This document shows, in pieces, positions 1-64,000 of a stretch of 64,000 nucleotides of DNA; the stretch's first letter is position 1; every line of letters starts with the position of its first letter. Under the pieces are notes generated by a model, which made no database searches, was not told the origin of the DNA, and saw only the letters and a program-made list of their open reading frames with translations. The position numbers and the translations under genes were made by a program. The DNA is from Monocercomonoides exilis PA203 (Eukaryota; Protista; Preaxostyla), in NCBI GenBank assembly GCA_001643675.2, contig LSRY02000016.1:992001-1056000 (forward strand), written 5' to 3'.

Positions 1-2060
1 CCAATGAATTGCACACTCTTCAAAACAAAATCAGATGCTCCATCATCCAAAACAAGATATATCCCTCCTCCCAATCCTTTGCTCCCATCTGCATTTGCAG
101 TTGCATCACACTCCGAAAACCCCACCTTTGCCTCTTGCTCAACCTCACTTCCATTGTTTGGAAGAGCTTCTGTGATATTGCCAACACTGAAGCTCGATCC
201 ACTTTTCATATGTATCCACAGCCCGCCTCCATTCCCTCTCTCGCTTTTGCACGAACTCATGCTTCCTTCTTCAAACGCAAAAGAGCAGCCATCTTCAAGT
301 GTGCATTCAATTGCTCCCCCGTTTTGATTTTTCCCCACAAAGTTGGACAGAGTGCAGCTGACAATTTCAACTTTCTTGGCACTTGTGGAAGATATCAAAT
401 GAGAGGATGCCATCTCTTCTGATTGAGTAATCGAAGAAATGATGCAATCTCTCATCAGAAGTGAAGCCTTCCCCTTCACTTCAAACAAGCCTGATGCACA
501 AGTTGTTCCAACTTCATTCATTTGAATGCTTGTTAATTCTGCTTCTGTGCTGCTTCCTGACAACGAGATCAATGGACTTCCACTCAACATCTTTGACGAA
601 ACAGAGAATGTATCGATTGTTAACATCCCTGAGTCAACAGACAAGAATAGAAATGCAATTTCAGATGAAGGATTTTGAATGGAAAGCGAACACTGAGACA
701 TAGTCAGTGATGATGATGATGACGAAATAAAAGTGGAATGTGAAAGAGAAGGAGGAAGAGAGAAGATAAGAGTTGACAAGACTGTTTCGACTCCAACTTT
801 CACCATTGCCGTATTTGCTCCTGCGGTGGCATCAGAAACTGTCCATCCACTTTGATCGTCTTTTCCTCGGATTTCATGTTTCTGTTCACCAAATACCAAT
901 TCATCGCTCATCATAATCATTCCATTAACAACAATTTTCTTTGGCCCTGCAAGCTGAGTGAGGGAGTGCTTCAAAGTCAAACAAGGGAATTGGACAATTC
1001 CGCAATGCGAGTGATTGGACGCCTCAGTATTACTCACATAAATCTCGGATGGAGGAGAAAGAAGATAGATGCACAGAGGAATGGCCACACTGTTGTTTCC
1101 ACCATCATATCCTTTCACTTTGTCAACGGAATCCGATGAGGCTGTGACACATGTGATTTTTTGTGACTTCGCGGTCACTTCCAGATTGGGTGAAATGGCA
1201 AAGATGTCATTTCCCCATTTTGCTGTGTTTGTGCCAAAGGAGGAAGAAATCAAGAAATCTGGGTTTTCAGTTGATAATTGAAGAAGGATTCCTCCGCCAA
1301 GTCCGTTGGATGCCGAGCAAAAGCAGCCATTAAACGACCCGTCTTTCACATTCACTTCATTTGCATCCCCAACACACAGCATTGTTGATCCTCCATTCTC
1401 TGAACTTGTGCTCCCGCATCCTTCAAATACACTTGAATTCAAATCAATATTTGCCATGCCATTGGATAACGACATCACTGCTGATCCGCTGGTTGTTCTT
1501 TCAATCCCATCAAAGTCACATTCCGAAAGTCTCAATGAAACAGCACTTGTTGAAGAAAGCGAAAGCAGTGAAACGGTTGAGACCATCCCTTTCCACTTCA
1601 CATGATCCATGCTCATCCTCCCATTTTGGATGCAAACCATTTCTGTGGAATAAGCTGTACCAGATTGAAGCGCGCTTCCAGCTGATATGTTCAGCCTGCT
1701 CACATCCATTTCTCCCTCGCCTGATATTTCGAACAGCCTTGTTCTGCAATTGTTCTGGTGTGTTGGGTCGTGTACAAGAGCAAGGTCACTGACAGACAAT
1801 GTGCCTGCTGAGACCGAAAAAAGAGACAAGTCAGCTGTTTCAAATTCTGTTTGCATCGTTGTGCTCGAATCACTTTGTCCACATATTGTGAATGCATTGA
1901 CACCACAATCCACACTGTGTGTTTCGACAATTGTTCCTGCCAATATTTCAATGTCTTTCACAACACCTGGAATCATCTGTGTCAGGCAATGGCTGACTGT
2001 GTTGCAGGGATGGCTTTCATTGATTCCACATGCAAATGCATCTCTTGCATTCTCCTGAGT
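1..2060. repeat. Left arm of a large inverted repeat (partner 8244-10303)
   Basis: Coordinates map as x+y=10304. ORF-track peptides are identical in mirrored frames (e.g. 9..422+ = 9882..10295-, 1361..1792+ = 8512..8943-, 1687..2058+ = 8246..8617-). First mismatch at 2061/8243. Confidence 0.95.
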
Positions 2061-3667
2061 TTGCTTCGATCCCACATATCTAATTCTTCCTCCTTCATTC
2101 AGAAGCCAATCGCTTTGATCAATAACACTTAAATAACTTGTACTAACTCTATTTAATGTATTCCTTGAAGAGCAACAGCTGATATCAATATTGTTTGATG
2201 TTGAATTATGCAAGACGATATCATGTCCACCTTTTAAGCAATTGTTATCGTGGAAAAAACAGAAATACAATAATATTCCGTTGTTAATTTCATTAATCAG
2301 TTGACTGACTGCTCCTCCTCCACACTTTGAACTGCAATGGAGAAAAAGGCAGTTTGAAATAATGACTTTATCGACGCTTCGCCAATGTTCAATTGCACCG
2401 CCTGTTCCATCAGTGGTGCTATTTGCACCACAATACACAAACATTGAATCCGTAATGCAATGTTTTTGCCTTTTTGTCATCGTTGGCCGAAAATTTATTG
2501 CTCCTCCATCGTTTCCTGAAGAACAATTTTGGAAAGAACAGCAATCAACAAGTGATTGAGTTTGAACATTCTCTGCCATTATTCCTCCTCCTCCACAATC
2601 CGTGCTCGCACGTGCTGTGCAGAGGACAAATATCGAATGTTTAACTGAACATTCAGCAATGTTATCAGCATAAATAGCACCACCTCTTGTCACAGAAGCG
2701 TGGCATCTTGTGAAAGATGAATTTTCAACTGTTAGTGAAGCCTCAGAATTCTCATGAGCAAATATTGCTCCTCCTTTTTCTTCTGTGCAGTCCGCCCATT
2801 CACAGTGTTTGAAGGATTGAGTTTCTGTTGTGTTCACTTTTTCTTTCAATTCATTATTATCAACTCGTGTCACAAACGAAAATGAGTTGTTTCTGAATAA
2901 ACACATTCGAGAACAGTCTTCATCACCAGAAAAGCAAGAATAGAAAATGTTGGAAGGGGTTGAGATAACAGCACAATTATCCATCAATTGTGAACAACAT
3001 GTGTGTTTTGTTTTATGGTTGTCCTTCGATTGAGAATTGGATGAGATATTGAAAAAGAAGCAATCACAAACATCCACACTTTGACACAACTCCGAATACA
3101 GAAAAAGAGATGATGATGAAACAACAAGATCTGAAAACACAGAATTCCGAAGAACAAGAGAGGATTTCTCACTTGATGTTTTTATAAGACTTTGAATGAT
3201 AGAATGTTCTTGAGGTGCAATACTAATATTATTCAAACAAAGAGACCCTCCTTGAAGCACAAACAAAGAAGATGACGAAGTTAAGAAAATACAATTTGTG
3301 AATTTCATAGAAGAATGTTTGTTAATTGTTGCGGGAGGAGAACTGAATGTCTTTAACACCAATGAAATCATTTCAACAGAGCTGTTCGAGGAGATAAAAA
3401 GTGAATTCACCATTGAGCATGCTTCTTTCAGAGATGCATTCACAGCTGGATTAACTTTCACAACTTCACGATCTTTGTGATCGAAATTTCTGCAGTGAAT
3501 AATGAAAAGAAATAGCACATGAAATAAATTTACAGATAAGAGAATTTTCCAAACTGGTATTTGTTCGTCACAAATTCCTTGTTCAAATTATTAAAAATCA
3601 AATTTTGTGCATATCGTGATGTTTGAAAAAAAATAAAAAAAAGAAACAACAACAAAGAATATCGCAT
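1..3667 (-). CDS. Giant receptor-like beta-helix (Pmp/pectin-lyase-like GGAI repeat) protein, paralogue A; 5' part only, runs off the window start
   Basis: Hand translation. ATG at 3667 gives signal-peptide-like MRYSLLLFLFFIFFQTSRYAQ. A 44-nt GTAAAT...CTGCAG intron at 3490-3533 joins it to a stop-free frame running to position 1 (CEWADCTEEKGGAIF, RGGAIY, GNDGGAI, FCFFHDN...WLLNEGGRIRYV), which then matches gene B. It is missing from the ORF track because it has no stop in the window. Confidence 0.85.
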
Positions 3668-4423
3668 AAATGGAAACAAAAAATAAGGCAGTTGTGTGAC
3701 TTGTGATCCAACCATTAATTTATAAAAAAGATGTTGTAAATTATTCTTTTTCAAAATTTCAACAATATAAAGTTGAATAGCATTAAAGAAAAAAGAAAGG
3801 AAAAAATCAACAATAAAAATAATTTCATTATTTAATTTGTTATCGCTTTTTTGGAAGAACATTTTGTTGGAACATTTTCGAAAATGAGAAAAATCAACAG
3901 AAAAAAATTGACAAATAAATGCAAATAATCGTTTGATATTCATAAATGAAAAATCCAAAAAAAAAAATTAAAAAGAAAGAAAATAATTTTTTTTAAAAAT
4001 TTTTATTGACAACTTGTTCCATTCATTTTATTTCATTTATGAACATCAAAAATTTCGTTTGACACAAATATTTAAGGAATTCAAATGAAAATGATAAGGA
4101 AAATCATTTTCGTTTTGATTATCCAATGGAAAACATGAAAACAACAATAATTTTTGAAACGCAAAAAATTGAGAAAAAATCAATGCACTTTTGAAATAAT
4201 AATTGGCATATGCACACTTGACAGCAATTTCTAATTCTTGCATATTTCGTTTGTTAATTGCTTATAAACATCATTTGTGATGTTTTGAGTTGTTAAAAAC
4301 ATGCGGAAGTTCATTAAAATATAATTTTAATTTTACAAAAATTATGAAAATGGGTCAAAATATTCTCGAAAAATAAAAAAAAAAACATAATAAAAAATCA
4401 AAATAAAATAAAAATGTTTATCT

Positions 4424-5495
4424 TTATGAGTTTTCTGAACACTCAGAGGCAGATAAACCATCGCCTGTGTCAATATTGTCGGTTTCACTTGTTTCGCTGT
4501 CATTAGAAATAAGTGAATCATCTAAATCATGTATTTCTTCTTCATTTTCTTCTGTTTCTTCATCTTCTTCAGCTTCTTCTATTTTCTTTTCTTTGTAGAA
4601 AATAATTTTTGATACAAATTCTTCAAATCTCACAATCTTTCTCTTATTGATCATCCAAAAAGCAAGTTGATCAGCAACATATTTTTCTCGAATTCCATAT
4701 GGAGGAAAAAATCTTCTCATATGGCTCCATAATCCTTCGATTGTATTTGTGCATGCGTGAGTTTCTTCATCATATAGTTTTCTCTTATGACACACTGTTA
4801 GATGATTGTATCCTAAACGAGAAAGAGATGAGTATGCCTACCATTCATCTGACATTATTGTTGAATGCGGTTGAATGTGCTTTTGAATGATAGGAATCAA
4901 CGTCGAAGCAGAACGGTCTGGTACAATCATGACAAAAAAATTTCTTGTTTCATCCATTTTATCTTTCTTTCGCTCCACCGCACCAAAGACCCACATTTGT
5001 CTCTTTCTTTTTCTTCTATGATATTTTATTCTCCTGAAAACACATTCATCTATTTCATCAATTATGTTTTCGCCTCCAAGAATAGTTTCATTCTGATTAA
5101 TGATGTCCATCGCGCAACACCTCATAACAGATGACCAATATGCCACAGAGTTATATGAATTCCCAACATTTCCGAGCAAAATTTTACACTAGCACCATTC
5201 CAAAAAATATGATAATTAACAAAATCACATTTATTGGTATTCTGCTACGATAAAATGACGTATTCTTGTATGCTGATTGCCTATTGCAACATTTTCTGCA
5301 AACCCACATCATCCTGCCAGAGTGACGCCGTAAATCCATTTCAATTCTGTGCCTTCTGCATTTTTGCTTGTTTTTGATAATTTTCCTAAATATCCATTTT
5401 TCAGATTTTTCCGAATTGAGAAACATTCTGAATAATTTGTTTGAACGTTTTCCAGGCAGAGCAAGTGAATCGTCTGAATCAGACACTTCTTCCAT
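4424..5495 (-). mobile_element. Merlin / IS1595 (ISXO2-like) DDE transposase, disrupted
   Basis: Motifs: N-terminal Zn-ribbon-like C..H...CxxC, EIDECVF, KYHRRK, WVFGAVER, VPDRSASTLIPII, TIMSDEW*AY, H.TVCH, TNTIEGLWS. In-frame TAG at 4838-4840 and frameshift(s) near 5160-5205. No TIRs found. Confidence 0.88.
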
Positions 5496-6617
5496 GAAAT
5501 TTTTGATTTTTTAAATGATCAAAAATCCCATTAATATGTGAAAACGATAAATTTCAAAAATCAAAAAATCATGGTTTCCTTTCATATTCAGTTCATGCTA
5601 TATACACTAAATAACTCACTTTTTATTTATAAACTGTTTTTTCATTGTTTTGAAAATTGCAGTTAAGTATGCATTTGCCGAATTTTTTTAGCAAATCGAA
5701 TTGTTGAACATGAAGTGATTTAAATGAAATTGCTTCGACTTATTTCAATAATTTTCAATGAAACTCAATCGAACGAAACAATATTTCATTTCCACTAATC
5801 TCGAATGTTCATTGACTTTTCATTAGTAAACATTCATTTCAAATTTATATCGAAGACATATTTTATGGTTTTTAATATTTTCTTGCTGTTTAATTAATTT
5901 TTTTTTAGTTTATTTTTGCATATATTTTGAATGGTTTGGTGCAAACAGTGATTTTTTTAAAAATAAGTGCATGAATTTTTCCAAAATTTTCCAAAATACA
6001 ATTATTTAAATTATGGGAACTTCTAAAAGTTATATTATTTTTTCTTGAAAATTATCAAAAGTTTTTTTATTTGTAAGTTTTTAATCAAAGTGAAGTGTCA
6101 GCTTTCGAATATTACATTTTTGGATTTTGATAACTTTCCAATTTTACTTGAATCGTCATTTGCTTGGTGTTATTCCATTTATTAAGAGATTATTTGATGC
6201 ATGCAACGCAAAAATAAAACAATTATGTATAATTTTAAAGAATAAACAATTCACACTATTTTTCGCTTTTATGGAAATTACAAACGCATGTTAAAGTTCT
6301 TTTGAGTGCAATTTTTGTGATGATCTTTTGAAAAGAAAATAGATATAGATACATTATTTAAACACACTTGACTCTTTCACTGTTATTTATTCGATTCTTT
6401 GAATTGATTTTTTAGATTTATTTTATTGAAATTTAAAATTTAATGCAAAATGAGAATTTTTTCTCCAACGAGAAAAAGAATTTGTGAGAAAAAAGCTTAT
6501 TTTGAAAAGCAAATGCTTTTTTATGTCAAAATATTGAAACATTGCATTTTCTTTATAAATGAAATAATAAACATCACAAAATACAAAAATTACTTTCTTT
6601 CGAACCATAATTCTTCA

Positions 6618-9600
6618 ATGATTGTTCTGTTCAATTTTGCACTTCTTTTGGCATTGTCAAAGACTGCAAATATCAAAAGCAACAATCAAATTTATGTAGG
6701 AAATGACTCTTCTCAATGTTTCAACATTCAGATAATTGAAGACACATTCAAAAAGAAAGGCAATTGCTTGTTAAATTATCACAAAAGCCACAAAGATGAA
6801 TTTTTAACAAACTATGGCAGCTTTGAAAAGCAGTATTCATTTCGAAGAAATGGATTCACTACACTTTTGTGCAAATGGACTATTTCAAATTCTTCCACAG
6901 TTGTCAGCAACATACTCTTTGAACAATTTTTTCATTCGAATCTCGTCTGTGCACTCGACAATTCAAATATTTGTATCTCTTCGTGTCAAGTCACAAAACC
7001 ATCAAGATTTGTCCCGTTGTTGAACATCCAAAGTTCATCATTCGTTGCACACAATTTTTCAATTGATATCAATCTTCTTCAAGAAAGTGTCGAATCAATT
7101 GGATATGTGAAAGGTGAAACTTCATTTTTGTTGATTGGTTCATCCGTTTTTCAGAATATTGTACTATGTGGAAGAAAAATGTTTGATATTGAAAGTTGTC
7201 ATTTGTTCTCATCTGAAAATTCAATTTTCAACAATATCACCAACGTTCATAACCAAATACATACAGGAAAAACTGATGGTCAGTTCAGCATGATTGAGGA
7301 AAGCATTATGGAAAGTTGTGTTGTTTTCGCTTGTGAAAATGCATTGGATGGAACAGTGATGAATGGATTGAAGAAATCAAATGAGTTGGTGTGCAGAAAC
7401 GTTTCGTTCTTGAATAACATCAACAAACTCATCAATTACGACAAACAAACAACAATTCATACCTCCAACACAATCAATATGAACAATTGCGAATGGATGG
7501 ACTGTACCTCCGCAACAAATGGAGGAGCCATTTGCATATCAGGAAACAGCGCTTCAACGCTGACTCTTTCATTGTGCTATTTCAGAAATGACACTGCACA
7601 AAGTGGAAGAGGAGGAGCAATATACACAAAATCAATCTCACAAATCTCAATCAAGCATTGTTTCTTTCTCGGGTGCCAAGCTCCAGATCAATCTTTCAAT
7701 GAAGCTGGAGGAGCAGTTTGTATCTTCAATCCGCAAACAACATACATATTTGAGAACAGCTCATTGAAAGATTGTTATGTTGGAAATGATGGAGGAGGCT
7801 TATCAATAGATAGAAAAGGAACTCAAATAAATGGGGATCAGATCCTTGATTGCTCATTCGTTAATTGCACAACTTCAAATGAATCAACACCAGTTGGAGG
7901 AGGAATTCAAATGTGGGATATGTCAATTTCTCCTCTCATTAGCAATTGCTTATTTACAAATAACTATGCCATGAATGGAGGAGGTGGACTCAGTTTGTAT
8001 GTCAATTATCAATACACTGAAAAAAACTTATTCTTTTGCTTTTTCCATAATAATGCGGGGGTTTATGGTGGTTGCGATGTTCTATTAGCAAATCAACAAG
8101 AAAATACAATCGATATATCGTGTCGATCAACTCGTCAAACTGGAATACGAGTGAGTCCAAACTTTGCCACAACTTCAATAACTGATCGAAGTGATTGGCT
8201 TCTGAATGAAGGAGGAAGGATCAGATATGTGGGATCAAAGCAGACTCAGGAGAATGCAAGAGATGCATTTGCATGTGGAATCAATGAAAGCCATCCCTGC
8301 AACACAGTCAGCCATTGCCTGACACAGATGATTCCAGGTGTTGTGAAAGACATTGAAATATTGGCAGGAACAATTGTCGAAACACACAGTGTGGATTGTG
8401 GTGTCAATGCATTCACAATATGTGGACAAAGTGATTCGAGCACAACGATGCAAACAGAATTTGAAACAGCTGACTTGTCTCTTTTTTCGGTCTCAGCAGG
8501 CACATTGTCTGTCAGTGACCTTGCTCTTGTACACGACCCAACACACCAGAACAATTGCAGAACAAGGCTGTTCGAAATATCAGGCGAGGGAGAAATGGAT
8601 GTGAGCAGGCTGAACATATCAGCTGGAAGCGCGCTTCAATCTGGTACAGCTTATTCCACAGAAATGGTTTGCATCCAAAATGGGAGGATGAGCATGGATC
8701 ATGTGAAGTGGAAAGGGATGGTCTCAACCGTTTCACTGCTTTCGCTTTCTTCAACAAGTGCTGTTTCATTGAGACTTTCGGAATGTGACTTTGATGGGAT
8801 TGAAAGAACAACCAGCGGATCAGCAGTGATGTCGTTATCCAATGGCATGGCAAATATTGATTTGAATTCAAGTGTATTTGAAGGATGCGGGAGCACAAGT
8901 TCAGAGAATGGAGGATCAACAATGCTGTGTGTTGGGGATGCAAATGAAGTGAATGTGAAAGACGGGTCGTTTAATGGCTGCTTTTGCTCGGCATCCAACG
9001 GACTTGGCGGAGGAATCCTTCTTCAATTATCAACTGAAAACCCAGATTTCTTGATTTCTTCCTCCTTTGGCACAAACACAGCAAAATGGGGAAATGACAT
9101 CTTTGCCATTTCACCCAATCTGGAAGTGACCGCGAAGTCACAAAAAATCACATGTGTCACAGCCTCATCGGATTCCGTTGACAAAGTGAAAGGATATGAT
9201 GGTGGAAACAACAGTGTGGCCATTCCTCTGTGCATCTATCTTCTTTCTCCTCCATCCGAGATTTATGTGAGTAATACTGAGGCGTCCAATCACTCGCATT
9301 GCGGAATTGTCCAATTCCCTTGTTTGACTTTGAAGCACTCCCTCACTCAGCTTGCAGGGCCAAAGAAAATTGTTGTTAATGGAATGATTATGATGAGCGA
9401 TGAATTGGTATTTGGTGAACAGAAACATGAAATCCGAGGAAAAGACGATCAAAGTGGATGGACAGTTTCTGATGCCACCGCAGGAGCAAATACGGCAATG
9501 GTGAAAGTTGGAGTCGAAACAGTCTTGTCAACTCTTATCTTCTCTCTTCCTCCTTCTCTTTCACATTCCACTTTTATTTCGTCATCATCATCATCACTGA

Positions 9601-12600
9601 CTATGTCTCAGTGTTCGCTTTCCATTCAAAATCCTTCATCTGAAATTGCATTTCTATTCTTGTCTGTTGACTCAGGGATGTTAACAATCGATACATTCTC
9701 TGTTTCGTCAAAGATGTTGAGTGGAAGTCCATTGATCTCGTTGTCAGGAAGCAGCACAGAAGCAGAATTAACAAGCATTCAAATGAATGAAGTTGGAACA
9801 ACTTGTGCATCAGGCTTGTTTGAAGTGAAGGGGAAGGCTTCACTTCTGATGAGAGATTGCATCATTTCTTCGATTACTCAATCAGAAGAGATGGCATCCT
9901 CTCATTTGATATCTTCCACAAGTGCCAAGAAAGTTGAAATTGTCAGCTGCACTCTGTCCAACTTTGTGGGGAAAAATCAAAACGGGGGAGCAATTGAATG
10001 CACACTTGAAGATGGCTGCTCTTTTGCGTTTGAAGAAGGAAGCATGAGTTCGTGCAAAAGCGAGAGAGGGAATGGAGGCGGGCTGTGGATACATATGAAA
10101 AGTGGATCGAGCTTCAGTGTTGGCAATATCACAGAAGCTCTTCCAAACAATGGAAGTGAGGTTGAGCAAGAGGCAAAGGTGGGGTTTTCGGAGTGTGATG
10201 CAACTGCAAATGCAGATGGGAGCAAAGGATTGGGAGGAGGGATATATCTTGTTTTGGATGATGGAGCATCTGATTTTGTTTTGAAGAGTGTGCAATTCAT
10301 TGGGTGCAAAGGAAGGAAAGGGAAAGATGTGTTTCTGGATGCTGATGATCTGGGTGCAGTGGCAAACACAACAACATTTTGCTTCGATGTTGAATTGAAT
10401 GACTTTGAAAAGTTGAACGGCTTTGAGCGCTCAACAGCAAATGAAGAGTTCGAAATACCGCTTGTTGTGTATCTGTGGAATAACTTCACAGAGCCATGCC
10501 ATGTGGGTGGGCAAGAGGCTCATGACTTCAGTGGTTGTGGATTCGAGCAAGTTCCATGTGATACGATTACAAAAGCAGCAAGTTTGAGGTTTTCAGGCAA
10601 AAACAAGTCAATCAAGCTGAATTCACCGTTCTTTTTGGAGAAGAATTGAACATGAAGACAGAGGAATGGAGTATGAGCGGAGAAGGAAATGAAACGAATT
10701 ATGGGATAGCTGGTGATATTTCTGGTGCTCAAAGTGGAATATTCGAGTCACACTGTCCAGTATCATTCATTGAAGTGGTGCTTTCACTCTCAGAAAGAAT
10801 TGGATCTTATGGAAGTATTTTCCATTGTGTTTCCAGCACATTGACAATTCAGAACTGTGGAATTGTTGCATCGAAAAACGAATTGCGAGTTTCCTGTGTG
10901 AAAGTGGAAGGAGGCGAGGTTGTGATGAACAATGTATTTGGGAATGCAATCGGATGGCAGAAGAGTGCGATTATTGTTGATGGGAGTGGTGGAGAAACAC
11001 CTTCGATCGAAATTGTGGAAGGCAACTTTTCAGGAAATGGGCAGCAAAGCGGATGCTTGGTTGAAAGCAGAAATGTAAGGTATTTGAACATGACGAAATG
11101 CGAAGCAATATCTTTTGTTCGAAGAACTGGAAATGGAGGCAGTATAAGTGTTGATAACAGCAACATAGAAAACGAAAACACACAAATTAATATCGAAGGG
11201 AATGTTTTTGATGGATGCTCTGTGATGGCTGATGGAAGCAGAGGAGGTGCCATTGATGCTCAGATAAAATGGAATACTCAATTGAACATCATTTCATGTA
11301 CTTTCACAAGATGCACTGCCCCTGACGAAGAAGGCAAGATTGGGCTTGGCGGGGGAATGGCACTGACATTGGTTGATGGCGATCCTTCATTTTCAATATC
11401 ATCCCCTGTTTTTGATAACAGCAAGCCAAATGTTGCAAAATACGGAAATGACCTGTTTGTTGAATCATCAAACTTGACAAAGAGCATCACCAACGCCTCG
11501 CTTCCATTTGTGCTCGAGCACATGGCAGATATTTCGTTGGATTCATTGAGCGGCTTTGATAAAAGTGACACAACAAATGCCATTCCACTGATCTATTTCT
11601 GGCGAACATTTGGATCAGAGATATTTATTGGGGGCAATGGAAAGGATGTGTGTATTTGTGGACTTTCTGATTATCCTTGCCTGTCAATTGATTATTCTTT
11701 GGATCGGCTGCTTGAAGGAAATGAAAGGAATATTAACATCATTGGAAAAGGAATTCTCAAAAAAAGTGTTGATCTTGGTGATATTTCAATAAGCTCAAAT
11801 AATACAGATATGTGCTCACTTGAGTGTCGCTCTTCTATTGAAGGAGCGGAGGACGAAGCAATGAATGTTCAAGGCATCTCATATTTCGAATTGATAAGAT
11901 TCGTTCTGCCATCTTCATTCGCCACTGGTGTAAACAGTTTGATTCATGTCAGCTCCAGAGAAGGATCGTTGACTCTGAAAGACTGTTCATTCGCAAAAAA
12001 TGAAGAAAGAGGAGAAGAAGACATGATTAACTTTGGCTTGATTAAAGCGGATGCAGGAAGTGTTGTTTTCGCATTTGTGGCAATACAGTCGCTTTCCTTT
12101 TCCTGCGACATCGCATCAATAGCATCTGCTGCATCCTTGGCATTCAGAAACTTGACAATGAAAAACATCCAGCTGGAAGGCGGAAGCGGGTTGTATGTTG
12201 CAAGGGCTTTAACTGGAAATGAAAATGTGAATGCTGAAGCCGATGAAAGTGTTGTGGTGGAGTGGAGCACACTTGAAGAAGTGACCCAGAGTGCAGCTGG
12301 CAACATCGCAATGTTCCGAAGCACAGGCATTGACCCAACAAAAATGGTCATCCGCAATACAACAATCAAAAAATGTGGTGGTTCTGGATGCAAAAATGGA
12401 GGGGCTGCTTTGTTCAGACTGAACGAAGGAGGGCGTTTTGACTGCTTGTTTTCTTCAATCACCGACTGCTTCTGCTCATCAACTGGAAGGGGTGGAGGCT
12501 TGTTTTTGGAATGCACATCTGCGGCTGCCGAGCCAGCAGCATTTGTGCTGTCGAACATCACGTTCAAGGACAATACTGCATATCGGGGAAGAGATGTGTA

Positions 12601-15600
12601 TGTGAAATGCCGCTCGATAGAAGCACAGATCGCAGATGGGCAGTTTTTGCTGGACTTCAGAGCCCCATTTGTGAAAGACCTCGCAATATGGGGATGCACC
12701 TCAGACATGTATCTGGACGAAGAAGATCTGCTGAAGAGAATTGTGAAGTACCAGAGCGAGACGGTGTTTGTGTCTTCGGCCGGGGACAATCACGAGGACA
12801 GCAAGCAGTGCGGAGGGCTGGATGGGCCATGCAGCACGCTGAGCGAAGGGCTGCTGCACGTCATTCCGTCATTGTTCTCCCAGCTGCTGATCTCCAGCCG
12901 CACCGCCATCTTGAGCAGATGCAATGTGCTGAATGTCACCATCCGCTCGCTTGAATCGCCTTCGCCGGCGCAGGTGTTCCTCAACTCAACAATCCCATGT
13001 GGCAGCAGCATTATCACAACCTCAGAGAAAGTCCGGATCGAGAGCTTGTCGTTCTCTGTTGGCTCCTCCTTTTCGTTTTCAGGAGGATCACTCATCAGTG
13101 AGACAAATGGGCAGCTTTATCTTTCGTCAGTCCTTTTTGCATCTGAAGTGCCCTCAAACAGCATCCATCCCATTGCCTTCAACTCAGCTCTCCTGAGCGT
13201 TGAAAGCGGACTTCTGCTCATCGATAATTGCACCGTATTGGAAATTTCATTTGAGCAGCCAGTGTTCCGGCTGACTGGCAGCAGCAAGGTGTCTTTGGCA
13301 AAGGTGGATGTGAAGCAGGTTGAGTTGTCGTCCAATCTGTTTGAAGTTGGAGAGTGTGTAAGTGTGGTGATTGATGATGCAGCGGTGGATGGAGTGAAGT
13401 CTCGCAATGGCAGTGTCATTTCCATTTGCGAAGATATGTCGGGAGTTGTTTCCTTTGGCAGTTCTTCCATCAGAAACTTCAGTCGTGACTCTTTTGGTGC
13501 ATGCTTCCTTTCGGCATCTTCGCCTTCTGCCCGGATAAACCTGTCAAACTGCTCGTGCTCGGATTGTGTGTCGTTGTCGAAAAAAGGGAGCATTGTGGAT
13601 GTCAGCAGTGCACTTGTCATTTCTATGCAAATGTGCGAGCTTGTGGGGAGGCAAACAATTTCCAGCAGCGAAGAGAGTGTCTGCAAATGGAATGGATCGC
13701 TCATCAATTTGTCACATGCAGCAGCACTGATGAAGGATGTGACAATATCGAATTCGTCATCAGGAGGATTGTCGTTGGCAGCGGGCAGCATGACAATCGA
13801 GAAAGGCGAGTTTTATGACAACAGCCCCTCGATGCCGAAATACCCATCACTCCGCCGGAACGTCTTCTGCTGCGATTCGGCTTCGTTGGCAATTGACAGC
13901 TTGAAAGGCGGGGATGGCGTGAAGGACAACACTTCGTTGTGGATCACGAGCGAAGACTGCAGCTTGAAGGGTGCTGCACAGGGGCGACCCTCTCCGTTTT
14001 TCATTCCTCATCTGGAATCAGCAAGTCTGGCTGAATCTGGGAGCGAGGCCAATATCAAATTCATAGGATCGCTTTTCTTGCCATGCGATCTATCTTTCAA
14101 GTTGATATGCACAATCAACGATGTGGAGTTGGTTGAGAGGTATCCATTTGACGAAAATAGCTTTGTTTCTGAAACAGAAGTTGTTGGAACAATTCCGTCA
14201 GCAAAGTTAACATCAGATGCCGATGGGTCAGAACTCTCCACAGCAATTGAGTTTGGAAAATCTTCAGCTTCGACAAAATCATTCATTCTGAAGAACAGGA
14301 GTGTAACCCAAACAAGTGGAGATGAAAAGATTGTTGAAGGTGGAAAGAAAGAAAAATCATTTTGGCCAATTATTGTGATTGTGTGTGTTGTATTTGTTGT
14401 GCTTCTGCTTGCAATTGTTGTTATTCTGGCTGTTCGGTGGAAGAAGGTGAAGAATGAAGCAGAAGATCTGAGAGAGATTGTGAACGATAACATCAGAAAG
14501 GATCCAAAGGCGTTTGAGATGGTGACGATGGAGATGTCGCCTGAGGAGCAGTGGAGGAGAGCAGAAAGAGAGGCCGAGAAAAAGAATGAGGAGAGGATCA
14601 AGAAGAGAATATATGAGACGAATATGCAACATTCAGAATCATCGGAGCATCTTCTCTCTGAGAGCGGATCGACTGAATACATTCTTGGAAAAGATTCAGA
14701 CAAGATTCCTCAATGGGCACTGGAGAAAGATGAGGAAGAAGAGAAAGATACAAGAAAGAGAACGCCTTCACCTTCCATCTCTTCCACATCCACAACTGAT
14801 TCAGATTCAACATTTGTTCGAGGAGAGGATCTGTGTCCCACCACTTCATCAATGTCGAACTTGGTGGATGCAATGGCCTGCTCATCCCCTCATGAGAAAT
14901 TGATTGTGGATCTGAGGGATTCGCTGTTCATGCTGCTTCATGGAAGGAATGAGAAGAAAGAGATGGCGATTGGGAGTTTGAAGGAGAGGGAGCAGACAGT
15001 TGCCCAGATCCTGTTCTGGGTGGCCAATCTTGCGCTCCACTCCTTTGACGAAATGGAAAATGAGCTTTCCTCTTTGGCCAATCTCAGTCCCCACATTGTG
15101 CTGTTCTCAGAGCACATGGTCATCTGCATTGCCCTCCACTCCGACTGCTCGTCAGACTCTGACACTTCCTCCATCTCTTCAGCCTCCACCATGGTCACAT
15201 CTTCCTCTGATGTTTCTGTGAAGAGCGAGAGATTCACAAAATCACCACCTCCTTCATCCGCCTTTGAGGATGAGGATGACAACAGAAAAGAGTGCATGAG
15301 GTGGAAGGCGCCAGAGCTGCTGATCAACAAGAAGCTTGGAGCAACAAAGGAGTCGGTTGCCTTCTCGATTGGGATGATGTTGTGGGAGTGCCTTACGCTC
15401 CAGATCCCATTTGGGGAGTACGAGGCAGAGGTGGCAGGACAGAAGATTGTGAATGGAGAACGACCTATCATGGGAATTGCTGAAAAGAACCCATTTTCTG
15501 GCTGCGTTCTGTCGTGCCTGGACAGCAATGCCCCAGCAAGGCCAACACTTGTCGGCCTCAAGCGCGAGTTCATCCAGCACTTTCCTGCAGGCGCAGCTGT

Positions 15601-15709
15601 GCTCACGATGTCTGATGCAATTGGCTACGCTTATTCGAGCAGCAGCGGCAGTCGGCGCAAGGCTTCTGGGGCAGAGTCCGAAGGGAGCGGCTCTGGAAGT
15701 ATTTTATGA
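6618..15709 (+). CDS. Giant receptor-like beta-helix protein with TM helix and pseudokinase tail, paralogue B (~3030 aa if joined); split by a 1-nt frameshift at 10632-10636
   Basis: ORFs 6450..10649 and 10646..15709 overlap, and one extra T in the T5 run joins them (NSPFFFGEELNMKTEEWSM, aligning with APFVLSEEVAVPEGEWRM of paralogue C). Signal-like start MIVLFNFALLLALS at 6618, GGAI/FxxC repeats, TM WPIIVIVCVVFVVLLLAIVVILAV, kinase C-lobe-like RWKAPE...FSIGMMLWE...RPT. Confidence 0.85.
8244..10303. repeat. Right arm of the large inverted repeat (partner 1-2060)
   Basis: Reverse complement of window 1-2060. The repeat may extend further, beyond the window start. Confidence 0.95.
14318..15350 (+). 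repeat. ~1 kb near-identical TM + cytoplasmic segment shared with 57666-58698
   Basis: Direct repeat at offset 43348. Long identical nucleotide runs from GGAGATGAAA (GDE.IVEGG) to GCAACAAAGGAG (ATKES). Confidence 0.93.
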
Positions 15710-17016
15710 GAACTGCATTTCAGCAAAAGGATTGCAAAGTGCAAATGGAATCTGGGGCATTTATCAGGAACAGTAATGACATTTGCATTTGCAATCTGTA
15801 CTTATGCGCCATTAATAGGGGGGTGAATGGTTGTGTTTCTGCTTTTGTTGGGCGTGGCAAGAGGCGTTTTGCACCATTTTCAAAGCAAAAATGGAACTTT
15901 TCTTTTTTCATGTTTATTTGTTCGTTTTCTGTTTATAATTCTTATGACTTGAAAGCCCGCACCAGCAAAAGCATGGAACATTTCTCTGTGGCGTTATAAA
16001 TAGAATATGTGCTGCTCTCCGAGAAATTTTTTAAGAATAAAATATTATTTTCAAAGATATTGAAAATTCATCAAATTTCTATCAAACTTTTGTTGCTTTA
16101 CAAGAATATGAAAAGCAGTGCTTTTATAATCTTCAACGCAGGATATTTCCTTTTCGAGCAAATATAATAATTTGTTATTGTCAAAGCATATGTTCAATTT
16201 TCAATTCAGAGAAGCTCGGATTCGATGGCGTCGCTTAAAACCAAGATCTCAAGAAAAAATATTTCTTCTTTATTTATGAAATATTGCTGGTTAAAGGATG
16301 CAACATGAATTGTTAAAAAATGCCATTAAAGCTGCTTTTCAATAAATATTCTGAAAAAAATCTGATTATGATGTCATATTAATAACAATCATTTGCGCAC
16401 TCATTTTTGTTTTGAATGTAATTCATTCAATTTGGTTTTTGAAATTATTGTTAAAATATTTCTCTGACAAAAAGCCTTATATACCAAAACATATAGCTAA
16501 ACAAAGAAAAATTTAAGGGCTTGCTATTATTCATCGAGTAATTTTGCAAAACTATCAATCAAGCAAACAAAATCAAAATTGAAAACATCAAAATATTTTA
16601 TGGGTTTGTTCAATAAAGATGAACTTCAAAATTATCGATTTCTCACAAAAGATATTTCATATGCGCTTGCATATTTTTGTTTCAATAATAATAAACTTTT
16701 TCATAACACATAAATAAAGTTTTTGTTTGATATTCAGCTTTTCAAGAAATTAAATCATAGAAGTCTTTTAATCCTCTCTTGCCTGCATTTGCTGTTGAGT
16801 GTGTAATATGAATAATGATGTCAATTAAAATTTAAGTATATATATATATATATATTTAAAAAAATGGTGAATTCTCCTATTTTAAAAATAGTTTCAATAT
16901 TTTGAAAAACATCAATCAAAATTACAAAAAATAAAAAAAAATTTTTTTTGAATAAATAATATCACAAGGCACATGGATTAAGGAATAACCTTTTTTTTTA
17001 ACAAAAACAAAAATAA

Positions 17017-20000
17017 TCAAAAGTTACTGTGGTAATTAATAACAACTGGCTGTTCTTTTTTCCACACAGCAAACAGCACGTGCTGTATGTGATGGGACAG
17101 ATTCAAAGGAATGCCATTGCAAGAAAGCGTCAGCGAGGCATGAGACAAAGGAAAAGGGAGAGAGTGTACATGCTTATGAAATGGCACCGGGATGGTGGAA
17201 TAAGAAAACGGAGAATAAGAAGAAGAATAAGAAGATGAAGATGATGATGTTATTGAAGTGCTTTTTGAATTTATCGTGCTGGAAGGCGAGAAAAATGCAT
17301 TTCGTTTTTTCCTTTGCGAGCTCATTTCCCCTTCTCCCTCCGCTCTTCCATCGTTCGCTTTATTCGCCTGTGCGCTCTGCTCAAAAGCAGGCTGTGCTTC
17401 ATTCAGCAGGAGAAAGTGATGGAACAGGAATGAATGCAGCGTCGCCACAAGAAGATGCTCATCAACTGTGAATGTGAAGGTGCCAATGTCCGGAAAGCAC
17501 GACTCAGAATCGCCTAGAAGAAACGAGGAATCTTCTTGCCTTGATTCTTGCTCTGATGTGGAAGAAGGAGAAGGAGAAAGAGAAGGAGAAGGAGAAAGAG
17601 AAGGTGAAGGTGAAGGGGTTGAAGGAAGCAGATGTGAATGCGCCAGAGGAGAAATGGTGGACATGAGCGACGTCGATATCTGAATGCGCTGAGAGTCTGA
17701 GTCATCGCCATTGAAACCAGCAGCAGCAGCAGAAGAAGAAGAAGCTCCATTTTCAGAGGAAACAGACTCACCTTCTGTCTGAATCGCCTCCAGCATGTTC
17801 TCCTTCCGCTCTCTTTCTCTCGTCCACACACGCACTTTCTCTGGCACCGACGGCGAGTGCTTCAGAACCACACACACAGGAAACCGCTGCGTCTGGTGCT
17901 CGCCTTTGAGGAGGCTGAGCGCAATCCAGCGGGGAATGAGCCTGGGAAGCGGCAGAAGAAGATGGTCGATCAGGAAGTTCGGGTTTCTTTGCGAAACGTA
18001 TGAAGAAGAAGACGTGTATGAGAAGATGGAAGGCGGGATCAGAGCTTGCGAAGAGCTGTGTGCGGATGCAGGGGCAAAGGAGTACTGGAGCGAGGAAGAA
18101 GAGAAGAACGGGGTGAGCAGCTGGGCTGGCGGGGAAGCCATCAGCGTTGGGTTGCAGTAAGGGAAAGGGGCGTGGCTCAAGGTGATGTTGGAGTAGCCAA
18201 CAGCAGGCGAAGCACAGGTGAAGGAGAAAGAGGACAAGTCATCGTCAGGAATGACCGAGGCAAAGCGGTGTGAGGTTGTGGTGGACGGGGAGGGGAGAGC
18301 AAATGGGACGTCTGCTATTTCTCGCAGGGTGGAGCGGAAGAGGATGCGGTTCTTGTGGTCGAAGGCGCTGATGAGTGTGGAGGGTGGGAATATCTGGTGG
18401 TTTGTGATTGGGATGAGGAAAAAAAAAAAGAATAATTAGGTTAGTGAAATGTTTAGTTTCAGTATTTTATTTTTATTTTTAGGAAGAGAGAAGAAGAATT
18501 ATTTTTGCATAAACATAAAAAAAAAAAAATGATAATGAATTAATAAAAAAAGACGCAAAGGACATACAAAGTTTTGCAACGTCTGAGAAAGAGATGTGTT
18601 TGATAATTCAGCATTTTCAGTTGATTTTCTTTGGCGTGAATGTGAAGTCACAAATTCCTTCCACCAAACAGGCAATGCTGAAAGATCAATGGAAAAGACA
18701 TAAAATGGAATAAGCAAGTATTCCATCATTCAATCAGAATTCACAAGAATTGCGCAAAAAAACAAAGAAAATATTTGAATAATAATATAAAAACCAATTG
18801 CAATAATGATGATGATGACAATTAAAATAAAATAAAAAACACACATTTTTCTTTCTCTTCCATCGGATTCCATGTTTCAAACAGGTTCATCAAACATTCT
18901 TCCCCCAAATTCATCAGAACGCAATCATCTTCTTCAATATCATCATCTTCATCCTTTTCATCATCATCTTCTTCTTCTTCTTCTTCCTCTTCTCCATCAA
19001 CATCTTGATTGCCATTGCCATATTCTTCTCCTTCACTCAATTTCTTCCCTCCTTCTAAATTATTCCTTCCTTCAACATTTCTGTTCCTGTTCCTGTTCTT
19101 TTGATCATCCTCTGCAACCCCATCATCATCGCAGTTACCTCCACTTTCCTTCCTCCCTTTCAACCCTCCCTTTCTCTTTCTCTCTCTTCTTTCCCCTTTT
19201 GAATGAAGAAGCTCAGAACTCGAATGCTCTGTTGAAGATGTGATATTTTGCTCATCAGATGATGCTGGTGCATTAACAGCAGCGTCGTTGTGATCGAAGT
19301 ATTGATATTCGCTTTCAGAGCGAGGGAAGATGGGGAATGCGCAGCGGAAACACTCGGGGAGTTCTAAGGTGATGGTGAGGCGCTAAAGTTAAAAGAAATG
19401 ACATATAAAGGTGAAAAGTATTATTTGAAAGGGAATAAATAGAAAACAAAGGAAAGATGAGGAAAAGATAATATTTATATATGAATTAATAATAAATATA
19501 ATAATAAAAGATAGAATTCAAAAGCAGTAAAATCACATTTATTCTTTCCTCAAAGATATTTTGCTCATGTCACACTCACACATACACATACACACACACA
19601 CCCCAGTTCTCGTATCTGCTGTGAACCACTTGTGTCTGTAGATATTGTTCTGATAGTGTTTCCACAGCGGTCCTTCCACTTTCGGGAACAGAAACTTCGC
19701 CAGCTCGCTGATTGGCATCCGGCGCCTGTGCAACTTCCTCCAAATGCGCTGCAGCTGAGCCAAGTCAACTTCCACTTCGTCGTCTCTCTTCCCGTTTTTC
19801 ACTGCACTCTGCAGAGATAACTCTGGGCGCAGCTCAAAAGCGGTTTGGGGGTGGCGGGAGGATCTGTACAGGGAAGAGGCAGCAGAAATAGAAGAAGAAT
19901 TAGCAGCATTTGCTGTATTGCGGGCAGAAGACGACAAAGACATAGACAAAGGAGATCGAGAGCGGGAGCGAGAATTGGATTGAGAATGTGAATGCGAATG

Positions 20001-22426
20001 CGAATGAGAACGAGAGCGAGAATGAGATTTGGATTTGGATTGGGAATGGGAACGGGAATGCGAACGCAGAGTGGAGAGAGAAGAAGGAGCCGGGGACGAA
20101 GACAGCGACGATGACGAGGCAGACAGCGGAGATGGCACCATCGTCATTGACGACGATGGCCCAGCAGCGATTGCTCGGAATGGCCTGTTCACTTGCTCGT
20201 CCCTCGCTGCTTCCTCCATCGCATCGTCAAACAGCCCATCTGCTTTCCCCTCTGCAATCACCTGGTCCTTCAGCTTCTCAGCTGACGTCTTCTTCCTCTT
20301 CCACACTTTCACCTCTTTCCCTGTCACTGCATTCACCACCTTCACATGGCTCACCCCGCTTGCTCCATCGCCTCCCACCACGACTGCCACGTGCTCTTCA
20401 TCGGGAAGAGTCACATGCTGCTTCAAGGGAGCATCTGGGCAGACAATGCGCAGAGGGTTCTTGAAGCGCGGCTGGTTGCGGGAGGTGAAGGTGGGCTGAG
20501 AGAGAGAAAGAGAAGATTCAATAAATAAATAAACATTTAAAAGGAAAAAAAAAATATCATGGAATTTAATAAATTGAAAAAAGGTTTTTGTTCAACATTT
20601 TTCCAAACGCATTTCCAACACAACAAAAATCCTCAAAAATAAGAATCACATTCAAAACAACCCTACTCCATTCGCAAAACAAAAAAAAAAAAAAATATTA
20701 ATTTTTTCTTTCTTTCTTCTTCTTCTTGATCAACACTCATCCCATGAACACACCCACAATTCAATCGTCCCCACTGATGTTGCCACCACCAGCAGGTCTT
20801 CCTTCTTTCCGTGCATCACACGCGGCACCAGCGCCAAGCTCAGCACAGACACCTCTTCTTCATCATCAGCCATATCACCCACATCATCAATATCCTCGTT
20901 TTCTGTCCTCCACGTGTCTGACTCTTCACTTTGATCAGCATTTTTCATTCGTTCTTTTTCTCTTTCTTTTTCTTTCTCTTTCTCTTTTCCATTTCTGTTA
21001 TCTTTTTCCTCATTCTCCTTCTCCTTCTTCTCTCCTTCTTCATTCTCCCCCTTCAACTCCACTTCCGAACGTGAATCACTTCTTTCTCTTCCCTCTCTTC
21101 TTGCACTTCTGCTTCTATGCGCCTCCCTCTTCTGCTGTCTCTGCTGCCTCTGCAGCTCCTTCCTCCTCCTCCTCTGCTCCTTCATCCTCCTTCTCCTGTC
21201 CTGCTTCTTCAGCTGCTTCATAATCTCCACCATTCTCTTTCTCTTCGGCCGGAGCGAATGCACTTTGAAGATGGGGAAGGCCAGCATGTGGTGTTGCAGC
21301 ACAATTGGCGCGGAAAGCGGCGGGCGAATGACAATCGAACGGGACTTCTTCGACGCGGACTCGGCGGGGCGGCTGGTGAGGCGATCGACTGGAATGGAAG
21401 AGGAAGAGGAAGAAGAGGAAGAATTGACAGAAGAGGAGGAAGAGGAAGATGCTGTTGTTGGGCGATATCCTTCTAAAGTGACAGTGTTCTGTGTTTGTGG
21501 AGATGAAGTGGATGAAGCTGCTGAAGAGGAGGAAGAGGAAGAAAGAGGAGGGAAAGCAGAAGTCTGAGACACAGCTGGTATTTGAGACTGAATTGCTGAA
21601 GATGAAGCAGAAGGAAATAGATTTGCCTCGGAAGTTGTTGTTAAAGAAGCATTTGCTGCATTTGCTGCATCTGTCGCTGTCTGAAGAGCATACTGATTTC
21701 CGCCAGTAACATTCGCATTCTGTGAAATGGTGTCAGCTGCCTTTGGCTGTTTGAATATAGTGAACGGCGACATCGATGAATGAGACAGTTTTGAGGAGGA
21801 AGACTTTGAAGAAGAGGAAGAAGAAGAAGAGGACGATGTGGTGAGGATCGATTCCATGTCTGAGTGCAGCAGCGACGGCTTCATTTCTCTTTCAAACCTC
21901 TTCTCCTCCACCAGCCTCTGCCTCTCCGCCCTCTCCTCGTCGCTCTCGTCCTCCCACATCTTCCCTGTCTCTTCGTCGTCAAACGCTGTGAGTCTCACTG
22001 CTCCGCTTTTGTGTCCTGTCCATATCCGCCGTGTGACCTCGTCCGCGCATATGCACCAGATCGGGTCAGGCTTCGCACTCGGAGCAGAAAACCCAGCCGA
22101 CCCCAGGTGCTGCAGCTGCTGGATCTTTTTGTCTTCCTCGCGCCGCTTGTTCCGCGCTCGCACCTGCTCCCGCTTTTCGCGCCGGCGCCGCTCTCTTTCC
22201 TTCTGCCGCTCAGCCCCGTCTGTTCGTTTTCTGGACGGTTTTTTGCCTGGCGAGCTTCCGTCCTCCTCTTCTTCCTCGTCGAAGTCGTCGTCTTCCAGCG
22301 CGTCTTCGGCGTATCCGTCGTCGTCGTCGTCCACATCTTCAACGGTGAACGGAATGCACACGATGCACTTGTACTTTTCGGTGCTCCAAATACGCAAACA
22401 TCCATCGCTGCATCCAGTTAGAAGCT

Positions 22427-22460
<34 letters not shown>

Positions 22461-23339
22461 AAATTATTTATTTTTCATTGAAAAAAAATTAAAAATAATT
22501 TTCAAACAAGAATAATATAATAACATTCATACAAATTTATCATCTGCGGAAAATATCATTGCCTTTACCAAATCTGGATGTTTTAGTGGTTGATAATATT
22601 CTGTTTTTACAGTATCTAACAAAAGAACATCTCCGCTCACCGTTGAGAATGCGATGCTTCTCTCGTTGTGAGACAGCGTCATTGAATGGATGCTGCGTTG
22701 GCTATTCTGTGGTCGCGCGAAACATGTTATTTCTTCAGGTTTGTAGATAAGTGAGTCAACAGAGTCAACTGGTAACCATCTGTAAACTTTACCATCCATT
22801 CCTCCAGAATAAAAAATTTTGGACTTTGAACATGATGCAACACTTTTGACTCCTTGCTTATGTCCCCTTAAAGTTGAAAGAAGTGCTCCATTCGTCATAT
22901 CCCAAATTTGAATGGTTTTATCTGTCGAAGCAGAAACCACTGAAAATAAAAATTTATTCATTAAGAATTTCAGGAAATTAAAAAAAGAATACTTATATTT
23001 CCATCCAGAAATGTTATTGCATTGACCCAATCCAGATGTCCATCACAAGACATTTTACAACGAATTTCTTCAAATTCCTGGAATATAAAAAAGAATAAAT
23101 ACTCAATACTTCATTTTAAAGCGCATGCAAACATTAGGTATCGCCCATGACTTAATAGAACCGTCTCTACTTCCTGTGATAATTGAATTTGTTTCATGAT
23201 GATATAAAACAGAGTTCACAGGCAAGCAATGATGTGCTCCTTCCCTTGGCAGAGTAAACGACAATTTGTGATGATCATAATTACGCTTTGTTGCAACTAA
23301 CTGAATTGATTCGTCCGCTGCTTCAAGATAGGCTTTCAT
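17017..23339 (-). CDS. WDR48: WD repeat-containing protein 48 (USP1-associated factor 1), multi-exon, with large low-complexity insertions
   Basis: Spliced pieces match the WDR48 layout: KLSFTLP...VNSV...TGSRDGSIKSW; HLDWVNAI; SASTDKTIQIWD; LLTGCSDGCLRIW; KWFTADTRTG/RLTITLE; NLGEECLMNLFETW; C-terminal LSCNGIPL...VWKKEQPVVINY. About 7 GT-AG introns (approx. 23078-23131, 22941-22993, 22425-22532, 20497-20752, 19383-19602, 18678-18845, 18394-18566). Confidence 0.85.
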
Positions 23340-23554
23340 TGAAACAGGAACTCTTGTTATGGTTAAGTTGGGATTTATTCAATATGATTTAAAAGATTAC
23401 TGTATGTTATAAATTATTCAAAAATATTGGAAATGTTGTTTTATATTCTTCAAGGAAATGAAATGAAAAGTTGGAAACTGAAACAATAAAATTTTTTGAA
23501 GTGTTAAATTATTTTTGAAATGAACAAAGAAGAAATATGTCATTCACATTAACA

Positions 23555-24178
23555 TTAGCTACTTGATGCTTCAGGTTTTTTTTGATATGTTGCTCTGATT
23601 CTTTCCAATTCTGCTTGTTGTTTCTTTTGATCTAATTTCTTTGTCATCTTGGCCTGACTGTAATACAAAACAACAAGATACCTTAAAAAGTTCAAAAAGA
23701 AATGTATGCAACAATTAATGATTAAGAAAAAAACGAAATTCTGTTCAAACCTGTTTGAAACATTAAATCCAGACAAATGCTCGCATGCATTCTTTGCATC
23801 ATAAATATCTTCATAAATAACAAAAGCCGTTCCTTTTGTATCCGGAGAACTTCCCCTGTGCAAAATTAATAACTTTTCAATTTGTGCAAAGAATAAAAAT
23901 GTTCATACACTCGAATTTGTCTAATGGCTCCATATTGACCAAATAATTCTTCAAATATCAATTATTCATGTAATATAAAAATACGGATATTTAAAATTAA
24001 CATCATTCAAACTGTACATCTCTTCAGAAGTAAATTTAAAAGGTAAATTTCGAACAAAAAGGATTCTGTTAACTTCTGGAGCTAATCGTTCCTAAACGAA
24101 TTCATAGTAAAGAATAACATTTTATGGATTGTTAAAAACAATTTGATAAGCTACCTGTGCTTTTGCTCTCACGCTCAT
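23555..24178 (-). CDS. SF3B6: Splicing factor 3B subunit 6 (p14 branch-site RRM protein), 5 exons
   Basis: Spliced translation [79 protein letters not shown] is the typical p14 sequence. Four GT-AG introns. Confidence 0.95.
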
Positions 24179-24226
24179 TGAATAAAATGGAAGTTACGGA
24201 TCTTATAACCTTTATAAAAAATATGA

Positions 24227-26350
24227 ATGAGCAAAAAAGGTGTTCTGGACTTTTTCACAAATGAACAAAAATTAGATTTACTCGATTCCTTTGTAAAAGA
24301 TTATGAGCAAAAATTTGGCCAAGAAGCTTTGGATGAGTTTATTAAATTACATTTGAATGAGAAGATTTCATTTTATCAAAATAAAGAAAGAGGTGAAGCC
24401 AAAAATGAAAGTGAAATCAAAAATGAAAATGATCTACAACAGCAACGCGTAATTTTTGAAAGTGATTCAACGAAGCAGCAAACAGAAAAACAGAAAGATA
24501 TCGAAAATGATGGAGAGTTGATATTTTGCAGAAAAACAACAAAAGATATAAATATAAAAACTGAAAATCTTCCTCGTGGTGAAAAACGGAAAAAGAAGAG
24601 AGATCTTGATGTTAAAACTTGCCCCAGACGCTATATAGCTCTGAAAATTATGTATAATGGCGAGAGTCTTCATGGATTTGCTGACCAAAGCCAGATAGAT
24701 GACACTGTTGAAGGATATATTTTCTCGGCATTACTTAAAACTCATTTAATTTGGGACAAAAGCGCATGTTATTGGACAAGATGTGGGAGAACTGACGCTG
24801 GAGTTAGTGGATTTGGTCAAGTAGTTTCTTTATTTGTAAGATCTTCTTTACCAGAAGGATCTCCTGGAGTATTTCCACCATATTCACCAAGTGTTGAGAA
24901 CGACATTTTAAAGGAAAAAGATAGAAGCGATCATTCAGAAAGTGAAAAAGCTGATGATCTTCCTTCAGCTTCATCGCTTCTTGAGGCGGGCGAACTGAAT
25001 TACACAAAAATTCTTAATTCAACTCTTCCGCCTTCTATTCGTGTTGTTAGTTTTTGTTCTGCTCCTGTTTCTTTCAACGCTCGATTCGATTGCATTAACC
25101 GCACATATAGATACTTCTTTATGGCAGGCTCTTTGGATATCGAAAAAATGAATGAAGCTGCAAATAAACTTATTGGAAGGCATAACTTCCATCTTTTCTG
25201 GTTTGGTCAACCCTCTTTTTATTTTTGAAATGCATTTTATTTAATTTTTTTTTTTTCCTTCAAAAACTTCAAATTATTAAAAACTTTCAGCAAGCAGGAC
25301 AAGAATCGCTTGAATGTTCAATATTCTCGTGTGATTGAATATGCTGCCATTCGGCCAGCCTTTCATTTCGAGTCGCTATTCGATCCTTCTTCTGTTTCTG
25401 AGGCATCTTTGGCTCATTTTGCATCAGAATTATCAGCTTCATCATCATCGTCGTCGTCTTCTTCTTCTTCTTCCTATTCCTCTTCTACTTCTTCTTCTTC
25501 CTCCTCCTCCTCTTCTTCTTCTTCTTCTTCTTCAATTTCATCTTCTCTTTCGTCATCATCATCAAGTTCCCCATTAACTTCCTCTTCAACGTCTGAAGTT
25601 ATTTCCGCTATTCAAACGTTATCCAAGCACTTTCTCATGTACGAGCTTGTGATTGTTGGCCAGTCATTCCTCTATCATCAAATACGATGCATCATGAGCA
25701 TCCTGTTTAAAGTTGGGATGGGAATTCATCCTCCTTCAATTGTGGACGAAATGCTTGCAGAAACTGACGAAACAAGGAAATGGAGCAAAAAACTGGATGA
25801 TGAAAAAGAACTTCAGAAGAAAAGAGGATGTAAAGAAGAAGGGAAATGTACGGATTCAACTTTGGAGGAAGCAGAATCTGATCAGTTATCTTTAAGTGAT
25901 TGCACTTCATCCTCTGATGAACCTGATTTCCCTCCCAGTGAATTCTTTGCTTCTTATGAGCTCGCCAAAGAAACACCGCTTATTCTTTGGAGTTGCAACA
26001 CTATCAACACAAAGTTTATGAGAGAGAAAACAGCGGTCAGTAGAATCATAGCTGATCTTGTCAAAAATAGAATTTATCCTTTGCTCACTTCAGTAGCACA
26101 TGCAATGAGTGAAGCGCTTGATTTGTGGATGGGCGAATGCTTTGACCTCGAAGAAATTGAAAATTTTAAAAGGAAAAAGAAGGACACAAAAGATCAAACT
26201 CGAGAATTAAACCAAGAAAATTGTTCATTAACAAGTTGCACACTTTCACTGAAGCCTTTTCATTCCTTTTCATCAGTTGAACCACCTCCGATCATCGACC
26301 ACAATCACCTAAGACCAATTTTTCCTCAACAGCGTTCGAAAACAAAATGA
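24227..26350 (+). CDS. PUS3: tRNA pseudouridine(38/39) synthase, TruA family (Pus3/Deg1)
   Basis: RYIALKIMYNG...GF..Q, TVEG.IF.AL, RCGRTDAGVSG.GQV, FNARFDC..R.YRYFF, LIG.HNF, GQSFLYHQIRCIM. Intron 25201-25290 (GTTTGG...TTTCAG) restores FCKQD. Poly-Ser insert. Confidence 0.92.
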
Positions 26351-26612
26351 AAAATAAACTGGTGGATAACATTTGATAACATCTTTCAGCCATTTTGATG
26401 CAAAAAGCCTTTTATAAAATTGTTTTATTCAAAGCATTTTTTTCGCAAAAGCATTTCAAAAACAGAAATAAAAAAATTTTTTTCCAAAATTTCTCTCAGA
26501 ATCAAATTAAACATGAATAATAAAAATTTTTGAATTTAATCAAAGAGATATGATTGAAGAAAAATGACTGTTTTCGGAATGATCAAAAATTGTACCATCA
26601 TTAATTAATAAA

Positions 26613-28098
26613 ATGGCAAGTTCGTCTTCAACTCCTTCAACCCAATCATATGAATTACAGACAAAGCCTCATGAATATAGCGGAGAGACTTTGATGTCAT
26701 ATTATTACAGAAATCCTACTCCGAGAGGCGTTATATTTTATTCACATGGTAAATATCTTTTTTTTATTAATTTTTAAATAATAATGTTTTAAAGGCGTTT
26801 TGGAGCACACGAGATGTCATATGTTTAACATTGAATTTTTTATTCGAAATGGATTTAGTGTATTTGCTCTCGATTTGCCAGGTAAATTTTCTTATTTTTA
26901 AAAATTTTTTTAAAAAAATTATTATTTCAAAGGACATGGCCTTTCCGCAAAGGGGAAAGTTGATAACACAATAAAAGATTGGAGAGCTGTAATTGCTCAT
27001 TGGTCCGCGTTTATTCGAGAAATTTCTCAAGAAGAATGCCATCAAAACATTCCGAAGTTCTACTTTGGCCATTCACTTGGCGCGACAGTCGGAATACTAG
27101 TCGTTCGACAAGTTAAAGATTTACTGACGGGAGCTATTTTTTCTGCTCCAACAGTTTTTGTGAACGCGCCTGGCATTGCTGTTGCATTTTTGGGGTTTGA
27201 TATTATTTATTAATCTGAAAGGTTTAATATTTTTCAAACAAAATTCATTTTTAAAAGTCCTTTATCTGTTGTAGCAAAAGGAGTTGGAGTTCAAAAGCTT
27301 GACAGAACAACTTTATGTCATGATGCTGCTATTAGTGTGCAGAAAACATTCAATCACAAAATTTAAAATAATTTTTTTAAAAATACAGTTAAAGCTGCAA
27401 ATGAGGATCCACTCTGCGGACAGAAAGCAATCAACGCACAAACAGCAAACGAAATTAAGCATGTATGAAAATTCAAAATTTTTTATGTTTCGTATTTCTG
27501 AACAATGTTCAATTATATAAGATGACAGAGGAGATAAAGAAGCATCCTGAGCAGGATGATTATCCATTCTTTATCTTTCACGGTGACAAAGATGCAATCG
27601 GTGTGCTTGCGAAATATTTTTTATCCAATTTATTTTTTTCAATGTGTATTTTTGCAAATATTACCAAATTTTTGAATAATCTCATAATTGCTTTATCTTC
27701 AACCCCCTTCAGCACCTTTCAAAAATTCCCAAATGTTTTTTGAAAAGGCAGTTAGCAAGACAAAGACACTGCACATTTTCCAAGATACTTTTCATGAAAT
27801 CCACAACGAGCCATGCAAACAAGAGTGCCAGGGAATGATTCTCGATTGGATTAATAGAAGAATAAGCGAAGATGCTCTGAAATCGTCAAAAGAAAACGAA
27901 GCGAAGTCAAAAGCAGAGGAATCTGAATCAAAAGAAGGAGAAGGTGAAAACGAACCAAAGAAAGAAGAAGAAGAAGAAGGCAAAAAAGAAAGTGAGCAAA
28001 GCAAAGATGTTGCTGATGCAGAAACGACAGCTGCAACGGGTTCTGAAAAAAGTGCTGAAGAAGTGAAAAGTGAAGAAAAAGAAGCAACTTCTTCGTAA
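26613..28098 (+). CDS. Alpha/beta hydrolase, monoacylglycerol lipase / lysophospholipase-like, multi-exon
   Basis: Spliced motifs IFYSHG-VLEH, ALDLPGHGLS, nucleophile GHSLG, IFSAP, IFHGDKD, FHEIHNEP. Six GT-AG introns and an acidic tail. Confidence 0.88.
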
Positions 28099-29277
28099 TA
28101 AAATGCAACAGAAGAAATATGAGAAATTGTCGACCGAACAATTCCGTTTTAATAGCGTCTTGTATTTAATTTTTCAGTTTTTTTTTAAAAAAAAAATATT
28201 ATGAAGTTTCAATTTCTGTTTTTATGCATTTTTGAAATGACTTATTTGGTTGCTTCATATCGTGCAAGTCTTGGTTTTATGTGTGTGCGTGTGTGTCTGT
28301 GCTCGTACGTTGTTATTGTGTATCTATTTTCTTTCCTTTTTTTATAAGATTACAAATGATGAATTCATTTTATTATTATTATAATTTAAAGTTTTTTCTT
28401 TCTTTTTTATCTATTAACGACCATTCTTTCTTTTGTTTAACATCAACTGATATTATAGTTCCTTTTTAAAATTTTCCCTTCAAATATGTGTTTTGTCATT
28501 TAATAAAACTGCTGTTGTATTTGAATCTTTGAATAAGAAAATAAATTTCTATTGAGAATATGCAAGGAGAGATGATAATTATCCATCGAAAATTGACTTT
28601 GAAAATTTAAAAATTATTAACTCATTCAAAAATTTCAAAAAAATAAAAGAAAGAAATGTCGCAGCCATGAAATCATGGTTATCTTTTTCTGATAATATTG
28701 ATATGAAAAATAAAAGAACGAAGAGAAATGAAAAAGGAGGAAAAGCCAAATAATGTTATTTTTAAGAAACCTTATGGAAAAAAAATAAGCGAGTTTAAAA
28801 AAATAACGATTTCTTATGTTACACTTTGAAAAAACAAAACGAATATGACAAACTTCATCAAAATCATTTCAAAAAAAATTTAATTATTAAATTACCGAGT
28901 TAAACATTTCTCAAAATGAAGCATTTCTCAGTAATTTCAACAAAGTGACAAAAATAAACTCAAAATATGAAAAATGTGATAATGTTAGTGATTGTGTGCG
29001 TGCTCAACGTTTCAAGCAGAAATAGTGCTTTCCATTGACAAGCAGTTTTACAATTGATTGCAGAAAAAATACCGTTGATAATTCAGAAATATGAAAGTCT
29101 AAACTTCATCTTCCAAAAATAATTTCTCTTCAAAAAAAAAAAAAAAAAACTCTCACCTTTCATCAATCTCCTTTCCTTTGGGAAAAAAAGAAGCAGATAA
29201 AAAATTTTTTTCAGGTAACTTGAAACGTCGATCAAGCCACATTCATAGCTTTTTAGAATTTTCATTCGTCATGAGCA

Positions 29278-31392
29278 TTAAAAGGCTGTTTTCCCTCCGC
29301 TGTCTGCTGTTCCCATCGATGCTGAAGCAGAAGAGGCTGTTCCTGTGCCTGTCGTCAGCTGCTGCTGCTTCGCAAGCTTCTTAGCTTCTCTGTCTTCAAG
29401 ATACTTCTTCTTTCTCTCTTCTTTTTCTTCAACATCCTCCTCTCCTCTGTGTTGTACTCCATCCATATATTCTTTCAGTGACTGTGAAGAATATGGTGCA
29501 TATGTTGCTCCTTTGGCCTTCGCGATTTCTTCATCCTGAAGGAAGCACATGAATATCGTATCAATCAGTGAATCGTAAATCTCCATCACCAAGAATGACA
29601 CGACAAAGGCAATGATAAACGAAAGCAGCGCAAGGAACCACCAGTAGTTGATTGTCAGCTTATAGAATGTCACTCCCACGAAATCTGGGCGCATAAACAG
29701 CACGCAACAGAATGTCGACAGGCAAGCGCTGGCAAGGATGGCACACATAATGATGATTGTTGTCAACACACTGAGTACTGACGTGCGGAGCACGTTGCGG
29801 ACCATAATGTTCAGTGCATCAACAGCAGACGGGAAGAATGATTTTCCGTGGATCATCATCATGATGTATGCGCGTGATGCAATGAACTCCACCAACTTCT
29901 GGCAGCACTTCAAGCAGCAGCTGCAACAGCACAAAATTCCCTTGATGACCGGATTGTTGATGTCTTCCACTTTCTTCCGCAGATACAGAACGATCGTACG
30001 GAACAGTTGTACAAGTGCTATCATAAATGACCCAACAGACACAGAGCCCAGATGGTGGAGCAGCAATATCTTTGTAGCTCGTGCAATGGGGAACGTAGGT
30101 ACATCAGACTTGTCGTGGACAAAGAACCATGTCGCTCCTGCTCCAGCGACAGTTGACTGGTTCATTCCAATCAGGAATGATATGCACCACAAGAAGAAGA
30201 AGAAAACAAACAAAATCACATAGCGAGACGTAGAGTCGATTGTGATGGAACGGGTTTCGCTGAAGCTTTCTGGAATGACAACATGTTGGCTGAAGTAGTA
30301 AACCATTGTAATAACAAACAATGCTGCAACAATGATGAAAATGATAATGTATACGATTGGAACTAAAATAATGCAGCACATTGAACGAATTGCTCTTGAA
30401 GCTTCTTTGATAATTGCTGTTGCAAGTGAAATCCTTCTGCGCAAAGCAATTGTAATGATGACAAGAATAAAATCAAGCAAAATCAAGAAACCACCAAAGC
30501 CAATAAACACATATGATGATGTCTTATCATGTTGTAAAGGATCTCTATAGTGCGAGAATCCATAAACGAATATCCATATTCCAACCACAGCAACTGCAAC
30601 AAGGCAGCCAAGAATGCAAATCCATACTATGCAAAATCCACAGCACTGGAAGCAGCAGATCTCAAGGAAGCAGATCACCAGTGCAAATGCTGCAGCCAAA
30701 AGTAAAATATACCACCCTTGGGTAATATCTGATACAAAAGTTGTGAATACATTTTTCATGTCGTCAAATCCTGGAATTTCGCTTATCCTATCCTGAACAG
30801 AAGATGGGATGCATCTGTACATCAATGAATAAAACTTTGTTTCATTTGTATAATATTTATGTGTAACAGTGCACGTATATTCATCATCTGTTGTAAGCAT
30901 TCCTGTTTCAAGATCAATACATTGAAATCCTTTGTAAGGGCATTCTTCAAGGCAGTACGTCTTCACTTCAGTAACGTTATCAGAAAAAAATGGATCCTGG
31001 AATAAATATTTTCTTCTTTGGTAGTTGTTTATCTTGTTTTTTACACCGCAAAATTCTTTACTGAAAAATAAAAAGATATATCATATAAACATTTATCGAA
31101 TAATCAAACTCTGTGGTATATGGATAAGCAAGCTTATACGGCTCTCCATGGATAAATCCCAATCCAAAAATCACAAACATAGCAATGATGCAAATGCCAA
31201 ATACAATTAAGCAATAAAAGTCGCGGCAACATCCATGATTTTGACGGAAATCAACTTTTCCATCCTTCATGGGAATTTCCTGAATTGGCTCTCCTGCTTC
31301 TATATTATAATAAAATAGAGTATAAATGAAATACATGAAATTTTGTGCATTCGATAAATGCTTTCCATACTGACTTCCGATTTTTTAGACAT
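29278..31392 (-). CDS. Choline transporter-like protein (CTL / SLC44 family)
   Basis: CCRDFYCLIVF, YPY..D..FCG, RRRISLATAIIKEASRAI, HHLGSVSVGSF, CCCSCCLKCC, AYIMMMIHGKSF, IDTIFMCFLQD and multiple TM helices. Two 5' introns. Confidence 0.9.
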
Positions 31393-31963
31393 TCTCACAA
31401 TTCGGTCAAATAAAGGAAAGATCATACAACTGATCATTTTTTGAATAAAAGTTAATTGAATACAATTGAAAGCATTTTTTGGTTATGAAAAAACAATAAA
31501 AAATATATTTTTACCGAACAACACAAAAAGTTCGATAAAAATCAACTTTCTTTCTTTTTTTCTCTTGTTGAAAGTTCCATAAGAATATCCTTTTCCTGCA
31601 TCAATCTCAAAAATAAAAAAATAAATATATTTAATAAAATAATCAAACCCTACGAAGTGTAATGATTTCGTTTGCCATATCGTTGAGTAATGCATCAAGA
31701 TCGCTGAAAGAAACTGAAGAATTGACAGTTTTCCAACGAAAAAAATATTAAAGAGAACAAAGAAAAAAACAATATCCTGAATAATACCAATTTTTCTTCC
31801 TTTCCATATTCCTGAATGAGATTCGGGCAGAGCATCGACTAATCCTTGCACATCCTTTAATTGAAAAAATTAAAAGAAATAAGTATCATAATAATAATAA
31901 CAATAATAATAAGAAAGAAAGAAAGAAAGAAAATATGTAAAAAAAAAAATCTCTATTTCTCAT

Positions 31964-33256
31964 TCAAACATCCGATGTGATCGTCAAGAACTCATTCGCG
32001 CGCGGAGAGGACACTTCTGAGTGGATCAGCCTGGGCGTCGTTGCTTCCGTGTGGAGCATCGACTGCTCTGGTGTGGTTGTCCCAGAGGAAGGCACAGACG
32101 CCGAAAGAGAGGCAGAAGGCGGTAGCGGCACGAGCGGCGGCTGGTTTGCGGGCTTGTTGATCTGCAGGAGCGTCTTTGTCGAGATGGGGGTGGCTGCGGG
32201 GGAAGCTGTTTGTGATGTGGAGAGCGAGGAAGTGAGAGAGGAAGAGAGAGAGGAGGGGAGAGAGGAAGAGGAAGAGAAAGAGGAAGAGAGCTGAGTGCGT
32301 GGCTGGGTGGAGAGTGGGAGCAGGCGGAGTGAAGTGAGTCCTTTGTTGGATGAAATGAGCCCCGAAGGCGAGAAAACCTGGCGGCGGTCGGCGGACAGCA
32401 GCGGCGATGTGAGTGGCGATGGAGAAGGTTTCGTGTGGGAAGCAGAAGAGGAGGAGTTGGTGGACTGTGAAAGAGATTCGCTTGTATTTGGCAGCTGGTT
32501 GGAGCGAGAAGAAGAGATAGAGGAAGAAAGAGAAGAAGAAAGAGTGGAGGACAGGATTGAGTGGGAGGTGGTGGCAAAGACGTGAACGTTCTGTGAGTTT
32601 TGTGTATTTTGTGTGTTCTGCATATTCAATGCAGATGTTGCGTCGTTTGCTGCCTGTTCAAAGGGAATTATATCGCCAAAGTCAGCTTCGTTGAGCATCT
32701 CGGTCTCTGCTTGGATGCTTTCAAAGGCTGTTTTCTTCTGTTCGGGCGAAAGATATGGAAGCAGAGTGCGCACTAAAAGACTGGAAGATGAAAGATGGAA
32801 TGGTTATTTTTTATTGGTGGTTTTTTTGATATTAGAATGAGAAAATTATAAAAATAAACAAAAAATGGAAAAAAAAATTTTTTTTTGAATTAAAAATTTC
32901 ATAAAAAAAAGAGCAAAAGGATATTTTAAAAAAAAAATATTGAAAAAAAAGTTTTGAAAATTTTGGGGGTTAAAAAGTGAAAAAAAGACAACCCAAAAAT
33001 AAAAAGTTTTGAAAACTGTAACCAACAAAAAGATGTTATAATTGCAATTGCAAATGCATACTGCAAATCTTTGATTGTTTGGACGAGCTGGGTCTTTTCT
33101 TCTGCGCTTAAAGGCTCTGCAAAAACAAGATATTGTGAAGTCAGTGGCATATCGTACATAAAGAATCATTTCAATCAATCATTAAACAGGAAAAAAGAAG
33201 AAGAAGAAGAACGAAATGCAAATAATGTTTTTTTAAAAAAAATGATAAAAAACCGA

Positions 33257-33288
<32 letters not shown>

Positions 33289-33909
33289 AAATGCACAATA
33301 TAGCAAACTAGTCGAGTTCAAAATACTTCCGTCAGCGTCCTCGTCAACACCCAGCCAATCGTAATTGCAGTCTGCCTCGGGTTTTTCTTCACTCTTCGTC
33401 GTTTCTTTCATCGCATCTTCCTTTTTTTTGTACTCTTCAACGCTTTTCTCGAGCCTTGAGCATTTGGTCTCTGCAAATGAAATGAAAATATTTTCGGTTA
33501 AAATTACAATCAATCATATAATTTTTTTTTCATTATTATTTTAAAATAAAATAATAAATTGATAAGGAAGAAACAAAATAAAGAAAGAGAAAGAGAAAGA
33601 GAAAAGAAGAAGAAGAAGAAGAAGATGATGATGATGATGATGATGATGATGAAGGCGAATAAGAATAAGAATAAGAAAAAGTATAAAGCTAAGAAATCAC
33701 ACCTGTCACAACAAGCAATGCATTCAGGGCATCTAATTGTTGCTCCATTGTTTGTATTTCCCGCTGGCGGCTGTCAACTTCTTTTCTGCAGGAAATCAGC
33801 TGAGTCTGCTCTGCAATCAATGAAGTATTCAAGCTGAATATGAGCAAATTTCATTCAGAAATATATTGTTAGCATTCAAATTCCAATCAGATAAGAAATT
33901 GCTTTTTCG

Positions 33910-33958
<49 letters not shown>

Positions 33959-34927
33959 ATAAAAAATTGAAATACACACTCGGTGATTGTTTTGAGTTGG
34001 TCTTTAAGTTCTTTTGTGTACTGCACGTGAATACTTTTGAGGTGAGATGCGTGATCATCTTGCACTATAATTCGTTTGACATATTCATTTTTGTTCATAA
34101 CAACATTAAAAAACATGAAAATTGGATAACATTAGAAAGCATGCATTTCCTGATATAAGCTTCAACTTCTTCTTTGTACTTTTGAGCATTTTCCTGACTC
34201 GTCCGAACAGACACTTCAAAGATCTGAATGTGAAATTTAGATTTCAAAAGAAATATTCAGAATTGCACAAATAACAAATCACATGCCTTTTTTGTTAATT
34301 GCATGTACTTATTCCAGTGAGTGATCATAAGTCTTCCTCTTTCTGGATGTTGGAGGGAAACTTGCCTGCAAATCTCTTTGAAAACTGTGGTGTAAATCTT
34401 TTGAGATTCAACAAGATATTCTTCATTCATCAAAAGAAGTTTATTTCATTTCACAAAAACTAACATTTTCATGCCATTCGTTCCCATTTCGCTTTCCTTT
34501 TCATCTATCTGAGCAATTTTATCTTCCATCCATTTTTCCAGTTGGTCAACATCATTCACGCTTCCATCTGAGGAAGATACAAGAACTTCCCCCTCCTTCA
34601 AGTCTTGAGGCGAAATTTCAGATTCAGATGGCATAGGATGAATTAAAAAACTCCCATCGTCTTTCGGCATCCGAGGAGAAGAAGGTCTCGATGGAGCAGC
34701 AAAAACAGATGTGTTAATTTTTCCCGTTCCGCTAACCAGTTTCGGAACTGAACGCTTTGGTAAAGAATGGGTGATGTCTTGAAATAGCATTGTTGAAGAA
34801 GGCATCTGGTGAATGTTTAATTTTTATTATTATAAGAAATTTAATGTGCAATAACCTGTTTGCTTGTTCCTCGTTTTATATTTCCTAAATTTCTATTTTG
34901 AGCGCTTTGAGAAAAGGTTTCAGCCAT
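31964..34927 (-). CDS. Coiled-coil protein with an axonemal dynein light chain (p28/AXDND1-like) domain and Ser-rich tail, multi-exon
   Basis: Exon 34287-34420 encodes QKIYTTVFKEICRQVSLQHPERGRLM, resembling the p28 motif (LY...F.ELIRQV...C.ERG). Downstream exons are coiled-coil-like. About 8 introns, three with putative GC donors. Confidence 0.6.
33580..33957. repeat. Intronic compound microsatellite (AAAGAG/AAG/ATG/AAGAAT, ~33580-33680) and a separate A48 tract (33910-33957)
   Basis: Directly visible. Both lie in predicted introns of the 31964-34927 gene. Confidence 0.9.
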
Positions 34928-35367
34928 ATTTTTTTTTAAATTTAATTAGTAATATCGATGATAATGTCAATTAAATAAACGATAAATAAAAAACAAAAAA
35001 AGTGATGGGACTAAAGAAAATTTTAAATACGGAAACATTAAAAAATCATTAAATACGGTGTATAACTAACACAATTTGAGATTAACAACATTTGCAAATT
35101 TTAAAAGAAAAAAAAATAGTTCCGTTAAATGCAAAAAAATTTTAGAAATGAAGAAAAGAAAAGAAAGAAAAAATTGAACCGTTTTTGTGTTGAGAATTTT
35201 TATGGAAAAAAATATTCAATGCTCAACTAATTCTTGGATCACACAAAATAAATGATCCATTTAAAAAAAAATGAACAATTTCTAAAAATAAAAATTAAAA
35301 TGAAAATTAATATTAAAATATAAAATAATAATGATAATATAATAAGGATTTCTTCAAAAAAAAAATG

Positions 35368-36900
35368 TCAGAAATCAACAAAATAATCTTCTATGTTGTG
35401 AGGAATAGTTGAATTGTTTCTTGTTTCTAAAGCAAAGAAACAGTTCAATCTTGTGACACAATCTTCATATCCTTCTTCTTCCATTATTTCAAATATTCTT
35501 CTTTTGATCTCTTTTCGTTTTGCAGTCTTTTCATTTTCTTCTTTTTCGCAATTCAATTTTTTTGCGGAGCCTGTTGAAAAACAACAAACAGATTGGAATT
35601 TGAAAGCGATCGTCGCTAGAATAAAGAATCCCCTTTAACGCAACATCAACGGCTCCACTTTACACAAAGACATCGACTTCCACAATTTCGTTTTCTGCTG
35701 CACTTTAAAATAAACTAATGCTCCTGTTGCAAATTGTTCTGTGATTTTCCTTTGCTGCTCGAAATGCCTGAACAACGCCGCTGATAAGCCCTTCAATTTC
35801 TTCATTCCATAGTTGAAACGAAATAAAATTGCTTTTCAATAAATCAAGCCATCTCATCTGAACATTTACGTTTTTCTTTTCAATCATTCCATTCTCTTTC
35901 TTTTCTTCTTTTGTTATTCAAATGCAAATGAAAATAAACACTATAAGTTCTTCAACGACAGCAGCATCACACATCCCCCATTTCTGCATGCGGATCGGCA
36001 ACTCTTTCATAAAGTGTGTGAAATCAATGAACATTTTCAACTTAAAGAAAAATTGATAGCTTCTTCTTGTAATAACAAAAATAATTGATCAAATAAAAAA
36101 GCAAACACCTATCTTTGTGGAAAAACACAACTTGGCACATGCCCCAGAATGAATTTTCTCTTATTTGCATGGCAGATACTCAAGAAACTTTTTTCACCAT
36201 CCTCAGCTCCTCTTTTCTTCTTATGTCTCCTCCTCTTCTCAGTCAAGCCCTTTTCTCCTTCACTCCGCTGTATCAATGACAACTCACAAAGCCTGGACAG
36301 CATATCCATCTTGCTGTCTCCTCTTGTTTTTTCTGAGAACCTATCCATATTGTTCATCACTTCTGATAAAAAATCAAGGATTTGCGGAATGCAGCACGAC
36401 CTTTCATTGCTTGAACAGTTTGGTTGGCTTTGAAAACATTTTTTCAAACTTTGTCTAAGTTTATGCCACATTTATCCAATTATCATTATAGAAAAAGAAC
36501 TTTGAATTAACAATTTGTTGTTTGTATGTTCTCTATTTCTTCTTATTGACTCTTTCAGCATCAGAAAGTGTTTTTTTTTTAAAATGAATACAACGTCATT
36601 CAATCTATTAAGTATCTTTTCCTTTTTTTGTTAGACAAGATGAATCAGTCACCTTTTTATATCTGTCTTTTCAATGCTTATCTTCTCCAACTTGTTGTTA
36701 TTCATTGTGTTTTTCAACTTCCAAAAAAGCACATTTTGAACTACCCTCTCAGAGAGAGCGTTCCTTTTTTTGTTGTCTGCACTGCACTGCTTCTACAGCA
36801 GCAATCTTTCAAGATAGAGTGATCCTCTTCCTTCAGATTGCACTTCTTCAATCATCGATTCTGCTTAACAGCGTTTTGAAACATCGATTTGTGTGAAGCA
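35368..36900 (-). pseudogene. Degenerate member of a repeated lineage-specific helical protein family (paralogue of 41293-42700)
   Basis: C-terminus KRRIFEIMEEEGYEDCVT...IEDYFVDF parallels KRKMFEKFEEEGLEDAII...ISSYLVNA. RWLDLL...GLISGVVQAFRAAKEN parallels RWLKFL...GVIHITMRLFLAANDN. Many frameshifts and stops. Confidence 0.7.
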
Positions 36901-37728
36901 ACTTGGCAGACAGAGAGAAATTTGTGCACGTTAAGCGGTACGAGAAGGAGATAAGGGAGCAGGAAGAAGAGAAGAGTGAATGAATAAATCGATTTGTTAA
37001 TTATTTCTGACTGATCTCAGAGGTGGAGGTGAAAGTTGCAGCAGAGGAAAGGATGTTTAACCTGTACGAATATGATAGTTTGAGTTACTGAAGTGTTGTT
37101 GTTCATTGAGAAGGATAAGTGATAAGAAAGATGAATGAAAAATTATGGCTGATGGTCTTGGAAGAGGATGTGTGATGGCTTCGAATGAATATGAAGACGA
37201 GTGTATGATTGGAAAATGAAATTAATGATGCTGTGGTTGAAAAGTGATTGGCTGGTGCATTGGGAACAATTGGTGAAGAAGAAGAAGAAGAAGAAGAAGA
37301 TACTGATGATGATGAAAAGGAAGATAAGGAAATTGGATTCTCTTGGATTTGAATTGTTCTATATTTTTTATAAATTCAGTTGATTACAAGTGCAGAAAGC
37401 GTGGATGGTTGTTTTTTCATCAACTGTCTCAACTTTTTCCATAATACATGATGATTGAAATTTGAACGAAGAAATAAAACAGAATACACATTTCAAATTG
37501 TTTTCGATAACATTCGGAACATCACAGGTGAATTTAGCAGATTTATGCAAAACACAGCATATTTCAGTGAAGCCCAAGCATTGAGACGGTACTCAAATGA
37601 ATGACTGATAATTGTAACTAATGTGTTTTCATGTTTTTGAAAATGTTGCAGATAAATTGAAAAAGAGTGTTAGAATTGTAAAAAAAATATATAAAACTAT
37701 TTTTTAATCGCTATAAAAAAAATAAATC

Positions 37729-38140
37729 ATATAGTTAGTGTTAATAATGGTGGACACTTTCAATAACTGTGGACAGTCGCATTATCTCAACAACCGTTGA
37801 TAGTTGCATTTCATCAATTAACCCAACTATTCTCTCATTGAAAGCAAACTTATAAGTCATGCAAAAATGAAACAACTCACTTCCAAGAATAAAAGACTTA
37901 ACATTTTCAATTCTCGGAGAAACTCGGAGAATTTTATTTCTCCGAATTTCTCCGAAAAGAAAAAATTGTTTTTGTATAATATCGTTTAAATGGTTTGGTG
38001 ATATAAACTATTCATGCTAGTTCATATTCATTGAGAGAATAGTTGGGTTTATTGATGAAATGCAACTATCAACGGTTGTTGAGATAATGCGACTGTCCAC
38101 AGTTATTGAAAGTGTCCACCATTATTAACACAAACTATAT
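37729..38140. mobile_element. 412-bp foldback / MITE-like element with ~114-bp terminal inverted repeats and TA-type ends
   Basis: 37729-37842 is the reverse complement of 38027-38140 with 3 mismatches. Ends are ATATAGTT...AACTATAT (possible TA TSD). Internal 18-bp inverted repeat at 37914-37931 / 37938-37955. Confidence 0.88.
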
Positions 38141-38703
38141 CACTTTTCGCCTTTCTTTTCTCTTTTATGGAATTCAAGCAATGTAGCAATATGAACTGTT
38201 TATCAATGATTGTTTAACAAACTATTTTGTTGTTTTGAATCCAATGTGAAATTATGCTAATATAAGGAGGAAAATACGGACTTTCAAGCTTTTTTTCGCA
38301 CAAGGTATTGAAAATTTGCTTCACTAATAACTATATATCGCTTTCTCAGATTTCAAAATAAATGTAATTTTCTTATCTGCAAACAGGCATCGTTGAAATC
38401 ATAACATTAAGTTTTGTGATATTCCTCGTTAGTCAAAAAAATGAACACATTTCAATAAAATTTTTTGAACTCAAAAAGCTTGTCAATAGTGCATAATTAT
38501 TCAATGAAAATGCATGATGCAAAATATTTTGCCCCAAATATATTTATTCTCAAAAAGAAATTTAAATAAGCATTCTCCAATTATCAAATCACTCGTTTTG
38601 CCATTTCAATGGCACTTTGATGATTCCGTTTTTTGAAGCCTTCACGAAAAATTAAAATTTATTCTTCAATTTGAATAAATTATCAAAAATCAAACCCATT
38701 TTA

Positions 38704-40330
38704 ATGGATGTTTCAAAAGAATTGTCGTTACCAGAACTAAGGAAAAAGTTGGCAACCTCCGAAATAAGAAGATTAAAAACAACATCCCAAAAAATATTTG
38801 AACTGCGTTAGGATAACATCATAATTAGAAAAGTCGCTGTTGATTCTGGAACAATATCAAATGGTTCGTGGGACAGAGGAATAGTGGCAAAGAAGCAGAA
38901 AAGGCAGGCGGGAGTGAACAAAAGACCTCCGATAATTAAGCCAGATTTAATAGAAAAAATCGAAAACCAAGTTATTGTTCATCTCTCAAAAGGTGAAACA
39001 ATAAGAGTTAAAGACGTGCACAAAATGGTTTATGTTTAATTTTTATTATAAAAATAATTTTTTTTTAAATATATTTAGATTGTGGAGCATATGGAACAAT
39101 CCTCAAAAGACGAAGAAGCGAAAAAAATACCAAGTTTAACAGCCGCATACTATGTTATTCAAAAAAGTTCTATATTGAAGTCAGCTGTTTCAAAGCAATT
39201 GGACACTGCAAAAATATCTTCCCAATCTTCTGATTCCGTCAGAAAGTGGTTTGATGAACTTTCGCAGATTGTGAATGAGAAAGAAATAGTTCCATCAGGT
39301 ATCTTTAATTTTGATGAAACTTTTCTTCATCTGAGTACGGATTCTTGCAAACAATTAGTGTGTCTGCAAAACCAGAAACCTCCTTCAACTCCTTCTCCGA
39401 AAAAGACTTCTAACACGACATTGTGCTTATGTGCCTGCGCAGATGGCTCATGTTTGTCATCTTTTTATCTTTGGCCTGCGAAAAAAATTCTAGTGGAATT
39501 TTATACGCTTTCATTGTTTAATATCAATTCTATCTTCGCATCTTCAGGATGGATATCTTCAAAAATCTTCGAAAAAATCATGCTCGATTATTGGCTTGAT
39601 AATTTCGAAAAAAAAGATTAAAGATGGAGCATTGAAATCCGCATTGTTCCTGATGGATAACCACTCTTCTCACAGCAGTGATGCTGTTGAAATAGCTGCA
39701 TGAAAGAAAAACATCATCAAAAAAAAGTTTCCTCCGAATTTAACCCATCTTCTACAACCGTGCGATAATTCAATTTTAGCACGGTTCAAGAAAACATATA
39801 ATAATAGCTTCAAATCACCAACTGATCATTCTTCTGCTGCGTTTCGCTCCGCCATCTTCGATATTCTTCCAGAAGCACTGACTGCTTCGGTCGCACCTTC
39901 AAATATTAAGCATGCATTCAGGCAGACGGGAGTTTGGCCGGTCAAAGCTACTCCGGTTCTTGAAAGAATAAGTGGAACAACTGAAAAGGAAGCATCATTG
40001 AATGACGATGAGAATAAAGAGCAGCTGTTTGGAAAATATTCTCCAAAGAAAAAGAAAATTGAAGATGAAAAAAACAAGAAATTGCGATAATGAATCAATT
40101 CAAAAGATGAAAGAAATAAACTATGCTTCTATTCTGCGAAAAGCAAAAAAGAAACAATCGAGAGAAGATTAATTGGATTTGAAAAGAAAAGAAAAGAAAG
40201 AAGAGAAAATGGAGAAGTCAAAAAAAAGTTGCAGGAGAAATAGCGACAAAATAAAATGGAAAATAAAATGCTTGAAGATCGATTATGACGACGACGCATA
40301 TTATCAAAGAAAGATATCGAAGATATAACG
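38704..40330 (+). mobile_element. pogo/Fot-like (DDE_1) transposase pseudogene, DD35D spacing, with one intron
   Basis: IFNFDET, TLCLCACADGS, SGWI, LMDNHSSH, FPPNLTHLLQPCD, IKHAFRQTGVWP. Intron 39028-39078. Stops at 38809 (TAG) and ~39700 (TGA), frameshift near 39610. Confidence 0.88.
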
Positions 40331-41292
40331 AACATTCTTCAGACAATTGTTCATTGATTTGAACGACAAACAATTACAACTCTCTCAAATCCTTTAAAAG
40401 TGTTTTTATCATAAAGAATATCTTTTTAAATTCGTTATTCATAAAACAATTGTTTTCTCATTTCAGAAAAGTCTAATTAAATAGAAATAATTAAAGTGTA
40501 ATAATTCGAATTAATGTTTGAAGAAAAGAGTTTTGAATTTAAGCAATTTTATTTGCGAACAAACACAAATTGCATGAAAATATAAGAAACAAACAACAAA
40601 TTCTAACTTTCGATTGTGCAAAGCAAAAAAGCAGTTCGAAATCCTTCAATGATGAAAACATATAACTCAATTAATAATGAAAGAACAGATATGGTTTCAA
40701 TTGATATATGAATCATTCCTGTTTAAATATTGACATGTGTTGAGGAAATCATAGAGAAATCATGGTTTTGAATAAGTTTGAATTCATATCTGAAAAAAAA
40801 GGCTTCTCTGTGTTTTGAAAAATCAACGAGTTTTTGAACGATGGTGATTAATGACTTTTGAACAGAAAAAAGCTCATATTTCAAAAAGCAGAATTATCAA
40901 CACGTTTGAAGAAGACTTTTCTTTTATATAAGATAATGAAAAAGCAAACTGAACAAAGGATGTTATTTTGTTGATTCACTTTTTCAAATTGAAGTGAGAT
41001 GAAAAAAAGAAAAAGAAAAAGAAAAAATAATTCCTATAAAAAAAGTTGCTATGAATGCTTGCTTTCTTTTTTGTTAAATATTGAAAAAAAGAAAAAGAAA
41101 AATTTTGAATTTGAAAACAAATAAAATCTCAATACCTCAAACATTAACAGAATAATAATTATAATAAAATAATATAATTCATTTTTAAAAACTCATTTTT
41201 ATAAAGAAAATATATCCTAAGTTTTATTAATTCTTGAATCGATGAGGGAAAAAAATTTCATTTTTTCGTCAGAAGATGAAAAACATATTATT

Positions 41293-42703
41293 TCAAGCAT
41301 TCACAAGATAAGAAGAAATTTCAAATGGAAACAAATAACTATCATAATGTTGTTTTCTGTTTAGAAAATCAAATGTTCCTCGAAAGCTAATGATAGCATC
41401 TTCGAGCCCTTCTTCTTCAAACTTTTCAAACATTTTCCTTTTGGCTGCCTTTCTTTCTTTTTCTTCCATTATGTTATACTCCTTTCTAATCGATCGCCTT
41501 TGAATCTCAATAAAAAACGTTAAGAATGTATGTGTCATTTGATCATTCAATGTTGGCCTACGAATATTCTCAAAGATAGCATCTACAGCTCCTCCATTCA
41601 TTAAGTTATCAAACTTCACTGCTCGTCTGTTTGCAACAGCGTTTCTCAAAATGCAAATGCACAAGATGCTTATTCCACAGAAATTATCATTCGCCGCCAG
41701 AAACAATCGCATAGTGATATGAATAACTCCAATTAATGCTTCATCATTCAACTCTAATTTGCATAAGAAATATTCTAGAAATTTCAGCCATCTCTTTAAA
41801 ATCATCACTTCTTTAGTTTCTTTTCCTCTTTCCTCTTCTTTCTTTCTCTTCCAATCAACACATTTCAAAAATTTCTCAAATTCTAAAATTGCTTCTCTTG
41901 CAAAATGCAGCTCATCCACAACAACTTCTTCCAAGCTTTTGTCATTGCCCAATCTGAACATCAAAAATTGCCAAGCAGAATGATACGCAAGTCTCGTAAG
42001 ATTCTGATGTTCCTGATGATGTTCGATGATTTCTGTTATTTCCTTCAAATATACTTTTTGTTCCAGATTCTTTCAAAAATAAGGCGGGAAAAAGCAAACA
42101 TAATAAAAATGAAATAGAAGTGTTCATGCATCAAATTTCTCGACACAACTCAAAGCCAGCAAAGCCATTTCCACTTCTTTTTGATTCTCCTTATTTTCCT
42201 CTTTCTTTGAGGCAACTTTCAAAACGCATGGTACACAAATCGGAATCAGTTTCGATAAAAGTTTGTCATTTAATAAAAGAAAGCATTCACATAGATCAAC
42301 AAAAAGTTTTTCAGTCTTCTCTTCTTTCTTCTTATTTTCCTCAACAATCATCTTTTCAAATCTTTCGTTCAAAAAAGATCCTTCAAAGCTATACATCCGC
42401 CTGAATTTCAATGCCTTGTTACATCCAATACGCTTCATCAGCGCAAATGCATTCTCCAATGACAATTTCTTTTCTTTAATCATTTTTCCCATTTCATTAA
42501 ACTGTTCTTCTTTGTAAATAAAGAGTAATTCATTTGCATTCATCCTATCAATCATTTCATTCATTTTTTCGATTTTCCGTTTTTGCCCATCTAAATCATA
42601 ACCTTCAAGCTCAGAAAACAATTCTTCAAAAAATATAAAAAAAAAATAACGAAATGAAATTAGAATGAATTCCAATTCAACAATGAAAACAAGCCTGCGA
42701 ACA
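41293..42703 (-). CDS. Lineage-specific helical (ARM-like) repeated-family protein, at least one intron
   Basis: ORFs 42124..42675 and 41293..42048 join in frame through a 60-nt intron at 42070-42129 (GCATGA...GAAAG), giving KEVEMALLALSCVEKFDNLEQKVYLKEITEIIEHHQEHQNLT. The 5' end is uncertain. Confidence 0.7.
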
Positions 42704-44937
42704 TTTTTGTATTGTTCTTCTCATGTTTTTTCGAAATAAATTGAATTCAGAAAACAACATGATTTTGGCATTCATATCGAATTCGCATGCGTTTGGATTG
42801 AAAAAAATTGAAGTATAATAAATACTCAAAACAACCGTGAAAATATAAGTATTCGCACCATTCTTCTTTGTATTAGCGTTCTTGGGAAGTGATAATTGAG
42901 TAATAAATGCTTTATGTATTTCAATTCAACTTTGAAGTAATGGTTAGTTTGATCGAAAAGTTTTATTTGGGACAAAATATTTTTTCTATATGAATTTTGT
43001 TCCATTCTTCTCTAACAAACATTTTTCTCAATTTTTGAATTTTTCTGGAATTATTTGCATCGTTGCGATTGATTTTTAGTGAAATGATTGAAGAAAAAGT
43101 ATGGAACAAATCTCAGATTTTATTCATAATTGCAAAAATTTTGCCCCATTTGAACTGGAATTTCAGTTTGTAAAAGAGAAAACAGAGAGTGAATCTGTCC
43201 TGCAGAATTAGAAAATTTATTTCCTGTGTGACAACAGACAATGGTGAGATGCAATATTTTTGAAATTCTTTCGGATTTATATTTGAAATTGGATGGGCAA
43301 GAAAATGCAATAATTTTATTCATTACACAAAAAGACGTAATGAATGTAATTTTATATCATTCTATTGATTGTGAAGATATTTCCGTCTGTATCCTTTCCA
43401 AGGTGCAGGAATCCGAATTATTGTTGAAATGGCCAATCTCCGCTTTGTGGAGCAACACGATGAGAATGGAGCAGATAATTATATTTCAATTGGGTAGTAA
43501 ATGTGGTTACGGAAGATACATGATTTTAATTTGAACAAGAGATGAAAACAAATTCAACTGTTATTTTATTGAATGTCGATTTATGGATGGAATTCTGTGA
43601 AGGACAAAATCTACATAAAATTATGTAGAATTTTTGAATTATATGCAGTGGAGCAGTTTGCGATATTTTTTGGGAAAGGAAAGTGGATGGCAATATCGAG
43701 GGAAGGATATTTATCACATATAAAAGGTAAGAAATCTACTCAAATCAATAAAAACTTGGTTTATACAACGTTATCAGGAGAAAAGCAGCTGCTGCTTCTG
43801 CTCAAAAAAAGTTGCTCTTCTGTGTGGAGTTTTTATTGGATTTTTTAGAAGACAACACAATTTCTTCAAAACTGAATGTGATTTATATCAGTTTGTTCTT
43901 TCTTAATGAAGGGCTTTGTTGGGATTCTCACAAATTTTTCATTCAAAGCAAAGGAGATACAATATTTTTATTTCTTGTGGGCATATTCAACGCGAAGGAG
44001 CAACGAAGTTACCATTTTATGTTCATACGAATAATTTCCACAAATTCTCAGTGACATTGAGTTATCTCAGATTATTTCCCCCTCATCGTCGACTTTTGAA
44101 ACAATTCATTTGATTAGATTTCAGCAATCAGATGGACTTCTCATTCAACTTCAAGGACTTCGTATGACTGTGGCTGATTTGGTTGATCTTTGACTTTTGC
44201 TTCCTCGTTGCATGTGCAAAGCTTACGAGACAATCATAAAAATTGAAGTTAAACATTAATTGAGGATTTTCTATATATTCCAGTGCATTCTGAAACAGAT
44301 AGTTTCTTATCTTCATTTTCTGATTGTTCTGCTATTGCTTGAATTTCTGCTTGCGAAACTGAAAGGATTGCCTTTTGGATTTACAACTCTTTCTCTCTCA
44401 CTGAACGTTTCGATATTTCAAAAAACAAAATCTTGAGTTTCATATGCATTTATTTTGGATGATTTCATATCTGCATGCATGCATTCTGCAATCTATTCAT
44501 CAATTCTTTCAATCATGCAAAAGCACAGAAAGAGCAGCAGTGAACTATTTCTGGTAAGACTCTCATTTAATTTTTATTATGCGAAAGAATCATCAGCACT
44601 TTGCTTGCAGATTGATTGTTAATAAAACGATTATATTAAGCACAAGAACATTTTGGTTGAAGAAATGGAAATTCTAATAGAAAGTTCATTTTTCTTTCGC
44701 TCTTCCATAATTTCTTCGACTTCAACTTTCTCTTCTGTGCATTTGCTTTTCTGCTTCTATCGTCAAATGGCAAGTTTCTCATTTTTCTTCAATTTTTTTG
44801 AATTTCTTTTCAACATCATCCATTGGCTTCTTTTCAACTATCTTCTTAAAGTCCATCCTTCTCAGATTTGATATAATTCGTTTTTTTTTAGCAAGCAACA
44901 ACAAGAATAATTTCTGAGTCATTAGTCAATCTTCACT

Positions 44938-45537
44938 TTGCATTTGGTACCTTCTTCTCCTTCTCCATCACCTTTATCATCTTCTTCAACACCTTCTCTT
45001 TTTCTTTCTCTTTCCCCTCCTCCTCCTTCCCCTCCTCCTCCTTCCCCTCCTCCTTCTTCACCCCTTTCACCCACGCCAATGACACTCTCTCCACGGCAGA
45101 CACGGAACCAGCTGTTTCGCCGGAGGAGCACCGGAAGGAGAGAAGATGTGACAGCAGACATCCCCTTTGGCGGGCAGGGCGTGCTGCTGAAGGGAGTCAG
45201 CCTCAGCCAGATCAACGAGTGTGAGAAGGAGAACAAAAGGAAAGCAGAGGAAGGTGCTGAGTGTACTACTCCGCCAGGGTTTGAGTCAGCGAGGGACAAA
45301 CAGAAAGAGCACGAGAGGCATCTGAGAGAAGGGAAAGAGAACTCGAATAAAAGGGGAGGTGATGAAGGAGTTGGGCCATATTCATTGTCATCATCATCAT
45401 CTTCTTCTTCTTCATTGAACCAAAAGCGCCAGGTCTCGTTTTCTCGCATTCCTCCTGTGCCCAGCCAACCGCAAATAAGCACAACGAAATTTCGCCCAAC
45501 TCCTCGGCAAGTTGACCATGACACACAAAATATTTGA
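44938..45537 (+). other. Pro/Ser-rich low-complexity ORF or gene fragment (199 aa)
   Basis: GC-richer island in AT-rich DNA with SPPPP repeats and a charged segment. Non-ATG start and no recognisable domain. Confidence 0.3.
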
Positions 45538-48500
45538 AGGCAGTTTTATGCGACATGGCATTTTATTCAATTTTGTTCAATATTTAATTTGATTTTTCTC
45601 TTTGATTTTTTAATTGTTACAACTCTTTTCATAAATAAAAAGAGACAACGTTCAGTTGCTTTTTAAAAAGAAATTTTATTGCAAAATATTATGAAAAAAC
45701 ATCAATATGAAAAGGTAAATAGAAAAAAAAAGTGTTCGAAAGATTCATTTTCAAATACCATAAAAAATAATCTGATCAAAAATGCGAATTGCAAGATTAT
45801 CTGATTGCGAGATGGAAAAGGAGGTTAACGGGAAATAATATGCGGGAGCAGGAACAAATTGAATTTATGCGTCAGATTGAAAAATGACATGATTATTGGA
45901 AACTTATGAAGAGCAACAAGGAGACAAAGAAATATACTAGAAAATAAAAGAAATAGAAAAAACTAAACTTCATTTTAAACGATGGCTATGCACATAATCT
46001 TTTTTATTCTACATAGCAAGCATCTGTTGAAATGACGATATTCATCGGTATCGAAGAGGTGAAAACATGGAATGAAACATGGATAAATTGCAACTGCTGA
46101 ATACTTTTTCAAATCTTCTTAGCTTTTCAGAATGAATTTTAGTGAAGCATATTTTTGAATTCAATTAAATGGTCATTTCCACTTTATTTTCTCCAGCAAC
46201 ATCGTTATTACATTTTCATCTTCATCTTTTTCTTCAATGATTCTCAACGTTCATCCGTTTTAACAATCTTATTTCCTTTCCCCATCAACAAGATCCTTTT
46301 TATACTTAAGTTGAAAAGCTTAATCGCATCCATCTTTTCACACGATGTTGGAGTGCAGGTTTTCAGTCCAACCAGAACAAAGAAATACTTCTTTTTCACG
46401 AAAACAAAACCAGCAGCTTCAAATCAATTCAGTTCTGCCTTTGCTTCTGCAATCGATACATTTTTTGAGCAATCTGCTGACTCTCTTCAACCATCACATC
46501 GATGCCTTATTTCGCCTTTTCACATAATTCAGAAGCCAATGCGCATATGTTATAAAGCATTATTCTTCATCTGGAAAATCTATTATTCCTTTGATTTCGG
46601 TAAATAACTTCAAATATATATCATTTGACTCATTTTCTCCTGAGGAATACTAAGAAATTAGAGCCAAAGCCACTGGTTAAGATGAATTGAGCAAAACATC
46701 AAGTGCATACAAAATGAAATGAATGGAAGGGATCAGCTATCATCAACTTTTTCTTTGGATTCATAATCATTTATTCAGTTCAATCTGAGTTTCTACCTCA
46801 TCATTACACTCCTTCATTATTTGCATCTTCTTCACGCGTTCTGCTTGTAAAATCGATGAACGCCTCAAACCTTCTGCCAAACGGGAGAATAACCTACTCA
46901 TGTATTTCTAAATTCACTTCATCATCATCTGCACAAAACATCGCCTTTTCTGAATGGATTAGATGTATATTTCAAAGCCTTCAACAACCGAGAGCTTTTG
47001 ACACTTTTTTGAAGATGCATTTCTTCTTTCACAGGGCTTATCAATGTTCACAAGAAAATGTTGTCATCGATCGAAAGGAAGCTTTTGCGATGGATTTTTA
47101 GGAAAAATCGAGTTATAAAATGATTAAAGAAAAATATCAAACAAAAACAGAAACCAACATCCTGCATCTATCTCTTTATGGCATTGTTCAAGGCGTAGAT
47201 GATCAAAAGGGGAACTGTGCGATTCTTCTGGAAAAGTTTGAAAAGAATCACAATTTTATAGCTGGAAATGGGGTGAATGTTTTCAATCATTTGCTGATTA
47301 TTTTCTCTCAGAACATCCATTTCGACACAATTTCCATCCAAAAATTGTTTCAAAGGCGATTATTTCCTCTTCGATTTCTTCTTCTTCTTTTTGCATTCCT
47401 TCTTCAACTTCTCCTCCACTTTTCATTCCGAAAATGTTTTCATCACATTTCTCGATTCTTTTCCAAAGAATCAAACAAACCTGCTCAGTTATCAAAAGAG
47501 CAGCTCAATTAACTCCGCAATTCATTTTCATTCTTCAACAGATTGGATACCTTTTTTCGTTCGTTTCTCCAATCAACTCAACACTTCCATTTTATTCTTC
47601 AATTCATATATCTCTTATTGTATCTTTAAAGGTCTTCAATACCTTATATTTAAACTACATTCAGAGATTCCGGATAAATTTCTTCATTTTCTTCATCGTC
47701 ATATTCTTCACTTGAAATAAAACATTTCCCATCATATCCAGAAAAAACAATTCAATTATTTCTGGAAATTTTCTCTTCTTCTCTTCTTCTTCCTCTTCTC
47801 TTCTCTTTTGCAAGGGCTTAATTCGAATACCATCCGTTCTTCTTCCACCAATTTGTTCTATCTCCATTGTATCTCTTCTTGCCTTTCAAAAGTGCTATTT
47901 ATATTGAGCATTCATTAGCATCAGGAAATGAAAAGCGAATGAAGAAGCTAGCTATGAACATATTGGCACTTTACAACAACAAAGAAAAGAAGGCATTTTC
48001 ATTCGGTGCTGCCTTTTACACGATTCTAATTTTATCTTCAAACGGAGAATTAATACCGACAAGCATAGTCGAGTAAGAACACCTTGTTATTTCTTGTATT
48101 TTTCACAGTCTTTGTACTGGAGAAGTCCATCTTTATTCATTCATTTTTCCTGTAGAAGCATTTTTCTATCATTCGTTTGATTGATTTCCTTGGCTTGAGT
48201 CAATCAAATCATTAAATGATTTTTTAATGAACGTTTTCCTTTGTGAATGAAGACAACCAAATCTTGACTAACTTAAGAAATGTCTCGTGTAATTTTGGCA
48301 GACAGATTATTTTAAAGAATGATTCCAGAATGGTGCAAAAACGGCTATTCGTTTGAGCTGGCAAATAAGAGAAACAGATTCATATTGCGCGATTCCTCAG
48401 AGTTTTCAGTTTCATTCAAACATTCTGCTGCAGTTGTGATGAAAAAGATGAACTCCAATGCGCAGGCTATTCAGACGCTGCTCTCTTGAAATACATCTCG

Positions 48501-50834
48501 AGTTGATTTGCAGACAATAAACTCTTTCAAAGAGAATTCCTTCAAAAATAATCTGAATGATTATTCAAAGAAGAAACCATCTGAAAAACGAAAATTTCCT
48601 TTTGTGCAAACAAACTGTGGACTTTGCTCGTCTTTCGCGAATTTTATGTTCGACACATCAAATACACAATTCGAGAAGAACAAACTGAATTCGCCGTCAA
48701 GATCTATTTCTTTCCTTTTGAGCTGATGAGCAGTGTCCAGAAAGCAAAATGATTGAATAACAAATCTTTTTGCTGGAAATAGAGCAGAATGAAGCTAGCG
48801 AAGCGATTCCTTTCATCATAAAACGAATATCTGCTCAGAGAAATGAAAAAAGAGTGCTTGAAGATGCTCTTTCTGAGAATTGCACAGATATTGGCAGATA
48901 AATTATTCCCAATACATGTGATTTATCTGCTTCTTTCGGCTTGATCTGATCGGATGGATTAATTGTCCATCCTTTTCCTCTAAACATTCAATTTGAGAAA
49001 AAGTTGTCCTTTGGCATTTTGTGGGGGCATGAAGCATCACAGAAGTGATGAGATATAATCAAAAATCATAACTTAGTGATTAAAAGGATTTTTCTTCATT
49101 ATCATGATATCTTTTATTGAATCGATTCTTCTTGATCAATAACAGCCTTTTGAATGCGAGTGCAAATCCATTTGTTGATCCAGCTTTTACCACTTCGACT
49201 TCTGAGCTCTCAATCCGCTGTTATTTTCAGGTTTCATCTGAAGTTTCATCGCCTTCCTCTCTTCTCATGTTTATGAAATTATCCAAAATACTTTTTGGAG
49301 AATATAGCCTCACTTCTCATAACTACATCTTCTTCTCGAAAAAAACCATCTCTCCGAATGAGATTTCTCTTATGGGTTCTGTTGTTATTTGTACATCATT
49401 CGAACTTCTTTTTGCAAAGCACACTTATTTGTTCCGACCTATTGGGTTTGGCAATAATTCATTTATCATCCCAGAGTTGTAACTGCAATTTACGATGTAT
49501 CAAACAATGTTTTTCTGAAGGGATAGAAGCAGAGTTTTATTTTCGGTCAATGGAAATTGAGAAATCATTGAAAGGAAAACACCATTATTGCGTGTTCAAG
49601 AAAGACAATCTTCAATGAATGTTCTGCTCTGCTGACGTCCATTAGTTTTTTTGAACTGCATATTGAGTTTCAGATACACTTGTGTGATGAAGAAGAAGAA
49701 ATCTCACAACAATATGGAGCTTCAGACACCAGATGAAAAAATGTTCCTTTCATTATGAACAAAACATCAAAGAAATTCAATTCATTGAAGAAGATAAATT
49801 TCGAGTATGTGATTCCGTTGATGAATGCAAAGTTTTTTTTCACTGTCAGAAGAACTTCTTGTTTGTAATGGAGCTCTATTGGAGCGGGATTAATTTTCTT
49901 TTATGAATGATCCTTAGTGAGGGGGGAAATATCTTCATTTTTGATTATTTGAGGTGAAATAAAGGAAAATTTTGTGAACACCACAATGATGTTGTGCTGC
50001 TGATGGAAATGACGGATTCACAATTTCTGAGCTTTACGGAGAAATTGCAGTTATTTCAATGTTCTTTTCTTCTTCAATTCAAATACAAACGTGAAAATAA
50101 CAACAAAGAGAGATTATTATTTAATTCCTGCCTGAAAGCAAAGAGAAGATAATAATCCATGTCCTTGCGTTCGATGAATCAACATTCCCACCAAAAAAGG
50201 CACACAGCTCGATCAATGTAGTTATTTCTGAGTGAAAAAGATTCTTTATGAAAATCTCTAAAAATGTTTCTTCGGATAGGGTATTTGCTCAAGAAAACAC
50301 AACTTTGAGCAAACCGAGCATAATTTGTAAATATGAAACCAAACAGAAAACGCCAGTTTATCATCGATCGAATGGCAGTTGCCGCAAAACCTGAACTGAA
50401 CGAGTTCAACCTATTTCTCTTGAGACCAAATGAAAGCTTAAGGTTATTCTATTATCGTTTTTGAGAAATTTGCATCCTTTTCGTTGATGATGAATCATCA
50501 AAATTCAATATTACAATCAGAGTGCATTCGATCGATTATTATTCTCTACGAAACAATTGCTTCAAAGGAGAAAATTGTTTTTAAATGGATTTGGAAACAA
50601 GATGTCTACTGTGAAGTCATAAAGGAAACGAAATTATCTTCAAAAAAGGTGATTTTTGAAGGATCAAGTTTTTGATGAATAAATGTGAGAATGCCAAATA
50701 ATCTTCATTCATTTATACCTGAATTCTTTTAATTCAATGTTTTTCTCATTTTACGAACCTTTTTGTGAAAAGAAAATTATATAAAGGGAAATTTGATTGA
50801 AGGCCCATAATAGAACTGTTTGCAGGAGTGAGGA

Positions 50835-53800
50835 ATGAACTCGGTTTTTCCTTGTGTTGCAGTTGCCTTGCTGCTCCAATATTGCTGCTGTGCTGTCCCT
50901 CCATGTGAAATCAATCATTCGAGCAGTGATTCTCGTTCTCCAATGAGCAAAATGTCATCATCTTTATTTGATTCCTTTCCCGATTTGTTGAGTGAAAACA
51001 GAAAGCTTGAGCACAATAATAAATATTCGTGCTTCAATGGAATTATCCAAGAAATCAATTCTTCGTTGGAAATATCCTCGCTTTGTTGTGCCTTGCCCCC
51101 AAGCTGCTCCCAATTTGTATTAACTCAAAATTCATATCTTTCTCTTCATGGCTGTTGTGTGGTTTGTTGCAGAACGGCATCGAAAAGTCCGATAATGTGT
51201 TTTTCTGGGTGCATGCTTTTGTCCAATATTTCGATGTGCTCTTCCGATGCTCTGAAAGCTCTCCCATCTCTTGTTTCTTCTCTGCCGGAATCTTTTTCTT
51301 TGTTTTCCCAAAATATGCTTGAAATTGATCAAAGTAATTTTGGCTCGTTTTGTGTTTCCTCGCATCCCTTCTGCTCATCTCCTTCCCTGATCTCTGTGCG
51401 CATTGGACATTCTTCGTTCTCGAATATTTCATCCTTAACAAAGCCTGAGCCATCCAAGCCTGATGAATCCATATTGTTCCATTTGTCGACAAAAATGAGA
51501 TGTTGCTCATTCGAAGCAGTGAGTGATGCAATTGATGGAGGGATAGTTCCATCAATGAACGAACTTCGTCACTCTCTGAATCTGTTCAATTCCTCATTTC
51601 GTGCCTGTGCTCGCACTCCAAGACCAAATGAAGCCCAACACGGAACTCAAGAAAACCCAATAAATGTGAGTTCAAGGATTGGCTTGCCGGATGGCAATCA
51701 TGAGTTTGAGTGGTGCGAATGGATAGACTTGCTAAAATATGAAGGAAATGGTGGAGCTATTTCCTGCACAGTTTCAAGTGCTAATGTTTCAATCCACAAT
51801 TGCATCTTTCAGAACTGCTCTGCAGGTGACAATGGAGGAGCAATATATTTCCGCTCAATTACAATTGCGAATGTGACGAAAACAAACTTTTTTGCATGTC
51901 GGGCTGGAACATGTGGAGGAGCCATTTTTCAATACGAAAATACAGCAGTTGCACAAATCATTTATTTTTTGAAGTGTGACTTATGTAATTGTCCGACTGA
52001 AGGAAACGTTGGAACTGCGTTATACAATGCATTCTATTATTTTCCAACATCAGGAACAATTAAGATTTCCAGTTGCATATTTGAAGGAAACACGGGTCAA
52101 GATGCTTATGGGTCTATCACTTTTGGAGATTCTCCAGGCTCAAAGCCAAGTTCATTTAGTATTGACAATTGTCTATTTCACAAAAACATCCTAACTTCTG
52201 CTTCTTCAACAAGAGGAGGTGCTGCGATTTCATTTACTCCATCAAGTTCTTGGATGAGTGGATTCAAGTTCATTTCATTTTGCTTGTTTGATGGGAATAC
52301 AGCTGCAAATGGAAGAGGAAATGATGTATTCTTTCATAACAGTTTTGTTATTGAATCTCCTTTTTACAATTGCTTCTCAACAACAAAAGAAAAGAGAATC
52401 TGGAACAATAACACAGCAGACAATCATACAGTGAATGATTGGTTAACTTTCAAAATTCTTGAGCTGTTTGTGAAATCAGATGGAACAAACAAAAGTGAAT
52501 GCGGAGTTTCTGAGGCAGATGCATGCAAGACACTTGAATATGCTGTTGAACTGATAGATGTGATTTGCGAATGGAAAGTGATTCTCCTTCCTTGCTCGTT
52601 TTCTCCTTCATTGTGTGTTGACATTGGAGCAAAGCATATTGAGATGAATGGGAACGACAAAGCCGCCTGCTTTGTGCAGACAAGCATGCTTCCAAGTGGT
52701 GCTTCAGTCTCGTTGTTTTCGATCTCGCTTGGCTCTCTTTCAGCCTCCTCGTTCTCCATTGTCCACAACTCGTTCCAGTCGCCATCGCCTTCACTGTTCA
52801 TCCTCACTCAGCAAGCAGCCACCCTTGCCATCTCAGACCTCGCCATCACAGGCTCATCCTCAGCCATCATCTTCAGCTCGTCTTTGTTCATGGTTCTGTT
52901 TGGCTCAATATCTGTTTCCTCCTCCAACATTTCTTCTGTTGCCCTGGCATCTGCTCCTCTGTTCCACTTTGGCAATCCATCAGATGTGGTGAACATCACA
53001 TCGACAGGCATGAGCGATGTGATCCGAAGTGATGGGGGAGCAGCACTTGTGGCAGATTCAGATGGATCTCTTTTGCTTTCTGTGAGCAGCTGCGAGTTTG
53101 TGAGGTGTGGGTGCAGCAAGTCTGCTGATGGAGGAAGCCATCTGCTGAGGATAGGGAATGGAAACAGCGTGGAGATTGATGGATGCTCTTTCACTGAGTG
53201 CTTTGCAGGCAGCGAGGGTGGAAAAGGAGGGGCGCTGTGCGCAAACGTGGAAATGGGAGAGGGAGGAGGAGGGAAGATGATCGTGAGCAAATCGAAGTTT
53301 GAGGGATGTGAGTGTAGTGAGGAGAGTGGAAGAGGGGGAGCGATATACGTGCAGTTGAAAGGATCAGCAGAGGCATTCAGACTCACTCAGCCGATGTTTG
53401 GAGGAAACAAGGCGAAATGGGGAAAGACTGTGTTTATTGCAGCAGGACACATTGATGAAGAGGATGTGAGAAATTGGCTTGATTGGAGCTTGACGGAGGC
53501 TGAGTTGGGGTGTTTGGATGATATTGAAGGGGTGGAGACAGAAGCAGCATATGGGGATGTGGTGCTTCCCCTTGTTGTGTTTCTGTGGGAGAATTTCACA
53601 GGACCAGTGCATGTTGGGGGAAGCAGGGCAGCAGACTTCGGTGCATGTGGATTTGCTGAGGCGCCATGCTCTTCTATCAGCCGAGGATTGGCTCTTCGAT
53701 TTTCATTGGCTGAGTCAGGCGTTATTCAGCTTCATGCACCATTTGTGTTAAGCGAAGAGGTGGCAGTGCCTGAAGGAGAGTGGAGAATGGGATGTGGAGA

Positions 53801-56800
53801 GGAGTTGAAAGTGGGCATTGATGTGAGTGTGAGCCCAGAGATATCACAAGAGGGAGTGATTGTTTCAGGCAGTTCATTTTCGATCGAAAAGATAGTGATG
53901 AATGTGAAGAGCCTTCACTCTGGGATTGAGTATCTGATGATGAGTGTTGGAGGGGTTCTGAGGGTGAGCAGTTGCGAAGTTGACTTGAGGGAAGCGACAA
54001 TGGGTATGGGACTTGTGGCAGGGAGAGGTGGTGAAGTGGAGATTGAGGATGTGAAGATGAGTGGGAATGGGCTTGAATGGGGAGTATCAGTGATTTCATT
54101 CAAAGGAGGAAATGGAGGAGGATGGTTGGAGATGACACGATGCAACATTTCAGGGATCAACATCAATGGTGGGGCAGAGTCGGGATCAGGAGTGGAATGG
54201 ATGAATGGAGGGTTGCTGGAGATGAGTGAGTGCAACTTGAGTGGTATTGTGAGTGAGAGCGGTAATGGGGGAGGAGTGAGGGTGGTGATTGAGAAGACAG
54301 GAACAAAAGCTGGGAATGATGAGAGTGAGCCAATGGTGAAGCTGAGTGGATGTATTTTTGATGGGTGCTGTGTTGAGGGTGAGGGGAGGATGGGAGGAGG
54401 GGTGTGTGTGGAATGTGTGGAATATGGGAATGTTGATTCAACAGTTGCTAATACTGATATTGTGATTGAGGGATGCCAATTCAAGGGGTGTGAAGCACCA
54501 ACAAGTGGAGCAGGAGGAGGATATGGAGGAGGGGTGATGATTGGACTGGAAGAAGGGGGAGATGGGTTTGTTGTGAGGAATCCGGATTTTGGAGAAGGAG
54601 GGAGCAAGCCAAACAAGGCGAAATATGGGAGCAACATGTTTGTGCAATCGGCTGAGCTGAGGGGCAGCATCACAAACACCACACTGCCATTCATGGATGG
54701 GATGAGGGGTGAGGAAGGGATAGAAGAGCAGTTCATGGGATATGATGGGAGCGACAGAACGAATGCAATCCCATTGGTGTATTTCTTTGAAGAGATTGGA
54801 GCAGAAGTGTATGTTGGGAGTGGAGGTGCAGACACAGTGGTGTGTGGTTTTGAGGGGTATCCGTGCAGATCGCTTCATTACACAGTCACCCGATTGGAGG
54901 GAGGAGAGGGAAAGAGGATTGTTGTGAGTGGTGAGAGTGAGGTAGAGAGGGAGGTGGATGTGAGTGGAGTGGATATGAGATGTGCATCTGGAAGCCTTCC
55001 TTGTGTTGTGAGGTGTCTGAAAGAGGTAGGTGGGAACACAGGAATTGTGATTGTGAACACAAAGAGATGTGTGATTCATGGGATTGGATTTGCTATTCCT
55101 TGCTCGTTTGGAAATGGAGACAAGAGACTGATTACATCACACGAAGTGGAAGGGGTGCTGGAGGTGGAAGAGAGCTCGTTTGGGATAGATGAATGGGAGA
55201 GTGGATCGATTGCGTTTGTGATGATCACAGTGAGTGAAGGAACATTGCTATGCACAAGGATGAGCATTCAATCTATTTCAACGAGTTGTTCACTCATATG
55301 CCTGGAGAACAGCGGGACAATCAACATGAGCAGCAGCAACTTGTCAGATGTGGAATGCGAAGGATGCATTGCGCTAGATGTGGAGGTTGTTCTGAGTGAA
55401 GATCCAGAAATGGGAATGAGCAGTACCAAAATGGCACATGACAAATCAAACAACAACATAATGGCAAACATTGAAGTGAATGAATGTGTGTTTTCGAGAG
55501 TGGAGCAGAAGAACGGAAATGCGCCTGGGCTGCTGAGAGGCGCAACAATCACAGGATTAACACTGCGAGTGAACAACACCACACTGGAAGGCTGTGGCTC
55601 ATCCTCAAGTGAAAGAGGAGGAGCAGTGCTGTTTGATCTTGGGGATGATGGGTCTGTCACGTGGGAAGATTGTCGAGCGAGTGAATGCTTTGCAAAGTCG
55701 AGTGGCAGAGGGGGTGTGATCTTCTTTGATTGTTCGTCGAGCACACAAGCACCGCTTCCTTTTCGCTTCAGCAACATCGACTTTTCAGCAAACACAGCGT
55801 TGCGAGGGAGAGATGTGTATGTGAGATGCACCAACATCGACACACAGATCAATGAAACACAGTTCAACATCGACTTCGGCACATCATTCAACCGCACGTT
55901 TGCGATATGGGGATGCACAATGCAGACATTTGAGGATGAGGAAGATCTTCTGCTGAAGATGTTGCCATTCATGGATTATGTGGTGTTTTCTTCATCGACA
56001 GCACCTGAAGCATCAGATGCCATTCATTGTGGCAGTTCATCAGCTCCATGCGAATCTGTGAATGTGGGGCTGAGGCATGTGATCAGCGGCACATACAGTA
56101 TCCTGTTCATTTTCAATGATTCCCTTATCGCAGGCCCAGCATCAGCAAGAGATGTAGCAATCCGGTCAGCGGACAGAATGGAAGCAGCAACAGTGCATCT
56201 GGATCAGCCAGTGAATGGAGCAGAGGAAGAGGGAATCATTGCATGCACCTTGCGAGTGGAGATTGAGTTGATCACATTTGCATTTGGAGCACATTTCTCA
56301 TCGCCTCATCCATCCCTTCTGTGTGTGAAGAGTGGTTCTCTTGTTCTTTCACGCACAATGTTTTCAGCGCAGGACATGTTAAATACACCTTCTGCATCAA
56401 ATGAGCAAACACTGCAACTGAGCATGGTGAGTGTTGCCCAAGGCTCGCTCTCAATCCTCCAATCCAGAATTGCTTCAATGAGAATTGCATTGCCATTCCT
56501 CATGATTGAAATGGCAAGCACGGTGAATGTGTCACATTTGGATGTTTCGGAAGTGTTCTTCACAGGGAATGTGATGGAGCTGCACAATGCATCGGAGGTG
56601 CACATGGAAAGTGTGAGACTGGAAAATGTTGTTGCAAATGGAAGTTGTGTGATTGTAGATGACTGTGTGAATGTGAGTGTGGAAAAGCTTGCCTGTTCAA
56701 ATACTCAGGCAAATGGAAGCGTGTTCAAAATCCACTCGACCAATCCTGGTTCAAATTCAAATGGAAATTGGAATGTTTCTCTCGTTGATTTGTGCATCTC

Positions 56801-59066
56801 AAATATCACATCCTCTGCAACAGATGCATCTCTTTTCTGTGCAGACCAATTATCTGGCAAAGTGCATTTGAGCAACTGTTCACTTTCACAGAGCACATCT
56901 CAATCCAGCAATCCAACAATTGCATCATTCAAATCGTGCTCTGAGATTGCAGTTGATTTGTGCGCTTTCATGGGCAAACAACAAGAACCACTTGCTTCTA
57001 TTGAAATGGATTCAGATGCAATCTGCAGATGGAATGAATCGTTGGTGGAACTATCAGGCAGTGCTGCTATCATCAGAGATTCAACAATGGGAAATGCATC
57101 ACATGGTGCTTTGGGTGTGAGAGGTGGAGTTGTGAGGATTGAGAAGAGTGAGTTTGTGGATAACAATCCGAGAATCGAAGGATATCCATCTGTGAGAAGA
57201 AACATCATCTGTTCTGGTACAGGAACATTGAATGTGATGAGTTTGAAAGGAGGAGATGGATGGGAAAGAAACACATCACTGTGGATTCTGGATGATGGAT
57301 GCCAGCTGTCAGGGCTGAGCGATAACAGACCATCAGCACTGTTCATTCCTTCGCTGGAGAGTGTGGAGACAGAACAAAAGGGGGAGTTCACAACACTGCA
57401 CTTCAAGGGATTGCTCCTTCTCCCCTGCAATCTATCGTTCTCTGTGATTGTGATCATTGGAGAAGAAGAGGCTGTTGAGCCACACTCCATTGAAAGAGAT
57501 GGGTTTATATCAGAAGAGGCTGTTGTTGCAGACATTTCATCAGCTATTATTGAGCAAGCATCTGATGAATCCGAGGTATCTGTAGCAATACAATTTGGAA
57601 GAATCGAGTCACCCTCATCAACAGATCGAATTATTCTCAAAAACAAAAGTGAATCTGGTTCAAAAGGAGATGAAAGAATTGTTGAAGGTGGAAAGAAAGA
57701 AAAATCATTTTGGCCAATTATTGTGATTGTGTGTGTTGTATTTGTTGTGCTTCTGCTTGTAATTGTTGTTATTCTGGCTGTTCGGTGGAAGAAAGCAAAG
57801 AACGAAGCAGAAGATCTGAGAGAGATTGTGAATGACAACATCAGAAAGGATCCAAAGGCGTTTGAGATGGTGACGATGGAGATGTCACCTGAGGAGCAGT
57901 GGAGGAGAGCAGAGAGAGAGGCCGAGAAAAAGAATGAAGAGAGGATCAAGAAGAGAATATATGAGACGAATATGCAACATTCAGAATCATCGGAGCATCT
58001 TCTCTCTGAGAGCGGATCGACTGAATACATTCTTGGAAAAGATTCAGACAAGATTCCTCAATGGGCACTGGAGAAAGATGAGGAAGAGGAGGATGATACA
58101 AGAAAAAGAACACCTTCACCTTCCATCTCTTCCACATCCACAACTGATTCAGATTCAACATTTGTTCGAGGAGAGGATCTGTGTCCCACCACTTCATCAA
58201 TGTCGAACTTGGTGGATGCCATGGCGTGCTCATCCCCTCATGAGAAGCTGATTGTGGATCTGAGGGATTCGCTGTTCATGCTGCTTCATGGAAGGAACAA
58301 GACAAAGGAGATGGCGATTGGGAGTTTGAAGGAGAGGGAGCAGACGGCTGCTCAGATCCTGTTCTGGGTGGCCAATCTTGCGCTCCATTCCTTTGACGAA
58401 ATGGAAAATGAGCTTTCCTCTTTGGCCAATCTCAGTCCTCACATCGTGCTGTTCTCAGAGCACATGGTCATCTGCATTGCCCTCCACTCCGACTGCTCGT
58501 CAGACTCTGACACTTCCTCCATCTCTTCAACCTCCACCATTGCCACATCTTCCTCTGATGTTTCTGTGAAGAGCGAGAGATTCACAAAATCACCTCCTCC
58601 TTCATCCGCCTTTGAGGATGAGGATGACAACAGAAAAGAGTGCATGAGGTGGAAGGCGCCCGAGCTTCTGATCAACAAGAAGCTGGGAGCAACAAAGGAG
58701 TCAGTTGTGTTTTCAATTGGGATGATGTTGTGGGAGTGTTTGACACTGAATATTCCGTTTGGAGAATATGAGGCAGAGATGGCTGGGCAGAAGATCCAAC
58801 GAGGAGAAACGCCAAATCTTGATGGAATCAACGCATCATCTCCTTTCTTCGGTCAATTGATCTCTATGTCGATTTCGTCTCATTCATCGCAGCGTCCGAG
58901 CCTCACCGATATGAAGCGCTATCTTATTGGGAATTTTCCACCAGGAGCAGCAATACTGACAGTTTCAGATGCAATTGGTCTTCAATGTGCTTCAAATGGG
59001 AACGAAGAAGGTGGCTCGTCTTGCATTGGAAATGGAAGTGAAAGTGTGGGAAACATTTTGTCCTGA
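50835..59066 (+). CDS. Giant receptor-like beta-helix protein with TM helix and pseudokinase tail, paralogue C (2743 aa, intact, intronless)
   Basis: Single ORF with signal peptide MNSVFPCVAVALLLQYCCC, GGAI/FxxC repeats, four CG....(P/A)C modules, and a TM/tail nearly identical to paralogue B. Confidence 0.92.
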   Translation: MNSVFPCVAVALLLQYCCCAVPPCEINHSSSDSRSPMSKMSSSLFDSFPDLLSENRKLEHNNKYSCFNGIIQEINSSLEISSLCCALPPSCSQFVLTQNSYLSLHGCCVVCCRTASKSPIMCFSGCMLLSNISMCSSDALKALPSLVSSLPESFSLFSQNMLEIDQSNFGSFCVSSHPFCSSPSLISVRIGHSSFSNISSLTKPEPSKPDESILFHLSTKMRCCSFEAVSDAIDGGIVPSMNELRHSLNLFNSSFRACARTPRPNEAQHGTQENPINVSSRIGLPDGNHEFEWCEWIDLLKYEGNGGAISCTVSSANVSIHNCIFQNCSAGDNGGAIYFRSITIANVTKTNFFACRAGTCGGAIFQYENTAVAQIIYFLKCDLCNCPTEGNVGTALYNAFYYFPTSGTIKISSCIFEGNTGQDAYGSITFGDSPGSKPSSFSIDNCLFHKNILTSASSTRGGAAISFTPSSSWMSGFKFISFCLFDGNTAANGRGNDVFFHNSFVIESPFYNCFSTTKEKRIWNNNTADNHTVNDWLTFKILELFVKSDGTNKSECGVSEADACKTLEYAVELIDVICEWKVILLPCSFSPSLCVDIGAKHIEMNGNDKAACFVQTSMLPSGASVSLFSISLGSLSASSFSIVHNSFQSPSPSLFILTQQAATLAISDLAITGSSSAIIFSSSLFMVLFGSISVSSSNISSVALASAPLFHFGNPSDVVNITSTGMSDVIRSDGGAALVADSDGSLLLSVSSCEFVRCGCSKSADGGSHLLRIGNGNSVEIDGCSFTECFAGSEGGKGGALCANVEMGEGGGGKMIVSKSKFEGCECSEESGRGGAIYVQLKGSAEAFRLTQPMFGGNKAKWGKTVFIAAGHIDEEDVRNWLDWSLTEAELGCLDDIEGVETEAAYGDVVLPLVVFLWENFTGPVHVGGSRAADFGACGFAEAPCSSISRGLALRFSLAESGVIQLHAPFVLSEEVAVPEGEWRMGCGEELKVGIDVSVSPEISQEGVIVSGSSFSIEKIVMNVKSLHSGIEYLMMSVGGVLRVSSCEVDLREATMGMGLVAGRGGEVEIEDVKMSGNGLEWGVSVISFKGGNGGGWLEMTRCNISGININGGAESGSGVEWMNGGLLEMSECNLSGIVSESGNGGGVRVVIEKTGTKAGNDESEPMVKLSGCIFDGCCVEGEGRMGGGVCVECVEYGNVDSTVANTDIVIEGCQFKGCEAPTSGAGGGYGGGVMIGLEEGGDGFVVRNPDFGEGGSKPNKAKYGSNMFVQSAELRGSITNTTLPFMDGMRGEEGIEEQFMGYDGSDRTNAIPLVYFFEEIGAEVYVGSGGADTVVCGFEGYPCRSLHYTVTRLEGGEGKRIVVSGESEVEREVDVSGVDMRCASGSLPCVVRCLKEVGGNTGIVIVNTKRCVIHGIGFAIPCSFGNGDKRLITSHEVEGVLEVEESSFGIDEWESGSIAFVMITVSEGTLLCTRMSIQSISTSCSLICLENSGTINMSSSNLSDVECEGCIALDVEVVLSEDPEMGMSSTKMAHDKSNNNIMANIEVNECVFSRVEQKNGNAPGLLRGATITGLTLRVNNTTLEGCGSSSSERGGAVLFDLGDDGSVTWEDCRASECFAKSSGRGGVIFFDCSSSTQAPLPFRFSNIDFSANTALRGRDVYVRCTNIDTQINETQFNIDFGTSFNRTFAIWGCTMQTFEDEEDLLLKMLPFMDYVVFSSSTAPEASDAIHCGSSSAPCESVNVGLRHVISGTYSILFIFNDSLIAGPASARDVAIRSADRMEAATVHLDQPVNGAEEEGIIACTLRVEIELITFAFGAHFSSPHPSLLCVKSGSLVLSRTMFSAQDMLNTPSASNEQTLQLSMVSVAQGSLSILQSRIASMRIALPFLMIEMASTVNVSHLDVSEVFFTGNVMELHNASEVHMESVRLENVVANGSCVIVDDCVNVSVEKLACSNTQANGSVFKIHSTNPGSNSNGNWNVSLVDLCISNITSSATDASLFCADQLSGKVHLSNCSLSQSTSQSSNPTIASFKSCSEIAVDLCAFMGKQQEPLASIEMDSDAICRWNESLVELSGSAAIIRDSTMGNASHGALGVRGGVVRIEKSEFVDNNPRIEGYPSVRRNIICSGTGTLNVMSLKGGDGWERNTSLWILDDGCQLSGLSDNRPSALFIPSLESVETEQKGEFTTLHFKGLLLLPCNLSFSVIVIIGEEEAVEPHSIERDGFISEEAVVADISSAIIEQASDESEVSVAIQFGRIESPSSTDRIILKNKSESGSKGDERIVEGGKKEKSFWPIIVIVCVVFVVLLLVIVVILAVRWKKAKNEAEDLREIVNDNIRKDPKAFEMVTMEMSPEEQWRRAEREAEKKNEERIKKRIYETNMQHSESSEHLLSESGSTEYILGKDSDKIPQWALEKDEEEEDDTRKRTPSPSISSTSTTDSDSTFVRGEDLCPTTSSMSNLVDAMACSSPHEKLIVDLRDSLFMLLHGRNKTKEMAIGSLKEREQTAAQILFWVANLALHSFDEMENELSSLANLSPHIVLFSEHMVICIALHSDCSSDSDTSSISSTSTIATSSSDVSVKSERFTKSPPPSSAFEDEDDNRKECMRWKAPELLINKKLGATKESVVFSIGMMLWECLTLNIPFGEYEAEMAGQKIQRGETPNLDGINASSPFFGQLISMSISSHSSQRPSLTDMKRYLIGNFPPGAAILTVSDAIGLQCASNGNEEGGSSCIGNGSESVGNILS
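57666..58698 (+). repeat. Second copy of the ~1 kb TM + cytoplasmic segment (partner 14318-15350)
   Basis: Direct nucleotide comparison. Alternative-frame ORFs are also near-identical (14586..14903 vs 57934..58251). Confidence 0.93.
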
Positions 59067-59729
59067 TGACGACGATAATGATGATGGAACTGATTGTGCT
59101 TCTTTTTTCTTTCGATGTGTTGTTCGAATAAGAAAGAGAATTTTTGTCAATTTGATTTCTGACTTTTTTTTTTCATTTTTTTGAAGATTCTGACAATTTG
59201 AAAATTTGTAGGCCTCTGTTTGTTGTTTGCTTGTTTATCAATATGTTGTTTGCATTTTTTGGGAGAATATGTGGTGCAATGCCAGTTTCCCTGTTAATTT
59301 GCAAGACATGTGCGTGCAGACAAAATTTATGATATTTCAAATTTCTGTATTTTGAACACCAAATATTCGATTTCTTTCTTCGAATGATTGCGAATTCTGA
59401 AAGAATAATGAACTGAAGAATTCATTTTCAGTAATGTCCCTCCATTGAAAGCTTCAATTTTCATCTTTGAACAACTTTTCTTTTCTTATCCAATCACATT
59501 TTTTATGAGTATTAATTATTTCAAAATTTATATATGTATTCATTTTCAATTGAGATTGAACAATTAGGTTCAAATGTTGCATTTTAATTTGTCACTTTAA
59601 GTTTTCAATTCACTGTCAAGTTTGTTATTCCTGCTTGTTAAGTATTTTTGTTGAATTTTTTGTTGAGAAAATTTGCTCAAATAATTTCTTTTTCTTTCCT
59701 TTTTTATTAAAGAATTTGATAATTTCGCA

Positions 59730-62700
59730 ATGGAGCGAATCAACAAACGCAAGGAGCAGGTTTGCTCCTCGATAATGAGTATTGATTGTCAAGTATATGT
59801 GGTTTTAGATCAAACTTCGCCAACAATTTTATTTCTATAACATACCATTGTCCGCAGTGTAGATGACACAAGATACTGTTAGAATGCCAAATCGAGAAGG
59901 CAAGGACAGAGGATTTGATCATATACACAGACTTTCAAGAGTAGAAAACATGATCGAAGAAATTACCAGAAGCCAAACATGGCCAATGCAGTCCGGAGCC
60001 ACGGGAATGTTACCAATGAGAAAGGTGAAGAGGGAACGACTGAAAAGAAGAAGCAGATCGAGATCAAGCGAGTCGGAGTCGGATGAAAATTTTTTTAGAA
60101 TCTGATCGCGAGAGGGAAACAACAAAAGCGTGAGAGATTACGGCGTACATACATCCGAATGAAGAGACGGGGAGACGAAGAGAACAGTGACTGGGATTTG
60201 GCAGAGTTGGAACGGCAAGAAGAAATGGAAGGAACAAAAGACTTCATCAGAATCTTTCCCTGGGAGTGGTTGACACACCTGAGACAGGCGAGCGAGTTGA
60301 GGAAGTTTATTGAATTTTGCAAAGCTGGCTCGATAAGAATGAGCGATGACATATTATATACATTTATTCCGGAGAGCGAGAAGGAATTTGTCACGGTACA
60401 CACGGATACAAGCTGGAACGCGCTAGCCAGAACAGCCATCACAACAAATGGGAGAAGAGATTCACCAGAAGCGAGCCGAGCAATTGAACTCCTCCAGCCT
60501 GCCCTAGAATCGGGCTTTGAAGCAGAGAAAGCGATCGCAGCACTAACAGTAAAGGAACAAGAGAAGGCGCACCTCATGGAAGAGGAGAAAGAACGACTGA
60601 GAGGACTGTTTTGTGCCTATGCGCTTATTGCCGAAGGTATCAGCAGAATAAACATACTGAAAGTGATACCCCAATCGGGTTGGGAGAGCGCGAAAGGCTT
60701 TTAAGAAAGTGGAATGTCCAAAGAGGTGAAAGAGAACCTGAAGAAGCTGGTAGAGAGCACAAGCTTTTTTCAAGCAGAGGGAGATCAATAGGATACGGTG
60801 CATCTCCCGACTCCACAACAGGTTTCGGGCCTGCAACCGCCAGAAGGGGACTCCCGAGAATATATAGTTCGGGAAGGAGCACCCAGGGTTTTGTATTCAG
60901 ACAGCTCCAGAGAAGGGGAAAAGGAAAAAACTTCACATGTTTCAGAGGGAAGAAGAGGACACACCAGTTCCAAGCACAGTTTGTCCCAACCATCGCTGGG
61001 AGGCCATTCCCTATCATTGGACCGTCGCCCCCATCCCCACCAAGGACTCAAGGAGGTACTGTAGTGGATTCAACAATTGGAGCAAGTGAAAGGTCGTAGG
61101 AGTAAGGAGGAAAAGAGAGCCGCGCTTTGCCGCGAGACCGAGAGAATAGAGAGAGAGTCCATTTCCAGCAAAATGATTACACAACAAGAAACCGCAGCTC
61201 TTTGCGAGATGAGATCAGAGACGGAAGTTCCGAAACAGTTCGTGAATATCGGAAATGTGGTGAGTTGGATTGATCAAGAGAAGAAAAGAGCACGGGAAAC
61301 CACAGTGAATCGCGCGATGGGGATATTGAGAGAAGAGGCGCAACACGAGACAACGAAAACAGAAGAAGACTCTGCATATCCCCGAGTGAAGGAACAGACG
61401 AGCGAGAGGAGGAACGAGAAGAGTGTTTTGAGAGCTTCTGGGACTGTTACAGAGCCTCCAGTTGGGACTGCTCGGGAGGAGAACTCGTAGACAGTTATTG
61501 AAGATATTCTCGAAGGGGAAGAGTATACACAGATTCAGTTTGGCCACAAGACGCCAGAAGTGAAGAGGAGCGTAGCAAGTGGATCACCGAAGGAGCCACT
61601 TCCGGGGAGACTAGTGAACAGACTGAGCGAGTGGAAGAAGATTGGGGAAGACAAACAAGTGAGCCGTGGTATAAGAGCTCAATGGAAAAGTCCCCAGGAT
61701 CCGAGCTCACTCGAGGAGTGAAAACACAGACAAGAGTTTCGGGGGATGAAGGAGATGATGAACAATTATTTATCCCTCTTGGAGGAGGAGTTGAAGGATG
61801 GAGTTGTGAAGCCCATATAGGAGTCGGAGGTGAAGTGGTTCAACCCGACATTTATGGTGATAAAGAAAAACGGAAAGAGGAGAAAGATCCTGGATTGCAG
61901 AGCTCAAAATGAGGAAGTGCAGGGAAAACACTTCAAGATGGATTCCCAGGAGAAAGTGGTGGAACTCCTGGAGGAGAACGACTGGATGACAACTCTGGAT
62001 ATATCGCGTGCATACCAACATGTCAAAGTGGACGAGAAATTCAGTCCCTATCTGTGCTTCAGCTTCCAGAAGCAATGCTATGCTCACATAGGGATGCACT
62101 TTGGAGCAAAAGACACGCCCAGAGTTTTCACGAAGATAATGAGACTCGCAGCGTCAAATATCAAAGAACATTGGAATGTGAAGCTTGTTATACACCTGGA
62201 CGACATTCTCCTCATGCACCCAGACAGGGATGCATTAAGATCGATCTCACAGGAGATAGCCCAGTTCCTGAGAAATCTGGGCTGGATACTGTCGGAAGAG
62301 AAACTGAATTTGGAACCCGAAAGGAGCGTGTAGTTTCTGGGATGGTTGTGGAACTCAGAGAAGATGGAAGTGACGCTCCAAGAAATGAAGAGAGTGCTGC
62401 TCCTGGAGGATGTGCGAAAATGGATCGCACATGCAAAGAAAAGGAGGAGACAAAGGACGAGGGACCTAGCAGCACTCCTTGGGAGGCTGAATTTTGTGAG
62501 GTTACAACGCCCACCAGCGAGTTTGTGGATGAAGCGCAAGCAATACGTGCTGAGGCAGGCAATAGCCCTCGGGGGCTGGAAGGGAACGGTGAGAGTCAGC
62601 CCAATGATGTAAGGAGAATTAACACATTGGAGGAAAACCCTGCAAGAGAATAGACCAAGGAGTCTGAAGAGAAGGAACAGATCAGCAGAACTTACAACTG

Positions 62701-64000
62701 ACGAGTCAAAGCTTTGATGTGGTGCAATGTTAACAATACAGAAAGAGAACAAAGAGGAGAAGATGAATGTCCACGGGAGTTGGACCCTCCAGGAGAGTGC
62801 GTTAGCGATAAACGAAAAGGAGTCCAGAGCAGTGTTGAGGACTTTGATAAGGAAAGGATCATGGCTGCAACAACAGAAGATAGACCATATTCGTCTAAAG
62901 ATAGACAACATGTCTACGAGATGGACAATATAGAAGAAGAGGGGAGCGCCATCGCTCATCCCAACACTGAGAGCATTGGAGAAGAGACTGAACAGCCTGG
63001 ACATATCAATACAGACGGAACATCTCCCGGGAGAACAAAACACGGAAGCAGATGCACTCAGCCGGATTGCGAAAAAGCCGGATTATGCGCTGAAGGGTGA
63101 GAAAGTCGCAGAGATATTATAAACAATCGCACCGAGAATACCAGATACAATTTTGGAACAGATTACTTCGGTATTCCGCGGAAGTACTTGGAAACTATCC
63201 TGTCTGAGAGGGAGGAGAGAGAGAGAAATGCAAGGAAACGAGATAGTACTAGTACACCCGTTCCTGAGAAACATCGGACGGACCATGAAAGAGAAGGTGA
63301 AGGAAGCCCAGAGGGAACTTACGATTCTGATTCTGCCAGCCTGGCGGGGGCAGACCTGGACCCCGCTACTGCAGCCTGGGCATTCGATAAAGACCCTGGG
63401 GACATATCAAGAGTGCATGATACCGGGAACGAAGATGAGAAGGGAAGGCTGGAAACTACCCCCATGAGAGGTGATAAGCGTTAAACTGGAGAGGAAAATA
63501 TCCAAGGAAGGGACCTCTTCTATGCATGGGAAGAACACGTTGGAGCAAAGGACATTGCAGAATCAATTTTGAGAAATCAAAAGAGTGAAAAAGATACGTG
63601 GAGGGTGATGCTGAGATTTAAACAATTCTTGGATAGAGAGCGCATGGATGACATTGACCCCCTCACAACCAAAGATGCAAAATGGATAATGGCAGAGTTT
63701 ACCGAAACGCTTTCGAATACGAACCTCTCAAGCGGAGTGATTCATCAGACAGTACGGAAAATACTGGATTCCATCAACCTATTTAGAGAAACAAAGATTG
63801 ATCGAGAGGACATAGAAATTTTTCTAAAAACTTATGTGGGAGATAAGCCGAGAAAGGGCAAACGGTTCAAGACGATGTTATATCTTCCAATAATCACCAA
63901 ATGGGCAGAAGCCACCCATGAGATGACGGACCCACAGATCCTCCAAAGGAGAGCTCTCATCCTTACCATGATTTTTGGTGCTTTAAGTCCAGCAGAGCTG
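59730..64000 (+). mobile_element. DIRS-type tyrosine-recombinase retrotransposon (gag-like, RT, RNase H, MT-like, YR), decayed; continues beyond the window
   Basis: RT: LPGRL...W, WFNPTF...KKNGK.RKILDCR, HFKMD, TLDI..AY.H, M.FG....PR.FTK, HLDD (for YLDD), FLGW.WN. RNase H: TTDES..*CGA, INEKESRAV, IDN, HLPGEQNTEADALSR. MT-like: VHP...LILPAWRGQTW. The overlapping second frame leads into a YR box I-like LQRRALILTMIFGALSPAEL (63485-64000). Confidence 0.92.

Follow-up and report, generated by a model that had tools for sequence, protein, structure and literature searches.

The DNA analysed here (the window) is a stretch of 64,000 nucleotides of contig LSRY02000016.1 (hereafter C10) of the gut protist Monocercomonoides exilis, in which two neighbouring giant receptor-like genes, A1 and B1, lie head-to-head with different heads and near-identical bodies. 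Both are part of a 30.8-kb palindrome composed of two 12.4-kb inverted arms (C10:981718-994121 and 1000183-1012514) and a 6,061-bp spacer. Arm A is cut by the window, which explains why the original prediction met only part of the repeat; the left flank (C10:972001-992000) was added, and negative window positions refer to it. The features of this pair, referred to below as pair 1, are the following (window positions):

1 to 2121, minus strand: the 2.1 kb of arm A next to the spacer, with the proximal body of A1; the arm continues 10.3 kb leftward to C10:981718.
2061 to 2121, minus strand: edge zone of arm A, where arm B differs by six transitions (five synonymous).
2122 to 3489, minus strand: exon 2 part of head A, an N-terminal beta-strand-repeat domain of main-family type.
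3490 to 3533, minus strand: intron of A1 (44 nt, GT..AG), kept in A2, A3 and A4.
3534 to 3667, minus strand: exon 1 of A1, with its start codon at 3667 and signal peptide MRYSLLLFLFFIFF...
4205 to 5685, no strand assigned: non-autonomous DNA transposon of 1.48 kb with terminal inverted repeats of ~26 bp (GGCA.ATGCA.ACTT...), intergenic between the heads.
6618 to 8182, plus strand: head B, with signal peptide MIVLFNFALLLALS from 6618, then the N-terminal domain of a small divergent subfamily.
8183 to 8243, plus strand: edge zone of arm B, partner of 2061-2121 in the base-by-base comparison; the junction is crossed by short-read contig 7965-8236.
8244 to 18085, plus strand: substitution-free part of arm B (9.85 kb), with receptor body, transmembrane (TM) helix, kinase C-lobe-like tail and 2.4 kb of 3' flank.
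10632, plus strand: frameshift run of B1 (T5 in B versus T6 in A), the sole cause of the B frameshift.
18086 to 20514, plus strand: outer, older part of arm B, with ~2.8 % substitutions and microsatellite indels relative to arm A.

From the N-terminus on, each encoded protein has a signal peptide and a beta-solenoid-like head, then five repeat modules, one TM helix and half of a kinase domain. A1 is intact, as a single open frame of 2,997 codons (window 3587 to -5403) whose reading was checked across the 44-nt intron in the spliced model. B1 is split into two open frames (6450-10649 and 10646-15709) by the T5 run, which is probably a long-read assembly error; an RNA-library contig covering 10320-10680 has one additional letter. 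In arm B, the body contains five modules headed by CG..PC, and the stop codon ends at 15706, before the 3' flank. One strong hydrophobic helix (aa ~2552-2576) precedes RWKK and a tail of ~420 aa, and a type-I membrane topology is predicted, with signal peptide, large ectodomain, one TM helix and cytoplasmic tail. A match to PF07714 (E 6e-6) is restricted to the C-lobe (profile positions 160-257 of 258), and Pfam gave no significant match on the heads and proximal body, the best being a Chlamydia PMP repeat (E 0.1). The best database matches were M. exilis MONOS_ proteins in 120 cases out of 120, most of them with PF07714. Judged by their sequence, A1 and B1 belong to the giant receptor-like "protein tyrosine kinase" family described in the assembly paper, which counts it among the largest gene families of this mitochondrion-less protist (PMC8767320).

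The two heads belong to different branches of this family. Head A shares ~50 % amino acid identity with more than 80 members and falls in a tree clade with main-family heads, while head B shares 43-46 % with about nine genes and ~29 % with the main family. Body similarity, on the other hand, is about equal toward both subfamilies (45-61 % versus 40-56 % aa). The AlphaFold model of head B (pLDDT 75) gave only weak matches in a fold search, all of them right-handed beta-helix proteins (E 1e-4, TM-score 0.2-0.3), which suggests a beta-solenoid. Heads A and B are 31.5 % identical in protein over 387 aa, so that the common head scaffold noticed in the original prediction is real. The break between head and body lies at ...(Q/R)SDWLLNEGGRIRYV..., and the A and B proteins are identical from SDWLL on.

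A repeat search in the window alone delimited two arms, 1-2121 and 8183-10303, that lie 6,061 nt apart. Perfect complementarity between 1-2060 and 8244-10303 was verified base by base, in agreement with the identity over at least 2060 bp claimed earlier, and the repeat is larger than claimed, with arms of 12.4 kb. Once the left flank was included, the arm alignment (2121 to -10282 versus 8183 to 20514) extended over 12,414 columns with 98.67 % identity. A zone of ~60 bp with about six transitions, followed by abrupt divergence, had also been described correctly: the six arm mismatches, all transitions, are at 2061, 2067, 2082, 2085, 2112 and 2116, and past 2121 identity drops to random level. 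Leftward extension placed the end of arm A at C10:981718 and found the distal bodies substitution-free, the clean tract running from 2060 to -7784 (8244-18085 in arm B) with zero substitutions and just three 1-nt homopolymer indels. Beyond it, the outer 2.4 kb of the arms are ~2.8 % diverged, with many microsatellite indels, and in arm B this part carries Ser-rich open frames on the minus strand and a GA-rich run at its end. The possibility that it consists of two copies of a dispersed transposon, bridging the flank for conversion, was ruled out, as the stretch occurs only in pair 1, apart from simple repeats of ~80 nt.

Three further loci indeed contain an A-type head, a B-type head and a common body: pair 2 (C10:1374184-1391954), pair 3 (C51:156780-183575) and pair 4 (C10:1437670-1454927). 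Within pairs 1 to 4, the bodies are respectively 99.9, 98.9, 99.9 and 99.86 % identical, as against 82-94 % between pairs. By contrast, heads resemble those of the same type at other loci (83-93 % for A, 85-93 % for B), and no nucleotide similarity was found between A and B heads in the four pairs. All eight genes break at one homologous nucleotide, substitutions being pair-specific downstream of this breakpoint and type-specific upstream, so the predicted coincidence between the breakpoint and the head/body boundary applies to all four pairs. In maximum-likelihood trees, A heads and B heads are each monophyletic (support 99) and stand on opposite sides of a split between the main family and the B subfamily (support 100), whereas the bodies of each pair are monophyletic (support 96-100). 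Synonymous divergence is accordingly 0.008-0.014 within pairs versus 0.12-0.50 between pairs. Within pairs, substitutions are limited to an edge zone of at most 100 nt, found in four pairs out of four, and to distal patches in pairs 1 and 2 (9 % divergence in that of pair 2); the clean tract of every pair has 1-nt indels and zero substitutions. Pair 4 is arranged tail-to-tail, and yet its arms end at the same head/body junction. The outer flanks of pair 1 are common to no other pair, and its arms reach 4.8 kb past the gene, into sequence absent from the others. One breakpoint was inherited by descent in the four pairs, which do not therefore represent four independent hits on a hotspot.

Selection on the heads was not of the kind expected for hypervariable domains. 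Indeed, the comparison of head and body raised by the original prediction turned out against it: dN/dS was 0.20-0.28 in heads, no higher than in bodies (0.27-0.39), so that heads are under purifying selection and not hypervariable. Neither diversifying selection nor many cassettes were found, just two head types, each kept across four loci. Regarding base composition, GC3 is higher in bodies than in heads. GC-biased conversion was considered and ruled out, as polarised substitutions displayed no W>S excess; they indicate an equilibrium GC of 0.38 in bodies (current value 0.43) and 0.38-0.47 in heads.

The transposon in the spacer has at least 17 dispersed copies (80-92 % identity), and the corresponding transposon-free site is kept in pair 2 (C10:1383350/1), which makes it a later insertion. 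Linkage between heads and 3' flanks is swapped between sister pairs 2 and 4: the flank of A2 resembles that of B4 (92.6 %, 257 nt) and the flank of B2 that of A4 (85.6 %, 132 nt). This implies at least one reciprocal exchange, and one past inter-arm crossover probably occurred in the history of these two pairs, as judged from their flanks. The crossover between arms proposed in the original prediction is thus plausible as an event. Its proposed outcome was not upheld, since the spacer contains both promoters and both heads, start codons and signal peptides included, and the bodies to which these would be rejoined are alike, so that a flip yields no new protein.

Bodies that cluster by locus and heads that cluster by type point to concerted evolution by arm-to-arm gene conversion, in line with the homogenisation of bodies anticipated earlier. 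We therefore consider, with a probability of about 0.8, that the arms were homogenised by recurrent arm-to-arm conversion on an old head-to-head receptor pair; the palindrome is a clear case of a known process and not a switch making new receptor variants. The starting point would be an old head-to-head pair of giant receptor-like genes with heads A (main family) and B (small subfamily), and non-reciprocal homologous recombination between the inverted arms would then repeatedly overwrite everything downstream of the heads. Bodies would be near-identical because the copies keep overwriting each other, and conversion would stop at the head/body junction because nucleotide homology stops there. 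The last ~60-100 nt beside the heterology would rarely be converted, so that differences pile up in this zone. Occasional inter-arm crossovers would flip the spacer and leave the proteins unaffected. Since the outer 2.4 kb are 2.8 % diverged, conversion does not span the whole arm of pair 1.

It should be noted that, for pair 1 taken alone, one recent long copy event would look identical. A single recent inverted copy event per locus, by fold-back or break-induced replication of one body over its neighbour, would also suit the diverged outer 2.4 kb beside the clean inner 9.85 kb (one old and one recent event), and some copy event would indeed be needed for the 4.8 kb by which the arms of pair 1 came to extend past the gene, into sequence found in no other pair. 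This scenario is nonetheless improbable, as it requires independent recent events at four loci, with the same end nucleotide and the same two old head types, and as the centre offers no small inverted repeat or transposon as a pivot, the 6-kb spacer consisting of two heads that diverged long ago. Moreover, if one body were copied over a homologous body already in place, this would amount to gene conversion. The narrower case of a recent fold-back pivoting on a small inverted repeat was ruled out by the 6-kb spacer, by heads only 31.5 % alike, by an arrangement common to four loci and by the later arrival of the transposon. An assembly or polishing artefact, with arms in reality less alike or an inverted layout mis-joined and identity derived from multi-mapped reads, is very unlikely. 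The assembly was obtained from Nanopore reads with an N50 of 8.9 kb, which is below the 9.85-kb length of the clean tract, and short reads were used to polish it in ten Pilon rounds (PMC8767320); clean tracts with 1-nt indels but without substitutions are moreover typical of an unpolished long-read consensus. Since this way of assembling can remove rare variants specific to one arm and leave errors in homopolymers, the figure of exactly 100 % for the clean tract may be too high. However, each of the four separate loci has one body joined to two different heads, with arm identity varying from 98.9 to 99.9 %, and diverged stretches survive within arms (the outer 2.4 kb of pair 1, the 9 % patch of pair 2). 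In addition, contig 7965-8236, from a separate 2016 run (X1), possibly of the same sample, crosses the junction between head B and arm with no differences. The read data were Logan contigs of one strain, in which most variant letters come from paralogues.

In bacteria and plasmids, shufflons and other site-specific switches invert a segment between inverted repeats and can thereby swap alternative coding ends. The original prediction proposed a system of this type, for antigenic variation or ligand diversification, in which regulated inversion of the spacer would swap heads between bodies and vary the receptor repertoire. Long inverted arms do flank a segment with two alternative heads, one historical flip can be deduced in the sister pairs, and an RNA-library contig (7134-7285) matches head B. 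Such a programmed cassette is nevertheless hardly probable at all, because the spacer has no open frame of at least 150 aa besides the heads, its 1.48-kb transposon is non-autonomous, arm open reading frames gave no match to a recombinase domain, and the repeats are 12-kb homologous arms with no short crossover site seen. Unlike in shufflons, the segment itself carries the variable 5' ends and promoters, and it is the constant parts that flank it in two copies; and two conserved head types under purifying selection argue against diversification.

Recurrent conversion between inverted arms has well-described counterparts. In the large human Y palindromes P1-P8, arm-to-arm gene conversion is reported to hold arm identity above 99.9 %, inversions being rare (PMC3723533, PMC8600007). 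There too, a unique spacer separates long inverted arms that are far more alike than the age of the structure would predict, conversion tracts reach several kb, and a crossover between arms occasionally inverts the spacer. In the Y palindromes of these papers, identity is a property of entire arms, whereas in M. exilis the inner boundary cuts the gene at a domain junction. A GC-biased substitution signal has been reported for a human Y palindrome (PMC3723533); unlike it, the present case displays no detected GC bias, is hosted by a single-celled metamonad and exists in four paralogous copies. In Caenorhabditis, homologous gene pairs in divergent or convergent orientation form long, near-perfect inverted repeats, and conservation is stronger for the structure of these repeats than for their sequence (Zhao et al., 2007, PMC1803023). 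As in M. exilis, head-to-head and tail-to-tail pairs both occur, and the repeat is conserved while the sequence drifts, which implies active maintenance. By contrast, the Caenorhabditis repeats reportedly include complete intergenic sequences, and the comparison there is between species; here, the intergenic sequence and the 5' third of the genes are left out and anciently diverged, and the comparison is between paralogous loci of one genome. Closer in taxonomy, Giardia muris has seven pairs of identical, inverted genes for variant-specific surface proteins (VSPs), arranged head-to-head or tail-to-tail, and the family shows traces of recombination or gene conversion (PMC7641422). Like M. exilis, it is a metamonad with a large family of surface proteins, in which identical gene pairs lie inverted and segments are exchanged throughout the family. 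In Giardia, however, the identity is reported to cover the gene, and the family is one of antigenic variation; in the M. exilis pairs, the heads are different, each type is conserved and neither is hypervariable, and a link to variation was not found.

Neither "palindrome" nor "inverted repeat" occurs in the assembly paper (PMC8767320), and the present description accounts for part of the structure of the giant receptor family. It offers a natural and well-controlled example of concerted evolution whose boundary is sharp and coincides precisely with a domain junction, the four paralogous palindromes being replicates in one genome: inverted arms can stay substitution-free over 5-10 kb while copies drift 6-18 % apart. 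A role in antigenic variation is now less expected for pairs with a variable head and a constant body. As regards annotation, frameshifts within such arms are probably long-read errors, and the assembled orientation of the spacer should not be trusted.

A similar boundary is visible across the family, which comprises several hundred members. Amino acid similarity climbs from ~30 % to ~70 % at an SxWL.N..GR.R motif, present with the same step in 16 of the 120 annotated protein models. It is rather doubtful, albeit conceivable, that this junction acts as a family-wide recombination boundary, with bodies concerted across loci, heads reassorted, palindromic pairs as the sites and flips ongoing in cultures; if so, a common signalling stalk would be fitted with a combinatorial repertoire of sensors in a homology-driven way. 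Upstream of the motif, heads share 28-52 % amino acid identity with saturated dS, and downstream of it, the first 380 body residues share 64-75 % with dS of ~0.8-0.9, whichever subfamily is considered.

The inverted repeat noted in the window is real: its arms lie at 1-2121 and 8183-10303, 6,061 nt apart, and a base-by-base comparison showed 8244-10303 to be the perfect complement of 1-2060, followed by six mismatches within 2061-2116, all of them transitions and five of them synonymous, beyond which similarity is abruptly lost. Arm A is truncated by the window edge; the proposed leftward extension, by 20 kb, located the arm ends and gave an alignment of 12,414 columns at 98.67 % identity. This identity is uneven along the arm: the 9.85 kb from the edge zone (the last ~60 nt next to the N-terminal head) to 18085, hereafter the clean tract, contains no substitutions and only three 1-nt homopolymer indels, and the outer 2.4 kb, which escapes homogenisation, shows ~2.8 % substitutions with many microsatellite indels. 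The arms reach 4.8 kb beyond the gene end, into sequence found in no other pair, and a reasonable guess is that a copy event ran past the end of the gene. Negative positions lie left of the window.

2121 to -10282 versus 8183 to 20514, inverted: full arms of pair 1, from the alignment including the left flank
3667 to -5403, minus strand: gene A1 by frame analysis, with start codon at 3667, signal-peptide exon, intron, then a single open frame
3533-3490, minus strand: A1 intron, 44 nt, GT..AG, conserved in three paralogues of A1
6618-15706, plus strand: gene B1, signal peptide from 6618, one frameshift, at 10632
4205-5685: non-autonomous DNA transposon, 1.48 kb, with ~26-bp terminal inverted repeats beginning GGCA
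10632, 15903, 16507: homopolymer indels between the arms
17017-18237 and 19539-20426, minus strand, mirrored in arm A: Ser-rich open frames

In the receptor protein, CG..PC heads each of five modules; a single TM helix lies near residue 2560, and the tail of ~420 aa matches a kinase domain over the C-lobe only. All of the best 120 protein matches were M. exilis MONOS_ proteins. The A1 and B1 heads are 31.5 % identical; head B, modelled with AlphaFold (pLDDT 75), displays short strand triplets, and the model's matches are weak and all to right-handed beta-helix proteins. The spacer holds both heads, the intergenic region between them and the transposon, of which at least 17 dispersed copies were found (80-92 % identity), and which is a later insertion, since the empty site is preserved in sister pair 2 (C10:1383350/1; C10 is the window's contig). 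Beyond the receptor gene in arm B, the two Ser-rich frames are GC-rich and encode 406 and 295 aa, with no significant Pfam match; if they represent a gene, the palindrome duplicates it.

In the whole genome (82.3 Mb, 101 contigs), the same gene pair was present at three further loci, each of the four pairs combining one gene with an A-type head and one with a B-type head.

C10:1374184-1391954: pair 2, head-to-head
C51:156780-183575: pair 3, head-to-head
C10:1437670-1454927: pair 4, tail-to-tail

Bodies, meaning everything downstream of the head, were 99.9, 98.9, 99.9 and 99.86 % identical within pairs 1, 2, 3 and 4, and only 82-94 % between pairs, with synonymous divergence of 0.008-0.014 within versus 0.12-0.50 between pairs (values for the frameshifted B3 being unreliable). 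By contrast, A heads resembled each other (83-93 %), as did B heads (85-93 %), with no nucleotide similarity between A and B heads of the four pairs. In maximum-likelihood trees, A heads and B heads each formed a clade (support 99 for both; the frameshifted A2 head was left out), and the split dividing the main family from the small divergent B subfamily (support 100) ran between these two clades, whereas the two bodies of each pair grouped together (96-100), all eight forming a clade (99). Within-pair substitutions were limited to the first ~60-100 nt adjoining the head in all four pairs, plus distal patches in pairs 1 and 2. This pattern is the textbook signature of concerted evolution, as expected from the original prediction that conversion homogenises the bodies. 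The gene pair is old, with at least three duplications behind it, and in every copy the bodies have probably kept overwriting each other, the heads escaping this. A recent one-off duplication at the pair-1 locus was also considered; the four-pair comparison argues against it and favours long-term conversion. A signal of GC-biased conversion was looked for and none was found.

The noted coincidence of the break with the head/body boundary was borne out in all eight genes: in an eight-sequence alignment the switch occurs at one common nucleotide, substitutions being head-type-specific upstream of it and pair-specific downstream. Family-wide, heads compared between subfamilies share ~30 % protein identity with saturated synonymous sites, whereas the first 380 residues past the junction motif (SxWL.N..GR.R) are 64-75 % identical (dS ~0.8-0.9) in almost every comparison, between subfamilies included, and the same step was seen in sixteen annotated family proteins. 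Homology-dependent repair can therefore traverse the body and must halt at the junction. Conversion tracts would rarely take in the few dozen bases adjoining the heterology, and differences would accumulate there. In pair 4, which is tail-to-tail, the junction forms the outer limit of the arms; identity nevertheless ends at the same place, in support of this homology-loss account. Because the breakpoint is common by descent, the four pairs do not represent four independent hotspot hits. As a lead, the fall in synonymous divergence seen throughout the family points to a possible wider exchange of bodies, whose common ancestry seems more recent than that of the heads.

The invertible cassette and the antigenic variation also proposed were not upheld. 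The spacer contained no open frame of at least 150 aa apart from the heads, no recombinase domain was found in the open frames of the arms, and the repeats consist of ordinary homology extending over kilobases instead of short sites. Since every head comes with a start codon and signal peptide of its own and the two bodies are alike, a flip would rejoin each head to an identical body, leaving the protein unchanged. Head dN/dS (0.20-0.28) was no higher than that of bodies (0.27-0.39); by this measure, the heads are not hypervariable. Crossovers nevertheless seem to occur over evolutionary time, judging from sister pairs 2 and 4, not the window pair: the 3' flank of A2 matches that of B4 (92.6 % over 257 nt) and that of B2 matches A4 (85.6 % over 132 nt), a swap of head/flank linkage that requires the bodies to have undergone one or more reciprocal exchanges. 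The pair 4 spacer (G000:C10:1445842-1446584, 743 bp) contains the 3' flanks of both genes, separated by ~330 nt of unassigned sequence and in the reverse linkage to that of pair 2.

The assembly derives from Nanopore reads (N50 8.9 kb) polished with Nanopolish and Pilon (PMC8767320), and rare variants specific to one arm may lie concealed behind the nominal 100 % identity of the clean tract. Clean tracts of all four pairs contain 1-4 single-base homopolymer indels per pair, and reading frames are broken in B1, A3, B3 and A4. These indels are probably long-read homopolymer errors left unfixed by short-read polishing in duplicated sequence, in which case these four genes may be intact; the sole break in B1 is a run at 10632 that reads T5 in B and T6 in A. 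The A2 head, with two in-frame TAA codons, looks genuinely broken. Gene models inside such arms need caution. Among Logan contigs, a 2016 DNA contig spans the head-B junction with zero differences, an RNA-library contig covers part of head B, and a second one (10320-10680) has one extra letter, consistent with the intact T6 form.

The nearest counterparts among known systems are the human Y-chromosome palindromes maintained by conversion (PMC3723533) and Caenorhabditis inverted gene pairs (PMC1803023); inverted identical VSP pairs of Giardia muris (PMC7641422) offer a parallel in a related protist. What stands out here is that the arm boundary falls within a gene, precisely at a domain junction, and that one genome holds four paralogous replicates.

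Related tracts were observed elsewhere.

50835-59066: third receptor gene of the window, ORF of 2,743 aa
14318-15447 and 57666-58795: shared 1,130-nt tract (TM helix and tail), 94.8 %
G000:C10:1102129-1102701 (minus) and 1121467-1122038 (plus): inverted 3'-end matches
G000:C50:510097-511389 (plus) and 528786-530078 (minus): convergent B-subfamily heads

The third gene has nucleotide similarity to the palindrome genes nowhere outside the shared tract, which looks like the product of ectopic tail conversion between distant family members. The inverted matches, ~19 kb apart and with 91 % identity to the ~570 nt that directly follow the receptor stop codon, may mark a further palindrome with the same 3' end. 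The two heads on contig C50, ~17 kb apart and scoring equally against head B (45 % aa), probably belong to a palindrome arranged tail-to-tail, with the heads lying within its arms.
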